Assembly (NCBI GenBank): GCA_041661185.1
Contig: JBAZUV010000001.1
Span: forward strand, 35,616-99,615
Origin: Elusimicrobiota bacterium
Lineage (GTDB): Bacteria > Elusimicrobiota > Elusimicrobia > UBA1565
Direction: 5' to 3'
Length of the DNA stretch: 64,000 bases
Part shown: one piece after another, positions 1-64,000 of the stretch
Position numbering within the stretch: the first letter of the stretch is position 1
Layout of the letters: every line of letters starts with the position of its first letter
The notes under the pieces: model-generated
Database searches by the model: none
What the model was told of the DNA's origin: nothing
What the model saw: the letters and a program-made list of their open reading frames with translations, nothing else
Program-made: the position numbers and the translations under genes

Positions 1-289
1 TCATGGACAGGGACGTCATCGCGGCTTCCACGCGGGCGGCGTCGACGATCTCAAGGCTCTTCGTCTCGGCCAGGCGGGCGGCGAGCATCTGCGCCAGAAG
101 CCGTCCCTTGGGTCCCGTGATCCCTTCCAGAGTCATGAACGGGATCACGGCCACGCGCCGTACGTCGGCTTCTTGGGCGGCGCGGGCCAGCTGCCGCGAC
201 AAGGACGCGATCTCATCAAGCGCGAAGGCGCGTCCGGGCACGAACAAGATGAACGATAAGAAGAGGATGCGAAGGGAGTTCTGCGGCAT
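1..289 (-). CDS. secreted protein, N-terminal part only (gene runs off the left window edge)
   Basis: Absent from the ORF track because it is edge-truncated. The reverse complement from the ATG at 289 reads MPQNSLRILFLSFILFVPGRAFA/LDEIASLSRQLARAAQEADVRRVAVIPFMTLEGITGPKGRLLAQMLAARLAETKSLEIVD... This is a signal peptide followed by a 'VAVIPF..G......G..la..L' pattern like the N-termini of CsgG/LpoB/FlgO-type periplasmic proteins. Third positions are G/C-rich. Confidence 0.45.
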   Translation of the reverse strand, partial: MPQNSLRILFLSFILFVPGRAFALDEIASLSRQLARAAQEADVRRVAVIPFMTLEGITGPKGRLLAQMLAARLAETKSLEIVDAARVEAAMTSLSM

Positions 290-401
290 AGGCGTCACGA
301 CCTCGTCGTCAAGAAATGCTGAGTTCCTGCGGTTCTCAGACTGCGGATGCGCCACTGTCTCCGACGAGGATATTATAGCAGATCAGGCGCCGGTCCCGCT
401 T

Positions 402-1921
402 TTAAGGGATCGCGACGTCGCGACCCTTAAGAAGCTTGGAGTCCACCCAGGACCTGAGCAAGTCCTTGGATTCCTGGTCCAGAAGCAGGTAGGCGACGCC
501 CCAGTAGACCGTAAGTCCCAGGCATCCCGATAAGAGCAGGCCTGCCCAGCTGTGCACGTATCCATGGAATACCAGGGCCGCCGCGGCCAAGGCCATTGCG
601 GCCGTGCAGGGCCGGACCAGGGCTTCGTCCGCGAAGCTTCGCCAGCCGAGTTCAAGGAAGCGGCGATGGACCATGTAGATGGACACCGGAGTCGTGATCC
701 AGTCCGCGATGAATACGGCCAGGGCCGTCCCCGTGATCTCCCAGCGGGGGATGAGGATCGGCCATAAGCAGGCCAGGAGGGTGAACTTGAGCAGGAGCAT
801 CCAAAGGGGTATCTCCGGGGCGTCCTTGGCCCATGAAAGATATCCCGCGGTGGTCGTCGAAATATAGGCGAGATTGGCTCCGAGCAGGAGGCGAAAAGGC
901 CATGTGCTCCTTTCGCTGAATTCAGCGCCCAGCCAGAGAGTCAGGAATTGGGGGATGAAAGCGAAGGCCAGGATCGTGAAGGGAAGGATGACGAAGAGGG
1001 ATAGCTCCGTGACTTTGAGATAGAAGCGCTGCAGCCTCTGCGTCTCTCCTCGTCCGTGCAGATCTGCCAGCAAAGGGAAGGTCGTGCTTTGGACGGCTCC
1101 GCAGAACGTGTTGAGTTTCTGGACCGTGGAGGTGGCCACGACGTAATAACCCAATTGCGCCAAAGGCAGATAGGCGCCGATGAAGACGCGGTCGACCTGG
1201 AAGATGAGGACCCAGAGCAGGTTGTTGATGAGCCCTTTCGAACAGAAGAGCAGGAATCCCGGGCGGATCTCGGCTAAGGGTTCGGAATCCTGCAGGATCC
1301 TTCGGCGGCACGACCATAAGGCGCTTGCGGCCAGGAGCATGTTGACCGCGAAGAATGTCGCGCCGAGAGCTTCGATGCGCGCGCCCAGGAGGAGCAGGAG
1401 GCAGGAGACCGCGGAAGCCGCTCCGGATTGAGACGCCTGCATGAGATTGTAGCGGCGGAAATCCTGGGCTCCGTAGAGGATGGCGATGCCGAATTGAAGC
1501 ATGAAGTAGGCGGGGGTGGCCGCGGCCGTCCAAGCGAACAGGCTTTCCGCGGCGGGGAGCATGGAGGGTCCGATCCCGAACAGCGAAGAGACATGCCGGC
1601 GGCCCAGGTAGAGCGCGAGCCCTCCGAGTACGGAGGCCGCGAACTGAGCCGACAGGACGAAGCGCAGAAGCTCGCCCAAGGGGGAGGCTGTCCCGCGATG
1701 GTCCAACTGGGCGGTGTATTTTTGGATGCCGAGGCTGGTGGCGAAGCTCAATAGGTGGAGATAGCCGGAGATCGTCCACATCAGGGTGTAGAGCGCGTAG
1801 CCGTCCGCTCCAAGGTGCCGGACCAGGACCGGGGTGGCGGCAAGATTGATGAGAAGGATGGACCCTTGGGAGAGGAGGAACGTGGAAGTCCCTTCCAGGA
1901 CCTTGGGACCCAGCGCCTGGC

Positions 1922-1925
<4 letters not shown>
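402..1925 (-). CDS. MOP-superfamily polysaccharide/oligosaccharide flippase (Wzx/RfbX-like)
   Basis: Track ORF 402..2216 trimmed to the internal ATG at 1925 (MSQALGPKVLEGTSTFLLSQGSILLINLAATPVLVRHLGADGYALY...). That ATG overlaps the stop of the upstream gene (ATGA). The protein is about 500 aa, polytopic and hydrophobic, with an N-terminus typical of the Polysacc_synt family. Confidence 0.75.
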
Positions 1926-4915
<2,990 letters not shown>

Positions 4916-4936
4916 TATGGGATTATAGTGAAAACG

Positions 4937-4969
4937 AAAGGGCCGCGCGGGGTTTCCGCGCGGCCCTTT
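4937..4969 (-). terminator. rho-independent terminator downstream of gdhA
   Basis: GC-rich stem GGGCCGCGCGG / CCGCGCGGCCC with a 5-nt loop. On the minus strand it is followed by TTTCGTTTTC. Confidence 0.6.
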
Positions 4970-5036
4970 CGGGTCGGAGCCATCGGTGCCTGGCTTGAAC
5001 CCGAGCCTGCCGAGGGTTCGTGCCTGGCACCAGCCG

Positions 5037-6422
<1,386 letters not shown>

Positions 6423-6670
6423 CTAAATATTTTACGACGACGACTCAAAGATTCTGAATCTTTTTCCCCATACTGTCAAATACCGCGATCAACCCAAGAA
6501 TCCAGCATTTTGAAGCATTTTTTGCCGTTCAAGGTCCGCGCAAAGAGGCCTCAGAGGAGGGCCTCCAAGCGGGGTGGGACCAAAGGCCTATGCGCAGCGG
6601 GCCCAAAGCCCGGGCTCGTGTGGGTCTTGCGGCACTGCCGCAGAAGGGGAGCCGGGAGCATACTCAATGC

Positions 6671-7303
6671 ATGAACATCTTCTCCTGGATGATTCTCGCA
6701 GTCCTGGCGGTTCCGGCTCCGGCGCAGATCCTGGTGGAGCCTTCTCAGCTCAAGGACATCCATAAGAGCCGCAGCCTCCTGCAGGAAAGGCTCAGGCCCG
6801 TCGAAGTCGACGGCGCGCCCCTGCATAGCCTGCTTCGGCGCCTTTCCGAGCAGGGCGAGACCACCCCGGGTCCGGAGGGGAAAGGATCCTTCCGTTCTTT
6901 CGTGAGGAGCGTGGACGCTGAACCTGGAGTCGAGGAGCGGTGGATACTGCAGGTCTTCGAGAGCGAGGAAGGGCTTCCTGATCCGGAAGGCAGCCAGGGT
7001 CCCGCGGTCCAGCATCTTGCGTACCGGCGCTCTTATTCCGATATGGTGGCCATCCATCAGCGCATCCGGCACTCCCGGGCCGGGGATCAGACCGATGAGT
7101 GGAAGTATGTGCTCGCGGCTTCCGGCGCGATCCTTTCCGTGGAGCATAATCTCGTGGTCGTCGTGCGCAAGGACGGCGAACTCAAAGTCGACGAACAGAA
7201 CAGCCGTTTCCTTCGAATGTCTCCCAGGGACCCGGCCGTGCTCTCCCGCTGGGGCCGCATGGTCCGCACGCTCCTGACCCTGGGCGCCGTGCGCGTGGCC
7301 TAA
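6671..7303 (+). CDS. hypothetical secreted protein
   Basis: Track ORF 6590..7303 trimmed to MNIFSWMILAVLAVPAPAQ (signal peptide). G/C-rich third positions favour this frame over the antisense ORF 6551..7147. No recognisable domain. Confidence 0.55.
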   Translation: MNIFSWMILAVLAVPAPAQILVEPSQLKDIHKSRSLLQERLRPVEVDGAPLHSLLRRLSEQGETTPGPEGKGSFRSFVRSVDAEPGVEERWILQVFESEEGLPDPEGSQGPAVQHLAYRRSYSDMVAIHQRIRHSRAGDQTDEWKYVLAASGAILSVEHNLVVVVRKDGELKVDEQNSRFLRMSPRDPAVLSRWGRMVRTLLTLGAVRVA

Positions 7304-7349
7304 TCCCGAATTTTTATGCTAAACTCAGAGGAGATAGGGGGATATTGCT

Positions 7350-7598
7350 ATGGGAAATGAGAAGTTCATGAAGCCTTTGACGCCGTCCGCCGACCTCGCC
7401 GCGATCGTCGGCGTCAGCCCGCTTCCGCGCACCGAAGTGGTCAAGAAGCTCTGGGAGTACATCAAGAAGAACAGCCTCCAGGACGCGAAGAACAAGCGCA
7501 ACATCAACGCGGACGAGAAGCTTTTGAAGGTCTTCGGCGGCAAGAAGACGGTCAGCATGTTCGAGATGACCGCGCTCGTCTCCAAGCACTTGAAATAA
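7350..7598 (+). CDS. SWIB/MDM2 domain protein
   Basis: 82 aa. LTPSADLAAIVG..PLPRTEVVKKLWEYIKKNSLQD..NKRNINADEKLLKVFGGKKTVSMFEMTALVSKHL is the canonical SWIB-domain pattern. Confidence 0.85.
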   Translation: MGNEKFMKPLTPSADLAAIVGVSPLPRTEVVKKLWEYIKKNSLQDAKNKRNINADEKLLKVFGGKKTVSMFEMTALVSKHLK

Positions 7599-7612
7599 CC
7601 GGCCGCAAAGCG

Positions 7613-7653
7613 AAAAGAGCAGGCTTCCGTGTAAAAACGGAGGCCTGCTCTTT
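7613..7653. terminator. bidirectional terminator between convergent genes
   Basis: 15-bp stem AAGAGCAGGCTTCCG / CGGAGGCCTGCTCTT (1 mismatch) with A/T-rich flanks on both sides. It lies between the SWIB gene (+) and the discoidin/GH gene (-). Confidence 0.6.
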
Positions 7654-7666
7654 GTTGTAAAAAAAC

Positions 7667-10600
7667 TTATTGGAGTTCGATGCGGGCCGGCAGGGAGGGG
7701 AAGACGAGCTTCCCCTCCCGGATGAGGGCGGGCTTTCCGTTGATGAAGGCCTTGCGGCCCGAGAGTTCCTTGGGCAGGGAGAGCGTGAATCCGCCCGCGG
7801 GGGCCGCGTCGCCTTGGGCGTCGAAGACATAGGAGCCCTGAGGCGTCCGCTTGAAGCCGTAGGAGATCTTTCCGAACACCGTCGGCAGTCCGCCGATCTT
7901 CACGCCCGACTCGGAGTCCAGCCATTTCGGGTCCAGGCCCGCGCCCACGACCAGACGGTCCTCATCCTCATAGGCGAATACCGCGCGCGCGGCATTGATG
8001 AAATCCGCTCCCACCCAGGTATGCGGCATGTCGCCGATATAGTTGGGGCTGCGGGGGTCCGGGTGCACGACCTCGGCCAATTGGTTCCAGCCCGCGGGCC
8101 GCACGGGACTGCCCAGGAAGAAGCGCAGGACTTCCAGCGCCTTTTCGCGTCCGCCCATGCGCACAAGCGCGTCCGCGTTGCGGATCTCATAAGGAGTGTA
8201 GGAGTCCTGGCGGGAGGTCATGATCGCGCCGCTCTCGATCTTCGCGATGCGCTTCTTGAGCGCGTCATGGTAGTAGTCGAAGGTCGCCGGTCCCAAGGGG
8301 CGCGGAAGGTGCGCGGCTTCCTCGGCGGCCACCACGCCGATCGTGGTCCCGGTCGGGTCGACGTCGCCTAGGTCCGCGCAGCCGGCCAGGATGCTCATCC
8401 CCTTGCGCTTGGCCACTTCGATCATGGAGGAGTAGAGGTTCTTGCGCAGTTCAGAGGCGTCTTGGCTGAAGCGCCCTTCGTCTTCCTTTTGGCCGAGGAC
8501 TTCGGCCAGCCGGGCGCCGTCCTTGAAGCCCTTGAGCATCCAGAAATCATCCCAGTAGCTGTGTCGCGCCGGGAAATATCCCTCGTGGCTGTTGGAAGGG
8601 GGGAGGATTCCGTAGTAGATGCTTTTCTCCGGATCATCGCGGTATTCCGGAGTCTTGCGCTTCTCGATGAGCCCTTGCCCGTAGTCCAAGGACTTGCGCA
8701 CCGCGGGGTAGATCTCGCTCAGCATGGCGTGGTCTTTTGTGAAGTCGAAATATTGGCGCGCGATGAAGGCGAACTCTCCCTGGCTGTCGTATTCCTGTCC
8801 TTCGCCGGTGCCGTCCGGGTTGAACTTCACGGCGCGCTGCCCGTCCTGGATCACGAACGGGACCAATCCGTCCTCGCGAATGAAGCGGGTGAAGGCGCGC
8901 AGGAACCTGGCTACGGGCTCGGGATGGCCCATGCGCAGGAGCGCGGTGCCGGAGACCGCCCCGTCGCGCATCCATGCGTGGCTGTAGTTGCGCGAGCCGG
9001 GCATGAACCAGGGATCATCCGCGTTGATGAGGATGTAGGCCAGATTGGAGCGCATCATCTCCGTGAGCTTCTTCTCGGGGATCTGGATGTCCACCTTGTC
9101 GAGGATGCTTTTCCAGGACTTCTTGGTCTGCGCGAGCAGGCCGTCGAAGCGTTGGGAAGCGTTCGAGCCCTCGGGCGCGGGCGGGACCTCCGAGTCCTTG
9201 TGCTGGGGATAGGCCACGATGATGTCGGCGGATCCTCCCGCGGGCACGTCCAAGTCATAGAGCGCGGCCGCGCCCACTTTTCCCTGCGGGTCCGAGGCCT
9301 GCCGGGTCTTGGGCGCGTGTCCGTTCTCAAGATGTTCGGCGATCTCTCCCGCGTCCAAGGCCGCGACCCCTGCTTCCGAGGGCTTGGTCAGGGAGACCAA
9401 GGCTCTGCGGCCGTCGGCCATGAGCGTGGCGTCGCGGCCCGAGAGCACGAACTTCGCGTCCTTGATGGGGCTCATCCCGCCGTTCTGCCAGATCGGGTTG
9501 ACTTGTATGGGCCGCACGGCCAAGGACAGGCTGCCCTTGAAGGGGGAGGTGCTTTCGTTGACGAAGCGGTAGCGTACGTAGGTGGAGGCGCTTCCGGGCT
9601 TGCCCTCCGAGAGGGCTTTGACCTCCATGCTCCAGCCCGCGCCTTTCCATTGCACGGCCGGCACCGGGAGATAGCCGTCCTCCAGGCTCTGGCTGCGCTC
9701 CACGTCCTCGGCGTCCACGAGCTTTTGGCCGTCGTGGATGAAGGGCGTCACTGAGAAGCTTCCTTTATAAGGCTCCACGACGCCGGTCTCTCCGAGCAGG
9801 GACTCCGCGTCGTCCTCGGGAGAGCCCACCACGGTCCAATACTCCTGCTCGCGGGAAAGCCATTTGTTGAGGCGTCCTTTTTTCAGTTTGGGCAGGAGGG
9901 CCTGGTATTTTTGGCGGATGTTGGCGCCTTCGCCCGGAGCCTTGAGCTCGATCTCCGCGATCTCGCAGCCGGACTTGTTGCCGGGCTCGAGCAGGCGCAG
10001 GCGCAGGAAGCGCGCCGGTTCCTTGAGGGAGAAGAGCACGGTCTCGCGGCTGCCGTGGCCGTTGACGACGCTGCCGGCGGCGGTCCAGTGTTCCGCGTCG
10101 GCCGAGGACTCCACCGCGTATTTTCGGGCGTACCCCTTGCCCCAGATGATCTCCAGGCCGCCCAGTTCTTGGGGCTTGATCAAGTCCAGGACCAGGGTCC
10201 GTTCGCCGGGCAAGGAACTGCGCCAGAAAGTTTCCGGGTCGCCGTCGAGGATATTGTCTATCGGGAAGCCGTCGTCGGAGGCGTCCGAGGAGAGGATGGG
10301 GCGGTCCTTCGGGTCGAGGAAGGAGATTTCCCAGATGGAATTGCCCCAGCCGCTGCCGCGGCGGTAGCATTGGATGCGCAGATAGCGGGCCGCGACCGGA
10401 GCGAAGCGCAGGATATCCCGGCCGCCGTCTCCCAGCTCGACGTTGTAGACCGTGCGCCAGTTCTTGGCGTCGTCGGATATCTCCGCGCGGTAGCTCTCCG
10501 AGTAGGCGGCTTCCCAAAGGATATCCAATCCGGCCAGGGCCTTGGGCGCTCCGAAGTCCGCCTGCCACCATTCCATGTCCGTGGAGGCGCTGGCCCAGCG

Positions 10601-10768
10601 CGTGGTCGTGGATCCGTCGACGGCGGCCTGCGCGGGCATGTCGTTGTAATCAGTCGAGGCCGAGGTCTTCCAGCCCGAGTCCTGCGCATGAGCCGGCGGC
10701 CGCGGAGAAATGAATAGGCCGGCCAAGAGGAGGAGGGCGGACGCGGACCGTATCCCGGATGTTGTCAC
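7667..10768 (-). CDS. secreted protein: two F5/8 type C (discoidin) domains plus a C-terminal (alpha/alpha)6-barrel glycoside hydrolase-like domain (GH15-like)
   Basis: 1033 aa with a signal peptide (..LLLLAGLFISPRPPAHAQ). It has two repeats of the discoidin pattern (..AVDGS..TRWAS....WWQADFG....LDILWE.AY...Y..E.S.D..NW / ..ILDGDPETFWRS...). Later, NYSHAWMRDGAVSG resembles the Y.WxRD signature of GH15-type catalytic domains. Confidence 0.8.
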   Translation of the reverse strand: MTTSGIRSASALLLLAGLFISPRPPAHAQDSGWKTSASTDYNDMPAQAAVDGSTTTRWASASTDMEWWQADFGAPKALAGLDILWEAAYSESYRAEISDDAKNWRTVYNVELGDGGRDILRFAPVAARYLRIQCYRRGSGWGNSIWEISFLDPKDRPILSSDASDDGFPIDNILDGDPETFWRSSLPGERTLVLDLIKPQELGGLEIIWGKGYARKYAVESSADAEHWTAAGSVVNGHGSRETVLFSLKEPARFLRLRLLEPGNKSGCEIAEIELKAPGEGANIRQKYQALLPKLKKGRLNKWLSREQEYWTVVGSPEDDAESLLGETGVVEPYKGSFSVTPFIHDGQKLVDAEDVERSQSLEDGYLPVPAVQWKGAGWSMEVKALSEGKPGSASTYVRYRFVNESTSPFKGSLSLAVRPIQVNPIWQNGGMSPIKDAKFVLSGRDATLMADGRRALVSLTKPSEAGVAALDAGEIAEHLENGHAPKTRQASDPQGKVGAAALYDLDVPAGGSADIIVAYPQHKDSEVPPAPEGSNASQRFDGLLAQTKKSWKSILDKVDIQIPEKKLTEMMRSNLAYILINADDPWFMPGSRNYSHAWMRDGAVSGTALLRMGHPEPVARFLRAFTRFIREDGLVPFVIQDGQRAVKFNPDGTGEGQEYDSQGEFAFIARQYFDFTKDHAMLSEIYPAVRKSLDYGQGLIEKRKTPEYRDDPEKSIYYGILPPSNSHEGYFPARHSYWDDFWMLKGFKDGARLAEVLGQKEDEGRFSQDASELRKNLYSSMIEVAKRKGMSILAGCADLGDVDPTGTTIGVVAAEEAAHLPRPLGPATFDYYHDALKKRIAKIESGAIMTSRQDSYTPYEIRNADALVRMGGREKALEVLRFFLGSPVRPAGWNQLAEVVHPDPRSPNYIGDMPHTWVGADFINAARAVFAYEDEDRLVVGAGLDPKWLDSESGVKIGGLPTVFGKISYGFKRTPQGSYVFDAQGDAAPAGGFTLSLPKELSGRKAFINGKPALIREGKLVFPSLPARIELQ

Positions 10769-10851
10769 AGGAAGCTCTCTTATCCGAATGATAACATTCG
10801 GAGGCTGTCCGCGGCTGAGTATTTAGTCCCGAAAAACAGGGCCCGAAAGGC

Positions 10852-11793
10852 CTATGTTTTGCCGGCTCCAAAAGGGTCGAAAAAGTCTTTGGGCGGCCGG
10901 CCCATCGTGTTGACGAGCTCCCCGATGCCTTGGATGCGGCAGCGCACCCTGCTCCCTCCTTGGAGCAGCTTGCCTTGCGGCATTCCGACTCCCGAGGGCG
11001 TGCCCGTGGCGATCACGTCCCCGGGCTCCAGGCGCATGAGGCGGCTGCAAAAAGAGACCAGCTCGTAAACGTCGAAGATCATGGCGCGCGTGCTCTCGTC
11101 TTGACGCTTCTCCTCATCCACCCAGAGTTCCAGGCGCAGGTCCCGCGCATCCGGGATCTCGTCTGATGTGACGATCCAAGGGCCCAGGGGGCAGAAGCCG
11201 TCGGCCCACTTGCCGTGCAGCCAATCGAAGAAGCCGTCCTGCGGCCGCTTCTCCCGGCCCTCGGCGTAGCTCACGCTGCGCGCGGACACGTCATTGGCGA
11301 TGGTGTATCCCGCGATGCACTCGCGCGCCTCTTGGGCGGAAACGTCCTTGCAGGTTCGTCCGATCACCGCGGCCAGCTCGATCTCGTAGTCGATCTGCCG
11401 GCTATAGCTCGGCCAAGGGATATCCGCGCCCGGGTCGAGCACGCAGGTCCCGGGCATGAGGAAGGGCCGAGGCGTGGTGCGGAGCTTGGGATTCTCGGGC
11501 AGGCTGTGCCCGCGGTTGAACTCCTTGTGATGCTCCGCGTAGTTGACCGCCAGGCCGATGAGCTTGGGCGGCCGCAGGATGGGCGCGCGCAGGCGAACGG
11601 CAGAGAGCGGGTGGACCTTCCCGTCGCTTGGGCGCAGGGTCTTCATGCGCGCAAGGGCCGCGGGCCCGGCCTGCAGGGCTTCGAGCACGCTTTCAGGGCC
11701 CTCGGGCCAGGCTGAACGAACCTCCAGCAGGCCTTGCTCCGTGAGCAGGCCGAAGAAATCCTCGCCATCCTTGTTCGCTGTGGCCAGTTTCAT
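10852..11793 (-). CDS. fumarylacetoacetate hydrolase (FAH) family protein
   Basis: Track ORF 10852..12156 trimmed to MKLATANKD at 11793, which overlaps the upstream stop (ATGA). IDYEIELAAVIG, GYTIANDVSAR and GDVIATGTPSGVG are classic FAH/HpcE-family motifs. Confidence 0.9.
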   Translation of the reverse strand: MKLATANKDGEDFFGLLTEQGLLEVRSAWPEGPESVLEALQAGPAALARMKTLRPSDGKVHPLSAVRLRAPILRPPKLIGLAVNYAEHHKEFNRGHSLPENPKLRTTPRPFLMPGTCVLDPGADIPWPSYSRQIDYEIELAAVIGRTCKDVSAQEARECIAGYTIANDVSARSVSYAEGREKRPQDGFFDWLHGKWADGFCPLGPWIVTSDEIPDARDLRLELWVDEEKRQDESTRAMIFDVYELVSFCSRLMRLEPGDVIATGTPSGVGMPQGKLLQGGSRVRCRIQGIGELVNTMGRPPKDFFDPFGAGKT

Positions 11794-12917
11794 GAGAGCC
11801 TCGCGGCGAGCGTTTTTTTTAGGAAGGAGAAGAATCTTCCTTTTTCCCAGGTGATGCGCACGTATTTCGTGACGCTGTTGTAGGGGACGTTCGGCGTTCT
11901 TTGCCGGCGCCGCAGGTTCAGCGCTGCCTTGCGGCAGGTTCTCAGGCATGCGCCGCAGCCCAGGCAGCGCTCCTCTTTGACGCGCGCGCGGCCGTCCTCT
12001 AGGGAGAGCGCCTGGATCTGGCAGGTTTTCACGCAGAGCCCGCAGCCTGCGCAGAGTCCGGGCTCTGCGTGCAGGAGATAGGGGGAAGGGGCCACGGAAT
12101 GCTCTATGCCTTTGGTCAGGATGCCCGACAAAAGCCCGCAGCAGCAGCCGCAGCAATTGCAGATGAAGCTGGGCTTTTGGCGCACGTTGTCGGTGACGTG
12201 GATGAGTCCTTTCTTCCCGAGTTCGCGCACCACGGACAGGAGCTCCGGCACCTCGGCTTTGCGGCCGAATCCTCGCCGGACCACGAAGTCCGCGGCCGTG
12301 CCCAGGCTGATGCAGGTGTTCTCCCAGCTTGCGAGCTTGCAGGTCCGTCCGAGCAGATGCTCCTTATGGCGGCAGTAGCAGGTTTGCAGCGCTCCGCCCT
12401 GGCTCTCGAGAACCACGGTCTCGACTTCTGCGTAGGTCGCGGCCCGGGATGTGACCGGGATGTCGGCCCCTACCAGCGTGCGGCCAAGCGGGGTCTTGGA
12501 GCCGAAGACCTCTTTCCAGAGGTGCTCGGAGGTGTAGCGGTCCAGGAGTTCCGCCATCCTTTGGGCCGGGATGCCGGGGTGCAGCTTCATGAGGCTGAAT
12601 TCCACGAAGCCGGTCACGGAAGGAGAGAGCATCCAGAAGTTCTTTTCGCCCAGCGGGAAGTCCAGGACCGCGCCCTTCTGCGCCAGGCCTTCGAGCACCC
12701 GGTCCGTGCGCTCCATCGGCCAATGAAGGATCTTTGATAGTTCGAGGGAGGTGGCTTCCTTAAGGGGGAAGGCCGCGGCCAGCTGGGCCTCTTCCTGGGA
12801 GAGGAAGAGGCTCAGGAACTCGCGGATATCCGGAGCGTCCGGCAGCCCGACCGGATATTGATCGAGCCGGTCGATGAGCCGGATGAGCGTTTCCGGATCC
12901 AGCATCGAGGACTGCAT
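11790..12917 (-). CDS. 4Fe-4S dicluster domain protein with an additional Cys-rich CNCCGCCCG motif
   Basis: 375 aa. It has two ferredoxin-type motifs (CAGCGLCVKTC and CLGCGACLRTC), preceded by FICNCCGCCCGLL. Confidence 0.75.
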   Translation of the reverse strand: MQSSMLDPETLIRLIDRLDQYPVGLPDAPDIREFLSLFLSQEEAQLAAAFPLKEATSLELSKILHWPMERTDRVLEGLAQKGAVLDFPLGEKNFWMLSPSVTGFVEFSLMKLHPGIPAQRMAELLDRYTSEHLWKEVFGSKTPLGRTLVGADIPVTSRAATYAEVETVVLESQGGALQTCYCRHKEHLLGRTCKLASWENTCISLGTAADFVVRRGFGRKAEVPELLSVVRELGKKGLIHVTDNVRQKPSFICNCCGCCCGLLSGILTKGIEHSVAPSPYLLHAEPGLCAGCGLCVKTCQIQALSLEDGRARVKEERCLGCGACLRTCRKAALNLRRRQRTPNVPYNSVTKYVRITWEKGRFFSFLKKTLAARLS

Positions 12918-12932
12918 GGGCAGAGGCTTTTC

Positions 12933-14021
12933 TCAGTCGCCTAAGCTGATGCCTAGGGCGCGGGCGGTTTTTACCAGGTCTCCGTCTTTGGGAACCAGGC
13001 GCAGGCGGCCGACGGCATCGATGATAGGCACATCCGCGATGTCCGGAGGCCTCAAGGCCGTCATGCGGCCGAACTTCTTGTTCGCGATGAGGTCTACGGC
13101 GCTGGTTCCGAAGCGCGTGCAGAGCAGCCTGTCGAAGCTGGTGGGTCCGCCGCCGCGCTGAAGATGGCCGAGCACGCAGACGCGCGTCTCCTTGCCCGTG
13201 CGCTTCTCCACCTCGCGCGCGACCTGGGCGCCGATGCCGCCTAAGCGCACCTCGCCGTCTTTCCTCGCGTCCTGCGTGACGGTCTTCCCGCCCGCGCAGG
13301 CCGCGCCCTCGGCGGCCACGATGAGGGTAAATCGCCTTCCCGAAGCTTCCCGGTCCGCGATCTTCGCGCAGATGCTGTCGTAGTTGAACGGGATCTCCGG
13401 GATGAGGATCACGTCGCCTCCTCCCGAGATGCCCGCGGAGATGGCGATCCAGCCCGCGTGGCGGCCCATCACTTCCAGCACCATGACGCGGTTATGGCTC
13501 TCGGCCGTGGTGTGCAGGCGGTCGAGCGCGTCCGTGGCGCAGGCCACGGCGGAATCGAAGCCGAAGGTGATCACCGTGCACTCGAGGTCGTTGTCGATGG
13601 TCTTGGGGACTCCGACGACGGGCACTCCCTTCTCGAAGAGCTGCTGGGCGATGGAGAGCGAGCCGTCGCCCCCGACGCAGACCAAGCCCTTGAGCCCGAG
13701 GAAGGATACGTTCTTTCGGGCCTCTTCCAGGATCTCCGCCGGGATGGCGCGCGTCTCTCCGTGGCCTATCTTGGCGGCGAAGCGTCCGCGGTTGGAGGAG
13801 CCCAGGATGGTTCCGCCCTGCGCGAGCAGGTGTCCCATGTCGTGGTATTCCAGCGGCAGGGTCTGAACCGGCGAGAGCAGTCCCTCGTAGCCGCCCAGGA
13901 ATCCGAGCGTGCTCCAGCCGCGATACTGCGCGGCCTTGACCACGGCGCGGATGACCGCGTTGAGCCCGGGGCAGTCTCCGCCGCCCGTCAGGATGCCGAT
14001 GCGAGGCTGGCTATTGGCCAT
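12933..14021 (-). CDS. pfkA: 6-phosphofructokinase (ATP-dependent type by the GGDGS motif)
   Basis: RIGILTGGGDCPGLNAVIR, VCVGGDGSL, VVGVPKTIDNDL and MGRHAGWIA are canonical PFK-A family motifs. Gly in GGDG argues for an ATP-dependent rather than PPi-dependent enzyme. Confidence 0.92.
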   Translation of the reverse strand: MANSQPRIGILTGGGDCPGLNAVIRAVVKAAQYRGWSTLGFLGGYEGLLSPVQTLPLEYHDMGHLLAQGGTILGSSNRGRFAAKIGHGETRAIPAEILEEARKNVSFLGLKGLVCVGGDGSLSIAQQLFEKGVPVVGVPKTIDNDLECTVITFGFDSAVACATDALDRLHTTAESHNRVMVLEVMGRHAGWIAISAGISGGGDVILIPEIPFNYDSICAKIADREASGRRFTLIVAAEGAACAGGKTVTQDARKDGEVRLGGIGAQVAREVEKRTGKETRVCVLGHLQRGGGPTSFDRLLCTRFGTSAVDLIANKKFGRMTALRPPDIADVPIIDAVGRLRLVPKDGDLVKTARALGISLGD

Positions 14022-14250
14022 GGCTTTCCTCCAGGGGTTCGGCGCGCAGCTTCCCGCCTTCCTTGATGAGGACTTCGACGCGGTGCTTGGCCTCGTCGAG
14101 CCGCTTGTTGAGTCCCTGGGCGAGCTTCACGCCTTCTTCGAAGAGGGTCAGGGACTCCTCGAGCTCTTTTTGGCCGCCCTCGAGCTGGCCCACGATCTCT
14201 TCAAGCCGGTCCAGCCCTTTCTCGAAAGTCTCGGTCTTCTTCTCTTTCAT
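14011..14250 (-). CDS. xseB: exodeoxyribonuclease VII small subunit
   Basis: 79 aa. FEKGLDRLEEIVGQLEGG...LEESLTLFEEGVKLAQ.....L..A is the XseB pattern. It lies directly downstream of xseA. Confidence 0.9.
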   Translation of the reverse strand: MKEKKTETFEKGLDRLEEIVGQLEGGQKELEESLTLFEEGVKLAQGLNKRLDEAKHRVEVLIKEGGKLRAEPLEESHGQ

Positions 14251-14269
14251 GATCCTCTCCTCGCTCCTC

Positions 14270-14340
14270 GCCTCCCCGGCGGAAGCCGGGGCCCAGGTTT
14301 CGATGTGTTCCTGGATTCCGGCTTCCGCCGGAATGACGGA
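14270..14340. repeat. two copies (inverted relative to each other) of the dispersed GTCAYYCCGGCGRAAGCCGGRRYCCAG hairpin repeat
   Basis: CTCCCCGGCGGAAGCCGGGGCCCAGG (14270-14297) and CTGGATTCCGGCTTCCGCCGGAATGACGGA (14311-14340, reverse orientation) lie in the xseA-xseB spacer. Each forms a 7-8 bp stem with a GNRA-like loop. Confidence 0.8.
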
Positions 14341-14352
14341 TACGGCCTCAGC

Positions 14353-15654
14353 CTATTCTACGCGGGCCGTGAAATCTCCTTTGCATACGCGCACGCGCAC
14401 GCGTTCGTCCTTCTTGAGCTCCGCGGCGCTGTAGATGACCCGGCCGTCCTCGCGCTGGGCCACGGCATAGCCGCGGCCCAGCACGGCCAAAGGGCTCAGG
14501 GCGTCGAGCTTGCCCGCGCGAAGCGCCAGGTCCTTGCGCGCGTGCTCCATGCGCATGCCCATGCCCGCGGCCAGACGCTGGGGCCCGAGCCGGCGCAGGC
14601 GCTCGCCTAGGTGCAGGACGGCTTGGCGCAGGCTCTGCGGCAGACGGCCGAGCAATTCATCGACGCGCTGGGCGCGGTCCTCATAAAGTCTGCGTCCGTC
14701 GCGCAGGACCGGCGAGGACGTCAAGCGGGCCAGGGCCCGGGAGCGCTCCTCCCAAAGTCCGCGCAGGGCCGTGCGCAGACGATTGATCGAAAGGGCCAGG
14801 CTCTCTTGCAGGGCTTCTTTGTCCGGCGCGGCCAGTTCGGCCGCGGCCGAGGGCGTGGCCGCGCGCACGTCCGCGACAAAATCCGCGATCGTGAAGTCCG
14901 TCTCATGGCCCACGCAGGAAACGACCGGGATGACGGAGGCCGCGATGGCGCGGGCCACGGGCTCTTCGTTGAAGGCCCAGAGGTCTTCCAGGGACCCGCC
15001 TCCGCGGCCGACTAAGAGGACGTCCGTGTCCGGGAGGAATTCATTGAAGTCTTCTATGGCCTGCGCGATGCGCAGGGCCGCGCCCTCTCCCTGCACGGGC
15101 ACGGGCAGGATGCGCACGTGCAGTCCGTCGAATCTGCGGCGCAGTACGCTCAGGATGTCGCGCAGGGCCGCGCCCTGCAGAGAGGTCACCACGCCGATGC
15201 GCTCCGGGACCGCGGGCAGGGGACGCTTCCTTTCCTGCGCGAAGAGCCCTTCGGCTTCCAGCTTGGCCTTGAGCTGTTCAAAGGCGAGTTGCAGGCTGCC
15301 AGCGGATTTCGGCCGCATCTCCGAAACGATGAGCTGGGTGCGTCCGGAGCCAGGATAGTGGCTCACGCGGCCGCGCGCGAGCACTTCGAGTCCGTGCTCC
15401 AGCTTGAAGCGTACTCCCGAGGCTGCGCCCCGAAAGAGCACCGCCGCCAGTTGGGCCTGCGCATCCTTGAGCGTGAAATAGGTGTGGCCGGAGTCGTAGG
15501 CCTTGGGCTGGGAGATTTCTCCGCAGACCCAGACGTCCGAGAAACCGGCTTCCAAGAGCTCCCGCACCCCGCTGCTGATCTCAGAGATGGAGAGCGGCCG
15601 CTCCGGCGTGGACGCGAAGGGGAGTTCGGAAGGCTGAGAGGACCGTGTGTTCAT
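14353..15654 (-). CDS. xseA: exodeoxyribonuclease VII large subunit
   Basis: Track ORF 14353..15981 trimmed to MNTRSSQPSE at 15654 (ATGA overlap with the rarA stop). It has an OB-fold N-terminus (VWVCGEIS..K....GH.YFTLKD) and VLLVGRGGGSLEDLW.FNEE..ARAI..S.IPVVS.VGHETDFTI.D.VAD.RA.TPSAAAE. Confidence 0.92.
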   Translation of the reverse strand: MNTRSSQPSELPFASTPERPLSISEISSGVRELLEAGFSDVWVCGEISQPKAYDSGHTYFTLKDAQAQLAAVLFRGAASGVRFKLEHGLEVLARGRVSHYPGSGRTQLIVSEMRPKSAGSLQLAFEQLKAKLEAEGLFAQERKRPLPAVPERIGVVTSLQGAALRDILSVLRRRFDGLHVRILPVPVQGEGAALRIAQAIEDFNEFLPDTDVLLVGRGGGSLEDLWAFNEEPVARAIAASVIPVVSCVGHETDFTIADFVADVRAATPSAAAELAAPDKEALQESLALSINRLRTALRGLWEERSRALARLTSSPVLRDGRRLYEDRAQRVDELLGRLPQSLRQAVLHLGERLRRLGPQRLAAGMGMRMEHARKDLALRAGKLDALSPLAVLGRGYAVAQREDGRVIYSAAELKKDERVRVRVCKGDFTARVE

Positions 15655-16973
15655 GCGGTCTTCTTGCCTTTCTTGCGAAGCTTGCGCAGGCGCTCGGCCA
15701 TGGCCGCTTCCCCGCCTTCCTCGGTGGGCTCGTAGAAGGCCTTGGACTGGGGCATGTATTCCTGCGGCACATGGTGTCCCGGGAAATCGTGGGGGTACTT
15801 GTAGCCTTTCCCGTGGCCGCGGGTCTTGGCGTCCATGGAGGCGTCGCGCAGGTGCAGGGGGACATCCCGGCTCGGGCCTTCGCGCACCTCGCGCAGGGCC
15901 GCGTCCACTCCCAGGTAGGCGGCGTTGGACTTTGCCGCGCAGGCGATGAAGGTCACGGCTTGGGCCAGGGGGATGCGGCATTCCGGCATGCCCAGTACTT
16001 CCACGGACCGGAAAGCGGCCGAGGCCACGAGCAGGGCGCGGAAATCCGCGTTGCCCACGTCCTCGCTCGCGCAGATGAGCACGCGCCGTGCGATGAAGCG
16101 GGGGTCTTCTCCGGCTTCGAGCATCTTGGCCATCCAGTAGAGCGCGGCGTCCGGGTCCGAGCCCCGCATGGACTTGATGAAGGCGGAGATATGGTCGTAG
16201 TGCTCATCGGAGGATCGGTCGTAGCGCACGCTGCGATGCTGGATGGATTCCTCGGCGTTCTTAAGGTCTATGCCGCGGGTCCCGTCCATTCCCAGCGGGG
16301 TCGTGAGCGCGGCCAGTTCCACGGCATTGAGCAGGCGCCGGGCGTCTCCCTGCGCGCAGCGAAGAAGATGCGCGCGCGCGTCGGCTTCCAGGCGCAGATG
16401 CAGGCAGCCCACGCCGCGCTCCTCATCGGACAGGGCGCGGTCGAGGATCACGGCCAGGTCTTCCTCGCGATGCGGCTTGAATTCGAAGGCCGTGAAGCGC
16501 GAGAGAAGGGCCGCGTTGACGTAGAAAGAGGGGTTCTCGGTCGTCAGGCCGATGAGGGCCAGGTCTCCTCGCTCCACGAAGGGCAGGAGCACGTCCTGCT
16601 GGGTGCGGTTGAAGTGATGAATCTCATCGACGAGAAGGAGCGTGCGGCCGCCGGAGGCCAAGCGCATGCGCGCGGTCTCGACTGCCTGCTTGAGATCGGC
16701 CACCCCGGCGGCCACGGCGTTGAGCTCCAGCACCTGGGACTTCGTCTTGTCGGCAATGACGCGCGCCAAGGCGGTCTTGCCCGAGGCCGGAGGCCCGAAG
16801 AAGAGCACCGAGCCCACGCGGTCGGCCTCGATGAGCCTGCGCAGCATGCGGCCGGGGCCCAGCAGATGCTCCTGGCCCACGAACTCTTCAAGGCCGCGCG
16901 GGGCCATGCGGGCCGCCAGAGGCCGGTCCTTCAAGGGCGTTTCTTCGGGGAAGAGTCCTTTGCGCGCGCTCAA
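15651..16973 (-). CDS. rarA: replication-associated recombination protein A (AAA+ ATPase)
   Basis: Walker A FFGPPASGKTALA, LLLVDEIHHFNR.QQD.LLP.VE.G...LIG.TTENP and the MgsA C-terminal block HYD.ISAFIKS.RGSDPDAALYW.A.MLE.GEDP.FIARR. Confidence 0.95.
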   Translation of the reverse strand: MSARKGLFPEETPLKDRPLAARMAPRGLEEFVGQEHLLGPGRMLRRLIEADRVGSVLFFGPPASGKTALARVIADKTKSQVLELNAVAAGVADLKQAVETARMRLASGGRTLLLVDEIHHFNRTQQDVLLPFVERGDLALIGLTTENPSFYVNAALLSRFTAFEFKPHREEDLAVILDRALSDEERGVGCLHLRLEADARAHLLRCAQGDARRLLNAVELAALTTPLGMDGTRGIDLKNAEESIQHRSVRYDRSSDEHYDHISAFIKSMRGSDPDAALYWMAKMLEAGEDPRFIARRVLICASEDVGNADFRALLVASAAFRSVEVLGMPECRIPLAQAVTFIACAAKSNAAYLGVDAALREVREGPSRDVPLHLRDASMDAKTRGHGKGYKYPHDFPGHHVPQEYMPQSKAFYEPTEEGGEAAMAERLRKLRKKGKKTA

Positions 16974-17278
16974 GGGGTCGTAGCGCTCCGAGACTCCAAG
17001 GCGGACTGAAGAGAGACGATCATGGACTCCACGTTCTTCTCCTCGGAGCGGCTGAAGGTCTCGGTCTGCGAGCGCAGCTTCTGCAGGTCGGCTGCGAACT
17101 CGATGGCCGTGAGGATGGCGAGCTTGGAGGAGTCCACGGTCTTGGTCTGGCGTTCGAGCTCCTTCATCTTGTCGGTGACCTGCTGGGCCAAACCCAGGAT
17201 CTCCAGCTGGGTGAGCCCCTCGATCTCCAAGCGGAGCTTGCGGCCGTAGACCTCTACGTCGACTTTTTCATTGATCAT
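16970..17278 (-). CDS. zapA: cell division protein ZapA
   Basis: 102 aa. The V.V.VYGRKLRLE... N-terminus followed by a coiled-coil is typical of ZapA. Its stop overlaps the start of the downstream rarA by 4 nt, and its start overlaps the stop of the upstream coiled-coil gene by 4 nt. Confidence 0.85.
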   Translation of the reverse strand: MINEKVDVEVYGRKLRLEIEGLTQLEILGLAQQVTDKMKELERQTKTVDSSKLAILTAIEFAADLQKLRSQTETFSRSEEKNVESMIVSLQSALESRSATTP

Positions 17279-17529
17279 GAAGCGATCTCAAGGGCGCGGT
17301 CGAGCTTGTTGCCGAGCCGTTCCAGGCGCGCGCGCAGGCGGACCTGCCGTTCGCCCAGCTGGCGCAGGCGGCGCAGCTCCATCTCCAGGCGGCCGTTCTC
17401 CTCTTCGAGCCGCGCGTTCTCCGCGCGCGTCTTGGCCATGTCTTCTTCCAGCTTCTTGACGCGGCGGGACGCCTCGACGACGAGTTCTTTGAGCTGGCTG
17501 AGCTTGGCTTCGCGAGGTCCTGTAGCCAT
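17275..17529 (-). CDS. small coiled-coil protein (ZapB-like)
   Basis: 84 aa, heptad-rich and charged (LKELVVEASRRVKKLEEDMAKTRAENARLEEENGRLEMELRRL..). It sits immediately upstream of zapA and is translationally coupled to it. Confidence 0.6.
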   Translation of the reverse strand: MATGPREAKLSQLKELVVEASRRVKKLEEDMAKTRAENARLEEENGRLEMELRRLRQLGERQVRLRARLERLGNKLDRALEIAS

Positions 17530-17547
17530 GGGCTATGCAGGCATCCC

Positions 17548-19935
17548 TCAGCGCAGGCGGCCGCCGAGCTCGGTCTGGAGCAGGGCGAGAGCCTTCTCCA
17601 TGGAGGCCGCGACTTCCGCGTCCGTGAGGGTCCTCTCCAGCGAGGAGAAGCTCAGGCGCAGGGTCAGGCTGCGGTCCTCGGGAGCGATGCCTTTTCCGGT
17701 GAACACGTCCACGAGCTCCACGCGCGAAAGCATGGCGATGGAGAGACCGTGAAGGGCCGTTGCGATCTCTCCGTAGCTTCGGGTGCGGGGGAATAGCAGG
17801 GAAAGGTCGCGGACAACGGAGGGAAATGGAGAGACGGCCGCGGGCGAGCGGCGTTCGGCCTTGCCCGCGAGTTCGGCCAAGGCATCCAAGTCCACGGTGA
17901 GTCCCGCGGCAGGCCGTCCAGTCAGGTCGAAGGCCGCAAGCAGGCGAGGATCGAGCGAGCCGGCCCAGGACATGGCCGCTCCGTTCAGGGAAGCGCCCAC
18001 GCAGGCCTTTGGATGGAAGATGCTTCCTCCCTCGCAGGGCATGGGCGCCTGCGAAGCAGGCAAGAGGAGTTCCAGCAGGCCCTTGGCATCGTAGAAATCC
18101 GCGGGACGCGTCTTGTCTCGCCAATGCGGCCGCGCCAAGGACTCTCCGAGGAAGAGCGCGGAAAGGAAAGTCTTCTCCTGCACGGATTTCCCGTCTTCGC
18201 CGAGCGCGTAGACCCGTCCGATCTCGAAGAGGCGCAGGTTTTGCGCGCCGCGGTCCACGTTGTGCGCGGCCGCGCGCAGAAGGGCGGGCCACAGCGAGGT
18301 TCGCAGACGGGCCTGTTCGTCGGAAAGCGGGTTGCCGATCTGGGCGGAGCGCAGGGCGCCGCGTTCGCACCAAGCCAGGGCGGCCTCGCTGGAAAGATCG
18401 TAGTTGACGGCCTCGAAGAAGCCCTGCGCGGCCATGAGCGCGCGGGCCGTTGAGCAGGTCTTCACTATGGCAGGCTCGGGGTGCGCGGGCAGGGCCGCGG
18501 GCGCAGGCGCGTCCGGGATCGCATCGTAGCCGATGTGGCGGGCGACTTCCTCGGCAACGTCCTGCAGGATGCAAAGGTCGGGCCGCCAAGAGGGCGGATG
18601 CAGGACCCAGCCCTCGGCGGAGTCCTCCAGACGCTCGGATAAAGAGGAGAGCAGCGGCCTCAGTTGGGCGTTATCCAGGGAGGTTCCCAGTACACGATTG
18701 ATGTCCGCCGCGTTTAGGCGGATGGACGGAGTCTCGCGGCGGCCCGGATACGCGTCCACCGCGGCTCCGGCAGAGGGCTTGCCGCATAGGCGCATGATGA
18801 GCTCCGAGGCGCGCGCCGAGGCCAGGGCCGCGCATTCCGGATCGGTCCCGCGCTCAAAACGGTAGGAGGATTCCGAACGCAGCCCCAAGCGGCGGGAAGT
18901 CGCGCGCACCGAGCCGGGCTTGAAATGAGCCGCCTCTAAAAAGCAGGCAGTGGTCTTGTTCGTGGAGCCCGTGGGCATGGAGCCCATGACTCCGGCCAGG
19001 GCCACGGGCCCGGACTCGTCGGCGATGACGAGGTCCGAGTTCTGGAGCTCGTAGGTCTTGCCGTCCAAGGCCGGGAGCTTCTCTTGAGCGCGGGCGCGGC
19101 GCACGAAGAGCTTCTCGCCCTTGAGCGTCGCGGTGTCGAAGACATGCAGGGGATGGCCGTACTCGAAGAGCGCGTAGTTGGTGATGTCGACTAAAGCGTT
19201 GATGGGCTTCTGCCCGACGGATTCGAGCCTGCGGGCCAGCCAGCCCGGAGAAGCGCCCACGCGCAGGTTCTTGAACTCCCGGCCGATGTAGCGGCCGCAG
19301 AGCTCAGGCTCCGCGATCTCCACGGGCCGCGTGCGCACCGAGGCGTCCTCGGCGACGGCTGCACGTCGGGGAGGCGGCAGGGATTTGCGCAGGTGCACGC
19401 CGATCTCTCGGGCCAGGCCGAAGACCGAGAGGCAGTCGGGGCGGTTGGCCGTGACTTCGACTTCAAAGACCGTGTCCTTTTCCGCCAGCAGGGCCGCCGC
19501 GTCCGCGCCCACGGGGACGGCCTCGTCGAGTACCAGGATGCCCGAGGCTTCCCCGGAGAGCCCCAATTCGGAAGTCGAGCAGAGCATCCCCAGGGATTCC
19601 ACGCCGCGGATCTTGGTCTTGGAGATGAGGAATCCGCCGGGGAGCTTGGCGCCGGGCAGGGCGAAGGGCACTCGCTGTCCCTGGGCCACGTTGGGCGCTC
19701 CGCAGACCACGGAATATATCTCCTTGCCGTCGGAGACGCGGCACAAGGAGAGCCGGTCGGCGTTGGGGTGCTTCTGCACCTCCAGCACGTGGCCGATGAC
19801 CACTCCCGAGAACGCGGGTCCCAGGGCCTCCATGGAGTCCACGTCGAAGCCCAAGGACGGGAGCATGCGCAGAAGTTCGTCAGGCGAGAGCGGGACAGGC
19901 AGGAACTCCGAGAGCCAGCGGTGCGAGATCTTCAT
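17548..19935 (-). CDS. pheT: phenylalanine--tRNA ligase beta subunit
   Basis: 795 aa. MKISHRWLSEFL N-terminus, tRNA-binding domain (HPNADRL..C.V..G), B3/4 and B5 domains, and a C-terminal FDX-ACB-type block (..RDLSL...). It follows pheS. Confidence 0.95.
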   Translation of the reverse strand: MKISHRWLSEFLPVPLSPDELLRMLPSLGFDVDSMEALGPAFSGVVIGHVLEVQKHPNADRLSLCRVSDGKEIYSVVCGAPNVAQGQRVPFALPGAKLPGGFLISKTKIRGVESLGMLCSTSELGLSGEASGILVLDEAVPVGADAAALLAEKDTVFEVEVTANRPDCLSVFGLAREIGVHLRKSLPPPRRAAVAEDASVRTRPVEIAEPELCGRYIGREFKNLRVGASPGWLARRLESVGQKPINALVDITNYALFEYGHPLHVFDTATLKGEKLFVRRARAQEKLPALDGKTYELQNSDLVIADESGPVALAGVMGSMPTGSTNKTTACFLEAAHFKPGSVRATSRRLGLRSESSYRFERGTDPECAALASARASELIMRLCGKPSAGAAVDAYPGRRETPSIRLNAADINRVLGTSLDNAQLRPLLSSLSERLEDSAEGWVLHPPSWRPDLCILQDVAEEVARHIGYDAIPDAPAPAALPAHPEPAIVKTCSTARALMAAQGFFEAVNYDLSSEAALAWCERGALRSAQIGNPLSDEQARLRTSLWPALLRAAAHNVDRGAQNLRLFEIGRVYALGEDGKSVQEKTFLSALFLGESLARPHWRDKTRPADFYDAKGLLELLLPASQAPMPCEGGSIFHPKACVGASLNGAAMSWAGSLDPRLLAAFDLTGRPAAGLTVDLDALAELAGKAERRSPAAVSPFPSVVRDLSLLFPRTRSYGEIATALHGLSIAMLSRVELVDVFTGKGIAPEDRSLTLRLSFSSLERTLTDAEVAASMEKALALLQTELGGRLR

Positions 19936-20981
19936 TATTGCCAGCCCTCCAGGAAGCGGACGTCGTTCTGGTAGAACCAGCGGATATCCTGCACGCGGCC
20001 GCGCATCATGGCGATGCGCTCCACGCCCAGTCCCCAGGCATAGCCCGACCAGATCTCCGGATCATAGCCGGCGTTTCGCAGCACATTGGGGTGGACCATG
20101 CCCGCGCCCAGGACCTCGAGCCAGCCCAGGCGCTTGCAGACCGCGCAGCCTTCCCCGCGGCAGAGCGCGCACTGGATGTCCACCTGCGCGGAGGGTTCCG
20201 TGAAAGGGAAGAAAGAGGGCCGCAGGCGCATGCGGGTCTGGGGGCCGAAGAGGGCCTGCAAAAACGAGCGCAGCGTGCCCTTGAGGTCGGCCAGGCTGAC
20301 GTTCTTGTCCACGTAGAGGCCTTCGACTTGATGAAAGACTGAAGAGTGCGAGGCATCCGCGTTCTCATGGCGGAACACCCGGCCCGGGGACATGATGCGC
20401 ACGCTGGAGCAGGGGCGCATGCTTTGGAGCGTGCGGATCTGAACGGGGCTCGTGTGCGTGCGCAAAAGCAGGCTTCCCGGCGAGAGATAGAAGGTGTCGT
20501 GCGAGTCCTTGGCCGGATGATCGTCCGGGATGTTCAGGGCCGCGAAGTTGTGGAAGTCCGTTTCCACGTGAGGGCCTTCGGCCCAGGCGAAACCCATGCG
20601 GGAGAGGATGGCGCAGAGCTCGTCTAAGGTCCGAGTGAGCGGATGCAGGCGTCCGCAAGGGGAGGAGCTGCCGGGCAGGGAGAGGTCTATCTGCAGGGAG
20701 TCCAGATCCCGCTGGAGGGCTTCTTTCTCCAGAGCGGCCTTGCGCTCATCCAAGGCCTGCTCCATCTTCACGCGCAGGGTGTTGGCCATGGAGCCCAGCC
20801 TGCGCTTGTCTTCTACGGAGAGGTCCTTGAGGGATTTGAGGACGTTGGTCAGCGCGCCGTCCTTTCTGCCGAGCAGCTCCAAGCGCCGCGCTTCCAGGGA
20901 CTGCAGATCAGCGGCCGAACGCACGGACTCCAGACCGCTGTCGAGTCCTTGAAGCGCCGACTCGACTTGGTCTGGAGTCAT
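19935..20981 (-). CDS. pheS: phenylalanine--tRNA ligase alpha subunit
   Basis: Track ORF 19935..21266 trimmed to MTPDQVES at 20981. Class II motifs: HPL.......I....GF, LLRTHTSPVQIR, GRVFR.E..DA.H...FHQ.EG and FPFTEPS.......GW.E..G.GMV.P.V. Confidence 0.95.
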   Translation of the reverse strand: MTPDQVESALQGLDSGLESVRSAADLQSLEARRLELLGRKDGALTNVLKSLKDLSVEDKRRLGSMANTLRVKMEQALDERKAALEKEALQRDLDSLQIDLSLPGSSSPCGRLHPLTRTLDELCAILSRMGFAWAEGPHVETDFHNFAALNIPDDHPAKDSHDTFYLSPGSLLLRTHTSPVQIRTLQSMRPCSSVRIMSPGRVFRHENADASHSSVFHQVEGLYVDKNVSLADLKGTLRSFLQALFGPQTRMRLRPSFFPFTEPSAQVDIQCALCRGEGCAVCKRLGWLEVLGAGMVHPNVLRNAGYDPEIWSGYAWGLGVERIAMMRGRVQDIRWFYQNDVRFLEGWQ

Positions 20982-21007
20982 GAAGGGCCTCCGGCCCGTG
21001 AAGGGGT

Positions 21008-21355
21008 TTACGCGCCTTTCGAAAGCGTGACGAGCTGCTTGAAAGAGCCTTCGTCGTGCAGGGCCATTTCGGAGAGCATCTTGCGGTTGAGCGTGATGCC
21101 CGCGCGCTTGAGGCCGGCCATGAAGCGGCTGTAGGTCGTCTGCTCTTCGCGGCAAGCCGCGTTGATGCGGGTGACCCAGAGAGAGCGGTATTCGCCCTTG
21201 CGGTCCTTGCGGCCCGTGTAGGCGTGGTTCAAGGACTTTTCGACCTGCTGCTTGACTATGCGCCAACGGTTCTTCTTGTTGGAGTAATAGCCCTTGGCGA
21301 GCTTAAAGTACTTCTTCTTGTGTTTGCGGGTGGTGACGCCGGGTTTGATTCTCAT
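21008..21355 (-). CDS. rplT: 50S ribosomal protein L20
   Basis: MRIKPGVTTRKHKKKYFKLAKGYY....N..R.VKQQV.KSL.HAY..RK.RK...RSLW..RINAA.R is canonical L20. Confidence 0.97.
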   Translation of the reverse strand: MRIKPGVTTRKHKKKYFKLAKGYYSNKKNRWRIVKQQVEKSLNHAYTGRKDRKGEYRSLWVTRINAACREEQTTYSRFMAGLKRAGITLNRKMLSEMALHDEGSFKQLVTLSKGA

Positions 21356-21361
21356 GGTCTC

Positions 21362-21559
21362 TCAAGCGTACGGGAGCAGTTTGCGGATCTTCTCACCGTC
21401 GACTTTATTAAGGTAGCTGTCGGTGCGGAGGCTGCGGCCGGTCTTCGAGGGCATGGGCGTGAGCAGATGCCGCAGGCCGGCGCGCTTGAACTTCCACTTA
21501 CCGGAAGCGGTCTTCAGAAAACGTTTCTTTGCGCCGCTGTGACTCTTGATCTTCGGCAT
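21362..21559 (-). CDS. rpmI: 50S ribosomal protein L35
   Basis: MPKIKSHSGAKKRFLKTASGKWKFKRAGLRHLL is canonical L35. It lies between infC and rplT. Confidence 0.95.
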   Translation of the reverse strand: MPKIKSHSGAKKRFLKTASGKWKFKRAGLRHLLTPMPSKTGRSLRTDSYLNKVDGEKIRKLLPYA

Positions 21560-21605
21560 GATGACTGGCTCCTTCCTGTGCGGCGCGGCCTTGCGGACCG
21601 ATCGC

Positions 21606-22106
21606 CTAGTGCTTGGGCGTCAGCGTCATGAACAGCCGGTTCCTGTCTTTCAGGGGCTGCTGTTCGACGCTCGCGATCTCCGCGAGACGCTCCTGGATGC
21701 TCTTAAGCAGGTTGAGGCCCAGGTCCTGGTGCTGCATCTGCCGTCCACGGAAGAAGACCGTGACGCGGACCTTGTCGCGGGCCTTCAAGAACTCCTGGAT
21801 GTGCCGGACCTTGACGTCCAGGTCGTGCGCGCCGATGACGGGGCTGAATCGCACTTCCTTGAGGATGCCGGCCTTCTGGTTCTTGCGGGCCTCGCGTTCC
21901 TTCTTCTCCTGCTCGTACTTGAACTTCGCGAAATCCAAAAGCTTGCAGACCGGAGGGTTTGCGTTCGGGGCTACTTCGACAAGATCCAGTCCTCGGCTGC
22001 GAGCCAAGCTCAGAGCCTCGGGGGTGGATTTTATCCCGAGCTGCGTTCCTTCGTTGTCGATCAAGCGGACGGTAGCCGTCCGGATCTGCTGGTTAACGCG
22101 TGTCAA
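21606..22106 (-). CDS. infC: translation initiation factor IF-3 (start codon non-ATG; true start may be further upstream)
   Basis: VNQQIR...VRLID.EG.QLGI......AL..A...GLDLVEV.P.A.PPVCKLLDF.KFKYE and the C-terminal domain KEVRF.P.I..HD...K......FL..GDKVRV..FFRGR...H are canonical. The track start at 22106 is a TTG. An in-frame ATT at 22145 is the first codon after the upstream stop. Confidence 0.93.
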   Translation of the reverse strand: MTRVNQQIRTATVRLIDNEGTQLGIKSTPEALSLARSRGLDLVEVAPNANPPVCKLLDFAKFKYEQEKKEREARKNQKAGILKEVRFSPVIGAHDLDVKVRHIQEFLKARDKVRVTVFFRGRQMQHQDLGLNLLKSIQERLAEIASVEQQPLKDRNRLFMTLTPKH

Positions 22107-22187
22107 GCGAAGAGAACTATACCATCTTTCGTCGAAATGGTCAATCTAATATCTCGACCTCACCCATTTTTGTGGGCGGGGCCCGAC

Positions 22188-22314
22188 GCGCAGGGGATGC
22201 ACTCTCCCTTCCCCCGCACCCCTGGGAACCAGTTTCCCCCAAACCCGCGGCGTGAGCGACTCGGGCAATGGCGGGGCCCCCCTCTACGGGAGCGGGAGAG
22301 TGCATCTCCTGCGC
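22188..22314. repeat. 127-bp long palindromic element (21-bp terminal inverted arms)
   Basis: GCGCAGGGGATGCACTCTCCC (22188-22208) pairs with GGGAGAGTGCATCTCCTGCGC (22294-22314) with one mismatch. It lies in the infC-upstream / hybrid-kinase-downstream spacer. Confidence 0.6.
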
Positions 22315-22466
22315 GCCTTCCGCTGGTTTCTTTGGGTGAGTTCGAGTCGGGGGCAGGGGTCGTTCGTTAAGGACGGTCGTTTCTGAGAATTCTTCTTCCC
22401 TGCTTTATTGTCAGCGGCTTCAACAGGAAAACGATCTCGTTGAAAATAGTGAGATGTCAGCGAGCG

Positions 22467-24023
22467 TCAGCCTGAGCGTGGGGAGTTTCGGCGCTCCATG
22501 TCTAAGAGGCGGAAGACTTTGTCCAGGAACGCCTTCTTATAAAAGGGCTTGAGCAGGATGTCCGCGGCGCCCTGGCGCGCGGCTTCCGAGGCCGCGTCGC
22601 GGTGCCCGGTGATCACGAGCGTGGGCACGCGCCGATCCTCCGGAAGATGCTGCATGCGCTGGAGGATCTCCAAGCCGCTGATGCCGGGCAAAAGGAGGTC
22701 CAGGAGCATGAGGTCGTAGCGGCTGCGCTCGATCATGTCGAGCGCGTCCTGGCCGTCGTGCGTGGTGGAGATGACCAGGTTCTCGGAGATGCCGGCCAGG
22801 AAGAGACGCAGGATCTCCACCATGCCGGGGTTGTTCTCCACGATGAGGATTCGCTTCTTGTCGAGCTTGCGCTGGCTCTCCACGAGCACCTGCGGGGTGT
22901 CGGGCTCGGTCAGCGGCAGCGCCATGCAGGCCGTGGTGCCCTTGCCGGGACCGTCGGATTCGATCCAGATGCGTCCGCCGTGGAGCTCCACGATCTGGCG
23001 AGAGAGAGCCAGGCCGATGCCGAGTCCGGGCGTGCCGCGCGTGAGCTCTTTCTCTGTGTGGTAGAAGCCGTCGAAGATGTGGGAGAGGGCGTCCAAGGGG
23101 ACGCCGCGGCCTTCGTCCCGGACCTGGATCCAGACCTCGCGCGCGGGCCGGGGCTTGAGCGCGACCTGGATGCGGCTGTTGTCCGGGCTGAACTTGCAGG
23201 CATTCGAGATGAGGTTCTGCAGGACCTCGGCGAAGGGTTCGGGGTCGGCCAGTATCCAGACGGGTCCGGGCGTGATGTCTTTCTCGATGAGGATGCCGCG
23301 GGGCGGCTCGGACCAGCGCGAGCGCAGGTGCTCGGCCATGAGGGCGCCCAGATCCACGGGCCGAAGGAGCACGTGCTGGGTGCCGAGCGCGGATTCCTTA
23401 AATGAGAGGAGGCGGTTGATCATCTGCAGGAACTGCTCGCCCCGCGAGCGGATGGCCGTGACCGCGGCCTTCTGGGGAGGGGAGAGTTCGCCGAACTCGC
23501 CTTCCTCCAGGGTCTTGGCATAGCCCAGGATGACGGCCAGGGGGGTGCGGAGTTCATGGCTGACGCCCGCGATGAACTCGTCCTTCATCTTGTTGACCGC
23601 GCGAAGCTCGAAGTTCTCGGTCTGCAGGGACTGGACGTCAAGGGCCCGGTGGATGAGGTGCTGGAAGTCGACTTCCGTGAGCTCGGTGCGGGAGATGTAG
23701 TCCATGGCCCCGCGCTTCATGGCCTCGACGGCGACCTTTTCCTTGCCGATGGAGGAGACCATGATGACCACGATCTTGGGGTGGAGCTGGCGGATCTGAT
23801 CGAGGACCTTGAGGCCGTCGTCGTCGGGGAGCCAGTAGTCCAGGAAAACGACGTCGAAGAAGCTTTCGCGCAGCATGCCGAAGGCGGTCTGGGCGTCGCC
23901 GGCGTCCTCGACCTCGAGGGCGACGTCCTTGACGTCGGAGAGGCGTTCTCGCAGGAGCTCGCGGTTGGCGGGTTCGTCGTCGACGAGCAGTACGCGTATC
24001 CTCTGCAAAGTGGGCTCTGTCAT
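22467..24023 (-). CDS. hybrid sensor histidine kinase, REC-HisKA-HATPase-REC, no transmembrane or obvious sensor domain
   Basis: 518 aa. N-terminal receiver (RVLLVDDEP...VVFLDYWLPDDDG), H-box FIAGVSHELRTPLAVILGY, N/G boxes (NLISNACKF, DEGRGVP, GTPGLGIGLALSRQIV) and a C-terminal receiver (ILIVENNP...LMLLDLLLPGISG). Confidence 0.9.
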   Translation of the reverse strand: MTEPTLQRIRVLLVDDEPANRELLRERLSDVKDVALEVEDAGDAQTAFGMLRESFFDVVFLDYWLPDDDGLKVLDQIRQLHPKIVVIMVSSIGKEKVAVEAMKRGAMDYISRTELTEVDFQHLIHRALDVQSLQTENFELRAVNKMKDEFIAGVSHELRTPLAVILGYAKTLEEGEFGELSPPQKAAVTAIRSRGEQFLQMINRLLSFKESALGTQHVLLRPVDLGALMAEHLRSRWSEPPRGILIEKDITPGPVWILADPEPFAEVLQNLISNACKFSPDNSRIQVALKPRPAREVWIQVRDEGRGVPLDALSHIFDGFYHTEKELTRGTPGLGIGLALSRQIVELHGGRIWIESDGPGKGTTACMALPLTEPDTPQVLVESQRKLDKKRILIVENNPGMVEILRLFLAGISENLVISTTHDGQDALDMIERSRYDLMLLDLLLPGISGLEILQRMQHLPEDRRVPTLVITGHRDAASEAARQGAADILLKPFYKKAFLDKVFRLLDMERRNSPRSG

Positions 24024-24098
24024 CCCCGCATTCTACCTTAAAACATCGTGCGGAGTCCCTGATGAAAAGAGGGAAGACGGATTATGTGCGGCGGGAGT

Positions 24099-24211
24099 CA
24101 AGGGATATGGGTTCGCGGGGCCGCATCGCCTCTCCGTTCGGACGATGCTTTATCCTCACCCGATCGGTACCGCGATCGGGTTCCGGACACCCCGCAAACC
24201 CATATCCCTTG
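24099..24211 (+). repeat. 113-bp structured palindromic element, copy A (22-bp outer arms enclosing two internal hairpins)
   Basis: Outer arms CAAGGGATATGGGTTCGCGGGG / CCCCGCAAACCCATATCCCTTG. Internal hairpins are GCATCG..CGATGC and CCCGATCG-GTACCG-CGATCGGG, separated by TTTATCCTCA. The core is homologous to the reverse complement of 25656-25734. Confidence 0.65.
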
Positions 24212-24388
24212 CCCCCCGCCGCCGTGGTCCGCACCCTTCATTGAACGGGACAGAAAACAGAGACAGACGCCTGATGAAACAAGGCAGAATGGCGGACATT
24301 TCATCGCTGGTCGTTCAGTAAGGAAAGCCGAACCTTGGCGGGGGCCCCTGCCCCCGGCCATCGTGCGCGCACCCTTATGACAGGTCCT

Positions 24389-24421
24389 AAACTTGATGTT
24401 GCAAAACGCAACATCAAGTTT
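24389..24421. terminator. hairpin terminator downstream of the toxin-antitoxin operon (possibly bidirectional)
   Basis: Perfect 13-bp stem AACTTGATGTTGC / GCAACATCAAGTT with loop AAAAC. A/T-rich flanks on both sides. It starts 37 nt past the toxin stop. Confidence 0.5.
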
Positions 24422-24457
24422 TCGATTTCCTCTGCCGTCAATTGAAAGACGAAATCC

Positions 24458-24715
24458 TCAGATATCTTTATAGGTTCGTTCGGAGCGTCTTAGGACGTGG
24501 AGAACGGTGACGTTTTGTCGATTATCATCGATGGCATAGAGTATTCGCCAGTTGCCGACACGGACTCGATGGAGGGCGCCTTTGAGTTTGAGCGACCCAT
24601 GCGGACGGGGATCATGTTCTAGTGAGAGGATGCGCGAGCGCAGTCGGGAGAGGTCCGGCTCATGGATATCGTCAAGGTCGCGGACAGCGCTGGCCGCGAT
24701 CAGGACTTCATGCAT
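24458..24715 (-). CDS. type II toxin, RelE/ParE family
   Basis: Track ORF 24458..24736 trimmed to MHEVLIAASAVRDL at 24715. ..L...P.P.GS.KLKG....RVRVGNWRILYAIDD....V.VLHV..RSE.Y is the RelE/ParE pattern. It overlaps the upstream antitoxin gene by 8 nt. Confidence 0.8.
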   Translation of the reverse strand: MHEVLIAASAVRDLDDIHEPDLSRLRSRILSLEHDPRPHGSLKLKGALHRVRVGNWRILYAIDDNRQNVTVLHVLRRSERTYKDI

Positions 24716-24944
24716 GTTTGCTCGCTCGTTTGGCAAAGTAGTCCTTGGCCGAGACGGCCTTGCCGGGGTTCTTTAGATGCACTTTCCAGGCTTTCTGGGC
24801 CGTCTGTAAATCTTCAAGTTCTTCGCTGTAAGTCGATTCCACGGCCTTGCGCAGCAAGTCCGCCATGGGACAATGCATCTCGATAGCCAAGTGCTTAAGG
24901 CCGCTATGTAAGTCTTCCGGCAAATAAATCGTTGTTCTGATCAT
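24708..24944 (-). CDS. type II antitoxin, ribbon-helix-helix (CopG-like)
   Basis: Track ORF 24708..25019 trimmed to MIRTTIYLPEDLHSGLKHLAIEMHCPMADLLRKAVE, an RHH N-terminus. It sits immediately upstream of, and overlaps, the toxin gene. Confidence 0.7.
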   Translation of the reverse strand: MIRTTIYLPEDLHSGLKHLAIEMHCPMADLLRKAVESTYSEELEDLQTAQKAWKVHLKNPGKAVSAKDYFAKRASKHA

Positions 24945-25162
24945 AGGGATACCTCTTGGCATAGTATGACATACAAACATACATATGTCAATGGCAGTTT
25001 CAGTTGGCTGAGTTCTCACCAGACGGGTTTAAGAAATCGTTCAGCATTCGAACTCTCCCTATCCCCAATTACGACCGACCCCTGAAAAAGTTCCCGTGCC
25101 GAAGGATTTCCCAGCGGATTGCTGGTCGATTCCGTGCCGGTGCTGTGTCTTGGAAAGATGTT

Positions 25163-25390
25163 TTAATTGCTTGGTGAAGAGTGAAGATGCCGGACTACTT
25201 TCTCTGCGAGTGCCCCGAGAACGGCGCCGAGAATCCCGCCAAACAGAGGGAACAGTCCCTGATTCAAGATGACCGATGGCTGTCCGGCAAAGAAGTCAAT
25301 GAGGAATGTCTTCTCGATAATGACTCCTCCGATAAGCCCAAGAAGGGCTCCTGTTCCCATGAGCCAAATTAAAGGGCGAACTTTTTTCAT
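25163..25390 (-). CDS. small membrane protein (two predicted TM helices)
   Basis: 75 aa, MKKVRPLIWLMGTGALLGLIGGVII...LFPLFGGILGAVLGALA. A GAGAGGAA Shine-Dalgarno sits about 8 nt upstream. Located in the lower-GC segment. Confidence 0.5.
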   Translation of the reverse strand: MKKVRPLIWLMGTGALLGLIGGVIIEKTFLIDFFAGQPSVILNQGLFPLFGGILGAVLGALAEKVVRHLHSSPSN

Positions 25391-25624
25391 ATGTGGTTCC
25401 TCTCAATATTTTCAATAGGGACCCCAATGCATCAAATTGTATTTTAAAGTGCAATTAGATGTATGTATGGCTACAAGATCGCGTAATGGGTTCATGGTTG
25501 AGCCTGATATCTGTTTATTGGGGCGCGGGGGGGAGTTCGTTTCAGGAAAATATTCCCCCGCGCGGTCTCGCCGCCGATTCTTCTGAGGAAACTTCCTCTG
25601 AATCATGAGGGGTAGCGGGGAACA

Positions 25625-25765
25625 GCTCCGGCAGAAGGGGGAGGATAAGGGTCCGAAGGGGTGTCCGCAAGCCGATCGCGGAACCGATCGGCTGAGGATA
25701 AAGCCTCGCCGCACGGAAAGGCGAGGCGGCCCCGCGGACCCTTATCCTCCCCCTTCTGCCGGAGC
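25625..25765 (-). repeat. 141-bp structured palindromic element, copy B (30-31-bp perfect outer arms), inverted relative to copy A
   Basis: Arms CTCCGGCAGAAGGGGGAGGATAAGGGTCCG (25626-25655) and CGGACCCTTATCCTCCCCCTTCTGCCGGAG (25735-25764) are perfectly complementary. The reverse-complemented core has hairpins GCCTCGCC..GGCGAGGC and GCCGATCG-GTTCCG-CGATCGGC around TTTATCCTCA, matching copy A. Confidence 0.65.
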
Positions 25766-25866
25766 CCGGGAGCGCTTTCCCCTCTGTTTTTAGGGGAATT
25801 CGTTGAATCGGGGGTGGGATTAAGGTATCCTATCGGCGATTTCATAGAGGGGAAAATCGCCGAGAT

Positions 25867-26415
25867 ATGATCGAAACACGACAGACGCATCCCGATATCG
25901 AACGCATCCTCATCTCCGAGGAACAGCTCCGCAACCGCATCCGCGAGATGGGCAAGGAGCTTTCCAAGGAATACGAGGGCCGCAATCCGGTCATGATCGG
26001 CATCCTTAAAGGCAGCGTCATGTTCCTGGCCGACCTCCTGCGCGAGATCACCTTCGAGTGCCAGGTGGACTTCGTCAGCCTCGCTTCCTATGCGGGCGCT
26101 TCCTCTACCGGCGTCGTGCGGACACTCCTCGATCTGCGTGAATCCGCCCAGGGGCGCGACCTCATCGTCATCGAGGATATCGTCGATTCCGGCCTCACCC
26201 TGAGCTATCTCCTCCAGAATCTCGGCACCCGCCAGCCCCGCTCGCTGACGGTATGCACTCTGCTCGACAAGCCCGAATGCCGCAAAGCGCCTGTTCAGCC
26301 CAAATATGTGGGATTCCGCATCCCCAATGAGTTCGTCGTCGGCTTCGGCCTTGACTATAACGAGCGATACCGCCAGCTTCCCTATATCGGCGTGATGAAG
26401 CGTTCAGCGCTTTGA
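25867..26415 (+). CDS. hpt: hypoxanthine phosphoribosyltransferase
   Basis: 182 aa. The PRPP-binding motif LIVIEDIVDSGLTL and GFGLDYNE.YR.LPYIG are canonical HPRT. It precedes ftsH, as in many bacteria. Confidence 0.93.
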   Translation: MIETRQTHPDIERILISEEQLRNRIREMGKELSKEYEGRNPVMIGILKGSVMFLADLLREITFECQVDFVSLASYAGASSTGVVRTLLDLRESAQGRDLIVIEDIVDSGLTLSYLLQNLGTRQPRSLTVCTLLDKPECRKAPVQPKYVGFRIPNEFVVGFGLDYNERYRQLPYIGVMKRSAL

Positions 26416-28244
26416 GACCCTCCATGGATCCGACAAAAAAGAACATCAAGCAGCTTGTCGTCTGGCTGGCGGCCTTCGTGCTCCTGCTCATGCTCTTCCA
26501 GAACATGAAGACCGTGGATGCGGAGACCGAGATCCCCTATTCCGCCTTCAAGACCAAGCTCAAGGACAAGCAGATCACCCGCGTGATCCTGCGTCCAGAC
26601 ATGATCCACGGCGAGTCCAAGTCCGCCGAGGGCAAGATCGAGAAGTTCCGCACCTATCCCGTCAACGACCTCGAGCTCGTCAAGGAACTCGACGCCGCCG
26701 GGGTCCAGGAGTTCAAGGGAGAGCCGGACCGCAGCTGGGTCACGGCCGCGCTCGTCAATCTCGGCTGGGTGGTCCTTTTCTTCGGCGTCTGGTGGTTCTT
26801 CCTGATCCGCCAGGCGCAGATGGGCGGCAAGCAGGCCCTTTCCTTCGGGAAGAGCCGCGCCAAGAAGCAGGCCTCGGATCCCAAGAAAAAGAAGACCACC
26901 TTCGCGGACGTGGCCGGCTGCGACGAGGCCAAGGAAGAGCTCCAGGAGATCGTCGAGTTCCTCAAGGAGCCCGCGCGCTTCCAGCGATTAGGCGGCAAGA
27001 TCCCCCGAGGCGTCCTGCTCTTCGGCGCTCCCGGCACGGGCAAGACCCTCTTGGCCAGGGCCGTGGCCGGCGAGGCGGACGTGCCCTTCTTCTCCGCTTC
27101 CGGCTCGGAGTTCGTGGAGATGTTCGTGGGCGTGGGCGCCGCGCGCGTGCGCGACCTTTTCGACCAGGCCAAGAAGGACGCTCCGGCCGTGGTCTTCATC
27201 GACGAACTCGACGCCGTGGGCCGGCACCGCTTCGCGGGCATCGGCGGCGGGCACGACGAGCGTGAGCAGACCCTCAACCAGATACTCATAGAACTCGACG
27301 GCTTCGACAACAAGGACGGCGTCATCCTCATCGCGGCCACCAACCGGCCCGACGTGCTCGATCCCGCGCTCCTTCGGCCGGGCCGCTTCGACCGCCACGT
27401 CAATGTTCCCGCGCCCGACAAACTCGGCCGCGAGGCCATCTTGAAAGTGCATGCCCAGGGCGTGCGCATGGCGCCGGACGTGGACATCCCCATCATCGCG
27501 CGCCGCACCGCCGGCTTCGTGGGCGCGGACTTGGCCAACCTCGTCAACGAGGCAGCGCTCCTGGCCGCCCGGCGCAACAAGGAGAACGTGGGCATGGACG
27601 AACTCAAGGAGGCCGCCGACCGCGTGGTGGCCGGGCCTCAGCGGAAGAGCCGCGTCATCTCCGAGAAGGAGAGGCGCATCGTGGCCTATCACGAGTCCGG
27701 GCACACGCTCATCGCCAAGTCCCTGCCGGGCACGGACCCCGTGCACAAGGTCTCCATCATCCCGCGCGGGCCGGCCTTGGGCTACACGCTCCAGCTTCCG
27801 GAAGACGACCGCTACCTCACTTCCCGCACCGATATCCTCAACCGGCTCTGCATCCTCCTGGGCGGCCGCTGCGCCGAAGAGCTCATCTTCAATGAGATGA
27901 CCACCGGAGCCAGCGACGACCTCTCCAAGGCCACCGTCTTCGCCCACCGCATGGTCATGGAGTTCGGCATGAGCGAGCGCATCGGCCCCGTGGCCTATCA
28001 CAAGGACGAGGAAGTCTTCCTGGGCCGCGACATCGCGCGCGGGCCCGGCTACTCCGAGTCCACCGCCGAGATCATCGACCAGGAGGTCAAGCGCATCCTG
28101 CAGGACTGCCAGAAGCGCGTGCAGGGGATACTCCTCATCCATCGCGCAAGCCTCGATCGATTGGCCGAGCGGCTTATGGAAAAAGAGGTGCTCGAATCCG
28201 TCGAGGTCAACGCTCTCCTGGAGGGCGTCCAGGCCCCCGCTTAA
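26412..28244 (+). CDS. ftsH: ATP-dependent zinc metalloprotease FtsH
   Basis: 610 aa. Two N-terminal TM segments, Walker [19 protein letters not shown], Walker [33 protein letters not shown] and the zinc motif HESGH. Confidence 0.97.
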
Positions 28245-29650
28245 TGGCCACGCACTCGCTCTTCGGAACCGACGGCGTTCGCGGCATCCCCGGGCAGGAG
28301 CCATTGACGGACCGCACCGTCGAACGGCTCGGCTTCTCGGCCGCCGGAGTCTTTCTGGAGCGCTTGCGCCGCGCGGGCGGCAAGAATGCGGCCGCTTCTC
28401 CCCGCATCATCATCGGCCGAGATACCCGCGGCTCGGGGCCGCGCTTGATGAAGGCCTTGGTCTCGGGCTTCGAGCGGGCCGGCTGCTCCAGCGTGGATAT
28501 CGGCGTGGCGCCCACTCCCGCGGTATCCTACTGCGTCTCGCGCACCGGCGCGCTCTGCGGCGCCGTGGTCTCGGCCAGCCATAATCCTTCGGAATTCAAC
28601 GGCATCAAGTTCTTCACCGGCGCGGGCTATAAGGCCCCGCTCGACGTCGAGTCCGAGATCGCGGCCCGCATGGACTCCCTGCCGGAACTGCGCGGCCGTC
28701 TGCGCGGCGCGCGGGCGCAGCCCTGCAAAGACGCGATGCGCGAGTACCTGGATTTCTTGAAGAGCACCTTCCCCGCGGACCTGGACCTGCAGGGCCGGCG
28801 CATCGTCGTGGACGCCGCCCACGGCGCGGGCTATGCCGTGGCCGCGGAGCTTTTCCGCTCCCTGGGCGCCCAAGTCTTCTCGCTGGGCGATAAGCCCAAC
28901 GGCCGCAACATCAACGAGGGCTGCGGCGCTCTCTCGACGGACGCCCTGCGCCGGGAAGTCGTGCGCCGGCGCGCGCACTGCGGCATCGCGCTCGACGGCG
29001 ACGCGGACCGCGCGGTCTTCTCCGATGAGCATGGACGGCTCCTGGATGGAGACGTGCTCATCGCCATGTCCGCCCTGCACCTGCACGAGCAGGGCCGCTT
29101 GCGCAAGAACGCGGTGGTCCTGACCGTCATGTCCAACTACGGGCTGGTGCGCTGGCTCGAAGAGCGCGGTATCCTCGTGGAGCAGGTCCCCGTGGGCGAC
29201 CGCAACGTGACCGATGCCCTGGAGAAGGGCGGCTACGACTTGGGCGGCGAGAACTCCGGGCATGTGGTCTTCCGGAGCTTTGCGCCCACCGGCGACGGCC
29301 TGCTCACCGCTCTGCAGACCCTCGCGGTTTGGGCCTCTTCGGGACGGCCCTTGAGCGCCTTCCGCTCCCTTTATCGCCCCTATCCGCAGATCCTCAAGAA
29401 CGTGCGCGTGGAGCGCCGCGTCCCGGTTTCGGAACTGCCGGGCTTTCAGCGCTCGCTTCATCGCGCCGAGAGGCAGCTGGCCGGACAGGGCCGCGTCTTC
29501 GTACGCTATTCCGGCACCGAGCCGCTCCTGCGCATTTTGGTGGAGGGGCCTCAGGACGGGGTCCTGCGCCGGATGGCCGCGGGCCTTGAACAAGATTTTA
29601 TCGGCGAGGTCGCAAAGACTCTTGCCGGGAGGAGAGCGCATGGCCGTTAA
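28244..29650 (+). CDS. glmM: phosphoglucosamine mutase
   Basis: LFGTDGVRG N-terminus, active-site SASHNPSEFNGIKFF, metal loop DGDADR and GGENSGH. Confidence 0.95.
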   Translation: MATHSLFGTDGVRGIPGQEPLTDRTVERLGFSAAGVFLERLRRAGGKNAAASPRIIIGRDTRGSGPRLMKALVSGFERAGCSSVDIGVAPTPAVSYCVSRTGALCGAVVSASHNPSEFNGIKFFTGAGYKAPLDVESEIAARMDSLPELRGRLRGARAQPCKDAMREYLDFLKSTFPADLDLQGRRIVVDAAHGAGYAVAAELFRSLGAQVFSLGDKPNGRNINEGCGALSTDALRREVVRRRAHCGIALDGDADRAVFSDEHGRLLDGDVLIAMSALHLHEQGRLRKNAVVLTVMSNYGLVRWLEERGILVEQVPVGDRNVTDALEKGGYDLGGENSGHVVFRSFAPTGDGLLTALQTLAVWASSGRPLSAFRSLYRPYPQILKNVRVERRVPVSELPGFQRSLHRAERQLAGQGRVFVRYSGTEPLLRILVEGPQDGVLRRMAAGLEQDFIGEVAKTLAGRRAHGR

Positions 29651-30368
29651 ACTCGGAGTCAACATTGATCACGTCGCAACGCTTCGCCAGGCTCGCGGAG
29701 GCGTGGATCCCGATCCGGTCGGGGCCGCCCGCGTCTGCCGCCAGTCCGGCGCGGACATGGTCGTCGTGCATCTGCGCCAGGATCGGCGCCATATCCAGGA
29801 GCAGGACCTCGTGGAGCTCTGCAAGCTCTTCAAGCGCGGGGTGCACCTGGAGCTTTCGGACGCCGCGGAGATGGTCGACATTGCCGTGCGCGTCAAGCCG
29901 GATTCCGTGTGCCTCGTGCCCGAGGATCCGCGGGAGAAGACCACTCAGGGGGGCTTGAGCGCCGCGGCGCTGGACTCCGCGTCCCTGCGCCATGCCGTCG
30001 AGCGTCTGCGAAAGGCCGGCATCGGCGTGAGCCTCTTCGTGGACCCGGACGCCGTGAGCCTGCGCAAGGCCAAGGCCCTGGGCGCGGACGCCGTGGAGAT
30101 TTGCACGGCCCGCTACGCCGAGGCCGCGGGCAAGCGGGACCAGCAGGAGGAGCTCGAGAACATCTCTCTGGCCGCCTACCTGGCCGAGGAGCTCGGCCTG
30201 GAGCTTCATGCCGGGCACGGCCTCGATTACACGAACGTCGGGCCCGTGGCGCAGATTCCGCATGTCCAGTGCCTCAACATCGGATTCTCGATCATTGCGC
30301 GGGCCATGTTCACGGGACTTAAGCCCGCGGTCTCGGAGATGAAGCGCCTCATCCAAGCCTCCCGTTAA
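29640..30368 (+). CDS. pdxJ: pyridoxine 5'-phosphate synthase
   Basis: Track ORF 29586..30368 trimmed to MAVKLGVNIDHVATLRQARG at 29640. HLRQDRRHI, E..TTQGGL and HAGHGL.Y.NV are PdxJ motifs. Confidence 0.93.
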   Translation: MAVKLGVNIDHVATLRQARGGVDPDPVGAARVCRQSGADMVVVHLRQDRRHIQEQDLVELCKLFKRGVHLELSDAAEMVDIAVRVKPDSVCLVPEDPREKTTQGGLSAAALDSASLRHAVERLRKAGIGVSLFVDPDAVSLRKAKALGADAVEICTARYAEAAGKRDQQEELENISLAAYLAEELGLELHAGHGLDYTNVGPVAQIPHVQCLNIGFSIIARAMFTGLKPAVSEMKRLIQASR

Positions 30369-30436
30369 TAGGGCGGTGCCAGGCACGCCAGGGTTGCCGG
30401 GTGCCAGGCACCGAGAGGTCAGCGAACGGAGCTAAT

Positions 30437-32307
<1,871 letters not shown>

Positions 32308-32311
<4 letters not shown>

Positions 32312-33228
32312 AGAAAGAGCTCCTGCTCAAAGACCTGCGCTCCATCCTCCCTGTCCGTCGGGCCGACGCGCATAAAGGCGATTTCGGGCATGCGCTCATC
32401 GTCGCCGGTTCCCGCGGCATGTCCGGCGCCGCGGGCCTGTGCGGCCGCGCGGCCCTTCGCTCAGGCGCGGGCTTGGTCACGCTCGCCCTGCCGGAATCCG
32501 CGCGGATCCCGGCGGTCGGCTGCGCGCCGGAGGCCATGACGCTCTCGCTCGAAGAGAGTTCGCAGGGAATGCTGCGCACCGAGTCCGTGGCCAAGGTCCT
32601 GGCGGCTCATAAGGCGAGGGATTTCAACGCGCTGGCCGTGGGGCCCGGCTTGGGCGCCCACTCGGACGTGGGCCGCGCGGTCGTGTCCTTGCTGGCAGGC
32701 CTGCGCATCCCCGCGGTCGTGGACGCCGACGCGCTCAACGCTTTGTCCCAGCTGCCCGTAGACCAGGTCCGCGCCCTTTTGGAGCGGCGGCAGTCGCCCT
32801 GCGTGCTGACCCCGCATCCCGGCGAGGCGGCCCGGCTCCTGCGCTCGACGGCGCAGGAGGTCCAGTCCGACCGCCGCGCCGCGGCCGCCGAGATCGCGCG
32901 CAAGTTCGGGGTCCTCTGCCTGCTTAAGGGCCACCGCACGCTCGTCACCGACGGGGAGCATGTCTGGACCAACAGCACGGGCAATCCCGGCTTGGCCAAG
33001 GGCGGCAGCGGGGACGCGCTCACGGGGCTCATCGCGGGGCTGCTGGCCCAGCTCTGCGCGAAAGATCCCTCGCCGGAGCCCTTGGAGGTCCTCAAGGCCG
33101 CGGCGCTGGGCGCTCATCTGCACGGCTTAGCCGCGGACATCGCCGTTCGCGAGAAAGGCGAGCGCGGCCTGCTCGCTTCCGATGTCATCGAGACTTTTCC
33201 GCAAGCTTTCCGCAAAACCGGCCTCTGA
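32308..33228 (+). CDS. nnrD: ADP-dependent NAD(P)H-hydrate dehydratase (YjeF C-terminal domain only)
   Basis: A GTG start overlaps the glmS stop (GTGA). HKGDFGHALIVAGSRGMSGAAGL, VVDADAL, LTPHPGE and GNPGLAKGGSGDALTG are carbohydrate-kinase/YjeF_C motifs. No epimerase (YjeF_N) domain is present. Confidence 0.85.
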
Positions 33229-33231
33229 GCG

Positions 33232-33810
33232 TTGGGGGCGCAAGCTATTCTTCCATTTATGATGCGCGGCAAGATGAAGAGACCGTCGGGGAGCAGAGAA
33301 GTGCGTCGCAAGGCTCTTTTTCCCCGGCATTCCGGCAGAAGCCGGGGTCCAGCAAGCAGGGTTCTTCCAAAGGAAGAGGATACTCTGCGTGCGGCCGGTT
33401 CTCTGGCGGACTGCGTGCGAGAATCCGGCGAGGGAGCGCTCATCTGCTTGCGGGGACCCTTGGGCAGCGGGAAAACGGTCTTCGTCCGCGGATTCTTGCG
33501 AAAGCTCGGGCATAAGGGCGCTGTGCGCAGCCCCACCTTCGGTCTTATCCACGAATACCGCCGTTTGCGGCCGCAAGTCCTTCATCTGGACCTTTATCGT
33601 CTAAAACCCCGGGAATCCGAGGGCCTGGGCCTGCGCGAACTCCTACGCGTGAGCGGCTGCGTCTTCCTCATCGAATGGCCCGAGGCCGCCCAGGCCCTTC
33701 TTCCCAAAGACCGCCTGGAACTTTCCTTCGCCCATGTCCCCAACGGCGGCCGCCGCCTGCGCCTGCGCGCCCTCGGTCCTCGTTCCAGACGCCTCACCGC
33801 CGCGTTCTGA
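33232..33810 (+). CDS. tsaE: tRNA threonylcarbamoyladenosine biosynthesis protein TsaE (start uncertain)
   Basis: Conserved core from ..VLPKEEDTLRAAG..., with P-loop LRGPLGSGKTVFVRGFLRKLG, SPTFGLIHEY, HLDLYRL and IEWPE. The 30-40 codons upstream of the core include a copy of the dispersed hairpin repeat. Confidence 0.85.
   Translation: MGAQAILPFMMRGKMKRPSGSREVRRKALFPRHSGRSRGPASRVLPKEEDTLRAAGSLADCVRESGEGALICLRGPLGSGKTVFVRGFLRKLGHKGAVRSPTFGLIHEYRRLRPQVLHLDLYRLKPRESEGLGLRELLRVSGCVFLIEWPEAAQALLPKDRLELSFAHVPNGGRRLRLRALGPRSRRLTAAF
33321..33352 (+). repeat. degenerate copy of the dispersed hairpin repeat, inside the 5' end of the tsaE ORF
   Basis: TCCCCGGCATTCCGGCAGAAGCCGGGGTCCAG, translated in frame as FPRHSGRSRGPA. 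Confidence 0.7.
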
Positions 33811-33825
33811 TCCCGTTCGTTATGT

Positions 33826-33946
33826 CGTCACTCCGGAACAAACCGGTCCGCTCGTCATTCCGGCGAAAGCCAGGACTTGTGTTCCGTCATTCCGGCGGAA
33901 GCCAGGATTTGTGTTCCGTCATTCCGGCGAAAGCCGGAATCCAGGG
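33826..33946 (+). repeat. tandem array (one degenerate plus three good copies, about 32-bp period) of the GTCATTCCGGCGRAAGCC(A/G)G.. hairpin repeat
   Basis: GTCACTCCGGAACAAACCGGTCCGCTC / GTCATTCCGGCGAAAGCCAGGACTTGTGTTCC / GTCATTCCGGCGGAAGCCAGGATTTGTGTTCC / GTCATTCCGGCGAAAGCCGGAATCCAGGG. It lies between convergent tsaE and the alpha/beta hydrolase gene. Confidence 0.85.
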
Positions 33947-33951
33947 ACTGT

Positions 33952-34863
33952 CTAGAATAGCTTCTTGAAGACTTCGTCGGGACAGTCTTTCTGCGGCAGA
34001 TGTCCGCAGTCCGGATAGCGGAAGAGGCGGGCGCCTCGGATGCCGGAGGCATAGCGCTCGCTGATGGACGCGGGGAGCAGCCCGTCGGGCTCTCCCAGGA
34101 TGACCACGGTCCGAGCGCGGATCCCTTTGAGCCGGCCGTCGAGCAGCTCCTCTTTTCGCAGGGCCGCGACCATCTCGGGCGCGCGGCGCTCCCGGATGCC
34201 TTCGGCGGCTTGAGGGAAGACGTTGGAGGGAGGCAGGGGCTTGGAGGGGTGGGCCTTTTGGAAGAAATCCTTCATCTTCTCAGGCGTGGGATCGGCGAGC
34301 GTCCGCGCCGTCTGTTCAGCCAAGCCGCTGGGATCGTCGAGGCCCGCGGCGTTGAGCAGGAAGAGCCTGTCGGTCCCCGAGGGCCACTGGAGCGCGATGT
34401 CCGCGGCGATCCAGCCGCCCAGGCTGTTGCCGACCAAGGTCCAGCGAGGGCAGGTCCCGGCCAGGGCCTCGCGGACCGTGCGCGACATCGGACGTATCCC
34501 ATAACCTTCCAGGGACGCGGGCGCGGCGGAGGCTCCTACTCCCGGCAGGTTGAAGGCGAAGAGCTTGTATCTGCGGGGAGTCTTCCGCTCCTTTGAATCC
34601 ACCAGGAGATCGCTCCAGGTATCGGCGGAATCTCCCAGACCGTGGATGAACGCCACGCAGGCGCAGTCCGCGTCGCCGGCGGCGCAGGTATCGCGGGAAA
34701 GGACCTCGAGTCCGCCGATGCGCGCGTGCCGCACTCCTCCGGACCATAGCTTCGCATTGAGGATGAACCCGTGGAGATCGAGAGGCCTTTGCCAGACCCA
34801 GAGGCCGAAGGCCGAGAAGAGCAGCAGGCACGCCGCGCACGCGCGCAGGATCGTTCGTTTCAT
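33952..34863 (-). CDS. alpha/beta-fold hydrolase with N-terminal membrane anchor/signal peptide
   Basis: Track ORF trimmed to MKRTILRACAACLLLFSAFGLWVW at 34863. It has the oxyanion region FIHGLGDS, the nucleophile elbow GNSLGG and a C-terminal His in ..CGHLP. Confidence 0.8.
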   Translation of the reverse strand: MKRTILRACAACLLLFSAFGLWVWQRPLDLHGFILNAKLWSGGVRHARIGGLEVLSRDTCAAGDADCACVAFIHGLGDSADTWSDLLVDSKERKTPRRYKLFAFNLPGVGASAAPASLEGYGIRPMSRTVREALAGTCPRWTLVGNSLGGWIAADIALQWPSGTDRLFLLNAAGLDDPSGLAEQTARTLADPTPEKMKDFFQKAHPSKPLPPSNVFPQAAEGIRERRAPEMVAALRKEELLDGRLKGIRARTVVILGEPDGLLPASISERYASGIRGARLFRYPDCGHLPQKDCPDEVFKKLF

Positions 34864-34927
34864 GAGGGATTTATTATCGCTGTTGCGGCCGTGTTTGCGC
34901 AAGGAGATGCGTCTGGGCGTCATGCCG

Positions 34928-34947
34928 TTGTCAAATGGAGTTCATCC
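34928..34947 (+). promoter_or_regulatory. candidate Pho-box-like operator upstream of the response regulator gene
   Basis: TTGTCAaatggaGTTCATcc is two TGTCA/GTTCA half-sites at 11-bp spacing, 54 nt upstream of the ATG at 35001. Compare the E. coli Pho box CTGTCAT-N4-CTGTCAY. Confidence 0.4.
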
Positions 34948-35000
34948 GGCCGCTATTGGCGAGGCGAGGTTTTTCAGGTATCCTCAAAGAGGGGTGCCCC

Positions 35001-35675
35001 ATGGGTGGAGAAAAGATATTGGTCGTCGAGGACGAGAAGGATATCGTCCGGCTCTTGCGCTACAACCTGGAGAAGGAAGGCTACTGCGTCGCGGCCTGCC
35101 ACGACGGAGAGGCCGCTCTCGAATGCTTCCGCAAGGAACGCCCCGACTTGGTCATCCTGGACCTCATGATCCCCAAGCTCGACGGCATCGAGGTCTGCAA
35201 GCTCCTGCGGCAGTCCTCCCAGGTCCCCATCCTCATGCTCACCGCCAAGAAGAGCGAGGTGGACCGCATCCTGGGTCTCCGGATCGGAGCGGACGACTAC
35301 GTCACGAAGCCCTTCTCGGTGGGGGAACTCCTGGCTCGCGTGCAGGCCTTGCTGCGCCGCGCCGCGCATCCTGTCGTGAACGCCTTGCGCGCGGGGGCTC
35401 TGGAGATGGACTTCGAGCGCCATGAGCTGCGTCTTGAAGGAAAGCCGGTTTCGGTGACTCCCAAGGAGTTCGAGTTCCTCAGGCTCCTCGTGCAGTCGGA
35501 CGGGAAGGTCCTCACCCGCGAGGAGATCCTCGAACGCGTATGGGGATACGACCGTTCGATGGACATCGACACGCGCACCGTCGACCAGCACATCGCCCGT
35601 CTGCGCCGCAAGCTCGGAGCGGAAGGGGAGCGCATCCTCACGGTCACCAACGTGGGCTACCGTTTCCGTCCGTGA
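35001..35675 (+). CDS. OmpR/PhoB-family response regulator
   Basis: Track ORF trimmed to MGGEKILVVEDEKDIV at 35001 (AGAGGGG SD upstream). LVILDLMIPKLDG, ILMLTAK and GADDYVTKPF form the receiver. The winged-helix output has LTPKEFEFLRLL....G.V.TREEIL..VWG.......RTVD.HI.RLR.KL. Confidence 0.9.
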   Translation: MGGEKILVVEDEKDIVRLLRYNLEKEGYCVAACHDGEAALECFRKERPDLVILDLMIPKLDGIEVCKLLRQSSQVPILMLTAKKSEVDRILGLRIGADDYVTKPFSVGELLARVQALLRRAAHPVVNALRAGALEMDFERHELRLEGKPVSVTPKEFEFLRLLVQSDGKVLTREEILERVWGYDRSMDIDTRTVDQHIARLRRKLGAEGERILTVTNVGYRFRP

Positions 35676-37426
35676 GTTCCCGCTCGCGTCTTTACATCAT
35701 CATCCTCACCGTGGCCGCGCTCTCGAGCGCGCTCGCCGGATTCGCCGGCTGGCGTTCCGTCCGCACCCAGCTCGTCGGACAGCTCGCGCAGGGCCTTCTG
35801 GAGAAAGGGCGCATACTCGTGCGCGAGTTGCCCGCGGGCGGCGCGGGAACGCGAGGCATCTCTGCGTGGGTCTCCAGAACCGCCCCTTTGGCGGAGGCCC
35901 GCATCAGCCTCATCGCCGCCGACGGCCGTTTGCTCGCGGACTCGAGTCTGAGTCCGGAGGAGTTTGCGCGCGCGGAAAACCACGCGGACCGTCCGGAGTT
36001 CGTCGCGGCTCGGCGAAAAGGGAAAGGGATCTCTCTTCGGCACAGCCATTCCACGGGCATGGACTTCCTTTATGCCGCCGTGCCCGTCTCCAAAGGGGGC
36101 GATTGCGCGGTCCTGCGTCTGGCCATGCCGTTGGACCGAGTCGATGAGACGCTCTCCCGCATGCGCCGCAGCATCATCGATTACGCCTGCATCGCCCTGC
36201 TCATCGCGCTCTTCTTCGCCGCTTTCGCGGCCGCGATCATCCGTCGTCCGCTCATCCTCCTGGCCGAGGCCGCCGACCGCATGTCCGCGGGCTCCGGCGC
36301 CGTTCCTCAGCGGGGGTGCGATGAGCTCGACCGTCTGGCCGAGACGCTCCACGGACTCTCGCTGAAGTCTTCTCAGACGCTCCGAGCGCTCAAGGAGGAG
36401 AAGTCGAGGCTTCAGGCCACGCTCGCGCACATGGCCGAGGGAGTCGCCGTCGTGGACGCGCAAGGGTGTTTTCTCGAGGTGAACCCCGCGATGGAGTCGC
36501 TCTTCGGCCTGGAGTCGGCGCGCGCGCGCGGCGCGCCCCTCATCGAGATACTGCGCCACGGCGAGCTCAAGGCTCTGCTTGACCGCGCCGCAGCGGGGAA
36601 GGGGCCGGCTTCCGGAGAGCTCACGCTGTTCACTCCCGGAGAGCGCGTTTTCGAGGCGCATGCCACGCCGGTCCTTGAGAGCGGATCCCTGCACGGGATC
36701 GTCCTGGTCCTTCACGACATCACCCGGCTGCGCCGTTTGGAGGAGATGCGCCGCGACTTCGTCGCCAACGTCTCCCATGAGCTGCGCACGCCTCTGGCTT
36801 CGATCAAGGGCTTCGCCGAGACCTTGCGCCGCGGAGCGCTCGAGGATCCCGCGCACCGTCTGGAGTTCGTGGAGACCATCGAGACGCAGGCCGACCGGCT
36901 GACTCGCCTCGTCGACGACCTGCTCGAGATGGCTGCCGTCGAATCCGGTCGCCGTCCTCTGCGTTTGGAGATCATCGGGCTCTTGGACTTCGCGCGGGAG
37001 GTTGCCGCATCCCTGGCGCCTCAAGCGCGCAAGCGGCGCGTGCGCGTCGAGATAGGCATCGACGCGGGCGCTTCGGTCAGGGCCGACCGGGCTTCCCTGC
37101 GTCTGCTCCTTCAGAATCTTCTCGACAACGCCATAAAATATAACCGCGATGAAGGGACGGTGACCGTGACGGCGCGGTCCGAAGAAAAGTCCGTCGACCT
37201 TTGCGTGCGCGACACGGGCATCGGCATTCCTGCCGCGGACCTGCCCCGCGTCTTCGAGCGCTTCTACCGCGTGGACAAGGCGCGCTCCCGCGAACTCGGC
37301 GGGACCGGGCTCGGCTTGGCCATCGTCAAGCATCTGGCCGAGGCCCACGGCGGCCGAGTCTTCGTCGAGAGCGTCGAGGGGGAAGGGTCCTCCTTCCACG
37401 TCTTCCTGCCGCACGACCGGGTCTAA
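35672..37426 (+). CDS. PhoR-like sensor histidine kinase (two TM segments/periplasmic loop, PAS, HisKA, HATPase_c)
   Basis: A GTG start overlaps the regulator stop (GTGA). A PAS-like segment (LAHMAEGVAVVDAQG.FLEVNPA.E.LFG) is followed by RRDFVANVSHELRTPLASIKGFAETL, LLDNAIKYN, DTGIGIP and GGTGLGLAIVKH. This arrangement and H-box are typical of PhoR. Confidence 0.88.
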   Translation: MSSRSRLYIIILTVAALSSALAGFAGWRSVRTQLVGQLAQGLLEKGRILVRELPAGGAGTRGISAWVSRTAPLAEARISLIAADGRLLADSSLSPEEFARAENHADRPEFVAARRKGKGISLRHSHSTGMDFLYAAVPVSKGGDCAVLRLAMPLDRVDETLSRMRRSIIDYACIALLIALFFAAFAAAIIRRPLILLAEAADRMSAGSGAVPQRGCDELDRLAETLHGLSLKSSQTLRALKEEKSRLQATLAHMAEGVAVVDAQGCFLEVNPAMESLFGLESARARGAPLIEILRHGELKALLDRAAAGKGPASGELTLFTPGERVFEAHATPVLESGSLHGIVLVLHDITRLRRLEEMRRDFVANVSHELRTPLASIKGFAETLRRGALEDPAHRLEFVETIETQADRLTRLVDDLLEMAAVESGRRPLRLEIIGLLDFAREVAASLAPQARKRRVRVEIGIDAGASVRADRASLRLLLQNLLDNAIKYNRDEGTVTVTARSEEKSVDLCVRDTGIGIPAADLPRVFERFYRVDKARSRELGGTGLGLAIVKHLAEAHGGRVFVESVEGEGSSFHVFLPHDRV

Positions 37427-37450
37427 GCGTCAAAAAAAAGGCACGCCTTC
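37427..37450 (+). promoter_or_regulatory. 24-nt motif shared with the porin-pst promoter region (candidate Pho-type operator)
   Basis: GCGTCAAAAAAAAGGCACGCCTTC here versus GCGTCAAAAAATGTTCACGCGTTC at 44917-44940 (19/24 identical by eye). It lies 39-62 nt upstream of the phosphatase ATG. Confidence 0.4.
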
Positions 37451-37488
37451 GGCAAAGGATCCCAATACGGCGCTGTTACCATTCCCTT

Positions 37489-38988
37489 ATGGAAAGGAAA
37501 TGGTCCTTCGCTCATGCGGCCCTTCTGCTCATCGTGCTTGCGCCGTGCGCTCCGGCGGCGCCGCCCCCTTTGACCGTCGTCTTCGTCGTCGACCAGATGC
37601 GCGCGGATTATCTCGCGCGCTTCGGCAAGGAGTTCTCGGGAGGCTTCGCTCGGTTCGTCAAGGACGGGGCGGTCTTCGAGAACGCCCGCCAAGCGCACGT
37701 GCCGACGACGACCGCCGTCGGACACGCGGCCATCGGCACGGGACGCTTCCCGGCCCAGCACGGGATCGTGGGCAACGAGTGGTGGGACAGGACTCTGGGA
37801 CGCATGAGAGCATCCGTCGAGGACGAGGAATACGGCCGCAGCCCCCTCAATCTCCGGGACGAGACGTTCGGCGACATCCTCAAAGCCGTCCGTCCGGCTT
37901 CGAAGGTGATCAGCCTTTCCGGGAAGGATCGAGGAGCCGTTCTTTTGGGCGGCCGCCGCCCGGACCTTGTGCTCTGGTTCAACAAGAGCGCCGGACAGTT
38001 CGTGACGGACACGTATTATGGTCGGATGCCCGATTGGGTGTGGGACTGGGATGCGCGGCTCTCCATCCCCCTTGCCGAAAGGGATGGATTCATGGAAAGC
38101 CCGCGCTTCGATGCGCTGCTGCTCGAACTCGCCGGAAAGACGGTCGAGAACGAACGGCTGGGGCTGGGGAAAGGGCGCAGCGATCTTCTCTTTATCAGTC
38201 TTTCGGGCACCGATATCATCGGGCACAAGAAAGGGCCCGACAGTCCGGAGATACGTGAACAGCTTCTCGGCCTGGATAAGAGCCTGGGAGCCTTCCTCTT
38301 TTATTTGGACGGCCGTCTCGGCGAGGGGCGATATCTCGCGGTCTTGACCTCGGATCACGGGGTCACGTCCATGCCCGAGAGCGCCGATGGCCGCTCCAAG
38401 GGAATCCGACGCATCCTGCAATCCGAGTTGGAGGATGAAGTAGAGGCGGCTCTGCGCAAGAGGCTGGGCGAACCCGGTCTTCTCGACCGCTGGCTGCTGG
38501 GATTGAGGTCCCCGAACGTCTATCTCAATAAGCCCCTGGCTCTTGAGAAAGGCATGGACGATCGGCTTCTCGCCGAAGCCGCGGACATCTTGGGAAGCCT
38601 GCCCGCCGTCTTGGCGGTCATGCGGCCCGAGGACCTCTTGGCCGCTCGCGCCGAAAAGGGCCCGTATGAGGAGATCTTTCGCAGAAGCTTCTATCCCGCT
38701 CGTTCGGGGGACCTGCTGGTCCTTTTAAAGGAGAACATGCTCGTCGCGGGTCTTCCGGGAGAGACCAGCCACAGCCTTCCCTACGACCAAGATTCCCGCG
38801 TGCCGCTGGTCTTCATGGGAGAGGGGATCGTTCCCGGAAGATACCCGGCGCAGGCCTTGGGCACGGATATCGCTCCGACCGTGTCCTCCTTTTTGGAGAT
38901 CCCGTTCGAACCGGCGGCCGGAAGCCGGGTGCTCAAGGAAGTCCTGGCAGAGGACGCGCTCGGTGCGCAGTCCAAGAGGCCCTCATGA
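37489..38988 (+). CDS. alkaline phosphatase-superfamily enzyme (PafA / nucleotide pyrophosphatase-phosphodiesterase type), secreted
   Basis: Track ORF 37201..38988 trimmed to MERKWSFAHAALLLIVLAPCAPA (signal peptide). VVFVVDQMRADYL, VPTTTAVGHAAIGTG..PAQHGIVGNEWWD, ..SGTD.IGH..GP and LTSDHG match type I phosphodiesterase/NPP and PafA-like phosphatases. Confidence 0.85.
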   Translation: MERKWSFAHAALLLIVLAPCAPAAPPPLTVVFVVDQMRADYLARFGKEFSGGFARFVKDGAVFENARQAHVPTTTAVGHAAIGTGRFPAQHGIVGNEWWDRTLGRMRASVEDEEYGRSPLNLRDETFGDILKAVRPASKVISLSGKDRGAVLLGGRRPDLVLWFNKSAGQFVTDTYYGRMPDWVWDWDARLSIPLAERDGFMESPRFDALLLELAGKTVENERLGLGKGRSDLLFISLSGTDIIGHKKGPDSPEIREQLLGLDKSLGAFLFYLDGRLGEGRYLAVLTSDHGVTSMPESADGRSKGIRRILQSELEDEVEAALRKRLGEPGLLDRWLLGLRSPNVYLNKPLALEKGMDDRLLAEAADILGSLPAVLAVMRPEDLLAARAEKGPYEEIFRRSFYPARSGDLLVLLKENMLVAGLPGETSHSLPYDQDSRVPLVFMGEGIVPGRYPAQALGTDIAPTVSSFLEIPFEPAAGSRVLKEVLAEDALGAQSKRPS

Positions 38989-41828
38989 AAAGACCCATCG
39001 CCGTCGTCCTCGCCGCGTCGCTCGCGGTCCTGCAGCCCGGAGCGCTCATCCAAGAAGCCCGCGCGCAGGTCTCGGCACGGATGGCCGGAGCGAACGTCGT
39101 TCTTCCGGGACAGCTGTCGATCCCCGCCGTTTTGGCCCCGATGGAGGAAGGACAAGGAAGCCTCCCTGCTCACTCGGCCGGCATGGGCCTTTCGCTGCCT
39201 CTCATGGATGTTCAGGCGCCCGCCGCGCTCGTCCCGACGTCCTCGATCGGGGAGGCGCCGATCCTTCCTTCGTTCGAGGACGCCGCTGTCGCGAAGACGG
39301 AGCATTCGGCGGGATCATCGGTCTCGGCGAAGCCTCGCGCCGTCGTGGAAGCGAAGAGAAGTCCTTCCTCGGACCGCCCGTCCTTGATCGATACCCTGCG
39401 CGGCTTCTGGACCGAGCGCTCGAAGAAAACGGCTTTATCTCATCCGGCTGCCGCGGAGTCCTTGCCGGAAAAAGGGCGGGCTCTTTTCGATGGAGACAAG
39501 CTGAGGGCGTATCTTCTTCGCCCGGACGGCACGCATTCCTCCGTGAGCTGGGAAGGACTTCCGGCCGTTCTGGCCGCCGATCCTGATTATAGGGAGGCCC
39601 TTGCGCGCAAGGGCCGCATACGCCTTATCGTGGACAAGAACGCCGCTCCCGGCGGATTTTCCGCCGGGGATGCGCAAGCGATCGCGGACATCCTGGCCGG
39701 ATCCGGGATCTCCCGCGGCATCGAGGTCGAGAATCTGGGCAAGGCTCCGAAAGAGACGCCGATATCCTCGTCCGGCGTCGGAGAGTCTCCCGTGCGCAAG
39801 AGCGGCGGGGTCCTCTCATCCTTGCCGGTGCTCAGGGAGGTCTCCTTCCTGGCGAGGAATCTCTCCGCGTCCATGCGCAAGCTCGAGCGTTCCGAGGTCA
39901 CCGCGGGGCTGCTGTCGAGCCTTCCGGGCTTCATCAACAGCATGATCTTCTACGTCGCGCTGTTCTTGCCCCAATACCGGGCGTCATTCGCGGCCATGGT
40001 CGCCTTGACCGTGCTCATGAAGGCGATCCACAACGTGGGCGTCGGCATCTGGACGAGCTTCCAGAACCGGCTCATGCTCCAGCGAGGAAGCTCCTATCTC
40101 ACGACCTTCAATTTCGGCTACGGACAATCCACGGCCGCGCTCTATCGCGCGATCGCCTGGTCCGCCCGTCCCAGCGCCACCCTCCCTCCCTGGGATATCC
40201 GGTATTGGCGGGATATGTCCGTGATGAGCGTCCTGGGCACCGTGTTCTACACGATCGGGAACATGGCGGCCAACGAACTCTACAACAAGGGGCTGCTCTC
40301 CAGGCGGGGGGTCACCTTCCTCCAGCAGCTGCGCGCCGGGGTCGGCGACATCGACGGGATATTCTACAAGGCCGGCTTCATGGGCTTTTTCTGGATCGCC
40401 TTCGCGATCCATCAGTTCCTGGACCTCGCGCTCTATCCTCTCGCCGCCTTGCTCAAGGCCCGTCCGATACTCACCCTCGCATCCGAGGACGTCGCCTCCA
40501 CGAAGGAATTCAGCGACCTTTACCTTCCGCATGCCGACGCGGCGGGTTCTCCCATGAAGCGGCTGCGCCAAGCCTTGCTCGGCGCTCCGTTCATCGCGCA
40601 GTTCGTCTCGATCGCGCGGTTCCTAAAAAGGCGCTTGGGGAGGCTCTTCGCTCCTGCCGCCTTGTCCGCGGCCGTTGCGTTTTCTCCGCAGATCTTGGCG
40701 TCCGCCTATGAGCAAGGGGCCGCCGGCACCGCCTCCCAACCCATCGAAAGAGTCCTCTCGCGCCTGCCGCGCCTGACCCCCGTGCTCGACGCCTCCGGAA
40801 AGGCGAAGATCATCGCCGACAGCGTGGCCCAGCCGGTGCTGACGGACTACCCCGACGGAGGGCTGGGGGTCTTCAAGCCCATCCGCATGCCCAAGACCGA
40901 TCCGAAATACAAATATGAGTGCATGAAGGCGCTCTGCGAAGTGGTCTCTTCCCATATCGCCGCGAAGATGGGGGTCCCCACCGTACGCTACCGCCTGGCG
41001 CACGCCGATATCGACGCAGAGGAGCATATCGGCGTGGTGACGCCGTATCTGCCGTCCCTTAAGACGCTCGTCGAGGCTCCGGAACTCGCCGATCACATCG
41101 TCAACGCCGAGGAGTTCACTCGCGGGGCGGTCATCGACGCGTGGCTGGGGAACACCGACCGCATCATCAGCCGCAAGAACGTATGGGTCATCGAGGACAA
41201 GGGCGAGGCGAGGGTCCTCTTCGGCGACTATGATCAGACGTTCAGGCCGCACGCCGCGCTCTTCGGCATCCCGAAGACTCAACTGCAGCTTCTGCCCCGC
41301 TACGCGAAGCCCGAGACGCTGCGCCGCATCCTGGCCGATATCGCCAAGCTCGACGATAAGACGATCCGGGCGTGGGTCGGGGAAGCCTTGTCCCTGAGCG
41401 GGGGGATCGGCGACGGTTGGGGGGAGTATTTCTCCGAGGTCCTCATCGACAACCGCGACGAGCTCGGCGGAACCCGCGCTTTCGACGAGCTCCTTTCCGG
41501 CCGGAAGCCCCGCATGAGCCTGAGCGCCCCCGCGGCTGCCTCGCTGGCCGACAAGGTCCTCGCGGGGCAAAAAGACCCCTCGCGCATCGGCGCGCAAGTC
41601 GATGCGGCGATCAAGAGGATGGAGATCTATTTCAGCACCAACGGCGACCTGCGGGCGCCCATGAGAACGCTTCTTGAGGAACTTGCCCGACGCCGCTTGG
41701 CCCAAGAGGACGGCCCCTACGAGTTCGCCGAAGGCGACTTGACGCTCCTGGCTCCGCTCATCCACTTCGTCTGGTCGTCCTTCGAGCCCGCCGAAGCCAT
41801 CGGCGGCGGCCTCGAATACCATCGGTGA
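38985..41828 (+). CDS. large signal-peptide polytopic membrane protein with C-terminal atypical kinase domain (type II PI4-kinase-like motifs)
   Basis: 947 aa. Start overlaps the phosphatase stop (ATGA). Signal peptide MKRPIAVVLAASLAVLQPGALIQEARAQ, about 280 aa with no recognised domain, then several hydrophobic helices at about aa 300-580. The C-terminus has GLGVFKP, VIDAWLGNTDRIISRKNVWVI and LFGDYDQTF. These resemble PI4K2A AVFKPK, LDYIIRNTDRGNDNWLI and AIDNGLAF. Confidence 0.8.
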   Translation: MKRPIAVVLAASLAVLQPGALIQEARAQVSARMAGANVVLPGQLSIPAVLAPMEEGQGSLPAHSAGMGLSLPLMDVQAPAALVPTSSIGEAPILPSFEDAAVAKTEHSAGSSVSAKPRAVVEAKRSPSSDRPSLIDTLRGFWTERSKKTALSHPAAAESLPEKGRALFDGDKLRAYLLRPDGTHSSVSWEGLPAVLAADPDYREALARKGRIRLIVDKNAAPGGFSAGDAQAIADILAGSGISRGIEVENLGKAPKETPISSSGVGESPVRKSGGVLSSLPVLREVSFLARNLSASMRKLERSEVTAGLLSSLPGFINSMIFYVALFLPQYRASFAAMVALTVLMKAIHNVGVGIWTSFQNRLMLQRGSSYLTTFNFGYGQSTAALYRAIAWSARPSATLPPWDIRYWRDMSVMSVLGTVFYTIGNMAANELYNKGLLSRRGVTFLQQLRAGVGDIDGIFYKAGFMGFFWIAFAIHQFLDLALYPLAALLKARPILTLASEDVASTKEFSDLYLPHADAAGSPMKRLRQALLGAPFIAQFVSIARFLKRRLGRLFAPAALSAAVAFSPQILASAYEQGAAGTASQPIERVLSRLPRLTPVLDASGKAKIIADSVAQPVLTDYPDGGLGVFKPIRMPKTDPKYKYECMKALCEVVSSHIAAKMGVPTVRYRLAHADIDAEEHIGVVTPYLPSLKTLVEAPELADHIVNAEEFTRGAVIDAWLGNTDRIISRKNVWVIEDKGEARVLFGDYDQTFRPHAALFGIPKTQLQLLPRYAKPETLRRILADIAKLDDKTIRAWVGEALSLSGGIGDGWGEYFSEVLIDNRDELGGTRAFDELLSGRKPRMSLSAPAAASLADKVLAGQKDPSRIGAQVDAAIKRMEIYFSTNGDLRAPMRTLLEELARRRLAQEDGPYEFAEGDLTLLAPLIHFVWSSFEPAEAIGGGLEYHR

Positions 41829-43519
41829 GAGAGGACTCCGTTTTGAATAGGCCTTCATCGACAGCCGAGGTCTTGGGGCCGGTTTTGGAGACGCTCGATG
41901 AGTTCGGCCGAGACGTCGGCTGGGGCCATATGCCGCCGGAACCGCTCGAAGCGCCCGTCTCCATCGACGAACTCCAGATCGACTTCACCCCTTCCCCCGC
42001 GGATTGGAGGGACCAGATCCTCTATTCCGTCATCATCGACCGGTTCAGCCGCGCCCGTCCGTTCAAGAGATGGGGCGATCCCGCCGACGGACGCACGCGC
42101 CACGGCGGGAACATCCGAGGACTCATCGAGCGGCTGGACTATCTGAAGGGCTTGGGCGTCACCACGCTGCAGATCAATCCGATCTTCATGAATCCGCCGG
42201 CCGGCTACCACCAATATTGGCCCGTGCATTTCCTGGCGGTCGACCCGCATCTGGGCACGATGAGGGACTTCAAAAAACTCGTGCTCGAGGTTCATCGGCG
42301 GGGCATGTACATCGTCATGGACATGGTCTTCAACCATACGGCGCCGATCATCCAGTACGACGGGGACGTCCGGTTCGGCCCGCGCAAGAGCGTCAAGCGC
42401 TGGCGCTATCTGCTCAAGCCCGTGGAACTCGCCGATGAGCGGCATTACAGCCTGCGCGGAGACATCAACGATTGGCATGACGCGCGGCAGTGCGCCGAGG
42501 GAGACCTCCCCGGAGGCATCAACCGCCTGCGCACGGAGGACCGCTCCACCCAGGACATCCTCCTCAAGATCGCCAAGTGGTGGATACGGGAGACGGACGT
42601 CGACGGATTCCGCCTGGATGCCTATCCCCATGTGTCCAAAGACCTCTGGACCCGCGTCTTCAGCGAGATCCGGGACTATGCCGCGAAGCTCGGCAAGCGG
42701 GACTTCCTTCTCATGGGGGAGCTTTTCGACGGGGATCCGCGGCATTACGTCGGAGAGCTCCGAAACGGCCGGCTCAGCGCCGCCTACAACTACCCCGCGT
42801 ATTTCTGGAACAACGCGGCCCTGCACGCGCAGGCCGCTCCCGAGGCGCTTGCCCAAAGCCATGAGGCCTTGTCTTCGCTGCTGGGGGACCGGCTCCACTA
42901 CATGGTGAATTTCATCAGCAACCATGACCGGGTCCATTTCCTCAAGGAGAACGACGACGCCGGCCTGCTCCGGTTCGCGCTGGGCTGCATCCTCACGGAC
43001 ATCGGGATCCCGTATCTATATGGAGAAGAGCAGGCGCCTCGGCAGGTTCCCGGAAGGGAGCTCTTGGATGTGGAGGCTCCCCGCGAGGACCGCTTCATCC
43101 AGGGACGCTTCAAGAATCCTTGCTCTCCCTTGGACGGGTTTTCCACGGGCTCTCCCGAATACCGGTTGATGAACGCGCTGATCCGGGTCCGCAAGGACGT
43201 CGCCGCTTTGCGCCGAGGCGAGAAGCATGTCCGCTGCGCCGAGTCTCGGGGTCCGGGTCTCTACGTTTTCAGCCGGATCCACGAAGGCCGGGAAGCGCTC
43301 GTGGTCCTCAACAGCGCGAACGAGCCTCGCGGCGCGCGGGTCTGGGTGGATTCCAGCCTCACCCCTGCCGGCACGCGGCTCATCGACGCGCTCGACGCGG
43401 AATATTCCTCGACCGCGTTCTCCGAGGATGGGAAGGGCTCCCAAGTCGAGGTCCAAGCGCCCGCCTACGGCGTGCGCATCCTGCTGGAAGAACGTCCGGG
43501 AGAGCGCCATGAAGGATAG
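41825..43519 (+). CDS. GH13 alpha-amylase-family glycoside hydrolase (no signal peptide)
   Basis: A GTG start overlaps the upstream stop. It has the four GH13 regions: DMVFNHT, GFRLDAYPHV (nucleophile Asp), a GELF-type region (LLMGELFD) and FISNHDRV. Confidence 0.9.
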   Translation: MREDSVLNRPSSTAEVLGPVLETLDEFGRDVGWGHMPPEPLEAPVSIDELQIDFTPSPADWRDQILYSVIIDRFSRARPFKRWGDPADGRTRHGGNIRGLIERLDYLKGLGVTTLQINPIFMNPPAGYHQYWPVHFLAVDPHLGTMRDFKKLVLEVHRRGMYIVMDMVFNHTAPIIQYDGDVRFGPRKSVKRWRYLLKPVELADERHYSLRGDINDWHDARQCAEGDLPGGINRLRTEDRSTQDILLKIAKWWIRETDVDGFRLDAYPHVSKDLWTRVFSEIRDYAAKLGKRDFLLMGELFDGDPRHYVGELRNGRLSAAYNYPAYFWNNAALHAQAAPEALAQSHEALSSLLGDRLHYMVNFISNHDRVHFLKENDDAGLLRFALGCILTDIGIPYLYGEEQAPRQVPGRELLDVEAPREDRFIQGRFKNPCSPLDGFSTGSPEYRLMNALIRVRKDVAALRRGEKHVRCAESRGPGLYVFSRIHEGREALVVLNSANEPRGARVWVDSSLTPAGTRLIDALDAEYSSTAFSEDGKGSQVEVQAPAYGVRILLEERPGERHEG

Positions 43520-44204
43520 TCCGCTCATCGAGTTCGATCCTGGGGTCCTGCGGGGACTGCGGTCCTGCAGGGTCCGGCCGAGCCGGAGCGATCGCGCGTA
43601 TCTGGCGACCAAGACCTTCGGCGTCAATCTCGCCGTGCGCGGTGCTTTCGCGCTTTCCGGCATCCACGGCGGAGCTTCGGCTGCGAGGGTCGTCTGCGCG
43701 TTGTCCTGGCATCAGCTCCAGGACGCGGCCTGCACGCTCTACGGCCGGTCCTACTTGAACCTGCTCGCACGCGCAGCCGGAGGATTGAGGATCGCCGGAC
43801 GCGGCATCGGGGACCTCGTCTTCGTCTACGTCCAAGTCAGCGCTTCCGAGGTCCTGACCCGCCTCATCCTGGGTCCCGTCGGCAATACTCCCTCGGCGCT
43901 GACCCTTGCCGGCCTCGGGATGGTCTTCCTGAACGTCGGGCAGGGCATGATCGCCGGAGGCTCCATCATCCCGGCGATCAATCAGGTGCGCAAAGCCGGC
44001 TTCATCGGAGAGCGAGCGTGCATGCACATCTACCAGCTCTCCGGCCTGACAATCCACCTCGGACTCCTGGCGACTTTCGGATACCAAGCCCTCCATGCCT
44101 GGGCCACCGCGGCGCTCTCCATCGCCTCCTGGTCCTTCTATGCCGTTGCCGTGGCGATCGATAGGGGGACGGATCTGCCCAAGGGAAGCCGCCTCCAGGT
44201 TTGA
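43509..44204 (+). CDS. hypothetical membrane protein
   Basis: Track ORF 43227..44204 trimmed to MKDSPLIEFD at 43509 (11-nt overlap with the GH13 gene). It has several hydrophobic segments (..LTLAGLGMVFLNVGQGMIAGGSIIPAI.., ..LSGLTIHLGLLATFGY.., ..AALSIASWSFYAVAVAI..). No recognisable family. Confidence 0.6.
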   Translation: MKDSPLIEFDPGVLRGLRSCRVRPSRSDRAYLATKTFGVNLAVRGAFALSGIHGGASAARVVCALSWHQLQDAACTLYGRSYLNLLARAAGGLRIAGRGIGDLVFVYVQVSASEVLTRLILGPVGNTPSALTLAGLGMVFLNVGQGMIAGGSIIPAINQVRKAGFIGERACMHIYQLSGLTIHLGLLATFGYQALHAWATAALSIASWSFYAVAVAIDRGTDLPKGSRLQV

Positions 44205-44231
44205 GCGCCCGCGGCGGGGCAAACGAAACGA

Positions 44232-44263
44232 CCCGGAGGGTTTCCCCTCCGGGCCGTTCTTTT
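44232..44263 (+). terminator. rho-independent terminator ending the four-gene operon
   Basis: Stem CCCGGAGGG / CCCTCCGGG with loop TTTC, followed by CCGTTCTTTTGG. Confidence 0.6.
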
Positions 44264-44278
44264 GGCGCGCCGGACCGA

Positions 44279-44830
44279 TCAGTAGTCCAAGCGGGTCTCC
44301 GAGGTCAATTCGAAGACCTGCGTCTCAAGGATCTCGCCTGAAGGGCTCAGGAGTTCGACTTGCAGCTTATTGAGTCCCGCCTGCAAGGGGAGCATCTGGA
44401 CCGCCCCATAGTAGCCATAAGGGATCTCATAGCGCTCCGGACGGAGCGCGCTGGTCAACGGGACCTTGACCGGGCCTTCGTTGCCGACGAAGTTCATCAT
44501 CGGCGGGAGGAAGGCGGAGATGGGATGGGTCCCGTCGGAATCCCTGCTCTGCACGGAGATCGACAGGTTGCTCACCCGGACGCCGGTCGTTCTTGTTTCC
44601 GTATGCCGGATCACGGCATCGATGCTGCCGCAGCGGTCCCCGTGTCCGGGGATGACGCACTCGAAGCTCAGTTCTTGCTGCAGTTCAAGGGTCACGCTTC
44701 CGAGGGCGTAGGTCCCTTGGCGCGAAGGCGCCTGCGCGGGAGACGCCGACTGTCCCATCACGGAGTCCCCGAAAGCGGCGAATACGAACAAGGCTGCAAG
44801 GCTCGATACGACCCCGATCTTCTTCATCAT
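44279..44830 (-). CDS. hypothetical secreted protein
   Basis: Track ORF trimmed to MMKKIGVVSSLAALFVFAAFG (signal peptide) at 44830, with a strong AGGAGGAGA SD just upstream. No recognisable domain. Confidence 0.6.
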   Translation of the reverse strand: MMKKIGVVSSLAALFVFAAFGDSVMGQSASPAQAPSRQGTYALGSVTLELQQELSFECVIPGHGDRCGSIDAVIRHTETRTTGVRVSNLSISVQSRDSDGTHPISAFLPPMMNFVGNEGPVKVPLTSALRPERYEIPYGYYGAVQMLPLQAGLNKLQVELLSPSGEILETQVFELTSETRLDY

Positions 44831-44874
44831 GTCTCCTCCTTGATTTCCCGACGCTTCAAGTATATCCATCCGGT

Positions 44875-44940
44875 TTGACGTTCAGGTGACGGCGGGAGAA
44901 CGACGGCATGACCCCCGCGTCAAAAAATGTTCACGCGTTC
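44875..44940 (+). promoter_or_regulatory. six consecutive 11-bp units carrying TGAC/TCAC-type hexamers (candidate Pho-box array) in the divergent promoter region
   Basis: TTGACGttcag GTGACGgcggg AGAACGacggc ATGACCcccgc GTCAAAaaatg TTCACGcgttc, with strict 11-bp phasing. It lies between the divergent secreted-protein gene (start 44830) and the porin-pst operon (start 45049). Confidence 0.45.
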
Positions 44941-45048
44941 GAGGCGCGGCCGCAATGGGTTTTCTCCGGGAGGACTGCTTGAATATCCTCGATGCTAACG
45001 CCGAGGATGAGCGCTCCGCGCTCCCCTCAATGACAGGAGACACTCATC

Positions 45049-46188
45049 ATGAAGAACGCCGCGGTCTGGGCCTTGCTGGTCTTCGGGCCGATCCTTCCGA
45101 CGCAGGCGCAGGAATTGAAGCTCTCGAGCCATCTTGAGAGCGTGAAGTTCAGCGGAGATTTCCGCCTTCGCCAGGAGAACTTCAAGAAGATGACGCCCAA
45201 CAAGTACGACCGGAACCGGGAGCGGTTCCGTCTGCGCCTGGGCGTCGAGGTCCAGTTTCCCAACCAGGTCCTGAGCGTGTTCCGCTTCGCTTCGGGCACC
45301 GGCGAGCAGGTCTCCACCAACCAGACCTTCACGGGCATCGGCAGCCAGAAAGGCATCTACATCGATCAGGCCTATCTCGCCTGGCGGCCTTCCTTAGGAG
45401 AGAACGGCAGCGCCTATCTTCAATCGGGCCGCATGCAGAACGCTCTTTGGCAGACGTATTCCTCGGATGCGCTATGGGACGCGGACTTGAACCCGGAAGG
45501 GGTCGGGGAAGGGATTGAATATCTGTTCCCGGACACCGGGGTGAGCCTCTTCGCCAACGCGCAGCAGATGGCCGCGGCGGAGTCGGCCAACAACACGGCG
45601 CGCCCGTTCTGCTTGAGCCAGCAGCTCGGGTTCGAGACGCGGCTGCCGGTCAAATCGCGACTGCGCATGGCCGCGGCCTACCACCACTGGACGAACGTCG
45701 ATGCCTTCGCCTTCGGCCAGGGCGTCACCCAGGACGGGAACCGGCGCTATTCGACGAACGTCCCGAAGAACCTCTTCGGAGTGGGGGAAGTCACGGCGGA
45801 GCTGCGCTCCTGGGTCGGCCGCCTGCCCCTCTCCGTGCAGGGCACCTATCTCAACAACCTGCGCGCCAGGGACAATCTTGGGTCCGCGGAGAACTACGGC
45901 TACCAGACCGGCTTCATCCTGGGGAAAGCCTCCGGCGCGAAGACCTGGGAGGCCGCGTACTTCTACAAGTTCCTGCGCACCGATGCGACGATCGCCGATG
46001 CCGTCGATTCAGACTTCGGCAACGGCGGGACCAACCGCAAGGGCCATATCCTGTGGCTGGCCTACAGCCCAAAGGATTGGCTGCAGGTGAAGGCCAAGTA
46101 TTTCATCACCCGTCTGCTGGCGGACAACCAAGGCCAGACCGACGACGCGATCAACCGCGCACAACTGGACTTCCAGGTGAAGTTCTGA
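45049..46188 (+). CDS. outer-membrane porin (beta-barrel), first gene of the pst cluster
   Basis: Signal peptide MKNAAVWALLVFGPILPTQAQ, alternating amphipathic beta-strand pattern and a C-terminal ..LDFQVKF with terminal Phe. An AGGAGA SD lies upstream. Its position suggests a phosphate/anion porin. Confidence 0.8.
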   Translation: MKNAAVWALLVFGPILPTQAQELKLSSHLESVKFSGDFRLRQENFKKMTPNKYDRNRERFRLRLGVEVQFPNQVLSVFRFASGTGEQVSTNQTFTGIGSQKGIYIDQAYLAWRPSLGENGSAYLQSGRMQNALWQTYSSDALWDADLNPEGVGEGIEYLFPDTGVSLFANAQQMAAAESANNTARPFCLSQQLGFETRLPVKSRLRMAAAYHHWTNVDAFAFGQGVTQDGNRRYSTNVPKNLFGVGEVTAELRSWVGRLPLSVQGTYLNNLRARDNLGSAENYGYQTGFILGKASGAKTWEAAYFYKFLRTDATIADAVDSDFGNGGTNRKGHILWLAYSPKDWLQVKAKYFITRLLADNQGQTDDAINRAQLDFQVKF

Positions 46189-46211
46189 GAAAACATAGGA
46201 GAATGAAAACC

Positions 46212-47231
46212 ATGAACATCCTTAAGAATATCCGGAGATCGGCCGCTCTCCTCGTCCTGCTGGCCGCAGCCGCATCCGCCGCGCAAACGACGAACCTCAA
46301 TGGGGCCGGGGCCACCTTTCCCTACCCCATCTACTCCAAGTGGTTCGACGACTACCGGCAAGCGCGTCCGGACGTGCAGATCAACTACCAGTCCATCGGT
46401 TCCGGGGGCGGCATCCGGCAGATCACGGCCCGCACAGTGGACTTCGGCGCCACCGACGGTCCGATGACGGACAAGCAGCTCTTCGCCGTCGACGGGAAGA
46501 TCCTCCATCTGCCCACCGTGCTGGGCGCGGTGGTCCCGGTGTTCAACGTCAAGGGGCTCTCCGAACTCAACCTGAGCGGAGAGGTCCTCGCCGACATCTT
46601 CCTCGGCAAGGTCCGCATGTGGAACGACAAGGCTCTCGCCGACCTCAACCCCGGCGTCGAGCTTCCCTCCGCGCCCATCACGGTGGTCCATCGTTCCGAC
46701 GGGTCCGGCACGACCTACTGCTTCGTCGACTATCTGAGCAAGGTCAGTCCCGGATGGCTCAAGGGCGTCGGGCGGGGGACCTCCGTGAACTGGCCGGTCG
46801 GCCTGGGCGGCAAGGGCAACGAGGGCGTGTCGAGCATGGTCAAGGGCATGCCCGGGGCCATCGGCTACGTCGAACTCATCTACGCCAAGCAGAACGGCAT
46901 CGCGTATGCGTCCGTGCGCAACAAGGCGGGCCGGTTCGTGTCGGCGGATATCGAGGCGGTCACCGCCGCGGCGGCCGCTTCCTCCCGGACGATGCCCGCG
47001 GACTTCCGCGTCTCCATCACCGACGCGCCGGGCGAGAAGGCCTATCCCATCTCGACCTACACCTGGCTGCTCGTCTATCAGAAGAACACGGCTCCTCGCG
47101 GGGAGATCCTCAAGGGCTTCCTGCGCTGGATGCTCAAGGACGGACAGAAGAGCGCCGCGTCCTTGGGCTATGCGCCCCTGCCCGCCGAGGTCGCCGTGAA
47201 GGTCGCCGCGGCGGCGGAGACTCTGCGGTGA
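46212..47231 (+). CDS. pstS: phosphate ABC transporter substrate-binding protein
   Basis: Signal peptide, then GAGATFPYPIYSKW, NYQSIGSGGG and RSDGSGTT. The start is placed at the ATG 9 nt after the AGGAGA SD. An alternative ATG lies at 46203. Confidence 0.95.
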   Translation: MNILKNIRRSAALLVLLAAAASAAQTTNLNGAGATFPYPIYSKWFDDYRQARPDVQINYQSIGSGGGIRQITARTVDFGATDGPMTDKQLFAVDGKILHLPTVLGAVVPVFNVKGLSELNLSGEVLADIFLGKVRMWNDKALADLNPGVELPSAPITVVHRSDGSGTTYCFVDYLSKVSPGWLKGVGRGTSVNWPVGLGGKGNEGVSSMVKGMPGAIGYVELIYAKQNGIAYASVRNKAGRFVSADIEAVTAAAAASSRTMPADFRVSITDAPGEKAYPISTYTWLLVYQKNTAPRGEILKGFLRWMLKDGQKSAASLGYAPLPAEVAVKVAAAAETLR

Positions 47232-48199
47232 TCCCCGTCATCGCGCGCAGCATCGCGCGAAGCGGCGTCAAGAAAGTCGCCGGCCCGCGCGAGCGGGCCG
47301 GCGACCGGGTCTTTCAAGCCGCGCTCTGCGCGGCGGCCATGAGCGTCGTCGCGCTCGCGCTCGCGCTCGCCTGCCGGCTTTCCATCGATTCCCGCCTGCT
47401 CTGGAAGGCGATGGGGCCCGGCTTCCTCTGGGGCACGACCTGGGACCCCGTCGCCGAAGTCTTCGGCGCGCTGCCGTTCATCTTCGGCACGCTCGTCACT
47501 TCCGCGCTGGCGCTCCTCATCGCGGTCCCTTTGGGCATCGGCGCGGCCGTGTTCCTTTCCGAGATGGCGCCGCGCCGGGTCGCCGCGGTCTGCGGCTTCC
47601 TCATCGAGCTCCTCGCCGCGGTCCCCAGCGTCATCATCGGACTCATGGGCATCTTCGTGCTGGTGCCGGTCGTCCGATCCGTCGAACCGTTCCTCATCTC
47701 CACGCTGGGCCGGCTGCCTTTATTCTCCGGCTTCCCTTACGGAGTGGGCATGCTGAGCGCCGGACTCGTGCTCGCGATGATGGTGCTGCCCTACATCACC
47801 ACCATCACCCGCGAGGTGCTCATGACCGTCCCGAGCTCTCTTAAGGAAGGCGCTTTGGCCTTGGGCGCCACGCGCTGGGAGACCGTGCATACGGTCAGCC
47901 TTCCTTATGCGCGCTCGGCCGTCGTGGGGGCGGTGTTCCTCGCTCTGGGCCGCGCGCTGGGAGAGACCATGGCCGTGACCATGGTCATCGGCAATACGCC
48001 GAAGATCTCGGCTTCCCTGCTCGATCCCGGCTACAGCATGGCCGCGGTCATCGCCAACGAGTTCGCCGAGGCGACCTCCGACGCCTATGTCCATGCGCTC
48101 ATCGGCATCGGCCTGGTCCTCTTCGTACTGACGCTCCTCATCAACGGCTGCGCCCGCTGGATGATCCTCCGGCTCGCGCGCCCGGCGGGCGCGCGATGA
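47228..48199 (+). CDS. pstC: phosphate ABC transporter permease PstC
   Basis: A GTG start overlaps the pstS stop (GTGA). It has six TM segments and the EAA-type loop ..LKEGALALGATRWET... Confidence 0.95.
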   Translation: MIPVIARSIARSGVKKVAGPRERAGDRVFQAALCAAAMSVVALALALACRLSIDSRLLWKAMGPGFLWGTTWDPVAEVFGALPFIFGTLVTSALALLIAVPLGIGAAVFLSEMAPRRVAAVCGFLIELLAAVPSVIIGLMGIFVLVPVVRSVEPFLISTLGRLPLFSGFPYGVGMLSAGLVLAMMVLPYITTITREVLMTVPSSLKEGALALGATRWETVHTVSLPYARSAVVGAVFLALGRALGETMAVTMVIGNTPKISASLLDPGYSMAAVIANEFAEATSDAYVHALIGIGLVLFVLTLLINGCARWMILRLARPAGAR

Positions 48200-49047
48200 G
48201 ATTCCCCGACTACGCGCGGCGCAAGCAGGTCGACCGGTTCGCCACGGCGCTCTCGGCCGCCTGCGCGTTCTTCGCCCTCGCGGCGCTCTTTGCGATCCTC
48301 GGCTACATCGCGTCCAAGGGCGCGGCGGCCGTGAACTGGGATTTCCTCACCCAGCTCCCGAAGCCGGTCGGAGAGATCGGCGGAGGAATCGCCAATTCCA
48401 TCGTCGGGACCGCGAAGATCGTCGGCCTGGCCGCGCTGCTCGGAGGTCCCATCGGCATCCTGGGGGGCATCTATCTCAGCGAGTACGCATCTTCCCGCAC
48501 GGCTTTCTGGGTCCGGTATGCCGCGGACGCGCTCAACGGAGTTCCCTCCATCGTCATGGGGATATTCGCCTACTCCATCATCGTGCTGCCGCTCAAGCGC
48601 TTCAGCGGCCTGGCCGGGAGCATCGCTCTGGGAGTGATCCTCATCCCCATCGTGCTGCGCAATACCGAGGAGTTCATGCGCCTGGTCCCGCGCAGCGTCC
48701 GGGAGGGCGCGCTCGCCCTGGGCATCCCGCGCTGGAAGTGCGTTCTGCGCGTGGCTCTGCCCACCGCCGCGCCCGGCGTGCTCACCGGCCTGCTGCTGGG
48801 CATATCGCGCATCGCGGGGGAGACGGCGCCGCTCATCTTCACGGCTTTCGGGAACCGCTTCTGGGATCAAGGGATGCTGCACCCTATGGCGTCCCTGCCT
48901 CTGACGATCTATACCTACGCCATCTCGCCCTATGAGGATTGGCACCGCCAGGCTTGGGCGGGCGCCTTCATCCTGCTGATGTTCGTTCTGACGGCCAATA
49001 TCCTGGCCCGGCTCCTGATGAGGCGCCCCACCGGAGGACACTCATGA
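48196..49047 (+). CDS. pstA: phosphate ABC transporter permease PstA
   Basis: ATGA overlap with pstC. ..[14 protein letters not shown].....LP.A.PG..TG..L...R..GETAPL is typical of PstA. Confidence 0.95.
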
Positions 49048-49859
49048 TCCCGACGATCGAATCCGCCGTGCCGACCGAGAAGTCCGAGAAAGTCTCCGAG
49101 GAGGAGCGCCGCGTCATCCTCTCGGCGCGGGCCCTTCGGGCGGGCTACGGCGCGGCCGAGATCCTCAAAGGGGTGGACTTCCCCGTGCGTGAAAGGGTCG
49201 TCACGGCCGTCATCGGCCCCTCGGGCTGCGGGAAGTCCACGCTCATCCGCTGCCTCAACCGCCTTCACGAGAGCGTGCCGGGCGGCTGGTGCGAGGGGGA
49301 ACTCCTGCTCGACGGAGAGGATCTCCTGCGGATCGATCCCGTGCTCCTGCGCAGGCGCATCGGCATGGTCTTCCAGCGTCCTAATCCGTTTCCGAGCATG
49401 TCCATCCGCCAGAACGTGGCTGCCGGGCTCACGCTCAACGGCGTGCGCGCGCGCAGGGTCGTCGACGAGCGCGTCGAGCGCGCGCTCAGCGACGCGGCGC
49501 TCTTCTCGGAGGTCAAGGACCGTCTCGACGAGTCCGCCCTCGGACTCTCCGGCGGCCAGCAGCAGCGTCTGTGCATCGCCAGGGCGCTGGCCGTGGAGCC
49601 GGAGGTCCTGCTGCTCGACGAGCCCTGTTCGGCGCTCGATCCCATCGCCACGGCGCGCATCGAGGAGCTGCTCTTCGAGCTCAAGAAGCGCCTGACCATC
49701 GTGACGGTCACCCACAACATGCAGCAGGCCGCCCGCGTGTCGGACTACACGGCGTTCCTTCTGATGGGGGAACTCGTGGAGTGCGGCCCGACCCGGCAGG
49801 TCTTCACGCGCCCGGCGGACAAGCGGACCGAGGACTATATCACCGGCCGATTCGGCTGA
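49044..49859 (+). CDS. pstB: phosphate ABC transporter ATP-binding protein
   Basis: Track ORF trimmed to MIPTIES at 49044 (ATGA overlap). It has Walker [20 protein letters not shown], the signature [14 protein letters not shown], Walker B LLLDEP and the C-terminal [10 protein letters not shown] characteristic of PstB. Confidence 0.97.
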
Positions 49860-49869
49860 GGAAGGATCC

Positions 49870-50532
49870 ATGACCATGAAAAGGCATTTCGACGACGATC
49901 TCCAGGCGATGCGCTCCCGCCTGCTCGAGATGGGCGCGGCCTGCGAGGAGATGGTGCAGTACGCGCTCAAGCTCTTGGCGGAACGTTCCTCTCAATACAT
50001 GGACGAGGTGCGTCGAAGAGAGGATATCGTCAATCGATTGCACGTCGAGGTCGACGAGCAGTGCCTCCAGCTCATCGCGCGCTATCAGCCCGCCGCCGGC
50101 GACCTGCGCATGATCGCGGCCGCGCTCAAGATCAACTCGGACCTCGAGCGCATCGGCGACCAGGCGGTCAACATCGCCGAGAACGGGATGTTCTTCATCG
50201 CGCAGCCGCACATGATGCTCTTCCATGTCCCGCGCATGGCGGAGCTCGCCTGTTCGATGCTCAAGGACAGTCTCGACGCCTTCTCCCGCAAGGACGTGGA
50301 GAAGGCCCGCGCCGTGCTCCGCAAGGATGACGAGGAAGACGAGCTCAAGGGCCGCGTCTTCAAGGAGCTCATGGCGCTCATGCAGTCGGATCCTTCCACG
50401 ATACAGCGGGGGCTCGACATCATCCTCATCGCCCGAAACCTCGAACGCATCGCCGACCACGCCACCAACATCGCCGAGGACGTCATCTTCATGGTCGCGG
50501 GAAGGGATGTGCGGCACGGTGCGGGGCGTTGA
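49870..50532 (+). CDS. phoU: phosphate signaling complex protein PhoU
   Basis: 220 aa with two PhoU repeats, each having the ..DLERIGDQA.NIAE / ..NLERIADHATNIAED motif. Confidence 0.95.
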   Translation: MTMKRHFDDDLQAMRSRLLEMGAACEEMVQYALKLLAERSSQYMDEVRRREDIVNRLHVEVDEQCLQLIARYQPAAGDLRMIAAALKINSDLERIGDQAVNIAENGMFFIAQPHMMLFHVPRMAELACSMLKDSLDAFSRKDVEKARAVLRKDDEEDELKGRVFKELMALMQSDPSTIQRGLDIILIARNLERIADHATNIAEDVIFMVAGRDVRHGAGR

Positions 50533-50569
50533 CGGCAGCCCTGACCTTCTTATTTGATAAAATCGAGGT

Positions 50570-51202
50570 GTGAAGGCTCGTCGAAGAAGAGACACGAACA
50601 TATTGGCCGTGGATACCACGGGCCAGACGCTGAGCTTGGCCTTGCTGGCGGGGGACAAGGTCCTTGTCTCCTCGCCTAAGCGCAGGCGGCCCCACGACGA
50701 GACCCTTTTCAGCGAGACCGAGAAGCTGCTCGGCCGCGCAAAACTCAAGCTCGAAGACCTCCACGCAGTCGCCGCGGCCAGCGGTCCCGGACGGTTCACC
50801 GGCATCCGCGTGGGACTGACCTTCGCCTCCATGCTCGGTGCGGTGCTGGATGTTCCTGCCATCGGCGCCAGTCTCTTGGAAGCCCGGGCTCGTCGGGAGC
50901 CGCCCGCTTTGCTCACGGGACAGCGTTTCTACGCGATACTCGAAGGATTCCAGGGAGAGAAGTTCATTCAGGGATTTCAATGGCGCAAAGGCCGGCTCCT
51001 GCCTCTGGGCGAGCCGGAATGGATCGAGTCCGGCCGCGTGCAGAAGCGCCTGCGGCAAGCGCACAAGCAGGGCGTCGTGCTCAGCGGTCCGGTCCAGGCC
51101 CAGGACCTGCTGGCCTGCGCGCAGGAGCGCCTTTCTCGCGGCGCGAAGGACTCCGCGATCCCGCTTTACCTTAAGCCCGCCTCCTACGAGCGCAAAAAAT
51201 AA
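50570..51202 (+). CDS. tsaB: tRNA threonylcarbamoyladenosine biosynthesis protein TsaB (start approximate)
   Basis: ILAVDTTGQTLSLAL, L.AVAAASGPGRFTGIRVGL..A is the TsaB/YeaZ N-terminal pattern. It is followed by rimI, as in the common tsaB-rimI arrangement. Confidence 0.85.
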   Translation: MKARRRRDTNILAVDTTGQTLSLALLAGDKVLVSSPKRRRPHDETLFSETEKLLGRAKLKLEDLHAVAAASGPGRFTGIRVGLTFASMLGAVLDVPAIGASLLEARARREPPALLTGQRFYAILEGFQGEKFIQGFQWRKGRLLPLGEPEWIESGRVQKRLRQAHKQGVVLSGPVQAQDLLACAQERLSRGAKDSAIPLYLKPASYERKK

Positions 51203-51253
51203 TATGCGCAGCGCGAGTCCTATCGATGTCGGGGCTCATGCGGGCATCGATCC

Positions 51254-51727
51254 ATGAGGTCCGCGCGTTCCGCGGACCTCGAGGCCATACTGGCCATCGA
51301 GTCTCATTGGACGACCACTCCGCATTGGACGCGCGCGCAGTTCGAGTCCGAATTCTCCAACCCGCGCTCCGTGTTTCTTGTTGCCGAGGTGCAGTGCATT
51401 GCGGATGCAGGAATGAGCGGGCCGCGGGAAGAGTCCCGCGGGCGGCTCAGCGGCTACGGCGCGGCCTGGGCCGTCGAGGATGAGCTCCAGATCCTGAGCG
51501 TGGCGGTGAATCCCGAGCATGTGCGCCGAGGAATCGGCCGCGCCTTGGTGGAGGCGCTCTGCGTCCAGGGCCGCAGCCGAGGCTGTTCGCGCGCCACGCT
51601 GGAAGTCAGCCATCTCAATGCCGGGGCCGTCGCGCTCTATGAAGGATGCGGCTTCGTCGTTGTGGGCCGCAGGCCCAAGTTCTATAATGATGGTTCCGAC
51701 GCCGTACTCATGGATAAGACCTTGTGA
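51254..51727 (+). CDS. rimI: GNAT N-acetyltransferase, ribosomal-protein-alanine acetyltransferase type
   Basis: ILSVAV.PEHVRRGIGRALVEAL (acetyl-CoA motif A), LEV...N..A..LYE..GF and YY.DG.DA.LM. Context next to tsaB. Confidence 0.8.
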   Translation: MRSARSADLEAILAIESHWTTTPHWTRAQFESEFSNPRSVFLVAEVQCIADAGMSGPREESRGRLSGYGAAWAVEDELQILSVAVNPEHVRRGIGRALVEALCVQGRSRGCSRATLEVSHLNAGAVALYEGCGFVVVGRRPKFYNDGSDAVLMDKTL

Positions 51728-53931
51728 AGACTGCTTCCCTCTTCGCCCTCCTGTTCGCGCTCTGCTCGCCCGCGTATTGCGCCTCGGCCAAGGCGTCCTA
51801 CGAGCATTATCTCAAGGCGCTGCTGCTCTCCAATCAGGGCGGCTACGACGCCGCGCTTCAGGAATACGAGAAGGCCGTGGAGCTCGACCCTCAGTCGGCT
51901 TTCGTGCTCCAGCAGGCCGCGGAACTCGCCATGGAGATGGGGCGCTTGGACAAGGCCCAGGCATTCGCGGTGCGCTTGTCCTCGATCGCGCCGGAAAGCA
52001 CCGAGGCCGCGCTCCTGCAGGGACATGTGTCCTGGGCCGTGGGGGACCTGCCCGCGGCTCAGTCCTCCTTCGAGCGCGTCCTGGCGCGGTCCGGCGCGCC
52101 GGCGGAGGCCTCCCGCCGCGCCCTCTTCGCCTTGGGCAGTCTTCTGAGCGCGCAGTCGCCTGAGAAGGCCAAGAAATATTTCGAGCGCACCCTGGCTTCC
52201 AATCCCGAGAACGCCTCGGAGGTGGAGTACCAGCTCGCGCTCATCGAGCACCGCGCGCGGCATTTCGACGACGCGGCCAAGCATCTTCAGCGCTCCGTGG
52301 AGCTCGATCCCGACGATATGCAGGCCCGCTACACTCTGGCGCAGACCCAGGAGCTTCGCCGCGACACGGCCGCGGCCCTCGGGGTCTATGCGGATATCCT
52401 CCAGCGCGATCCCCGCAACGTGGGCTTGCTCGACCGGGTGGGCGAGCTCTATTTCATGCAGGACGACTTCGCCCGCGCCAAGGAGCACTTCCTGCGCGCC
52501 AAGATCATCGCGCCGGATCATCCTGCCACCTGCCTGTGGCTCTCGCTTTTGGCCGAGCAGGAGCAGGACTTCGCCTCGGCGGCCAAGAACCTTAAGGAAA
52601 GCGCGGGGCTCAAGGATGACGCGTCCCTGCATCTGCGCCTGGGCTACTACCTCACGCAGGCCGGCCGCTTGGCCGAGGCCGTGGAGGCGCTGGAGTCCGC
52701 GCACAAGCATTGGCCCGAGAACGAAGAGGTCTCCTACTTCCTGTCCCTGGGCTACGACGATCTGAAGAAGACGGACAAGGCCGTGGCCCTTCTGCGGGAG
52801 CTCCTTCGCGCGGTCCCCGACAACCGCGACGCGCGCTTCCAGCTGGGCGCCATCTTCGAGCGCGACGGAAAGATGCCCCAGGCCGAAGAGCAGTTCCGCG
52901 AGATCCTCAAGAAGAACCCCGCGGACGCTCCGGCCCTGAACTATCTCGGCTACTCCCTGGCCGACCGGGGGCTCAAGCTCGAAGAATCCGAGGGAATGCT
53001 CCGCAAGGCCGTGGAGCTCGACCCCAAGAGCGGCGCCTATCGCGATTCCTTGGGCTGGGTGCGCTTCAAGCGCGGCGCCATGCGCGAGGGTTTGTCCGAT
53101 CTTCAGGAAGCCGCGCGGCTTCTGCCGGATGACGACACGGTGCTCGACCATCTGGGCGAGGCCTACTCCGTGCTCGGCGACACGGCCGCCGCGTGGAGCG
53201 CCTGGCGCGCCGCCCAGAGCGCGGTCGCGGATATGCCCAAGCGCGCGGAGGACGGCCGCAGGCCCTTGCCGGGCTACGGTAAAAAAGCCGAAGCCGCGGC
53301 AAAAAAGCTCTTGCCGGAACAGCTGGGCGCTTTGGAATTGCAGTCCTTCGCCCGGCAGAGGGGGGGATTCTCCCGCTTTGCAGCGCCCTGCATCCTGGAA
53401 GGCACGTTGCTCGGCAAGTCCGTCCGCCTGCAGGCCTTGCTGCGCTACCGCGAGCCCTACGAGATGAGCCTGGAGGTCCTGGGTCCCTTGTTCAGCACGC
53501 TCTTCAAAGCCGCTTTCACCGGGCCCGAGGCATTCGAGTCCGATCCGCTCAGCCTTCCCGGCGTGCCCGAGCCCGCGGTCCGCGACGCGCTCTTGGGCGT
53601 GCTCTCAGCGGCCCGCGGCTATCTTTCCGGACGAATCTTCGAGCGCCGCCCGGTCCTGCACCGCAGTTCCTGGCGCGGCCAGTGGGTCGAGACGCCTGAG
53701 ATCGATTTCTACGGCGATGAAAACGGCCGCTTGCGCGAGGCCCGATTCTCCACCGGGCTCAAGCTCAGCTTCGAGGATTACCGCCGCCGCGAGGACCGCG
53801 TGCTGCCCATGCTCTGGATATTCGAGGGGAAGGGATTCTCCCTTCGCCTTCGCCTGGCCGAGCCTCAGGCCATGCCTGCCGGCGCGCAGGTCCAGCAGGT
53901 CGTTCCCGCCGGAGCTCAGGTCGCCCAATGA
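51724..53931 (+). CDS. secreted tetratricopeptide-repeat protein with a non-TPR C-terminal domain
   Basis: A GTG start overlaps the rimI stop. It has a signal peptide MKTASLFALLFALCSPAYCASA, then more than 10 TPR-like units (..YE.A.ELDP.., ..A.....L....P.N..A...LG..Y..). The last 220 aa or so are not TPR-like. Confidence 0.85.
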   Translation: MKTASLFALLFALCSPAYCASAKASYEHYLKALLLSNQGGYDAALQEYEKAVELDPQSAFVLQQAAELAMEMGRLDKAQAFAVRLSSIAPESTEAALLQGHVSWAVGDLPAAQSSFERVLARSGAPAEASRRALFALGSLLSAQSPEKAKKYFERTLASNPENASEVEYQLALIEHRARHFDDAAKHLQRSVELDPDDMQARYTLAQTQELRRDTAAALGVYADILQRDPRNVGLLDRVGELYFMQDDFARAKEHFLRAKIIAPDHPATCLWLSLLAEQEQDFASAAKNLKESAGLKDDASLHLRLGYYLTQAGRLAEAVEALESAHKHWPENEEVSYFLSLGYDDLKKTDKAVALLRELLRAVPDNRDARFQLGAIFERDGKMPQAEEQFREILKKNPADAPALNYLGYSLADRGLKLEESEGMLRKAVELDPKSGAYRDSLGWVRFKRGAMREGLSDLQEAARLLPDDDTVLDHLGEAYSVLGDTAAAWSAWRAAQSAVADMPKRAEDGRRPLPGYGKKAEAAAKKLLPEQLGALELQSFARQRGGFSRFAAPCILEGTLLGKSVRLQALLRYREPYEMSLEVLGPLFSTLFKAAFTGPEAFESDPLSLPGVPEPAVRDALLGVLSAARGYLSGRIFERRPVLHRSSWRGQWVETPEIDFYGDENGRLREARFSTGLKLSFEDYRRREDRVLPMLWIFEGKGFSLRLRLAEPQAMPAGAQVQQVVPAGAQVAQ

Positions 53932-54815
53932 ACATCCGCATCCAGTGTCCGGCGAAGGTGAACCTCTTTCTGGAAGTCACGGGACGCAGGCCCGACGGCT
54001 ACCACACCCTGGCCACTCTCTTCGCCAAGATCAATCTCTTCGACGTGCTCGAATTCGAGTCCGCGCCGGACTACAGCCTGGAACTCGTCAATGAGACCGG
54101 CCAGGAGCTCTCCGGCGGCGGGGACAATCTCGTGCTTCGCGCGGCCCATGCTTTTCGCTCGGCCTTCAATATCGACGGCGGGGCCAAGATCCGCCTCATC
54201 AAGCGCATTCCCATGGGCGCGGGCCTGGGCGGAGGCTCCTCGGACGCGGCCGGCACCTTGATCGGCCTGGCGCGGCTCTACGGCATGGAGAAGCAGAAGG
54301 GCCTGCGGCCTGCCATGCGGGCCATGGCCGTCAAGCTGGGCGCGGATGTCCCGGTCTTCCTGCACCCCTCGGCCTTCTCGGACGGCCGCGGCGTGGGCGA
54401 GAAGCTCAGCCCTGTCCCGGTCAAGGGAAAGACCCCGGATATGCTCCTGATCTTCCCCAATATAGGGGTCCCGACCAAGGATGTTTTCAGCGGTTTTCAG
54501 CGTCCGGACCGCCCGTCGGTATTGACAGCGCTTTCCAATCTTGATAAACTCAAAAAAAAGCTAGGAAAAGGCGCGCCAATTTCAGAATGGGCGCCTTTGC
54601 TGTTCAATCGATTGGAAGCCGGGGTGCTTAAAGGCTGGCCGGAAGTTCAGCAAGCGCGCAGCATCCTGCAGAAGCTGGGCATGCAGGGAGTCATGATGTC
54701 CGGTTCAGGTTCGTCGGTGTTCGGATTCGTCCGTTCGAGAGAAGAAGGGGAAGAGGCGCTCAAGCGGCTTAGGCCCTATCCCTGGAAGGCTTACCTCACC
54801 TGCTTCATCGGGTGA
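53928..54815 (+). CDS. ispE: 4-diphosphocytidyl-2-C-methyl-D-erythritol kinase
   Basis: CPAKVNLFLEV.GRR.DGYH.L and the GHMP kinase motif IPMGAGLGGGSSDAA. ATGA overlap with the upstream gene. Confidence 0.93.
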   Translation: MNIRIQCPAKVNLFLEVTGRRPDGYHTLATLFAKINLFDVLEFESAPDYSLELVNETGQELSGGGDNLVLRAAHAFRSAFNIDGGAKIRLIKRIPMGAGLGGGSSDAAGTLIGLARLYGMEKQKGLRPAMRAMAVKLGADVPVFLHPSAFSDGRGVGEKLSPVPVKGKTPDMLLIFPNIGVPTKDVFSGFQRPDRPSVLTALSNLDKLKKKLGKGAPISEWAPLLFNRLEAGVLKGWPEVQQARSILQKLGMQGVMMSGSGSSVFGFVRSREEGEEALKRLRPYPWKAYLTCFIG

Positions 54816-54818
54816 GCG

Positions 54819-55121
54819 ATGCCGAAGCGAATGGAGATCACCGAGATACGCGTCCATCTGCGAAGCGAGGACAAGCTGAAGGCCTTCGTCACCGTGACCT
54901 TCGACCATTGCTTCGTGGTGCGCAACATGAAGGTCGTTGAAGGAAACAAGGGGCTGATCCTGTGCATGCCGTCGAGAAAGCTGTCGAACGGGGAATACAA
55001 GGATGTCGCGCATCCGATCTGCGCGGATTTCCGCAAGCTTCTGGAAGACCGAGTCTTCTCGGCCTATCAGGAAGAATCCGCTCATCCTCGCGCGGCGCAG
55101 ACGGGCGGCGAGCCGGAATGA
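54819..55121 (+). CDS. spoVG: septation protein SpoVG
   Basis: MEITEIRVHL.....LKAFV.VTFD.CFVVR.MKVVEG..GL...MPSRK...GEYKD.AHPI is canonical SpoVG. Confidence 0.93.
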   Translation: MPKRMEITEIRVHLRSEDKLKAFVTVTFDHCFVVRNMKVVEGNKGLILCMPSRKLSNGEYKDVAHPICADFRKLLEDRVFSAYQEESAHPRAAQTGGEPE

Positions 55122-55125
55122 ACAC

Positions 55126-55196
55126 TCCCGGGTGGTGTAACGGTAACACGCCAGCCTTTGGAGCTGGTTTTCCAGGTTCGAATCCTGGCCCGGGAA
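55126..55196 (+). tRNA. tRNA-Gln (anticodon UUG)
   Basis: Hand-folded cloverleaf. Acceptor TCCCGGG/CCCGGGA, D arm GTGT-AACGGTA-ACAC, anticodon stem CCAGC/GCTGG with loop CTTTGGA (TTG), 4-nt variable loop, T arm CCAGG-TTCGAAT-CCTGG and discriminator A. CCA is not encoded. Confidence 0.9.
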
Positions 55197-55227
55197 CTCT
55201 TTTCCGAGCTGCAGTCGGGGGACGATC

Positions 55228-56615
55228 ATGACGAATATGAAAGGCGCTCCATCGATGGGCATCCTGATCCTGGCCGCGGGCCAAGGCACGCGCATGGTCT
55301 CCGACGTGCCCAAGGTCCTGCATCCCATCAGCGGCCGGCCCATGCTGGCCTATCTCCTGCGTCTGGCCAACGCGCTCAAACCCGCGGGCGTCGGCGTGGT
55401 GGTCGGCCACCAGGAAGAGCGCGTGCGCAAGGAAGTCCAGGAATCGGCCAAGCTCTGGAATCTCACGCGGCCCATCACTTTCATCCGACAGAAGCGCCAG
55501 ACCGGTTCGGGCGCGGCGGTCATCGAGTCCCTGCCCTTCCTTAAGAAATTCCAGACGGCCGTGGTCATGTGCGGGGACGCGCCGCTCCTCACTTTCGAGA
55601 CGCTCTACGCTCTCACCGGCCTGCATACGCGCGAGAAGTCGCAGGTCACCCTGCTCACCGCCCGGGTCCCGCACCCCAAGGGCTACGGCCGCATCGTGCG
55701 CACGCCCTCCGGCGAGGTCCTGCGCATCGTGGAAGAGGCGCACACCAGCGGCAAGGAAGCCCTCATCAACGAGGTCAACTCCGGCACCTACTGCTTCGAG
55801 ACCGAACTCCTGGTCTCGGCGCTCAAGGAGCTCAAGCCCCAGGGCCCCAAGAAGGAGCGCTACCTCACCGACGCCTTGGAGTCCATCCGCCGAAAGGGCG
55901 GCCGCCTGCTGGCCCATGTCACGCCTAATTCCGACGAGATCATCGGCATCAACACCCGGCTCCAGCTTGCCCAGGCCGAGCGCGTGGTCAACCGCCGCAA
56001 CGTGGACCGGCTCATGCTCTCGGGCGTCACGATCGTGGACCCGGCGCATACCTACGTGGACTGCGACGTGGAAGTCGGCCAGGACAGCGTGCTCATGCCC
56101 GGCGTGATCCTGCGCGGCAAGACCCAGATCGGCAGGCAGTGCCATCTGGGTCCCTACACCTTCATCGAGGACTCCAGCATCGGCAACGAGAGCGTCGTGT
56201 CTTTCTCCCAGGTGCGCGGCGCGCGCATCCTTGAGAAGTGCAATATCGGGCCTTTCGCCAATATCCGGCCCGAGAGCGTGCTCGGTCCCCGCGCCAAGGT
56301 CGGCAATTTCAGCGAGGTGAAGGCCTCCAAGATCGGCTTCGGCTCCAAGGTCCCGCACTTGAGCTACATCGGGGACTCCGAGCTTGCCGAGGACGTCAAC
56401 ATCGGCGCAGGCACCATCACCTGCAACTACGACGGCGTGCAGAAGCACAAGACCATCATCGGCGCGCGCGCCTTCATCGGCTCGAACGTCAATCTGGTGG
56501 CTCCCGTGAAGGTCGGCCGCGACGCGAAGATAGGCGCGGGCTCGACCATCACCGAGGACGTGCCCGAGGGGGTCCTGGCGATCGCCCGGGCGCAGCAGGT
56601 CAACAAGGTCCGAAA

Positions 56616-56619
<4 letters not shown>
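55228..56619 (+). CDS. glmU: bifunctional UDP-N-acetylglucosamine diphosphorylase / glucosamine-1-phosphate N-acetyltransferase
   Basis: ILAAGQGTRM..D.PKVLH N-terminus, then the left-handed beta-helix hexapeptide region and ..NYDG..KH.T.IG...FIGSN..LVAPV. Confidence 0.95.
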
Positions 56620-57656
<1,037 letters not shown>

Positions 57657-57687
57657 TAACGCCCGCAAGGGCGGCACTGAGGTCAAA

Positions 57688-58455
57688 ATGGCAGAGTTCG
57701 AACTGAAGGTCAACATCCGGTCCGGAAAGAGCACCAAGAAAAGTCTCACGGACCTGCGCAAGGATTACTTGGTCCCCGGCATCGTCTACGGCGGCAAGGG
57801 CACCAACATCCAAGTCACCGTTTCCGAGAAGGAGCTTCTCGGCGCGCTCAAGCAGGGGGGCAAGAACGTCCTGCTCCATCTCAAGCACGACCAGGGCGAG
57901 GACACCGTGATCATCAAGGCCTTGCAGAGGCACGTGATCAGCAGCCGGCCCATCCATGCCGACTTCCAGCGCGTCTCCATGACCGAGAAGATCGAGGTCA
58001 GGGTGAAGCTCGTCATCATCGGCGAGGCCCCGGGCGTGAAGCTCCAGGGCGGCATCCTGGAGCACGTGCTGCGCGAGTTCCGCGTGCGCGCGCTGCCCAA
58101 TGCCATCCCCCAGAGCATCGAGGTGGACATCAAGGCGCTCAACCTGGGAGACATCATCCACGTCGGCGAGGTCGCGATTCCCGCGGGGATCGAGGTGCTC
58201 GACGACGCCCAGCAGATGGTCGTCCACGTCGTGGCCCCGACCGAGCTCGAAGAGAAGCCCGCAGCTGAAGGCGAGGCCGGAGCCGCAGAGCCCGAACTGC
58301 TTGCCGTCAAGGGCAAGAAGGAAGAGGGCGAGGACGGCGAAGCCAAGCCTGCCGGCAAGGGCGATGCAAAGCCCGCGGCCGGAAAGGGCGACGCCAAGCC
58401 TGCGGCCGGAAAGGCGGACGCCAAGCCTGCCGGCGGAAAAGAAGGCAAGAAGTAG
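57688..58455 (+). CDS. rplY: 50S ribosomal protein L25 / general stress protein Ctc, with Lys/Ala/Pro-rich repetitive C-terminal tail
   Basis: ..R...GK...R.LR....VPGIVYG........V.V...E........G....L.L......D.VIIKALQRH......IHADFQRV and the second Ctc domain are present. The tail has GDAKPAAGK-type repeats. Confidence 0.93.
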   Translation: MAEFELKVNIRSGKSTKKSLTDLRKDYLVPGIVYGGKGTNIQVTVSEKELLGALKQGGKNVLLHLKHDQGEDTVIIKALQRHVISSRPIHADFQRVSMTEKIEVRVKLVIIGEAPGVKLQGGILEHVLREFRVRALPNAIPQSIEVDIKALNLGDIIHVGEVAIPAGIEVLDDAQQMVVHVVAPTELEEKPAAEGEAGAAEPELLAVKGKKEEGEDGEAKPAGKGDAKPAAGKGDAKPAAGKADAKPAGGKEGKK

Positions 58456-58458
58456 ACG

Positions 58459-59052
58459 GTGGAGCGGCCGCGTCTTATCGTCGGTCTCGGGAATCCGGGC
58501 CCGGAATACGCGGCCACGCGCCACAACGTCGGTTATCTCGTCGTGGAAGGCCTCGCCCGGGAGTCGGGCGCCGATTGGCGCCCGGCTCCCCAGGGGCGGG
58601 GCCTTCTCGCCGAGGCCTCCCTGGCGGGCGGCTCCATCCGCTTGGCCAAGCCTCTGACCTACATGAACGCTTCCGGCGAGTTCGTGGGCGCCGTGGCGCA
58701 TTTCTGGAAGATCCCGGCTTCGCAGGTGCTCGTAGTCTCCGACGACATCGACCTTCCATTAGGCCGCCTGCGCCTGCGCCTGCAGGGCTCTTCCGGCGGC
58801 CAGCGCGGCTTGGATTCCGTGCTCACCCATCTGGGCACCAAGCAGGTCCCGCGCATCCGCCTGGGCGTGGGCCCCAAGCCTTCTCAGATCGAGGCCGCGG
58901 ACTTCGTGCTGGGGAGATTCCGCTCCGAGGAGCGTCCGCTGGTGCAGGAGATGATCGCGCGCGCGCAGGAAGCGGCTGCGGCGGCTTGCGAACGCGGCAT
59001 GGAGGCGGCCATGAATACGTATAACGCGGCGGGTCCCGAGGCTGAGTCATGA
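58459..59052 (+). CDS. pth: peptidyl-tRNA hydrolase
   Basis: GTG start. LIVGLGNPGPEY..TRHNVG, KP.TYMN.SG, DD.DLPLG.LRL...GS.GG..GL.S and R.R.G.G are canonical Pth motifs. Confidence 0.95.
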   Translation: MERPRLIVGLGNPGPEYAATRHNVGYLVVEGLARESGADWRPAPQGRGLLAEASLAGGSIRLAKPLTYMNASGEFVGAVAHFWKIPASQVLVVSDDIDLPLGRLRLRLQGSSGGQRGLDSVLTHLGTKQVPRIRLGVGPKPSQIEAADFVLGRFRSEERPLVQEMIARAQEAAAAACERGMEAAMNTYNAAGPEAES

Positions 59053-59101
59053 TTAGAACCGCCTTGAAATCTACGATTTCGTTACGGAACGAGGTTTCTG
59101 G

Positions 59102-59329
59102 ATGAGTTCTCCCCGGCTCAAGGTCATCATAGGTCTCTTTTTCTTCTTTATCGGGCTGGGTTATCTTTATTTTCCGCGCATCGTGGAAAGGACCGTGATC
59201 TTCTTCCGCGAAGTGGTGTTCAACGACGCGCACATGGCGCTGGAACGCCGCAAGTGGGGGATATTCTTTCTGCTCTTGTCGATCCTCTTCCTTTATATGG
59301 GCTATTGCGCGCTTTATCCCGTGAAATGA
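59102..59329 (+). CDS. small membrane protein (two TM helices)
   Basis: 75 aa, ..VIIGLFFFFIGLGYLYF...WGIFFLLLSILFLYMGYCAL. A GAGG SD lies upstream. Its stop overlaps the pmbA-like start (ATGA). Confidence 0.5.
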   Translation: MSSPRLKVIIGLFFFFIGLGYLYFPRIVERTVIFFREVVFNDAHMALERRKWGIFFLLLSILFLYMGYCALYPVK

Positions 59330-60666
59330 CGCTTAAGGAACAGGCCTCCCGCGCCGTTGAAGAACTCCGGCGCAAGGCTCCGGGTTTGGAGGGAGAGGTC
59401 TATCTCTATCGCGGAAGCACGCGCAGCCTGGAACTGCGCCAGGGCCTGCCCCATATCCAGCGCTGCTGCGAGGAATCCGGCGTGGGCCTGCGGCTTTTTC
59501 AAGACGGCAGGATGGGATTCGCCTCAGCAGGCGGAAGCGCCCAGGACGTGCTGCCGGGCCTCATCGAGAGCGTGCGCAGCCAATTGCCCCATCTTCCCAG
59601 AGACGAGCACCGCGTCCTTCCCGCCCTCCAGGCCGGCTCGGCCGGCTCCATCGAAGGCTTGGAAGACCCCGTGCTCATGAGCGCCCCTCTTTCCGAGTGG
59701 GAGGAGCGCTTGCGCGCCATGGAAGCCGCGGCTCTGTCCGAGGACAAGTGCGTGAAGAAGGTCCTGGATGCAGGCTACGGCGAGGGCCGCGCCGAATGCG
59801 CCATGGCCGGCACGACCGGGCTTCTTTGCATCGAGAGGGCCACGCACTGCAACGCAGGCATCGCGATCCTGGCCGAGCAGGAAGGCGAGGTACAGGTGGG
59901 TTCCGGCTCCTGCATGGCGCGATCCGCCGCGGGCATCGATCTGACTCTGGCGGCCAAGCAGGCCGTGCAGAGGGGCGCGGCTCTCCTGGGCGGCGTGCGC
60001 GAGAGCCCGCGGCGCAGGACCGTGCTCTTCGATCCATGGGCCGCGGGCGAGCTCTTGGACCTCCTGGCCGGAGCGCTCTCCGCCGAGGCCGTGCAGAAAG
60101 GCCACTCCTTATTCGCGGGCAAGCGCGGAAAGCGCATCGCCTCCGAATGCGTGAGCTTGATCGACGACCCGCGCAGGCCTTTTGGGATCTCGAGCTCGCT
60201 CTATGACGACGAGGGCGTGCCCACGCGGCGAAAGGACATGGTCCTATGCGGCGTGCTCCAGGACTTTTTCTACGACGACTACACCGCCCGCCGCGAGGGC
60301 CGCGCCTCGAACGCCAGCGCCTCGCGGCCGGGCTACAAGGGCTTGCCCGGGCCGGGCGCCACGAATTTCTACCTGGAGCCCGGCAAGTTCAAGCGCGAAG
60401 AATTGTTCAAGGACGCGCAGGACGGCGTCCTGGTGCTGGACCTTCTGGGCATGCATACCGCCGACGCCGTTTCCGGCGAGTTCTCGGTGGGTATTTCCGC
60501 CCTGCTTTTGCAGGGCGGAGAGCTTGGCCGGCCGCTCAAGGCGGCCATGCTCTCAGGGAATCTTTTCGAATTGCTCGACCGCGTTGACGCCGTGGCCGAC
60601 GACCTCACCTTTCATGGGAGCCTGGCCGCTCCCACCTTCCGAGTTCGCGACCTGATGGTCGCATAA
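59326..60666 (+). CDS. TldD/PmbA-family metalloprotease
   Basis: Track ORF trimmed to MTLKEQASRAVEEL at 59326. ..SLYDDEGVPT........G.L..F.YD.YTA........S.......PG.......TN...EPG......L.......G..V..L.G.H.....SGEFS....G......GE....... matches the PmbA/TldD C-terminal domain. Confidence 0.88.
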   Translation: MTLKEQASRAVEELRRKAPGLEGEVYLYRGSTRSLELRQGLPHIQRCCEESGVGLRLFQDGRMGFASAGGSAQDVLPGLIESVRSQLPHLPRDEHRVLPALQAGSAGSIEGLEDPVLMSAPLSEWEERLRAMEAAALSEDKCVKKVLDAGYGEGRAECAMAGTTGLLCIERATHCNAGIAILAEQEGEVQVGSGSCMARSAAGIDLTLAAKQAVQRGAALLGGVRESPRRRTVLFDPWAAGELLDLLAGALSAEAVQKGHSLFAGKRGKRIASECVSLIDDPRRPFGISSSLYDDEGVPTRRKDMVLCGVLQDFFYDDYTARREGRASNASASRPGYKGLPGPGATNFYLEPGKFKREELFKDAQDGVLVLDLLGMHTADAVSGEFSVGISALLLQGGELGRPLKAAMLSGNLFELLDRVDAVADDLTFHGSLAAPTFRVRDLMVA

Positions 60667-60667
60667 A

Positions 60668-60690
60668 GGAAGCGGCTGCTCGCCGCTTCC
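60668..60690 (+). terminator. hairpin terminator after the pmbA-like gene
   Basis: Stem GGAAGCGGC / GCCGCTTCC with loop TGCTC, followed by a moderately T-rich tract. Confidence 0.5.
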
Positions 60691-60739
60691 TGTCTCCTTA
60701 TTCCGTCCCTATTCGTTGGTCTGTGAGGTGTTTCTATTC

Positions 60740-60804
60740 GTCACCCCGGCGAAAGCCGGGGCCCAGCCGACTGTCGTCATTCCGGCGAAAGCCGGAATCC
60801 AGCC
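60740..60804 (+). repeat. two direct copies of the dispersed hairpin repeat
   Basis: GTCACCCCGGCGAAAGCCGGGGCCCAGCC (60740-60768) and GTCATTCCGGCGAAAGCCGGAATCCAGCC (60776-60804). They lie between convergent genes. Confidence 0.85.
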
Positions 60805-60815
60805 GTGCCGTTGTA

Positions 60816-61244
60816 TTAGGCTTCGTTGTCGACGGTGACGTCTACGTTCTGGTCGTCGCAGTAGACCGGGCCGGAGTGCCGGCCCGTGAGGTCCCCGTGC
60901 AGGATCAGCCCGGCCTGTCCGTGCGTGGTCAGGTGGACCTTGACGCTCATCACTCCCTTCCAAACAGGTCCCGGCAGCACCAGGTCCTCTTCATTCATTT
61001 GATAAGGCGTGGGCAGGCGCGGGTTGATGATCCTTTTGACTGCCACGGGGATGCCCGCCACATTGGAGGCGATGATGAACAGCACGGTGTTGGGCCGCTC
61101 GATCTTGCCTCGCAAGCCGGGACTGCTCTTGATGATCCCGGTCAGGGTGAAATGGCGGTCCTGCGCCTCTGGAGGCTTGCAGCCGGCCGCCAGAGACGCA
61201 AGGACCAGCGCCGCGCAAAAAAAGCGCAGGCTCGGTATTCTCAA
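60816..61244 (-). CDS. lipoprotein, function unknown
   Basis: Track ORF trimmed to the TTG at 61244 that overlaps the upstream stop (TTGA). This gives (M)RIPSLRFFCAALVLASLAAGC, a signal peptide with lipobox LAAG-C. Confidence 0.65.
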   Translation of the reverse strand: MRIPSLRFFCAALVLASLAAGCKPPEAQDRHFTLTGIIKSSPGLRGKIERPNTVLFIIASNVAGIPVAVKRIINPRLPTPYQMNEEDLVLPGPVWKGVMSVKVHLTTHGQAGLILHGDLTGRHSGPVYCDDQNVDVTVDNEA

Positions 61245-62029
61245 GTTTGTTCCGCGGCGGGCGCTGCGGGCCGCAGATGCCGTATCGCCTGCCACAGATA
61301 GAGCGTGACCAGCATCGTGCTCAGCAGGAAGGCGAAGGGGATATTCCTGGGCAGGAACAAGGACACTATCTGCAAAACCACCACCGGCGTCTGCGCGTAG
61401 ACCGCGACGCGGTAGAGGTCCGCATGCTCAAGCCCGGCGGAGAGCGCGGCATTGAGAGCCAGGCCGATGAGCGAGTAGACCAGTGCGGAGAGATGCTTCC
61501 AGACGAAGAAGATAAGCCAGGTCGTGATGAATCCGATGGGGTAGAGCGCCTTCTTGATGAGCGCGGCCACCTTGAGGTAGAACTCCCCGTCGATGCGCAC
61601 AGGCTGCTTGTTGGCGGCCTTGGAGAGATCGTAGACCTCCATCTTGCCCTGGTTGGTGAAGTAGAGCGTGCTTTGAGCGATGTAGCCGATGACCTTTCCG
61701 TCGGCGAGCTCGGCGGGCGTCACGGGCGTGATGCGCGCGGTGTCCACGATGAAGGCCAGCTTGGTCTCGGGATGCTCGATGCGCAGCGGCCCTGGGATGG
61801 AGCACTCGATTTTCCCGTCCTGCAGGGTCATGGCCGGGACATTGGACGAGGCCCACTGCGCGGCCGCGTCGATCATGGGAGCCACGCGCGCATAGAGCGC
61901 CAGCACGACCGCCAAGGAGAAGAGCAGGCTCAGGTAGGCGATGTAGCCGGAGCAGGCCAGGATGGACTTCTTGGGCACCTCGCGATAGAACGGGAAGTCG
62001 ATGAGGCTGCGCACGGGATCCAGGATCAT
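61241..62029 (-). CDS. polytopic membrane protein (DUF1189-like)
   Basis: Track ORF trimmed to MILDPVRSLIDFPFYREVPKKS at 62029 (ATGA overlap with the upstream gene). An N-terminal 'FY..V' segment, a TM helix, a roughly 110-aa loop and several C-terminal TM helices match my recollection of DUF1189 proteins. Confidence 0.65.
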   Translation of the reverse strand: MILDPVRSLIDFPFYREVPKKSILACSGYIAYLSLLFSLAVVLALYARVAPMIDAAAQWASSNVPAMTLQDGKIECSIPGPLRIEHPETKLAFIVDTARITPVTPAELADGKVIGYIAQSTLYFTNQGKMEVYDLSKAANKQPVRIDGEFYLKVAALIKKALYPIGFITTWLIFFVWKHLSALVYSLIGLALNAALSAGLEHADLYRVAVYAQTPVVVLQIVSLFLPRNIPFAFLLSTMLVTLYLWQAIRHLRPAAPAAEQT

Positions 62030-62598
62030 GTTAGGGACTCTCCTTTTGAGCCTGCCGAGTGCGGCAGGCTTTTGTTTGTACACGCGGTGTCTTTTCGCCC
62101 GGCTCGGTGATTGGCCGAGCGGGCCGCCGTGAAAAGCCAGTCCGAGAGACGGTTCAGATACGAGAGATTGGGTTTGCCTGCATTGGGGCCCAGGGCCGAG
62201 AGGGCCCGCTCGGCGGTGCGGCAGGCAGTGCGCGCCAAGTGCAGGCTTGCCGCTTGCGGGGTCCCGCCCGGAAGTATGCAGGAATTGATCTGCGGCAGGT
62301 CCCCGGACATTTGGTCGATCTCATGCTCCAGGACCGCGATCCAGGAGGGGGTCGAAGGGTGGGGGGCTTCTTGGCCGGAGACGGTGGCGGCCAGGAGGAA
62401 GAGCTCTTTCTGGATGCGCTCAAGCGCATCCTCAAGCTGGGAGCGCTTTGCCGGCTGCAGCGAGAGCGCCGCTCCCAGCCTGGAGCTTAGTTCATCGAGC
62501 TCGCCGCAGGCCGCGATGACGGGATGGTCCTTGCGGACCCTTCCGCCCTTGCGCAGGCTCGTCATGCCCGAATCGCCCGTGCGCGTATATATCTTCAT
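62026..62598 (-). CDS. ATP:cob(I)alamin adenosyltransferase, PduO type
   Basis: MKIYTRTGDSGMTSL N-terminus, plus ..CGELDEL.S..G, LPGG...AA.LH.ART.CR.AER and YLNRLSD.LF..AR are hallmark PduO/MMAB-family motifs. Confidence 0.9.
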   Translation of the reverse strand: MKIYTRTGDSGMTSLRKGGRVRKDHPVIAACGELDELSSRLGAALSLQPAKRSQLEDALERIQKELFLLAATVSGQEAPHPSTPSWIAVLEHEIDQMSGDLPQINSCILPGGTPQAASLHLARTACRTAERALSALGPNAGKPNLSYLNRLSDWLFTAARSANHRAGRKDTACTNKSLPHSAGSKGESLT

Positions 62599-62602
62599 CT
62601 AT

Positions 62603-62634
62603 TATCGGAGATGCCGAAGGAGGCATCTCCGATA
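62603..62634. other. perfect 13-bp stem-loop abutting the adenosyltransferase start codon
   Basis: TATCGGAGATGCC-GAAGGA-GGCATCTCCGATA. On the minus-strand mRNA it ends 4 nt before the ATG at 62598. Confidence 0.5.
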
Positions 62635-62862
62635 GTCATTATGGAATATCCGCCCCCTGCCCGGCAATCCGTCGGGCGGAGCCTGCGTTGCCCTCCTTGC
62701 GCGCGTACCCTCCGCTCCGCCCGAAAGAGTGGTTCACCCAGCCGATTTCACCGCTGTCGGTAATAGCATTCACTTAGGCATACGCACACTGAAATTTAAA
62801 ATTAATCATCATTTAAGCGTAATAATATACAAATAGTGATAGCAATACTATAAAACAAAGTA

Positions 62863-62892
62863 TTGACATCGATTCGTTATGCATGCTATACT
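62863..62892 (+). promoter_or_regulatory. near-consensus sigma70-type promoter for hsdM
   Basis: TTGACA - 18 nt - TATACT, with a TG at the extended -10 position (aTGcTATACT). It is embedded in a strongly AT-rich tract. An AAGGAGA SD and the ATG at 62927 follow. Confidence 0.6.
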
Positions 62893-62926
62893 AAGGACGT
62901 TCGCTTTTGAAGGAGATATTTCAGCC

Positions 62927-64000
62927 ATGGCAAAACTAACCCTTGAAGCCCTGACGAGCCACCTCTGGGAGTCCGCCAATATTCTCAGGGGGAGTATCGA
63001 CGCTTCCGACTACAAGAACTATATCTTCGGCCTTCTTTTTCTGAAGAGGCTGTCCGATGTCTTCGATGAAGAGGCCGAGAAGCTGCTCAAGGAGGGCAAG
63101 AGCAAAAAAATCGCCTTGGAAGACCCGGACGAGCATGAGTTTTTCGTGTCGCCCAAAGCCCATTGGAATCATCTCACCGGCTTGACCCACAACCTGGGAG
63201 ATGCCATCAACAAGGGCAATGACCTTCTTGAAGAGCACAACCGAGTTTTGGAGGGAGTCCTTTCCGCCACGGACTTCAATGATAAGGACCGGCTGCCGGA
63301 CAGCACCCTGGCCAAGCTTATCATCCACTTCTCCAAGATCAGGCTTCGCAATGGGGACCTTGCCGAGCCCGATATGCTCGGCCGGGCCTATGAATACCTC
63401 ATCGCCCAATTCGCCGATGACGCCGGCAAGAAGGGCGGCGAGTTTTATACGCCCAAAGAGGTCGTCACCCTGCTGGTGGAAATCCTGGACCCGCGGGAAG
63501 GCATGTATGTCTGCGACCCTGCCTGCGGTTCCGGGGGAATGCTGGTCCAGGCCGTCTACCATCTCAAGTCTTTGCGGCAGAACACCAGGAACATCGTGCT
63601 CCACGGGCAGGAGCGCAACATCGGGACCTGGGCCATTTGCAAGATGAACATGCTCCTGCACGGAATTTCCGGCGCCCGGATCGAGAAGGGAGATACTATC
63701 CGGGAGCCCAAGCTCTCGCAGAAGGGCAAGCTCATCGAGTACGACACGGTGATCGCGAATCCGCCGTTTTCTCTCAAGAACTGGGGCATCGAATCGGCTG
63801 AGAGCGATTCCTTCGGCCGGTTCAAGTACGGCATCCCGCCTCAAAGCTACGGCGATTTCGCTTTCGTCCAGCACATGATCGCCACGCTCAAACCCACGGG
63901 CCGGGCAGGCATCGTGCTGCCCCATGGCGTGCTCTTCCGGGGAGGGGCCGAGGGCAAGATCAGGCAGGGCATTCTCGAAGAGGATCTGGTCGAGGCGGTG
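62927..64000 (+). CDS. hsdM: type I restriction-modification system, DNA methyltransferase subunit M (partial; runs off the right edge)
   Basis: Absent from the ORF track (edge-truncated). Translation is MAKLTLEALTSHLWESANILRGSIDASDYKNYIFGLLFLKRLSDVFDEE... (HsdM N-terminal domain). It continues with GEFYTPKEVV, motif I DPACGSGGML and motif IV ANPPFS. GC is lower than in the flanking genes. Confidence 0.93.
   Translation, partial: MAKLTLEALTSHLWESANILRGSIDASDYKNYIFGLLFLKRLSDVFDEEAEKLLKEGKSKKIALEDPDEHEFFVSPKAHWNHLTGLTHNLGDAINKGNDLLEEHNRVLEGVLSATDFNDKDRLPDSTLAKLIIHFSKIRLRNGDLAEPDMLGRAYEYLIAQFADDAGKKGGEFYTPKEVVTLLVEILDPREGMYVCDPACGSGGMLVQAVYHLKSLRQNTRNIVLHGQERNIGTWAICKMNMLLHGISGARIEKGDTIREPKLSQKGKLIEYDTVIANPPFSLKNWGIESAESDSFGRFKYGIPPQSYGDFAFVQHMIATLKPTGRAGIVLPHGVLFRGGAEGKIRQGILEEDLVEAV

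Follow-up and report, generated by a model that had tools for sequence, protein, structure and literature searches.

Palindromic repeats of the MITE type are recognized in bacteria by a size under ~400 bp without a transposase gene, terminal inverted repeats forming a long stem-loop, a target-site duplication, and many dispersed copies whose terminal repeats match a resident IS (PMC3184786). They are often found at the 3′ ends of genes, where they are co-transcribed and affect the fate of the mRNA, and one of them, Chunjie, has predicted stem-loops of about −98 to −130 kcal/mol (PMC3184786). Pairs of MITE-like elements can also mobilize the DNA between them (PMC3184786; see also PMC4133298). 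The stems of such palindromes are subject to a process of their own: one template-switching event during replication can create, rewrite, or repair a stem segment in its entirety (PMC8794818). In the literature searched, we found no palindromic repeats described for Elusimicrobiota.

We analyzed a 64-kb stretch of an Elusimicrobiota MAG (hereafter, the window) in which two long hairpins, copies A and B, lie at the edges of a 1.75-kb foreign, lower-GC block holding an RHH-ParE toxin-antitoxin (TA) module and a small orphan membrane ORF. Our preferred reading, to which we give a probability of roughly 45%, is that A and B belong to a low-copy, MITE/ERIC-like family of palindromic intergenic repeats confined to one Elusimicrobiota lineage, and act as an outward insulator or 3′-end structure.

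An insertion between a kinase gene and hpt

On either side of the block is one of two divergent promoters, that for a hybrid histidine kinase gene and that for hpt (Table 1). The kinase–hpt spacer measures 1843 nt here and only about 91, 111, 125, 143, and 206 nt in five related lineages; thus, the whole A–cassette–B block is an insertion. In relatives without it, hpt is preceded by the same promoter (TTGAAY-17-TATCCTATCG) and the kinase gene by the same −10 box. In the comparison of orthologous loci, which the first-pass annotation had proposed as a way of seeing whether the cassette comes and goes exactly at the element boundaries, the block is absent at five sites; the nearest relative has a kinase just 79% identical, too distant for exact boundaries and duplications to be read. 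An assembly artefact was rejected, since independent Logan contigs of two other runs show the same arrangement.

Table 1. Features of the inserted block and its borders, in window positions.
Feature	Position	Strand	Remarks
Host kinase −10 box (TAGAAT)	24030–24035	−	6 nt before start codon; conserved in relatives
Copy A outer tail	24056–24087	−	3′ half of 5-bp stem extension, pyrimidine/U-rich tract, small hairpin
Copy A long hairpin	24088–24222	−	33-nt arms, 69-nt three-way-junction core; sense strand is minus, towards kinase gene
AT-rich palindrome, perfect 14 bp	24389–24421	.	Just downstream of ParE; terminator-like hairpin belonging to the TA module
ParE/RelE-family toxin gene, 85 aa	24458–24715	−	PF05016, 34.4 bits, cut-off 23
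Putative ribbon-helix-helix antitoxin gene, 78 aa	24708–24944	−	Overlaps toxin gene start
TA operon promoter-like site (TTGACA-17-CATACT with TG)	24963–24991	−	Within conserved operator-like block ATTGACATATGTATGTTTGTATGT
Small hydrophobic ORF, 75 aa	25163–25390	−	65 aa from Met11 in another assembly
Copy B long hairpin	25625–25765	+	36-nt arms, 69-nt core; sense strand is plus, towards hpt
Copy B outer tail	25766–25797	+	Stem extension, terminator-like GGGAGCGCTTTCCC and CTCTGTTTTT, small hairpin
Host hpt promoter (TTGAAT-17-TATCCT)	25803–25831	+	Starts 37 nt after copy B; conserved in relatives

The interior is compositionally distinct, as had been noticed at first sight: its G+C content is 0.44–0.57 vs. 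0.59–0.70, and GC3 is 0.54–0.58 in the interior genes vs. 0.8–0.9 in host genes. The pair of genes annotated there as RelE/ParE-RHH is secure for the toxin, which clears its family cut-off; the antitoxin matches RHH_1 below threshold (19 bits vs. a cut-off of 20.5), and the putative RHH gene is conserved upstream of ParE at three other loci (L089, L090, and L092). No homologues were found for the small membrane ORF. RHH-ParE homologues with 76–81% identity occur at unrelated loci of other Elusimicrobia without the element, where homology stops at the promoter and the stop codon; at one of these, L089, the module is flanked by a ~40-nt direct repeat that has no counterpart at this locus. Because RHH-ParE occurs without the element, and a third copy (C) of the element is solitary, the elements are not obligate cassette ends; the occurrence of the TA cassette without them in related genomes is one of the outcomes that the first-pass annotation had named as counting against its reading. 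The same region is a hotspot that takes TA insertions in relatives; L098 has HipA there, and L088 a RES toxin. Just past the end of the window lies a type I restriction-modification island, the near side of which carries no copy of the element.

Fold, strand asymmetry, and distribution of the three copies

A and B are the two longest local hairpins in the window. Each is built by a rod of ~31–36 bp that closes a 69-nt core with two inner hairpins, i.e., a three-way junction. In an inverted-repeat search, the arms of A (24088–24120/24190–24222) were 91% complementary and those of B (25625–25660/25730–25765) 94% complementary, with 69 nt between the arms in both. The extent first assigned to B is thus unchanged, and that of A, given as 24099–24211, had to be lengthened. 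Adding a 5-bp helix and a small hairpin yields structured units of ~24056–24232 (A) and 25615–25797 (B): in A, the extension ACGGA (24077–24081) pairs with 24228–24232 and the tail folds into TCCCT..AGGGA (24056–24074), and in B the tail hairpin is TCCCCT..AGGGGA (25778–25797). The predicted stability of the copies is −89 to −119 kcal/mol, with z-scores of −8.5 to −15.4 against shuffled controls and none of 200 shuffles equally good.

Positions 24103–24193 and the reverse complement of 25658–25747 are 87–90% identical, as had been estimated by eye for this inverted, homologous core, and the full A/B alignment has 85% column identity. Copy C came from a pattern scan of a metagenome collection (one match) and lies on another metagenome contig; a lack of any further copy, which the first-pass annotation had listed as counting against its reading, is thus not the case. 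It follows a lower-GC Zeta_toxin gene, stands 35 nt before the TTGACA-17-TATCCT of a kinase gene, and is solitary within 1.5 kb. Among the copies, the core is 87–93% identical, more than a simple terminator needs, and includes conserved unpaired junction sequences, UGAGGAUAAAGC and GGGGUGUCCG. Conservation falls towards the ends: in A and B, the proximal ~18 nt of the arms are 75–89% identical, so that the arms are not unrelated as first described, and the distal 16 nt alone are dissimilar (44–50%). The distal arms of B have 44–50% identity to those of A and C, yet are perfectly paired. Conservation is lowest in the tails and the outermost arms (44–60%); the tails of A and C are homologous (alignment score of 31 vs. 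15.5 ± 3 for shuffles). Copy C is a mosaic, A-like in its distal arms and hairpin P3 and B-like in its proximal arms and hairpin P2 (a 9-6-9 inverted repeat), suggesting exchange among more copies than were seen.

One fold accommodates all three copies, with 98.8% of pair cells paired on the outward strand and 93.2% on the opposite strand; 0/500 shuffles reach the observed pairing, and slid controls are 38–53% paired. Double changes that keep pairing affect 15 of 54 base pairs, six of them transversion-type without a wobble intermediate. They include the two named in the first-pass annotation, GCATCG/CGATGC vs. GCCTCG/CGAGGC in one inner hairpin and, at the base of the CCGATCG hairpin, C-G in one copy vs. 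G-C in the other. The folded, multi-stem homology and its pairing are thus as originally reported. The accompanying inference of selection from unrelated closing stems is weakened, since the proximal arms are homologous and template switching can rewrite stem segments (PMC8794818).

The two strands are not equivalent. Nine wobble cells, at five pair positions, are all G.U on the outward strand and A.C on the opposite one, an asymmetry that with 5 positions only reaches about p = 0.06 (two-sided); two of the G.U pairs are conserved at the junction. The predicted RNA fold is more stable outward, at −102.3 vs. −88.6 kcal/mol for A and −118.7 vs. −114.8 kcal/mol for B. Similarly, a covariance model (R1) scores A at 158 bits on the minus strand and 52 on the plus strand, and B at 152.6 bits on the plus strand and 65 on the minus strand. 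Orientation relative to the adjoining host gene or promoter is identical in 3/3 copies. On the outward strand only, a tract past the extended rod holds 8–9 U and 13–14 pyrimidines within 15 nt in all three copies (CUUCCCUCUUUUCAU, UUCCCCUCUGUUUUU, and CUUCCCUUUUAUUAU); these tracts begin several nt past the stem, not directly at it, and the tail of B alone passes a simple terminator scan. The asymmetry of the G.U pairs, together with the U-rich tail, favors an outward RNA-level role.

The element is rare. A 31-nt core pattern matched the window only at A and B, with 0 matches expected by chance, and the tally is two copies in ~72 kb of the source genome, which holds no further copy, plus one on another contig. 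No copy was detected with R1 in about 25 related Elusimicrobia loci: run on the fetched loci with default filters and on the window with filters off, the model otherwise returned generic hairpins of 24 bits or less, one of which is a neighboring palindrome, element D. A junction-pattern scan of a genome collection and two patterns run on a viral collection gave 0 matches each; blastn gave none against plasmids and phages or against the E. coli genomes, of which 5,426 were covered (word size 11); and five translated open frames of the element uncovered no further copies among 5.8 billion predicted proteins. The 69-nt core contains no ORF with family matches. The Rfam scan that had been recommended returned no family at gathering or permissive thresholds, and only plant and animal microRNA-precursor models appeared below threshold, as generic long hairpins.

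Element D is itself a long palindromic insertion, at 22187–22315, where the spacer is 2–54 nt in relatives, and a REP-like family (CGTCATTCCGGCGAAAGCCGGAATCCAG) occurs in the same genome; long palindromic insertions are a general trait of this lineage. Such hairpins break k-mer assemblies, and Logan contigs terminate within the arms of both B and element D. Metagenome collections are therefore likely to contain too few of these elements and of the islands next to them.

Candidate roles and origins

The element probably functions as an outward-facing RNA 3′-end or insulator structure. It would be read as RNA outward, from the islet towards the host gene, and its stable rod and U-rich tail would end or process transcripts leaving the islet, with the rod acting as a terminator, an RNase III target, or a 3′-end protecting structure. 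The adjacent host promoter would be insulated as a result. Pairing is probably kept both by template switching between the arms during replication, which rewrites whole arm segments, and by selection on the transcript, in which G.U is tolerated. Several observations speak against a terminator or insulator. The family is known from three copies only, and the TA operon already has its own terminator-like palindrome at its 3′ side. In addition, copy B is not downstream of a credible co-oriented gene, the sole plus-strand ORF (61 aa) being doubtful, so that B could terminate only spurious or antisense transcripts. The offset of the U-rich tract from the stem, the strongly conserved core, and the lack of an element at the near side of the restriction-modification island count against this reading as well. 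If an insulator is the right reading, small foreign cassettes would be tolerated between tightly packed divergent housekeeping promoters via their own transcript-stopping hairpins, and a branched, conserved-core element from Elusimicrobiota would join the catalogue of bacterial palindromic repeats.

An alternative, though an unlikely one, is that A and B are the terminal inverted repeats of a composite non-autonomous transposon, mobilized by a transposase in trans, with the fold being incidental. Five related lineages lack the entire block at the orthologous site, the interior is compositionally foreign, the copies are inverted with tails outward as terminal repeats would be, and MITE-like pairs that mobilize intervening DNA provide a precedent (PMC3184786; see also PMC4133298). 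Nevertheless, a direct repeat that could represent a target-site duplication was found neither around the hairpins of the three copies, nor around the conserved ~106-nt inner unit, nor around the whole block. The outermost arms and tails, where a transposase should bind, are the least conserved sequences, and the absence of a visible duplication together with unconserved arm tips leaves a classical transposase-driven MITE mechanism unsupported. Also against a composite transposon, copy C is solitary, the TA module moves without the element, and no transposase was found in about 72 kb; neither transposase nor integrase genes were seen in the window, the gene tables, or the 8.6 kb beyond the window.

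We are more doubtful that the element is the gene or cis module of a new structured RNA (e.g., a protein-binding RNA, a ribozyme, or a regulator), whose three-way-junction core is functional and whose long stem serves processing or stability. The 87–93% identity of the core, the conserved unpaired junction bases, the two conserved junction G.U pairs, wobbles confined to one strand, double changes in both inner hairpins, and an orientation to neighboring genes that is consistent across copies are what such an RNA would display. Against this stand the silence of Rfam above noise, the lack of a convincing promoter upstream of the element, and a perfect stem of 31–36 bp, atypical of regulatory RNAs. 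Just three copies in two genomes emerged from scans of genome, metagenome, and viral collections, and recent copying may by itself explain the conservation of the core. A broader version is equally doubtful: a new structured RNA class or strand-specific folded nucleic acid, in which a three-way-junction core on an RNase III-length stem is a functional module at the outward edges of small mobile toxin islets, either as an insulator or processing device or as the recognition structure of a hypothetical hairpin-specific mobilization system. Were this correct, foreign cassettes could settle beside housekeeping promoters without disturbing them.

It is improbable that we are dealing with a selfish or relic palindrome devoid of function. 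In that reading, template switching or arm-to-arm conversion alone would maintain the pairing, and the placement and direction of the three copies would be accidental. Template switching can make or mend a perfect stem in one event (PMC8794818), which accords with the transversion-type double changes lacking a wobble intermediate, with distal arms of B that look newly written, and with a very low copy number. Yet the one-sided G.U pairs, the one-sided U-rich tail, and the 3/3 orientation are unexpected for a relic, and the mosaic copy C implies exchange among more copies than seen. A relic would be a tidy example of template switching and little more.

Least probable among the readings weighed here is a recombination site used as folded single-stranded or cruciform DNA (attC- or pdif-like) that marks toxin-cassette capture. 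The element lies at the 3′ side of small promoter-carrying toxin modules (A after RHH-ParE, C after the zeta toxin) in a TA-insertion hotspot, its size and imperfect palindrome resemble long attC sites, and P2 is the kind of inverted repeat bound by tyrosine recombinases. However, its stems are almost perfect, without RYYYAAC/GTTRRRY boxes, an unpaired central spacer, or extrahelical bases; its copies are inverted, whereas cassette arrays are direct; neither an integrase nor a Xer-like gene lies nearby; the TA module has integrated at other loci without it, flanked at L089 by the ~40-nt direct repeat; and the G.U asymmetry points to RNA.

Other candidates were rejected: a hammerhead or other ribozyme (there is a CUGAGGA, but stem II is not followed by GAAA, and Rfam gave no match); a purine-type riboswitch for hpt (B lies upstream of the conserved hpt promoter and hence outside the 5′ UTR); Tn3-type 38-bp ends (no GGGG tip and no ACGYTAAG motif); a small element inserted into pre-existing host palindromes (no empty distal-arm copies in the window, and arms of equal length); and a retron or other RT-linked ncRNA (no reverse transcriptase present).

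Comparison with described palindromic elements

Integron attC sites share with this element an imperfect palindrome of up to ~140 nt, a place at the 3′ side of small cassettes, often toxin-antitoxin, and a stem structure conserved more than its sequence. Unlike attC, A and B show neither R/L boxes (GTTRRRY) nor bulged bases, and no unpaired spacer at the center: the palindromes end in GCGGCGGG.../...CCCGCCGC and GCTCCGGC.../...GCCGGAGC, with GTTRRRY at neither end. Nor do they form an attC-like array, being inverted and having no integrase within the window and the 8.6 kb beyond, and the cassette carries its own promoter.

REP, BIME, and REPIN sequences are likewise GC-rich extragenic palindromes with stems kept by paired changes, but REPs are simple hairpins of 20–40 nt, RAYT-linked and present in many copies, whereas the element described here is 4× longer, branched, and rare. 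Intrinsic terminators and the IS200-end hairpin resemble it in being stable GC-rich hairpins that border a mobile segment and have a U-rich tract after them on one strand only. Compared with intrinsic terminators, the stem is 3–4× longer, the U tract is offset, and the core is conserved and branched; compared with the IS200 hairpin, the direction is outward, where it would block departing transcripts, rather than inward.

The integron mobilization unit (IMU) and the TIME-composites of Tn3-derived miniature elements offer the closest layout of the whole block, as two non-coding inverted-repeat elements bracket passenger genes and the block is absent from orthologous sites. They differ in that no 5-bp end duplication and no matching IS or transposase ends are seen here, the element also occurs singly, and the passenger TA module also occurs without it.

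The single element is best compared with MITE-type repeats (ERIC of ~127 bp, Correia, RUP, and Chunjie). By the features listed in PMC3184786, it lacks a target-site duplication at A, B, C, the inner unit, or the block; the copies known number two in ~72 kb of the source genome plus one elsewhere, and no IS was seen there. Further differences are that conservation is highest in the core and lowest at the tips of the arms, that the apex branches into a three-way junction whose unpaired bases are conserved, and that there is no sequence similarity to ERIC or other E. coli repeats. In other respects the likeness is close. The element is intergenic, measures 135–141 bp without a transposase gene, and has long terminal inverted repeats around a non-coding core, with arms of 33–36 nt that are 91–94% complementary and form a long stem-loop; its predicted RNA is very stable, in a range similar to that of Chunjie. 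Most likely it is a new, low-copy relative of the MITE/ERIC-type palindromic repeats without an enzyme of its own, rather than a proven new RNA.

Two inverted palindromes and a third copy

The first-pass annotation had described two homologous, inverted palindromes around a lower-GC toxin-antitoxin (TA) cassette, and inverted-repeat detection, alignment, folding and composition all confirm them. The description is largely accurate, and the feature is real. No other local inverted repeat in the window is as long as copies A and B; the distance between their arms is exactly 69 nt in both, and A is 85% identical to reverse-complemented B over aligned columns. A 31-nt core pattern matched only at A and B across the 64 kb, with a chance expectation of 0. 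Both copies are predicted to fold into a long closing rod of paired outer arms, a three-way junction and two inner hairpins, P2 (AGCCGATCG-CGGAAC-CGATCGGCU) and P3 (GCAUCG...CGAUGC), with folding energies 8–15 standard deviations lower than those of shuffled sequence, and DNA parameters predict the same fold as RNA parameters. The extents first assigned to the elements were too small, as the structured units include a 5-bp stem extension and a small hairpin.

The window, from an Elusimicrobiota MAG, lies within the 154,776-bp ENA contig ERZ27249449:k141_26092, and the arrangement of A and B is found again in independent Logan contigs of two runs, SRR6484324 and SRR18595301. These carry the same layout and end within the B arms, which rules out an artefact of a single assembly.

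Coordinates of the elements and of other features (positions refer to the window unless an L-number, denoting a fetched contig or locus, is given)
Feature	Location	Strand (common orientation)	Details
Copy A arms	24088-24120 / 24190-24222	minus	33 nt, 91% complementary
Copy A structured unit	about 24056-24232		
Copy B arms	25625-25660 / 25730-25765	plus	36 nt, 94% complementary
Copy B structured unit	about 25615-25797		
Copy C	L004 1490-1626 (contig Ga0172379_10000276)	plus	34-nt arms
Palindrome D	22187-22315		22-nt arms, 95% complementary, 85 nt between
Kinase-infC spacer	22107-22466		360 nt
REP-like hairpins	14269-14340; 33325-33352; 33853-33948; 60739-60802; L004 411-478		33853-33948: three tandem 32-nt units
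TA promoter region	24963-24995		
TA terminator-like palindrome	24389-24421		
TAGAAT to kinase start	24021-24035; L005 9907-9921; L094 1213-1229; L095 3989-4003		
Direct repeats around RHH-ParE homologue	L089 about 5690-5740; 6270-6320		about 40 nt
HipA_C gene	L098 2284-3651		after kinase
RES-domain toxin pair	L088 16602-17926		after pheT
Type I restriction-modification island	about 62900-64000, into L101 1-9672		HsdM, HsdS, HNH protein, HsdR
ORF at this island	62936-63925		low GC3, 0.58
27-nt tandem repeat, L25/TL5 gene 3' end	58336-58439		4 copies
Unitig ends within arms of B and D	L002 1-30; L003 1-30; L085 1-30, 3349-3378		

Scanning JGI metagenomes yielded a sole match, copy C, again with 69 nt between its arms; genome representatives and viral contigs gave none. 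R1, a covariance model derived from A, B and C and run with filters off, found no copy in the window beyond A and B; R1 searches of the 8.6 kb past the window's end and of ~25 related Elusimicrobia loci also found none. Plasmids, phages and E. coli genomes held no match, Rfam returned only sub-threshold matches to microRNA-precursor models, and spurious ORFs translated from the element matched nothing among 5.8 billion proteins. However, Logan unitigs of two sequencing runs break off precisely within the arms of B and of the separate palindrome D. Because k-mer assemblies fall apart at long perfect hairpins, elements of this sort will be under-sampled in short-contig collections, and their rarity in databases is weak evidence that they are truly rare.

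Insertion site and cassette

The -10 box (TAGAAT) of the hybrid histidine kinase gene (minus strand) is 52 nt away from copy A, and the -35 box of the hpt promoter (TTGAAT-17-TATCCT, plus strand) is 37 nt away from copy B; both promoters are conserved among relatives. The kinase-hpt spacer measures 1843 nt in the window vs about 91 nt in L005 (kinase identity 74%), 111 nt in L098 (73%), 125 nt in L095-97 (69%), 143 nt in L099/100 (70%) and 206 nt, holding an unrelated small hairpin, in L088 (79%). Since the spacer is far shorter in relatives, the A-cassette-B block with its tails is a lineage-specific insertion between back-to-back promoters, whose exact junctions are unreadable with the nearest relative at 79%. 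The best species-representative relative is UBA9639 (69% identity in Hpt). The TAGAAT box is conserved 6–8 nt ahead of the kinase start codon in several lineages, which suggests a leaderless or nearly leaderless mRNA. The pheST-infC-kinase-hpt neighbourhood has gathered different toxin modules in different lineages, among them a HipA_C gene and a RES-domain toxin pair.

The block interior has a G+C content of 0.44–0.57 vs 0.59–0.70, and its genes a GC3 of 0.54–0.58 vs 0.8–0.9 for host genes. The toxin is a ParE/RelE protein (PF05016, 34.4 bits), the small protein upstream of it has a sub-threshold RHH match, and for the small hydrophobic ORF, 1.84 billion representative proteins yielded no homologue. 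Both a promoter (TTGACA-17-CATACT) and a terminator-like palindrome belong to the RHH-ParE module itself. Homologues of the module (76–81% protein identity) occupy unrelated loci of other Elusimicrobia, where homology is confined to the promoter-to-stop-codon stretch and an A/B/C-type element is absent. Four genomes (including L089, L090 and L092) have nearly the same TA promoter region, ATTGACATATGTATGTTTGTATGTTA, in contrast to the genes at 76–81%; it is probably the antitoxin operator. In L089, the homologue sits between direct repeats, GGCGGACAGGCTGGAAGCGTT.TATAAGGAAGT.GGGTAG, suggesting that the bare TA module integrated site-specifically or duplicatively.

That A and B are the ends of a composite non-autonomous transposon is unlikely: the block is missing as a unit from relatives, as such a transposon would have it, but copy C is solitary within the available 1.5 kb upstream, TA modules elsewhere lack the element, and the arm tips are poorly conserved. 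No transposase, integrase or reverse transcriptase gene was found in the window or in the 8.6 kb past its end, nor were direct repeats flanking A, B or C, nor empty copies of the distal-arm palindromes in the window.

Strand asymmetry, pairing and divergence

Copy C comes after a Zeta_toxin-family gene of lower GC and a small ORF, and before a membrane histidine kinase gene's promoter (TTGACA-17-TATCCT). All three copies thus separate a host promoter from a small, foreign islet of toxin type, and all are oriented alike with respect to the host gene. The common strand (minus for A, plus for B and C) is also the better folded, at -102.3 vs -88.6 kcal/mol for A and -118.7 vs -114.8 kcal/mol for B, as RNA. 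The opposite-strand mirror structure has 93.2% of cells paired vs 98.8% standard pairs on the common strand. The wobble cells number nine, spread over five pair positions (two of them conserved, at the junction), and every one reads G.U on the common strand and A.C on the opposite one; with five positions, about p = 0.06, this asymmetry is suggestive only. A U-rich tract (8–9 U and 13–14 pyrimidines per 15 nt) follows the extended rod on the common strand only, in all three copies, with the small hairpin next after it, and the B tail was positive in a simple terminator scan. The role that we favour, as an inference, is an outward one at the RNA level, in which the element would serve as a transcript-end, processing or insulator structure; it best accounts for G.U pairs and a U-rich tail confined to one strand, for the constant orientation of the copies and for their placement between islet and host promoter. 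Against this, no credible co-oriented gene lies upstream of B, the TA operon already has its own terminator-like hairpin, and the conserved 69-nt core would be superfluous for a terminator. A stand-alone structured RNA is a somewhat less probable reading than the composite transposon.

In the common orientation, 54 pairs are predicted, with both-side changes at 15 of them across the three copies. None of 500 shuffles matched the observed pairing and double-change values, and sliding partners by 1–3 columns lowered pairing to 38–53%. Identity among copies declines from the centre outward: 87–93% in the core, 68–89% in the proximal arms and 37–60% in the flanks. The outer arms had been called unrelated, which holds for the distal 16 nt of B against A or C (44–50%; A vs C, 81–100%) and not for the proximal arms. 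Copy C is a mosaic, A-like in its distal arms and P3 and B-like in its proximal arms and P2, which implies that exchange involved additional, unsampled copies; about 20–100 nt of flank on each side is also common to A and C (local alignment ~5 standard deviations over shuffles). Transversion-type changes make up 6 of the 15 double changes, and the distal arms of B pair perfectly, yet show hardly any resemblance to their counterparts in A and C. Replication template switching can yield such double changes and rewritten paired arms in single events (PMC8794818), so rod covariation alone does not prove selection on the fold; that the element is a functionless palindrome maintained in this way is nevertheless doubtful, slightly more so than a structured RNA. 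An attC-like folded-DNA recombination site is least probable, as tests for its defining boxes and direct orientation were negative.

Palindromic repeats and known families

Palindrome D, which has no sequence relationship to A, B or C, occupies a kinase-infC spacer that measures 2–54 nt in relatives, and its predicted fold is more stable on the minus (gene-sense) strand (-93.1 vs -77.9 kcal/mol). A REP-like family of GC-rich hairpins, CGTCATTCCGGCGAAAGCCGGAATCCAG, has at least seven copies, some in inverted pairs, and also occurs in the genome of copy C. Given D and this family, long palindromic insertions are a general trait of the source genome. The near side of the type I restriction-modification island was checked for an A/B-type element, and none was found. 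In the L25/TL5 ribosomal protein gene, the 27-nt repeat specifies a recurring peptide rich in Gly, Lys, Ala and Pro.

The best-supported reading is that the element represents a family of MITE/ERIC-type palindromic intergenic repeats that is new and low in copy number. Although without a match in the Rfam, plasmid, phage and E. coli collections searched, it is close in kind to known palindromic repeats. It resembles MITEs in size, in its terminal inverted repeats and non-coding core, and in its extreme predicted stability (PMC3184786). It has neither a target-site duplication nor conserved arm tips, however, and its branched core is conserved, differences that set it apart as a variant rather than a member of the MITEs.

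Follow-up and report, generated by a model that had tools for sequence, protein, structure and literature searches.

What brings together a starch-type enzyme, a secreted phosphatase and a pair of uncharacterised membrane proteins between the regulator and transporter genes of a phosphate response? The question is raised by a stretch of 64,000 nt from an Elusimicrobiota bacterium (hereafter, the window), in which four same-strand genes with this content, G1 to G4 (37489-44204, +), form an operon between phosphate-regulator and phosphate-transporter genes. The genes and the terminator that follows them are:

37489..38988 (+): G1, predicted PafA/PhoK-type alkaline phosphomonoesterase (NPP superfamily), 499 aa, signal peptide; Pfam Phosphodiest 7.7e-40
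38985..41828 (+): G2, membrane protein, 947 aa
41843..43519 (+): G3, predicted enzyme of the GH13 alpha-amylase family; 558 aa with TTG 41843 as start, 564 aa with GTG 41825
43509..44204 (+): G4, membrane protein of a conserved unnamed family, 231 aa; GC3 0.81
44232..44263 (+): intrinsic terminator, 9-bp stem with 8 G-C pairs and a T-run; -24 kcal/mol, z = -3.45

Gene junctions and transcription unit

The gene order given in the preliminary description of this DNA (phosphatase, kinase-like membrane protein, cytoplasmic GH13 enzyme, small membrane protein) is borne out by the coordinates and by Pfam/NCBIfam profile searches. That description also had all three junctions overlap. Two of these overlaps stand, the ATGA at 38985-38988 between G1 and G2, with AAGAGG 6 nt upstream, and the 11 nt at 43509-43519. 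The third does not: the GTGA at 41825-41828 is present, but its GTG has no ribosome-binding site and TTG 41843 stands 7 nt after AGAGGA (41830-41835), so that a 14-nt gap is more likely than an overlap between G2 and G3, a junction that would still be tight. Gene calls of an identical public contig (L006) likewise start G3 at TTG 41843.

As had been reported, 62 nt separate the stop codon of the PhoR-like gene from G1, and this gap contains no hairpin (z = +0.63). The clean terminator described earlier is confirmed at 44232-44263; it sits between the convergent G4 and orfX genes and is the sole strong terminator within 34.8-45.2 kb. GC3 is 0.76-0.82 across all four genes, like that of neighbouring genes. 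Tight junctions, no strong internal terminator and one strong closing terminator support in silico the single transcription unit that had been proposed.

The phosphatase and the GH13 enzyme

G1 is predicted to be a secreted phosphomonoesterase of the PafA/PhoK type. Against the PDB it matched PafA (5tj3, 3.3e-63) and PhoK (6e-60), and its alignment to 5tj3 comprises VDQMR, PTTTAVGH, GNEW, KDR, GTDIIGH, SDHG and TSHS. Like these enzymes it has a Phosphodiest domain, a signal peptide, the catalytic Thr nucleophile, the ligands of both Zn sites and the Lys/Arg/Asn set, all present; in PafA-type enzymes this set is the mark of phosphomonoesterases. G1 nonetheless appears PafA-like without being a PafA equivalog. 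It scored 290.3 bits against the NCBIfam cut-off of 650, in two matched stretches with an internal segment missing; it is about 50 aa shorter than PafA and the segment matching PafA 197-255 is absent. PafA permits growth with sugar phosphates as carbon source and acts on soluble monoesters, and the Flavobacterium enzyme is produced constitutively and is phosphate-insensitive (PMC8812569), whereas G1 appears to be phosphate-regulated. The earlier remark that PafA phosphatases are typical of the Pho regulon therefore needs that caveat.

G3 is predicted to be an intact GH13 alpha-amylase-family enzyme (Pfam Alpha-amylase 1.6e-39; PDB 4e2o 7.4e-51 and 5a2a 2.1e-50), with regions I-IV legible in the translation as DMVFNH, DGFRLDAYPH, MGELF and SNHD. 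It shares the (beta/alpha)8 domain, these regions and the Asp/Glu/Asp triad with GTA (4e2o, Geobacillus) and TASKA (5a2a, Anoxybacillus) but differs from them in having no secretion signal. Since G3 has no N-terminal leader it is probably cytoplasmic, as first described. In other lineages its orthologues come in two forms, one with a leader and a long P/A-rich linker, the other joined in one protein with the membrane module described below.

The pairing of a kinase-fold protein with a GH13 enzyme recalls the GlgE pathway (TreS-Pep2 maltokinase, GlgE), and a sugar-phosphate intermediate is therefore conceivable. The GlgE/TreS-Pep2 pathway itself was rejected: G3 reached 71.8 bits with treS_nterm against a cut-off of 678, no GlgE model was found for it among the best 25 of 42 NCBIfam matches, the G2 kinase is PI4KII/HipA-like and not APH/maltokinase-like, and most loci of the family have no kinase. 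PADLOC returned only a generic GlgB-type match for G3.

Two membrane proteins and a kinase domain

Profile searches gave no Pfam or NCBIfam match for G2, whose parts follow one another as leader, periplasmic domain, polytopic membrane module and kinase domain:

38985..39065 (+): Sec-type leader, aa 1-27, read from the translation; leaders are kept in homologues
39480..39770 (+): small soluble domain, aa about 166-262; conserved block in A1 and A3
39831..40634 (+): polytopic membrane module, aa about 283-550; family of 134 representative clusters
40737..41825 (+): C-terminal kinase domain, PI4KII/HipA/CtkA-like, aa 585-947; from an AF2 model, Foldseek and motifs

A low-complexity P/A-rich linker runs from the leader to about 39479. 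The small soluble domain, which has no Pfam match, is probably periplasmic and is predicted to be alpha/beta, the low-confidence model of it showing a strand-helix pattern. In the family alignment of the membrane module the polar residues H349, W356, Q381, R388, N430 and R450 are invariant, Q360, R367, N376, D480 and R493 are kept in at least 90%, and the hydropathy profile has 4-5 peaks. With a pLDDT of about 40, the G2 model cannot be relied on in its membrane part, and the predicted topology is therefore based on hydropathy and charge counts. Most members of the family have no kinase or other output domain, and in two proteins (P0031 and P0018) the module is fused to a GH13 domain. G4 has moderately hydrophobic segments, in keeping with its earlier description as a small membrane protein, and no match in Pfam, NCBIfam or PADLOC. 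In this analysis the G2 and G4 families were found only in Elusimicrobiota MAGs.

By its AF2 model (pLDDT 79.8, pTM 0.72), the C-terminal domain of G2 has a protein-kinase-like fold of the PI4KII/HipA/CtkA group. Foldseek placed PI4KII-alpha first (4hne_B, 3e-5, probability 1.00), then HipT, CtkA, CotH and Fam20A, and the top 50 matches listed are all kinases or kinase-like. With the PI4KII/HipA/HipT/CtkA/CotH/Fam20 proteins G2 shares a VFK lysine, an NTDR...N.W catalytic loop (GNTDR-x5-N-x-W) and a GD(Y/F)D metal loop (FGDYD), and with PI4KII a position at a membrane; G138 and D164 never vary among 34 relatives, and K47, D141 and N148 are each kept in at least 90%. It differs from the group in its fusion to a bacterial polytopic membrane module; the TM-scores are no higher than about 0.42-0.44, and there is marginal similarity in sequence. 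As protein kinases are among the structural neighbours of PI4KII (PMC3974213), the substrate does not follow from the fold.

HipA_2 is the only Pfam family matched repeatedly by these kinase domains, in 4/34 relatives (best 5.9e-7). The window domain stays below its cut-off (E = 0.01, 15.6 bits against 27), which one relative only, P0074, passed (29.4 bits). A HipBA-type toxin-antitoxin system was rejected, as the kinase is the C-terminal part of a 947-aa membrane protein with NPP and GH13 neighbours; no HipB-type antitoxin gene adjoins G2. So was anti-phage defence, for which PADLOC gave only a weak 45-residue match of the kinase N-lobe to the candidate PDC-M03A (2.5e-5).

Two separately conserved partnerships

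The conservation check that the preliminary description had called for went against a single conserved module, as none of the other genomes examined has the four genes side by side. G1-G4 are instead a composite of two separately conserved partnerships, one of the membrane module with GH13 and at times G4, the other of kinase-fused G2 with a phosphoesterase and at times PhoBR. Among 13 loci with a kinase-less module, nine have a G3-type GH13 gene (1e-130 to 1e-152) adjoining or within about 1.3 kb and a tenth, L021, has one about 6 kb away; no phosphoesterase was found in any of the 13. A G4 homologue lies near the module in five of them: it adjoins the membrane-module/GH13 genes in L011, L012, L013 and L020 (1e-57 to 1e-64) and is split into two ORFs in L017 (about 1e-28 each). 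Kinase-fused G2, by comparison, adjoins a phosphoesterase in 8/8 loci, namely an NPP enzyme in the window, L001, L008, L022, L023 and L025, a PAP2 protein in L005 and L008, and a metallophosphoesterase in L024. PhoBR stands beside it in three of the eight, the window, L001 (rearranged as G2-GH13-NPP-RR-HK) and L023 (G2-NPP-PhoB-PhoR, with pstS/pstC downstream).

Most membrane-module loci have no link to phosphate. In L019 the module lies beside a complete MalK-type ABC sugar importer, an arrangement that speaks against a transporter role for the module itself. The GH13 partner has a signal peptide in kinase-less lineages and G3 has none, so the membrane side on which the enzyme works differs, a difference that our model leaves unexplained. 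In L023 a PlsC-type acyltransferase (PDB 5kym, 2.9e-11) and an N-acyltransferase-like ORF precede the G2 operon; to our reading the pair resembles olsBA, genes for the phosphorus-free ornithine lipid.

Predicted phosphate control of the operon

The regulatory and transport genes on either side of the operon, and the promoter sites considered here, are:

34930..34945 (+): Pho-box-like site GTCAAATGGAGTTCAT, upstream of phoB
35001..35675 (+): PhoB-like response regulator (OmpR/PhoB family), start as called in L006; Pfam Response_reg and Trans_reg_C
35672..37426 (+): PhoR/PnpS-like sensor histidine kinase, HAMP-PAS-HisKA-HATPase_c
37427..37488 (+): operon promoter region, motif common to the porin-pst and phoB promoters; no hairpin
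44917..44941 (+): Pho-box-like site with the shared motif, 5' of porin-pstSCAB-phoU
45049-50532: porin-pstSCAB-phoU, downstream of the operon

The regulator scored 224.6 bits with NCBIfam PhoB TIGR02154 (cut-off 296.2) and the kinase 398.8 bits with PnpS (cut-off 400) and 314.5 bits with phoR_proteo (cut-off 334.2). They form the sole PhoBR-like pair beside pst-phoU in the window.

The pattern GTCAAA-N5-KKCAY, with 11-bp phasing, has exactly 3 matches in 64 kb against 0.12 expected, although it was written after the sites had been seen and its statistics are therefore inflated. All three are on the + strand and lie upstream of phoB, of the G1 operon and of porin-pstSCAB-phoU, a distribution over exactly three promoters that supports in silico the suspected tie to the neighbouring two-component system and pst. 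The more extended motif said to be common to the operon and porin-pst promoter regions is indeed there: GCGTCAAAAAA-N4-CACGC-N-TTCG (25 nt, zero matches expected by chance) occurs only at 37427-37451 and 44917-44941, with the 11-nt core and its CACGC-N-TTCG flank identical at both promoters. The G1 promoter has three half-sites in 11-bp phase (GTCAA 37429-33, GGCAC 37440-44 and GGCAA 37451-55) and a -10-like GTTACCA at 37475-81, 7 nt before the ATG. The phoB site lies within 77 nt that phoB shares with a divergently oriented alpha/beta-hydrolase gene. Related arrangements occur elsewhere, GTCAy-N17-GTGAC-N19-GTTAYC-N7-ATG having the same spacing before G2-type genes in L005 and L022 and a variant in L008, and GTCAY-N6-GTYA having 4 matches in L023 against 0.27 expected, including upstream of G2 and in the pst region. 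The host is an uncultured organism, and the GTCAA-type motif is a candidate Pho box for its phylum.

Phosphate control of the operon thus appears well supported in silico, on the strength of the motif and the gene location and not of the identity of G1. The locus resembles known PhoB/PhoR operons (E. coli phoA and pstSCAB-phoU, B. subtilis PhoPR targets) in adjoining a PhoBR-like pair and pstSCAB-phoU, in the direct-repeat-like half-sites with an 11-bp phase that the pst and phoB promoters also have, and in its secreted phosphatase. It differs from them in its GTCAA-type motif, which is not the E. coli CTGTCAT box, and in its cargo of a GH13 enzyme, a membrane-anchored kinase and an uncharacterised membrane protein, none of which, to our knowledge, has been described in a Pho regulon.

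Discussion

The reading we favour, with about as much belief as doubt, is that G1-G4 are one operon under the adjacent PhoBR-like system, co-induced with porin-pstSCAB-phoU when phosphate is scarce, and that they arose as a lineage-specific merger of two partnerships. In one, an Elusimicrobiota-specific membrane module would work with GH13 alpha-glucan enzymes, often together with a G4-family protein; in the other, a form of that membrane protein carrying a PI4KII/HipA-like kinase domain is invariably found beside a phosphoesterase. The operon's own Pho-box-like promoter would drive it, possibly along with read-through from phoBR. Exported G1 may strip phosphate from phosphomonoesters outside the cytoplasm, candidate substrates being sugar phosphates or phosphorylated alpha-glucan fragments, and the freed phosphate would be taken up by way of the porin and Pst. 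G2 and G4 could together make up the inner-membrane component, whose task would be to bind, pass or sense the carbohydrate part, and the kinase, cytoplasmic in the favoured topology, might phosphorylate a membrane-proximal carbohydrate or lipid or signal its presence. Leaderless G3 would cleave or transfer alpha-glucosidic bonds inside the cell. The kinase and the phosphatase of this one operon could alternatively act on the same substrate. A partial analogy is offered by salvage systems such as periplasmic phosphatase, PnuC and NadR, in which a substrate loses its phosphate outside, is imported and is phosphorylated again inside. Our model follows the same logic, with genes for an exported phosphatase, a membrane component and a kinase in the cytoplasm lying together, although the salvage proteins have no sequence relationship to G1-G4 and a transport role of G2/G4 is our proposal.

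This reading presupposes an operon, and that G1-G4 are independent neighbours with incidental overlaps and a merely shared strand, G4 perhaps not even being a real gene, is hard to credit. The G1 ATG has no Shine-Dalgarno sequence, and there are weak terminator-like matches inside G2, though at chance level; ribosome-binding sites at the junctions, the one strong terminator that closes the unit, G4 homologues at 40-49% identity in five other loci together with its coding-like GC3, and the recurrence of partner genes in other genomes all argue against it. We also consider it improbable that the operon is not phosphate-responsive, the two-component system being a PhoBR paralogue for a carbohydrate or envelope module and the proximity of pst a coincidence. 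This alternative is suggested by the scores of both proteins below the PhoB/PhoR equivalog cut-offs, the two PhoR-like kinases within 19 kb in L001, the phosphate independence of the characterised PafA (PMC8812569) and the second and third half-sites at G1, which are weaker than at phoB and the porin gene. However, no other PhoBR-like pair adjoins pst-phoU in the 64 kb, the GCGTCAAAAAA core and its flank are identical at the G1 and pst promoters, and the G2-NPP-PhoBR-pst association recurs in L023 with a shared motif of its own.

Remodelling of an envelope glycan, lipid or polymer, as first suggested, is possible, but we do not favour it over scavenging of carbohydrate and organophosphate. In its phosphate-sparing form, which we rate as rather unlikely, G2 would be a membrane-anchored PI4KII-type lipid or glycolipid kinase, G1 (elsewhere PAP2 or a PlcP-like metallophosphoesterase) would strip phosphate from membrane lipids or an envelope polymer, and a phosphorus-free alpha-glucosyl substitute would be made or moved by G3 and G4. 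It fits the best structural match, a lipid kinase, the alternative neighbours (PAP2, from a family with lipid phosphatases among its members, and a metallophosphoesterase accompanied by a GT2 glycosyltransferase) and the olsBA-like ORFs before the L023 operon. Yet the Lys/Arg/Asn set is retained in G1 and the substrates of PafA are soluble monoesters (PMC8812569), the closest solved relatives of G3 are hydrolytic alpha-amylases, the PI4KII fold does not fix a substrate since it has protein kinases among its structural neighbours (PMC3974213), the module's ancestral partners (exported amylases, a MalK-type importer) point to alpha-glucan use and not synthesis, and a kinase that consumes phosphate fits poorly with sparing it. 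A further alternative makes G2 a receptor-type Ser/Thr kinase whose periplasmic domain and membrane module sense an alpha-glucan or envelope cue and whose HipA/CtkA-like domain signals to cytoplasmic targets, with G1, G3 and G4 co-regulated and mechanistically independent. Its leader-periplasmic-membrane-kinase architecture is that of a receptor kinase, and the protein kinases HipT, HipA and CtkA are among the top structural matches, with HipA_2 matched repeatedly; but the lack of an output domain in most family members, the module-GH13 fusions, which suggest a catalytic or transport partnership and not sensing, and the ever-present phosphoesterase from three unrelated families, which points to a shared substrate, make it a poor prospect.

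Bolder than our favoured reading, and distinctly speculative, is the idea that G2 and G4 are an undescribed Elusimicrobiota-specific membrane machine for carbohydrates of the alpha-glucan type, its core being a polytopic module, possibly paired with G4 as a distant paralogue, that works with GH13 enzymes or is joined to them in one protein. In one branch a PI4KII-like kinase would have been added, with an extracytoplasmic phosphoesterase as obligatory partner, giving a phosphate-regulated cycle in which a carbohydrate or glycolipid is phosphorylated and dephosphorylated across the inner membrane. This would be a new kind of Pho-regulon function. Should no more than the ordinary part of our model be true, the locus is a lineage-specific Pho-controlled operon of a PafA-like phosphatase and an amylase, of value for annotation and unsurprising. 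Three independent genomic clues bear on the function of the G2 and G4 families: the fusion of the module to GH13, the constant pairing of its kinase form with phosphoesterases of three unrelated families, and the recurrent linkage to PhoBR/pst. If the favoured model is true, the phosphate-starvation response of a little-known phylum would gain a new cargo, a bacterium would offer an example of a PI4KII-like kinase within a polytopic membrane protein, and two families with neither a Pfam nor an NCBIfam model would have a first pointer to their function.

Operon structure and gene order

G1, G2, G3 and G4 are predicted to form one operon. The preliminary description had gone further and read them as one module, but as a set of four they are not conserved: two partnerships meet in the operon, one of the G2 membrane module, the GH13 enzyme and G4, tied to alpha-glucan handling, and one of the kinase, a phosphoesterase and PhoBR. 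The window has a G+C content of ~65%, and two public metagenome assemblies contain the same sequence.

Genes of the operon and its surroundings, with positions in the window and strand
Before the alpha/beta-hydrolase gene, +: ftsH, glmM, pdxJ, glmS, NAD(P)HX dehydratase gene, tsaE (from reading frames and domain scans)
33952-34923, -: alpha/beta-hydrolase gene, divergent from phoB
35001-35675, +: PhoB-like regulator
35672-37426, +: PhoR/PnpS-like kinase
37489-38988, +: G1, phosphatase of the NPP superfamily
38985-41828, +: G2, 947-aa membrane protein with C-terminal kinase domain
41843 (or 41825)-43519, +: G3, GH13 alpha-amylase-family enzyme
43509-44204, +: G4, 231-aa membrane protein
44279-44869, -: ORF with no assigned family, convergent with G4, between operon and porin gene
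45049-50532, +: Porin_5 porin gene, pstS, pstC, pstA, pstB, phoU

Overlaps had been described at all three gene junctions, and those of G1/G2 (ATGA, 38985-38988, with AAGAGG upstream) and G3/G4 (11 nt) are borne out, as are the 62-nt spacing between phoR and G1 and the terminator (9-bp stem, -24 kcal/mol, z = -3.45). The GTGA overlap of G2 and G3 is doubtful: GTG 41825 has no ribosome-binding site, and TTG 41843, which lies 7 nt after AGAGGA and is the start called on the identical contig, is favoured as the G3 start, so that 14 nt probably separate the two genes. Within the cluster, terminator-like matches are weak, and shuffled sequence yields at least as many; GC3 is 0.76-0.82 across all four genes. 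The phoR-G1 interval contains no hairpin (z = +0.63), and read-through from phoBR is therefore possible.

Rfam and tRNA scans gave no match within or near the operon, a tRNA-Gln (anticodon TTG, 55126-55197) being the sole RNA gene detected in the window. A reading of the operon as a defence system was rejected after a PADLOC scan. The convergent ORF at 44279-44869 (-) encodes 196 aa (183 aa as called on the identical public contig) with a hydrophobic N-terminal segment, and matched nothing in Pfam or PADLOC. Elsewhere in the window, ~2.4 kb at 24000-26400 have a G+C of 0.535 versus about 0.65 in the remainder and hold short ORFs only, with no notable repeats and no Rfam match. A 518-aa ORF at 22467-24023 (-) weakly matches both the PhoR-like and the PhoB-like protein of the window and may encode a hybrid histidine kinase/response regulator.

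Putative regulatory sites

A motif shared between the operon and the porin-pst region had been proposed, and GCGTCAAAAAA-N4-CACGC-N-TTCG is indeed confined to two sites, 37427-37451 and, ahead of the porin gene, 44917-44941, against a chance expectation of zero. GTCAAA-N4-GTTCA has exactly two occurrences, one ahead of phoB and one ahead of the porin gene. All three sites are covered by GTCAAA-N5-KKCAY, which matches the 64 kb at exactly three places, each on the + strand and in the intergenic region preceding phoB, G1 or porin-pst, versus 0.12 expected (0/100 shuffles reached three), a statistic that overstates the case since the pattern was defined after the sites were seen. At the G1 site the half-sites GTCAA, GGCAC and GGCAA are spaced at 11 bp, the phasing expected for OmpR/PhoB-family regulators.

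Related arrangements precede G2-type genes in other genomes. In L005 and L022 the layout is GTCAy-N17-GTGAC-N19-GTTAYC-N7-start codon (L008 carries a variant), and its counterpart in the window is GTCAA-N17-GGCAA-N19-GTTACCA-N7-ATG. This spacing suggests that the leader of the G1 transcript is very short or absent, which would explain why no Shine-Dalgarno sequence precedes G1. GTCAY-N6-GTYA occurs four times in L023 (0.27 expected), with two of these sites before the G2 homologue and within the pst region. The alpha/beta-hydrolase gene (33952-34923, -) and phoB have a common 77-nt intergenic region (34924-35000) with a Pho-box-like site at 34930-34945; since it shares this region, the hydrolase gene may be co-regulated.

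Protein families of the operon

G1 matches PafA (5tj3) at 3.3e-63 and PhoK at 6e-60, has a signal peptide and retains the Thr nucleophile, both zinc sites and the Lys/Arg/Asn residues. As judged from its sequence it is PafA-like, a label we use because it is shorter than PafA and falls far under the NCBIfam equivalog score (290 vs 650 required). G3 belongs to GH13, and all four conserved regions are present. It has no leader, and its closest solved relatives are the alpha-amylases of Geobacillus (7e-51) and Anoxybacillus (2e-50).

G2 had no sequence match in Pfam, NCBIfam or PDB. A word-indexed protein search found two relatives only, to which neither a profile of 50 sequences nor a trimmed profile of the membrane module added any; low-complexity P/A-rich words probably saturated the candidate list. 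An exhaustive profile search returned 134 representative clusters, nine of them full length. The match is confined to the N-terminal half (leader, low-complexity linker, small soluble domain, membrane module) in many proteins of 500-600 aa, and to the C-terminal half in others of 300-460 aa; G2 is thus a fusion of two modules. H349, W356, Q381, R388, N430 and R450 are invariant in the membrane module, further polar residues are nearly so, and the family hydropathy profile has 4-5 peaks. We favour a topology with the N-terminus outside and the C-terminus inside, because G2 has a Sec-type leader, a lysine/arginine-rich loop (431-450) and a basic tail past the last hydrophobic helix.

The full-length G2 model (mean pLDDT 44.7, about 40 in the membrane part) was unusable for fold assignment and gave nothing significant in Foldseek. 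Modelled alone, the C-terminal domain reached pLDDT 79.8 and pTM 0.72, and Foldseek returned kinases: PI4KII-alpha first (3e-5), then PI4KII-beta, HipT/HipA, CtkA, CotH, Fam20A and mTOR, a structural neighbourhood also reported for PI4KII-alpha itself (PMC3974213). The motifs VFK, (G/N)xDR-x5-N-x-W and GD(Y/F)(D/G) are conserved across relatives, among which HipA_2 was the sole Pfam family matched more than once. Against PDB sequences, the G2 and kinase-domain profiles found nothing significant except a 21-residue NEK1 match covering the catalytic-loop-to-DFG region.

For G4 as a candidate paralogue of the G2 membrane module, hhalign aligned the two collinearly over 146 columns with a pairwise E of 0.0079 but a probability of 5%, and direct BLASTP of G2 against G4 found no match. 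G4 homologues are present in five loci whose family protein has no kinase domain (L011, L012, L013, L017, L020). Those at L012 15495-16538, L011 12617-13987 and L013 7833-9326 have an additional N-terminal soluble region of ~110-250 aa (motif VYPTRTYSEG...SPEDR), which is absent from G4 of the window and has no Pfam match.

Two partnerships across loci

A phosphoesterase adjoins the kinase-fused form of G2 in 8/8 loci, and no NPP, PAP2 or metallophosphoesterase neighbour was found in kinase-less loci.

Loci with the kinase-fused form: adjacent phosphoesterase; linked genes
Window: NPP (G1); PhoBR, GH13, G4, pst
L001: NPP; GH13, PhoBR
L005: PAP2; none found of PhoBR, GH13, G4, pst, GT2
L008: NPP and PAP2; none found of the same five
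L022: NPP; none found of the same five
L023: NPP; PhoBR, pst
L024: metallophosphoesterase; GT2
L025 (contig fragment): NPP; none found of the same five

The order G2-GH13-NPP-RR-HK in L001 is the gene set of the window without G4, rearranged. Upstream of the G2-NPP-PhoBR operon of L023 (5382-8012), three genes that do not occur in the window stand behind another GTCAY-N6-GTYA copy. One, NTP-transferase-like, also adjoins the L001 cluster (1e-133); the others, an N-acyltransferase-like ORF and a PlsC-type acyltransferase gene (PDB 5kym, 2.9e-11), resemble, in our reading, the olsBA pair for ornithine lipid.

A genome scan with a 15-sequence alignment as query matched Elusimicrobiota MAGs in 14/14 cases, which makes this phylum the most likely origin of the window. 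Among the 13 kinase-less loci (L009-L021), nine (L009-L014, L016, L018, L020) have a close G3-type GH13 gene (1e-130 to 1e-152) adjacent or within ~1.3 kb, and in L021 one lies ~6 kb away. In these loci a further GH13, with a Glucodextran_C domain, is often present, and module and GH13 are fused in two proteins, P0031 (C-terminal) and P0018 (N-terminal). The GH13 partners of kinase-less loci carry a Sec-type leader and long P/A-rich linker, like the module proteins; G3 and its L001 orthologue have neither, and the predicted location of the GH13 partner thus differs among lineages.

Module proteins and exported GH13 partners have similar Sec-like leaders, roughly K.LA..L.ASLL..QQG(L/F).V.EA.AQV, with a P/A/S-rich low-complexity stretch of 100-250 aa after the leader (window 38985-39065; L012 9494-9620 and 11104-11170; GH13 N-termini of L009, L010, L014, L016 and L018), which could serve as a shared sorting or tethering signal. 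In L019 (1861-14347) a 2546-aa ORF that is weakly subtilase-like and GH13-like in places stands before the module gene, and genes for a MalK-type ABC ATPase, a sugar-binding protein and a permease come after it. In L014, L016 and L018, the conserved genes that follow GH13 had no Pfam match.

Possible roles of the operon

No description of the G1-G4 gene set came up in literature searches on amylase and phosphate in Elusimicrobia and on HipA-like membrane kinases. A role in lipid and envelope remodelling keeps real support from the PI4KII-like fold of the G2 kinase domain, from the PAP2, metallophosphoesterase and GT2 neighbours in other loci and from the olsBA-like pair beside the L023 operon. 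G2 as a receptor kinase is also a rival; the modelled kinase fold is compatible with a protein, lipid or sugar substrate and does not discriminate between them. An operon without phosphate control is a further rival. The preliminary description had counted PafA/NPP phosphatases among typical Pho-regulon members, which for PafA needs qualification: the characterised enzyme, from Flavobacterium, is constitutive, does not respond to phosphate and permits growth with sugar phosphates as the carbon source (PMC8812569), so the identity of G1 does not by itself imply Pho control.

The reading we favour is scavenging under phosphate control. G1, the exported phosphatase, would free phosphate from extracytoplasmic phosphomonoesters, and the carbohydrate part would be handled at the inner membrane by G2 and G4, the G2 kinase acting on the cytoplasmic side, while G3 would process alpha-glucosidic bonds within the cell.

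Follow-up and report, generated by a model that had tools for sequence, protein, structure and literature searches.

A protein-kinase-like domain joined to a probable membrane helical module in a phosphate gene cluster of an Elusimicrobiota bacterium

Human type II PI4-kinase (PI4KII-alpha; structures 4hne, 4hnd and 4pla) places its enzyme domain at the membrane surface, to which it is attached by a cysteine-rich palmitoylation motif, CCPCC. Its lysine, the Asp and Asn of its catalytic loop and its metal-binding Asp follow one another in this order. HipA, HipA_2 and CtkA of H. pylori belong to the PI3/4K-like branch of the kinase superfamily. The Fam20 proteins are eukaryotic kinase-fold enzymes acting outside the cytosol, in the Golgi lumen with imported ATP; Fam20C is a protein kinase and Fam20B, a xylose kinase, acts on a sugar. 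SelO, SidJ and Fam20A are kinase-fold proteins with other chemistries, and pseudokinases usually lose at least one of the K, D, N and D residues. In the TreS-Mak/GlgE system, a small-molecule kinase of kinase fold is linked genetically, and in many cases by fusion, to a GH13 enzyme of alpha-glucan metabolism. In bacterial and fungal cellulosomes, CotH homologues occur as extracellular components that are not CAZymes and whose function is undefined (PMC12774918).

The gene analysed here, gene X, lies in a 64,000-nucleotide stretch of DNA (the window) of an uncultured bacterium and encodes a protein that resembles these systems in part. As in PI4KII-alpha, the Lys, the Asp and Asn of the catalytic loop and the second Asp occur in the same order, and the enzyme domain would stand at the membrane surface. 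However, its tether is a helical membrane module and not palmitoylation, its host is bacterial, its setting is a phosphate cluster, and its catalytic loop (DRIISRKN, with the Asn at +7) is not the shorter PI4KII loop to which the initial annotation had aligned it. The domain shares the PI3/4K-like branch with HipA, HipA_2 and CtkA but, unlike HipA, X has no toxin-antitoxin partner and is fused to an exported membrane module. Like cellulosomal CotH, X is likely a kinase-fold protein outside the cell beside glycoside hydrolases, but it lacks a dockerin, its N-terminal part is built differently, and the phosphate-cluster context is specific to X. The Fam20 enzymes match X in structure, but they have a different domain context and no sequence-level relation to it. 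With TreS-Mak/GlgE, X shares the genetic coupling of a kinase-fold enzyme to GH13; in contrast to X, Mak belongs to an APH-like branch, and all components of that system are cytosolic and devoid of a membrane module.

Gene X and its kinase-like domain

The open reading frame was found with the same coordinates, ATG start and length as annotated initially. Its ATG overlaps the stop codon of the PafA-like gene upstream (ATGA) and is preceded by an AGAGG Shine-Dalgarno-like element, and 4-nt overlaps with neighbouring genes occur at both of its ends. Since relatives with 37-53% identity come from independent metagenomes and MAGs, gene X is a real gene. Its parts are as follows.

38985..41828, + strand: gene X, ORF from ATG to TGA, 947 aa, with homologues found
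38985..39065, + strand: signal peptide, aa 1-27, with an A-R-A|Q site, recognised from the sequence (KD 1.99) and as a family-wide trait
39066..39488, + strand: disordered Ala/Pro-rich spacer, aa 28-168, pLDDT < 50, poorly conserved or absent in relatives
39489..39752, + strand: small alpha/beta domain of four strands and three helices, aa 169-256, pLDDT 91-97
39825..40454, + strand: amphipathic helix h0 (aa 281-295) and six-helix bundle (aa 302-489), with inferred membrane embedding
40455..40643, + strand: post-bundle segment with its basic, amphipathic tail, aa 491-553, where the module ends in kinase-less relatives
40644..40724, + strand: poorly conserved linker, aa 554-580, hydrophobic in the gene X protein and shortened in its relative P0003
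40725..41825, + strand: protein-kinase-like domain, aa 581-947 (367 aa), predicted from AF2, Foldseek and a weak HipA_2 match
40875..40877, + strand: codon of K631 (VFK motif), the predicted ATP-phosphate lysine, conserved and placed on the NEK1 beta3 lysine by HMMER
41157..41180, + strand: catalytic-loop segment D725-R-I-I-S-R-K-N732, preceded by W720-x-G722-N
41226..41228, + strand: codon of D748 (FGDYDQ), equivalent to the DFG Asp, conserved and placed on the DFG of NEK1 and BMPR2

The N-terminus (MKRPIAVVLAASLAVLQPGALIQEARA followed by Q) looks signal-peptide-like, as had been proposed. In the P0004-P0064 set of proteins, the majority of which carry the helical module, an N-terminal hydrophobic segment (scored as present if 12-residue KD > 1.8) was found in 37 of the 55 M-starting members, and the proteins without it mostly seemed to be fragments or to have mis-called starts. 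The next 280 residues had been described as having no recognisable domain. The AF2 model divides them into the Ala/Pro-rich spacer, which is disordered (pLDDT < 50 at aa 33-132 and 140-159), and aa ~170-255, which form a confident alpha/beta domain that is kept across the helical-module family.

The soluble C-terminal domain of the initial annotation was recovered by AF2 as aa 581-947, with a pLDDT of 94.1 and a pTM of 0.91. When this model was compared with the PDB by Foldseek, the top match was human PI4KII-alpha (4hne_B, E 6e-6, probability 1.00; 311 aligned columns, 16% identity, TM-score 0.42-0.45), followed by CotH (5jda, E 4e-5, TMq 0.43), Fam20A and CtkA (E 1.4e-4) and HipA (E 1.3e-3). 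Fam20 structures matched at E 1e-4 to 1e-3, and CtkA (3akk), HipA (3dnt, 3tpt) and PknI were also among the structural matches. Forty PDB matches were obtained at E<=0.001, with a kinase fold throughout among the matches listed, and phage PI3/4K-domain proteins were on top in a search of BFVD. Moreover, a family profile (HMMER) put the VFK and the N...DFG region on the same elements of NEK1 and BMPR2. On the strength of the model, the domain almost certainly has a protein-kinase-like fold. This agrees with the kinase-like fold claimed initially, and the proposed Foldseek check did return a kinase-fold match, with a human type II PI4-kinase as the best solved structure.

Residue conservation was counted in 69 proteins carrying the kinase-like domain. 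All three motifs pointed out initially are present and conserved above chance: their K/D/D positions are kept in the homologues as K631 (67/67), D725 (66/67) and D748 (65/65). G722 is likewise invariant (67/67), W720 is kept in 65/67, and position 732 is occupied by Asn in 48 proteins and by Ser in 17 (65/67). The Lys, Asp, Asn and Asp of active kinases are present in X in that order. Because this catalytic set is kept, X would most likely be an ATP-dependent phosphotransferase, and we consider the domain to be probably competent in catalysis.

In sequence searches, none of the Pfam/NCBIfam thresholds was reached by the C-terminal domain. The nearest sequence family is HipA_2 (PF20613), with a match below threshold (15.5-15.7 bits, E 0.009-0.01, against a cut-off of 27 bits), and it was the only Pfam family that recurred among the relatives (4/36 at E <= 0.1, best E 5.9e-7). 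CotH (PF08757), which X resembles in fold only, was matched by one of the 36 relatives at E 0.079, and PF00454 also by one of the 36 (E 0.059). PF00454 gave no match for the full X protein at E<=0.01 nor for aa 601-947 at E<=10. By these searches, X is not a member of PF00454 or of the type II PI4-kinases. The TM-scores with PI4KII-alpha are only 0.42-0.45, and CotH, Fam20, CtkA and HipA score nearly as well. The remark that no described family has such a fusion stood: in the databases searched, no Pfam/NCBIfam model covers it, and every source name is "hypothetical protein".

Phosphate cluster and GH13 partner

The two most informative features of the locus had been overlooked in the initial annotation, namely the location of X inside a phoBR-pst cluster and the tie of its non-kinase half to GH13. 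The gene order in the window is phoB-phoR-pafA-like-X-GH13-...-porin-pstSCAB-phoU, and the features around X are as follows.

34930..34944, + strand: Pho-box-like direct repeat GTCAAATGGAGTTCA upstream of phoB, a post hoc pattern and a lead only
34935..37426, + strand: phoB-like response regulator (likely start 35002) and phoR-like histidine kinase
37201..38988, + strand: PafA/PhoY-like phosphatase (PF01663), its stop overlapping the X start
41843..43519, + strand: GH13-A, enzyme of the alpha-amylase family in which all four catalytic regions are present and a signal peptide is absent
44919..44933, + strand: second copy of the Pho-box-like motif, GTCAAAAAATGTTCA, upstream of the porin-pstS operon
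45049..50532, + strand: porin, pstS, pstC, pstA, pstB and phoU, the rest of the phosphate cluster

Some gene starts differ from the mechanical ones. The phoR-like ORF spans 35540-37426 with an uncertain start, and the PafA-like protein begins later than its mechanical ORF, with an internal hydrophobic leader at ORF aa 102-120. The mechanical ORF of GH13-A starts from GTG 41825 and overlaps the X stop, whereas its likely start is TTG 41843, located after AGAGAGG. The pattern GTCAAA-N4-GTTCA, which was derived from the sites upstream of phoB and of the porin-pstS operon, occurs only at these two sites; its exact form is absent from the related loci, and a 2-mismatch version lies upstream of X in locus L001.

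Phosphate-related genes were found in the available flank of all nine kinase-fused loci (PafA-like, PhoBR, Pst, PhoA, PPK, PAP2 and OlsB/PlcP/MGDG-synthase-type lipid-remodelling genes) and in none of the nine kinase-less loci. By its cluster location, X is probably a protein induced by phosphate limitation and a candidate member of the Pho regulon.

The association with GH13 extends to the loci encoding only the N-terminal module of X (module 1, aa 1-553). A GH13-A orthologue (39-47% identity) is present in six of nine such loci, mostly in the adjacent position but ~4 kb off in L020, and a seventh has a different amylase-domain gene. Module 1 is directly fused to GH13-A in P0032, L014 and L016. 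X is directly followed by GH13-A in four kinase-fused loci (the window, L001, L011 and L028), and in each of them this enzyme lacks a signal peptide; the enzymes of the window, L001 and L011 share a conserved N-terminal peptide, FGRD(V/I)GW. In L013 and L018, on the other hand, GH13-A has its own signal peptide. GH13-A matched TreS and other GH13 models only weakly (72 bits vs a cut-off of 678), and GlgE was absent among the matches listed for it.

As an alternative, X could be a PI4KII-like kinase of lipid or glycolipid head groups, acting on the membrane of its own module 1 as part of phosphate-starvation lipid remodelling. The best PDB match is a membrane-surface lipid kinase, a short linker ties the domain to a membrane module whose polar cavity is conserved, and the loci contain PAP2 (L004, L005), OlsB/OlsA-like and glycosyltransferase genes (L028), Metallophos and MGDG-synthase-type glycosyltransferase genes (L010) and an acyltransferase gene (L006). 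However, protein and sugar kinases match nearly equally well at such low TM-scores, X is not matched by PF00454, and no CC palmitoylation-type motif is present in aa 581-947. Moreover, phosphorylation of lipids would run contrary to the phosphorus-sparing logic of the neighbouring genes, and the GH13 link would be left unexplained. We regard a lipid kinase as quite unlikely.

A receptor-type HipA-like Ser/Thr protein kinase, in which module 1 would sense an envelope or glucan signal and growth or metabolism would be adjusted under phosphate limitation, appears unlikely as well. In its favour, HipA_2 is the closest family by sequence, the structural matches include the protein kinases CtkA, HipA, PknI and CotH, the sensor-membrane-kinase layout is like that of receptor kinases, and co-transcription with phoBR would suit such a role. 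Nevertheless, the HipA_2 match is sub-threshold, and no HipB/HipS-type gene adjoins X, the neighbours of which are the PafA-like phosphatase and GH13-A. That module 1 elsewhere carries a glycoside hydrolase in the place of the kinase fits an enzyme platform better, and the targets would need to be periplasmic if the domain is outside.

Helical bundle and its side of the membrane

Hydrophobic helices had been proposed at aa 300-580. The AF2 model contains six helices within aa 302-489 (302-327, 332-351, 353-394, 405-434, 440-463 and 466-489), followed by a basic tail, but their hydrophobicity turned out to be marginal, with simple Hessa-scale sums of +3.6 to +5.1 kcal/mol (medians in the helical-module family, +4.4 to +6.4). 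In the same window, the two PhoR helices and all but one of the six PstC helices have sums of -4.3 to +1.4, and the remaining PstC helix has +4.4. By these simple sums, none of the X helices is hydrophobic enough for Sec-mediated integration. Since they are only marginally hydrophobic, the description of X as a polytopic membrane protein could not be accepted without further tests, and the wide gap in hydrophobicity between them and genuine transmembrane helices encoded in this genome counts against embedding.

The proposed membrane tether is nonetheless backed by an inside-out conservation pattern and by covariation. Hydrophobic residues prevail at the variable positions of the bundle (KD +0.8, 11% charged) and polar ones at its conserved positions, with a conserved interior made up of H349, W356, Q360, N376, Y379, Q381, R388, N430, R450, Q477 and D480; control helices from the alpha/beta and kinase domains have the reverse pattern. 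The covariation analysis sets helix f against the middle of helices a, b, c and d, and a covarying K312-D451 pair occurs in 57/60 kinase-less members, with K346-D455 instead in the kinase-fused clade. Both lines suggest that the helices very probably form a membrane-embedded six-helix bundle. With helices too polar for ordinary insertion, yet with a lipid-exposed-looking pattern, the module is a candidate for post-translocational membrane insertion.

With six passes and loops of 1-10 residues, the C-terminus of X would lie on the side of the alpha/beta domain, and the model makes it likely that the kinase domain shares the side of this N-domain; the even helix count was read from DSSP strings and connectivity, not from coordinates. 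Covariation of the N-domain with the post-bundle segment, which includes a strand at aa 495-500 (consensus RPILYVAD), accounted for 9 of the top 150 pairs and did not clearly exceed the ~6 expected by our own estimate of what fraction of all possible pairs they make up. Because of the signal peptide, the alpha/beta-domain side would be outside, and we lean towards a periplasmic location of that side. In L021, where the trio occurs as separate genes (PafA-like, then kinase-like P0030, then GH13-A), P0030 has its own signal peptide, and GH13-A has a signal peptide and an Ala/Pro linker. However, the N-domain, h0, c1, the d-f loop and the tail share a side that has many more Lys and Arg residues, and the three loops across the membrane from it bear almost no charge, so that by the positive-inside rule the N-domain side would be cytoplasmic; given the signal peptide, X departs from this rule, as the presumed outer side carries most of its Lys/Arg. 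Also, most stand-alone kinase-domain relatives have no signal peptide, we know of no ATP supply in the periplasm, and the retention of all ATP-site residues in X counts against the periplasmic side.

The explanation that we put first, tentatively, is that X combines a membrane-held kinase module with the GH13-associated module 1 and modifies a membrane-proximal substrate under phosphate limitation. X would be co-transcribed with phoB, phoR and the genes of the PafA-like phosphatase and GH13-A. Module 1 would consist of a Sec signal peptide, the disordered Ala/Pro spacer, the alpha/beta domain and six marginally hydrophobic helices, which would sit in the membrane as three hairpins (a-b, c-d and f-e), their turns short and free of charge and their polar interior conserved. 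Module 2 would be a protein-kinase-like domain of the PI3/4-kinase-HipA-CotH branch, held by module 1 at the membrane surface on the alpha/beta-domain side, probably in the periplasm. There it may modify a carbohydrate-bearing, membrane-proximal substrate that is also handled by GH13-A and the phosphatase, although we propose a substrate of carbohydrate type with some more hesitation. That a phosphorylated product should be made while phosphate is scarce goes against intuition, which counts against this explanation.

It is also conceivable, though doubtful, that X is a cytoplasmic sugar kinase with an odd number of passes, either because b-c is one kinked helix or because f extends beyond the bilayer with its polar half. 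In that case an alpha-glucoside would be taken up or bound on the outside by module 1, the kinase domain would phosphorylate it inside, in an ATP-dependent trapping step or a maltokinase-like reaction, and GH13-A, docked via its N-terminal peptide, would process the product. The GH13-A enzymes of the kinase-fused loci, lacking a signal peptide and in three cases bearing FGRD(V/I)GW, fit a cytoplasmic partner that may dock onto X. The strongly basic tail behind the last helix, the intact ATP-site residues, the stand-alone relatives without a signal peptide and the precedent of a kinase paired with a GH13 enzyme in TreS-Mak/GlgE agree with this as well, and b and c are separated by one residue only, which leaves room for a kink in place of a turn. 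In contrast, helix f covaries with the mid-membrane parts of a, b, c and d and looks like a full pass, an odd count would turn the most Lys/Arg-rich loop (d-f) outwards, and the conserved strand 495-500 would have no partner on that side in the kinase-less proteins. The signal peptides on P0030 and on GH13-A of L013, L018 and L021 do not fit either, and sugar catabolism does not account for the phosphate-cluster context.

An extracytoplasmic location without ATP would be easier to reconcile with a kinase-fold domain that serves as a pseudokinase or scaffold, or that hydrolyses nucleotides for phosphate scavenging, AMPylates or uses a non-ATP donor. Kinase folds with other chemistries, as in SelO, SidJ and Fam20A, offer precedents, as do the cellulosomal CotH homologues, extracellular among glycoside hydrolases and of undefined function (PMC12774918). 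Considering that X keeps K, D, N and D as active kinases do, we hold this to be very improbable.

Distribution and biological meaning

An exhaustive HMMER search gave 134 matches, nine of them full length, ~70 with module 1 only and ~35 with the kinase module only. With P0003, P0153 and P0155 added to the nine, the full-length relatives number ~12 in libraries built from ~15 billion proteins (a 5.8-billion-sequence non-redundant set, 1.84 billion cluster representatives), and the two from named genomes are Elusimicrobiota MAGs. Module 1 and module 2 (aa 581-947) are thus each found as separate proteins, and the more distant stand-alone kinase-domain relatives that were examined lie in unrelated contexts, one of them mobile-element-like. 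Judged from these searches, the X family is rare and undescribed, and its fusion partner represents a second undescribed family. What is new is a kinase family and its architecture, with a catalytic domain predicted to lie within the well-known protein-kinase-like superfamily.

The most far-reaching possibility, which we think unlikely, is that the kinase domain is truly extracytoplasmic and, on a hairpin bundle inserted from the periplasmic side, joins GH13 and an exported PafA-like phosphatase in a trio that phosphate starvation induces. If so, this would be a bacterial extracytoplasmic phosphotransfer system. Plants open up starch via reversible glucan phosphorylation, and the trio might mirror this process, or it might instead capture phosphate from external nucleotides or phosphoglucans, with a donor other than cytosolic ATP. 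A domain outside the cytoplasm, which the architecture points to, would pose a sharp, testable question, not foreseen in the initial annotation, about phosphate donors in the bacterial envelope, and it may help to make sense of the CotH-type kinase-fold proteins that occur, so far unexplained, outside cells among polysaccharide-degrading enzymes. For the organism itself, X and GH13-A would add a kinase-fold protein and an amylase-type enzyme to the phosphate-starvation response of a poorly studied phylum.

The X gene and its kinase-like domain

The open reading frame at 38985-41828 (+) encodes, as the initial annotation claimed, a protein of 947 residues, hereafter X. Its start ATG overlaps the stop of the upstream gene (ATGA) and is preceded by an AGAGG element, and the G+C content of the region (0.63-0.64) is the same as that of its surroundings. 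The stop of X is overlapped by GTG 41825, the first possible start of the downstream alpha-amylase-family gene (GH13-A, a name also used here for its orthologues); TTG 41843, which follows AGAGAGG, is the more likely start and yields MNRPSS..., matching MNPSS... of the orthologue in metagenome locus L001. A chance ORF in GC-rich DNA was ruled out by conserved homologues. Independent metagenome proteins are 51% and 38% identical to X over 82% of its length, two further relatives (37%) are encoded in Elusimicrobiota MAGs (GTDB representative genomes), and 134 relatives came out of an exhaustive HMMER search against 1.84 billion cluster representatives. Frameshifting or readthrough from X into GH13-A was also rejected: the relative frames vary between loci (-1 in the window, in frame after one stop in L001, +1 in L011), so that ordinary tight operon spacing is simpler than a programmed event.

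AF2 models were built for full-length X (mean pLDDT 82, pTM 0.53) and separately for residues 581-947 (pLDDT 94.1, pTM 0.91). The four-part layout proposed initially was right, except that its 280 unassigned residues resolve into a spacer and a small folded domain, and that the hydrophobic helices, which do exist, end at about residue 490 in the model rather than at about 580.

Parts of X (residues, description, basis or model confidence)
1-27, signal-peptide-like leader, from sequence
28-168, Ala/Pro-rich region, pLDDT < 50
169-256, four-stranded alpha/beta domain, pLDDT > 90
281-295, amphipathic helix h0, modelled
302-327, 332-351, 353-394, 405-434, 440-463, 466-489, bundle helices a, b, c, d, f and e, modelled
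495-500, conserved beta-strand, modelled
up to 553, basic amphipathic tail, modelled
554-580, poorly conserved linker, low confidence
581-947, compact alpha/beta-plus-helical domain, pLDDT 94

The leaders of X and of its relatives P0011, P0019 and P0032 share a conserved LLxxQQG(F/V)xxxE...AxA motif, which is also found in the leader of the separately encoded GH13-A in locus L013 (3495-3590). As this conservation exceeds what a generic signal peptide needs, the motif may serve for sorting specific to this lineage. A prepilin-type (class III) signal was rejected, since the hydrophobic stretch precedes the Gly and the AxA site comes after it. The relative P0002 (771 aa) appears to have been called too short: the frame is open upstream at L001 9608-10000, where it encodes MTEGLRGPLALVLAVSLAILPNEALAGA... 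and an Ala/Pro-rich stretch, a leader plus spacer as in X.

Pfam and NCBIfam searches with whole X and with three parts of it matched no curated family; the sole match, to HipA_2 (PF20613), was sub-threshold (15.5-15.7 bits; cut-off 27). HipA_2 was the sole recurrent family among 36 relatives of the C-terminal domain (4 members, best E 5.9e-7), while the PI3_PI4_kinase and CotH profiles matched one member each (E 0.06-0.08). A PDB sequence search with the single domain gave no match, and the kinase-family profile gave only marginal matches to PDB sequences, NEK1 and BMPR2, at the catalytic loop. In these alignments the beta3 Lys of NEK1 lies opposite VFK, and the catalytic-loop Asn and DFG of both proteins lie opposite the N...(D)YG/DFG stretch.

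The structure search was decisive for the fold, and the modelled domain has a kinase fold, as had been proposed. Foldseek with the AF2 model gave 40 PDB matches at E <= 0.001, and among the matches listed all were kinase-fold. The top match was human PI4KII-alpha (4hne_B; E 6.1e-6, TM 0.42/0.45, 16% identity over 311 columns), followed by CotH (4e-5), Fam20A and CtkA (1.4e-4), then PknI, Fam20C, PI4KII-beta and HipA (1.3e-3). The best match in a viral structure library was a phage 'PI3/4-kinase catalytic domain' protein. Conservation of the Lys and the two Asp residues on which the initial proposal hinged (K631, D725 and D748) was found across the proteins carrying the domain.

Conservation of residues of X among 69 proteins carrying the kinase-like domain
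K631, 67 of 67
W720, 65 of 67
G722, 67 of 67
D725, 66 of 67
N732, 48 Asn and 17 Ser
D748, 65 of 65

These data support a competent-looking catalytic set, and non-kinase chemistry by a domain of this fold seems very improbable. The earlier term 'type II PI4-kinase-like' aptly names the nearest solved structure but should not be read as placing X in that family: TM-scores are only modest, and the matches include kinases of the same branch that act on proteins, on sugars and on lipids. The recurrent HipA_2 matches make a HipA-like protein kinase conceivable, but we regard it as unlikely. We found nothing pertinent in the literature on the X family, on HipA_2/PF20613 or on Elusimicrobia phosphate-starvation kinases, and the catalytic domain represents a new branch, below family thresholds, within a superfamily already known.

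The helical bundle and the location of the kinase domain

Hydrophobicity alone barely supports embedding of the bundle in a membrane. By a simple Hessa-scale sum, the best 19-residue windows of the X bundle score +3.6 to +5.1 kcal/mol, against -4.3 to +1.4 for both PhoR helices and all but one of the six PstC helices encoded in the same window; the remaining PstC helix scores +4.4, and the soluble GH13 protein has no segment below +6. The pattern of conservation is more telling. In the helices of the alpha/beta and kinase-like domains, hydrophobic residues occupy the conserved positions (KD +1.0 to +1.4) and polar ones the variable positions (KD -1.1 to -1.7, 35-40% charged), as is typical of soluble proteins. 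The bundle shows the inverse pattern (conserved KD -0.35; variable KD +0.8, 11% charged): in helices a, b, c (369-395) and f, one face is hydrophobic and variable and another is polar and invariant, the latter with H349, Q360, N376, Y379, Q381, R388, N430, R450, Q477 and D480. Covariation, noisy at an Neff of about 69, couples helix f, well over expectation, to positions in the middle of helices a, b, c and d, and h0 to the first, protruding part of helix c. The strongest covarying pair, K312-D451 between helices a and f, is present in 57 of 60 members without the kinase-like domain and in none of 10 kinase-fused ones, 8 of which have K346-D455 between b and f instead. An intramembrane charge pair appears to have moved from a-f to b-f, so that the helical module diverged as the kinase was acquired.

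Codons of the charge-pair residues in the window (+)
39918-39920, K312
40020-40022, K346
40335-40337, D451
40347-40349, D455

From the conservation pattern and covariation, we conclude that the bundle is very probably membrane-embedded and that all six helices are passes. The modelled loops that join them are short (4, 1, 10, 5 and 2 residues, in the order a-b-c-d-f-e), so the C-terminus would lie on the side where helix a starts, that is, on the side of the alpha/beta domain. A leader with a basic n-region, a hydrophobic core and an AxA site is a family-wide trait, which would place this side outside and the kinase-like domain in the periplasm. Other members of the family point the same way. 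Locus L021 encodes the trio of a PafA-like protein, P0030 and GH13-A, in this order, as separate genes; P0030, the closest stand-alone kinase-like protein (37% identical), has its own signal-peptide-like leader, and the GH13-A has a leader and an Ala/Pro linker. GH13-A of L013 and L018 also has its own leader, and in P0019 an amylase-like domain sits between the leader and the alpha/beta domain.

However, the putative outer side carries most of the Lys and Arg residues, the three opposite loops being nearly uncharged, and we know of no ATP supply in the periplasm. Moreover, GH13-A is leaderless in each of the four kinase-fused loci where it follows X. A sugar kinase in the cytoplasm, coupled to uptake, would suit the leaderless GH13-A and the ATP supply, but it conflicts with the six passes, and we consider it a possible but less probable reading. 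A seventh transmembrane helix at 554-573 that would bring the kinase inside was rejected: P0003 lacks it, P0002 is charged there, and pLDDT is below 50. On balance, we lean towards a periplasmic kinase domain. The chain might be fully translocated before three hairpins insert from the periplasmic face, which would reconcile the marginal hydrophobicity, the uncharged far-side loops and the charged near side.

In three of the four leaderless GH13-A proteins, those of the window (41843-42010), L001 (from 12323) and L011 (from 10540), the N-terminus carries a conserved ...FGRD(V/I/L)GW..MP.EP..AP peptide, which the exported and the fused orthologues lack and which could mediate docking. The leaderless GH13 of L028 has a distinct N-terminal extension of about 190 residues instead.

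Modules, partners and the phosphate cluster

The relatives of X fall into three groups: 12 full-length fusions, with those from the other searches included, about 70 proteins of 450-620 aa with leader, spacer, alpha/beta domain, bundle and tail only, and about 35 proteins of 280-450 aa with the kinase-like domain only. Distant members of the last group occur in unrelated contexts, some of them mobile-element-like; P0098 is fused to an APH-type kinase domain and P0110 to a phosphoribulokinase/uridine-kinase P-loop domain. The helical module is an undescribed family. Its profile matched only low-complexity noise among PDB sequences, a word-indexed search with its alignment gave, among the 8000 candidates compared, three sequences, all previously known, and Foldseek with the full-length model, searched for a bundle match, returned only kinases. 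A likeness of bundle plus kinase to PI3K/mTOR was rejected, as the long alignments had a TM of about 0.15 and an rmsd above 24 Å.

Two module-only proteins bear an alpha-amylase catalytic domain, and GH13-A is fused to the module C-terminus in L014, L016 and P0032. When nine module-only metagenome loci were searched with the proteins of the window, a GH13-A orthologue (39-47% identity) was found in six, adjacent in most and about 4 kb off in L020; a seventh has a different amylase-domain protein next door. Such loci also encode MalFG-type permeases, a GH77+GDE protein that has a signal peptide, and a second GH13 whose C-terminal module is of the glucodextranase type. None of the nine has PafA-like, PhoR, PstS, PPK or PAP2 genes by this search. 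All four catalytic regions of GH13 enzymes are present in the window's GH13-A, which matches specific GH13 subfamilies only weakly.

The kinase-fused versions reside in phosphate clusters. In the window the order is continuous, with housekeeping genes on the flanks: phoB-like, phoR-like, PafA/PhoY-like phosphatase, X, GH13-A, two ORFs, porin, pstS-pstC-pstA-pstB and phoU. PMC8812569 describes PafA as a widespread phosphatase. Among the other kinase-fused loci gene order varies, and the neighbour set is constant.

Neighbours in other kinase-fused loci
L001-3, X-GH13-A-PafA-like-phoB-phoR
L004, X-PAP2
L005, X-PafA-like-PAP2
L006, PPK-acyltransferase-X, with phoB/phoR 3.4 kb downstream
L010, PafA-like (divergent), Metallophos, CYTH, MGDG-synthase-type glycosyltransferase, PPK
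L011, pstSCAB ... X-GH13-A ... PhoA
L028, OlsB/OlsA-like, PafA-like, glycosyltransferase, X, GH13
L029, X-PafA-like

Textbook phosphorus-sparing lipid genes occur in L028 (83-4454; OlsB/OlsA-like acyltransferases and a glycosyltransferase) and L010 (13995-15982; PlcP-like Metallophos and the MGDG-synthase-type glycosyltransferase). A PI4KII-like lipid kinase tied to such lipid-remodelling neighbours would also fit the top structural match, but given the range of kinases that match it is a rather remote prospect, slightly more so than a HipA-like one.

Other features of the window
24088-24222 and 25625-25765, inverted copies of a ~135-nt element, 87-94% complementary
34930-34944 and 44919-44933, GTCAAA-N4-GTTCA direct repeats (half-sites 11 bp apart), upstream of phoB and of the porin-pstS operon
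43521-44204 (+), ORF between GH13-A and porin, no Pfam/NCBIfam match
44279-44869 (-), ORF between GH13-A and porin, no Pfam/NCBIfam match, signal-peptide-like leader
55126-55197, tRNA-Gln (anticodon TTG), the sole RNA gene detected by ARAGORN and Rfam

The Pho-box-like repeat occurs in the window only at these two sites, from which the pattern was derived post hoc, and has no exact occurrence in related loci; as a Pho box it is a lead, not evidence. The plus-strand ORF of the two has moderately hydrophobic C-terminal segments. The element copies flank a 1.5-kb stretch (about 24.3-25.9 kb) that lacks ORFs of at least 120 aa and has a G+C of 0.48-0.53, against about 0.64 elsewhere. One copy folds as a branched hairpin of very high stability (-89.6 kcal/mol, z = -9.1), the element has no Rfam match, and cumulative GC skew along the window reaches its maximum in this region, which could represent mobile-element ends, a structured RNA pair or a replication-related site.

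What is new is the fusion, together with its GH13 partner and its constant position in phosphate clusters. Cellulosomal CotH homologues, which are extracellular and of undefined function (PMC12774918), offer a parallel to X, if it is exported, as kinase-fold proteins amid glycoside hydrolases. Taken together, the results support X as a kinase-fold protein that appears tethered to the membrane by its helical module and is produced alongside PhoBR, a GH13 enzyme and an exported phosphatase. As GH13-A is the only constant partner of the helical module across the family, and as the hydrolase of other members sits exactly where X has its kinase, we favour a carbohydrate-bearing, membrane-proximal molecule as what X would phosphorylate.
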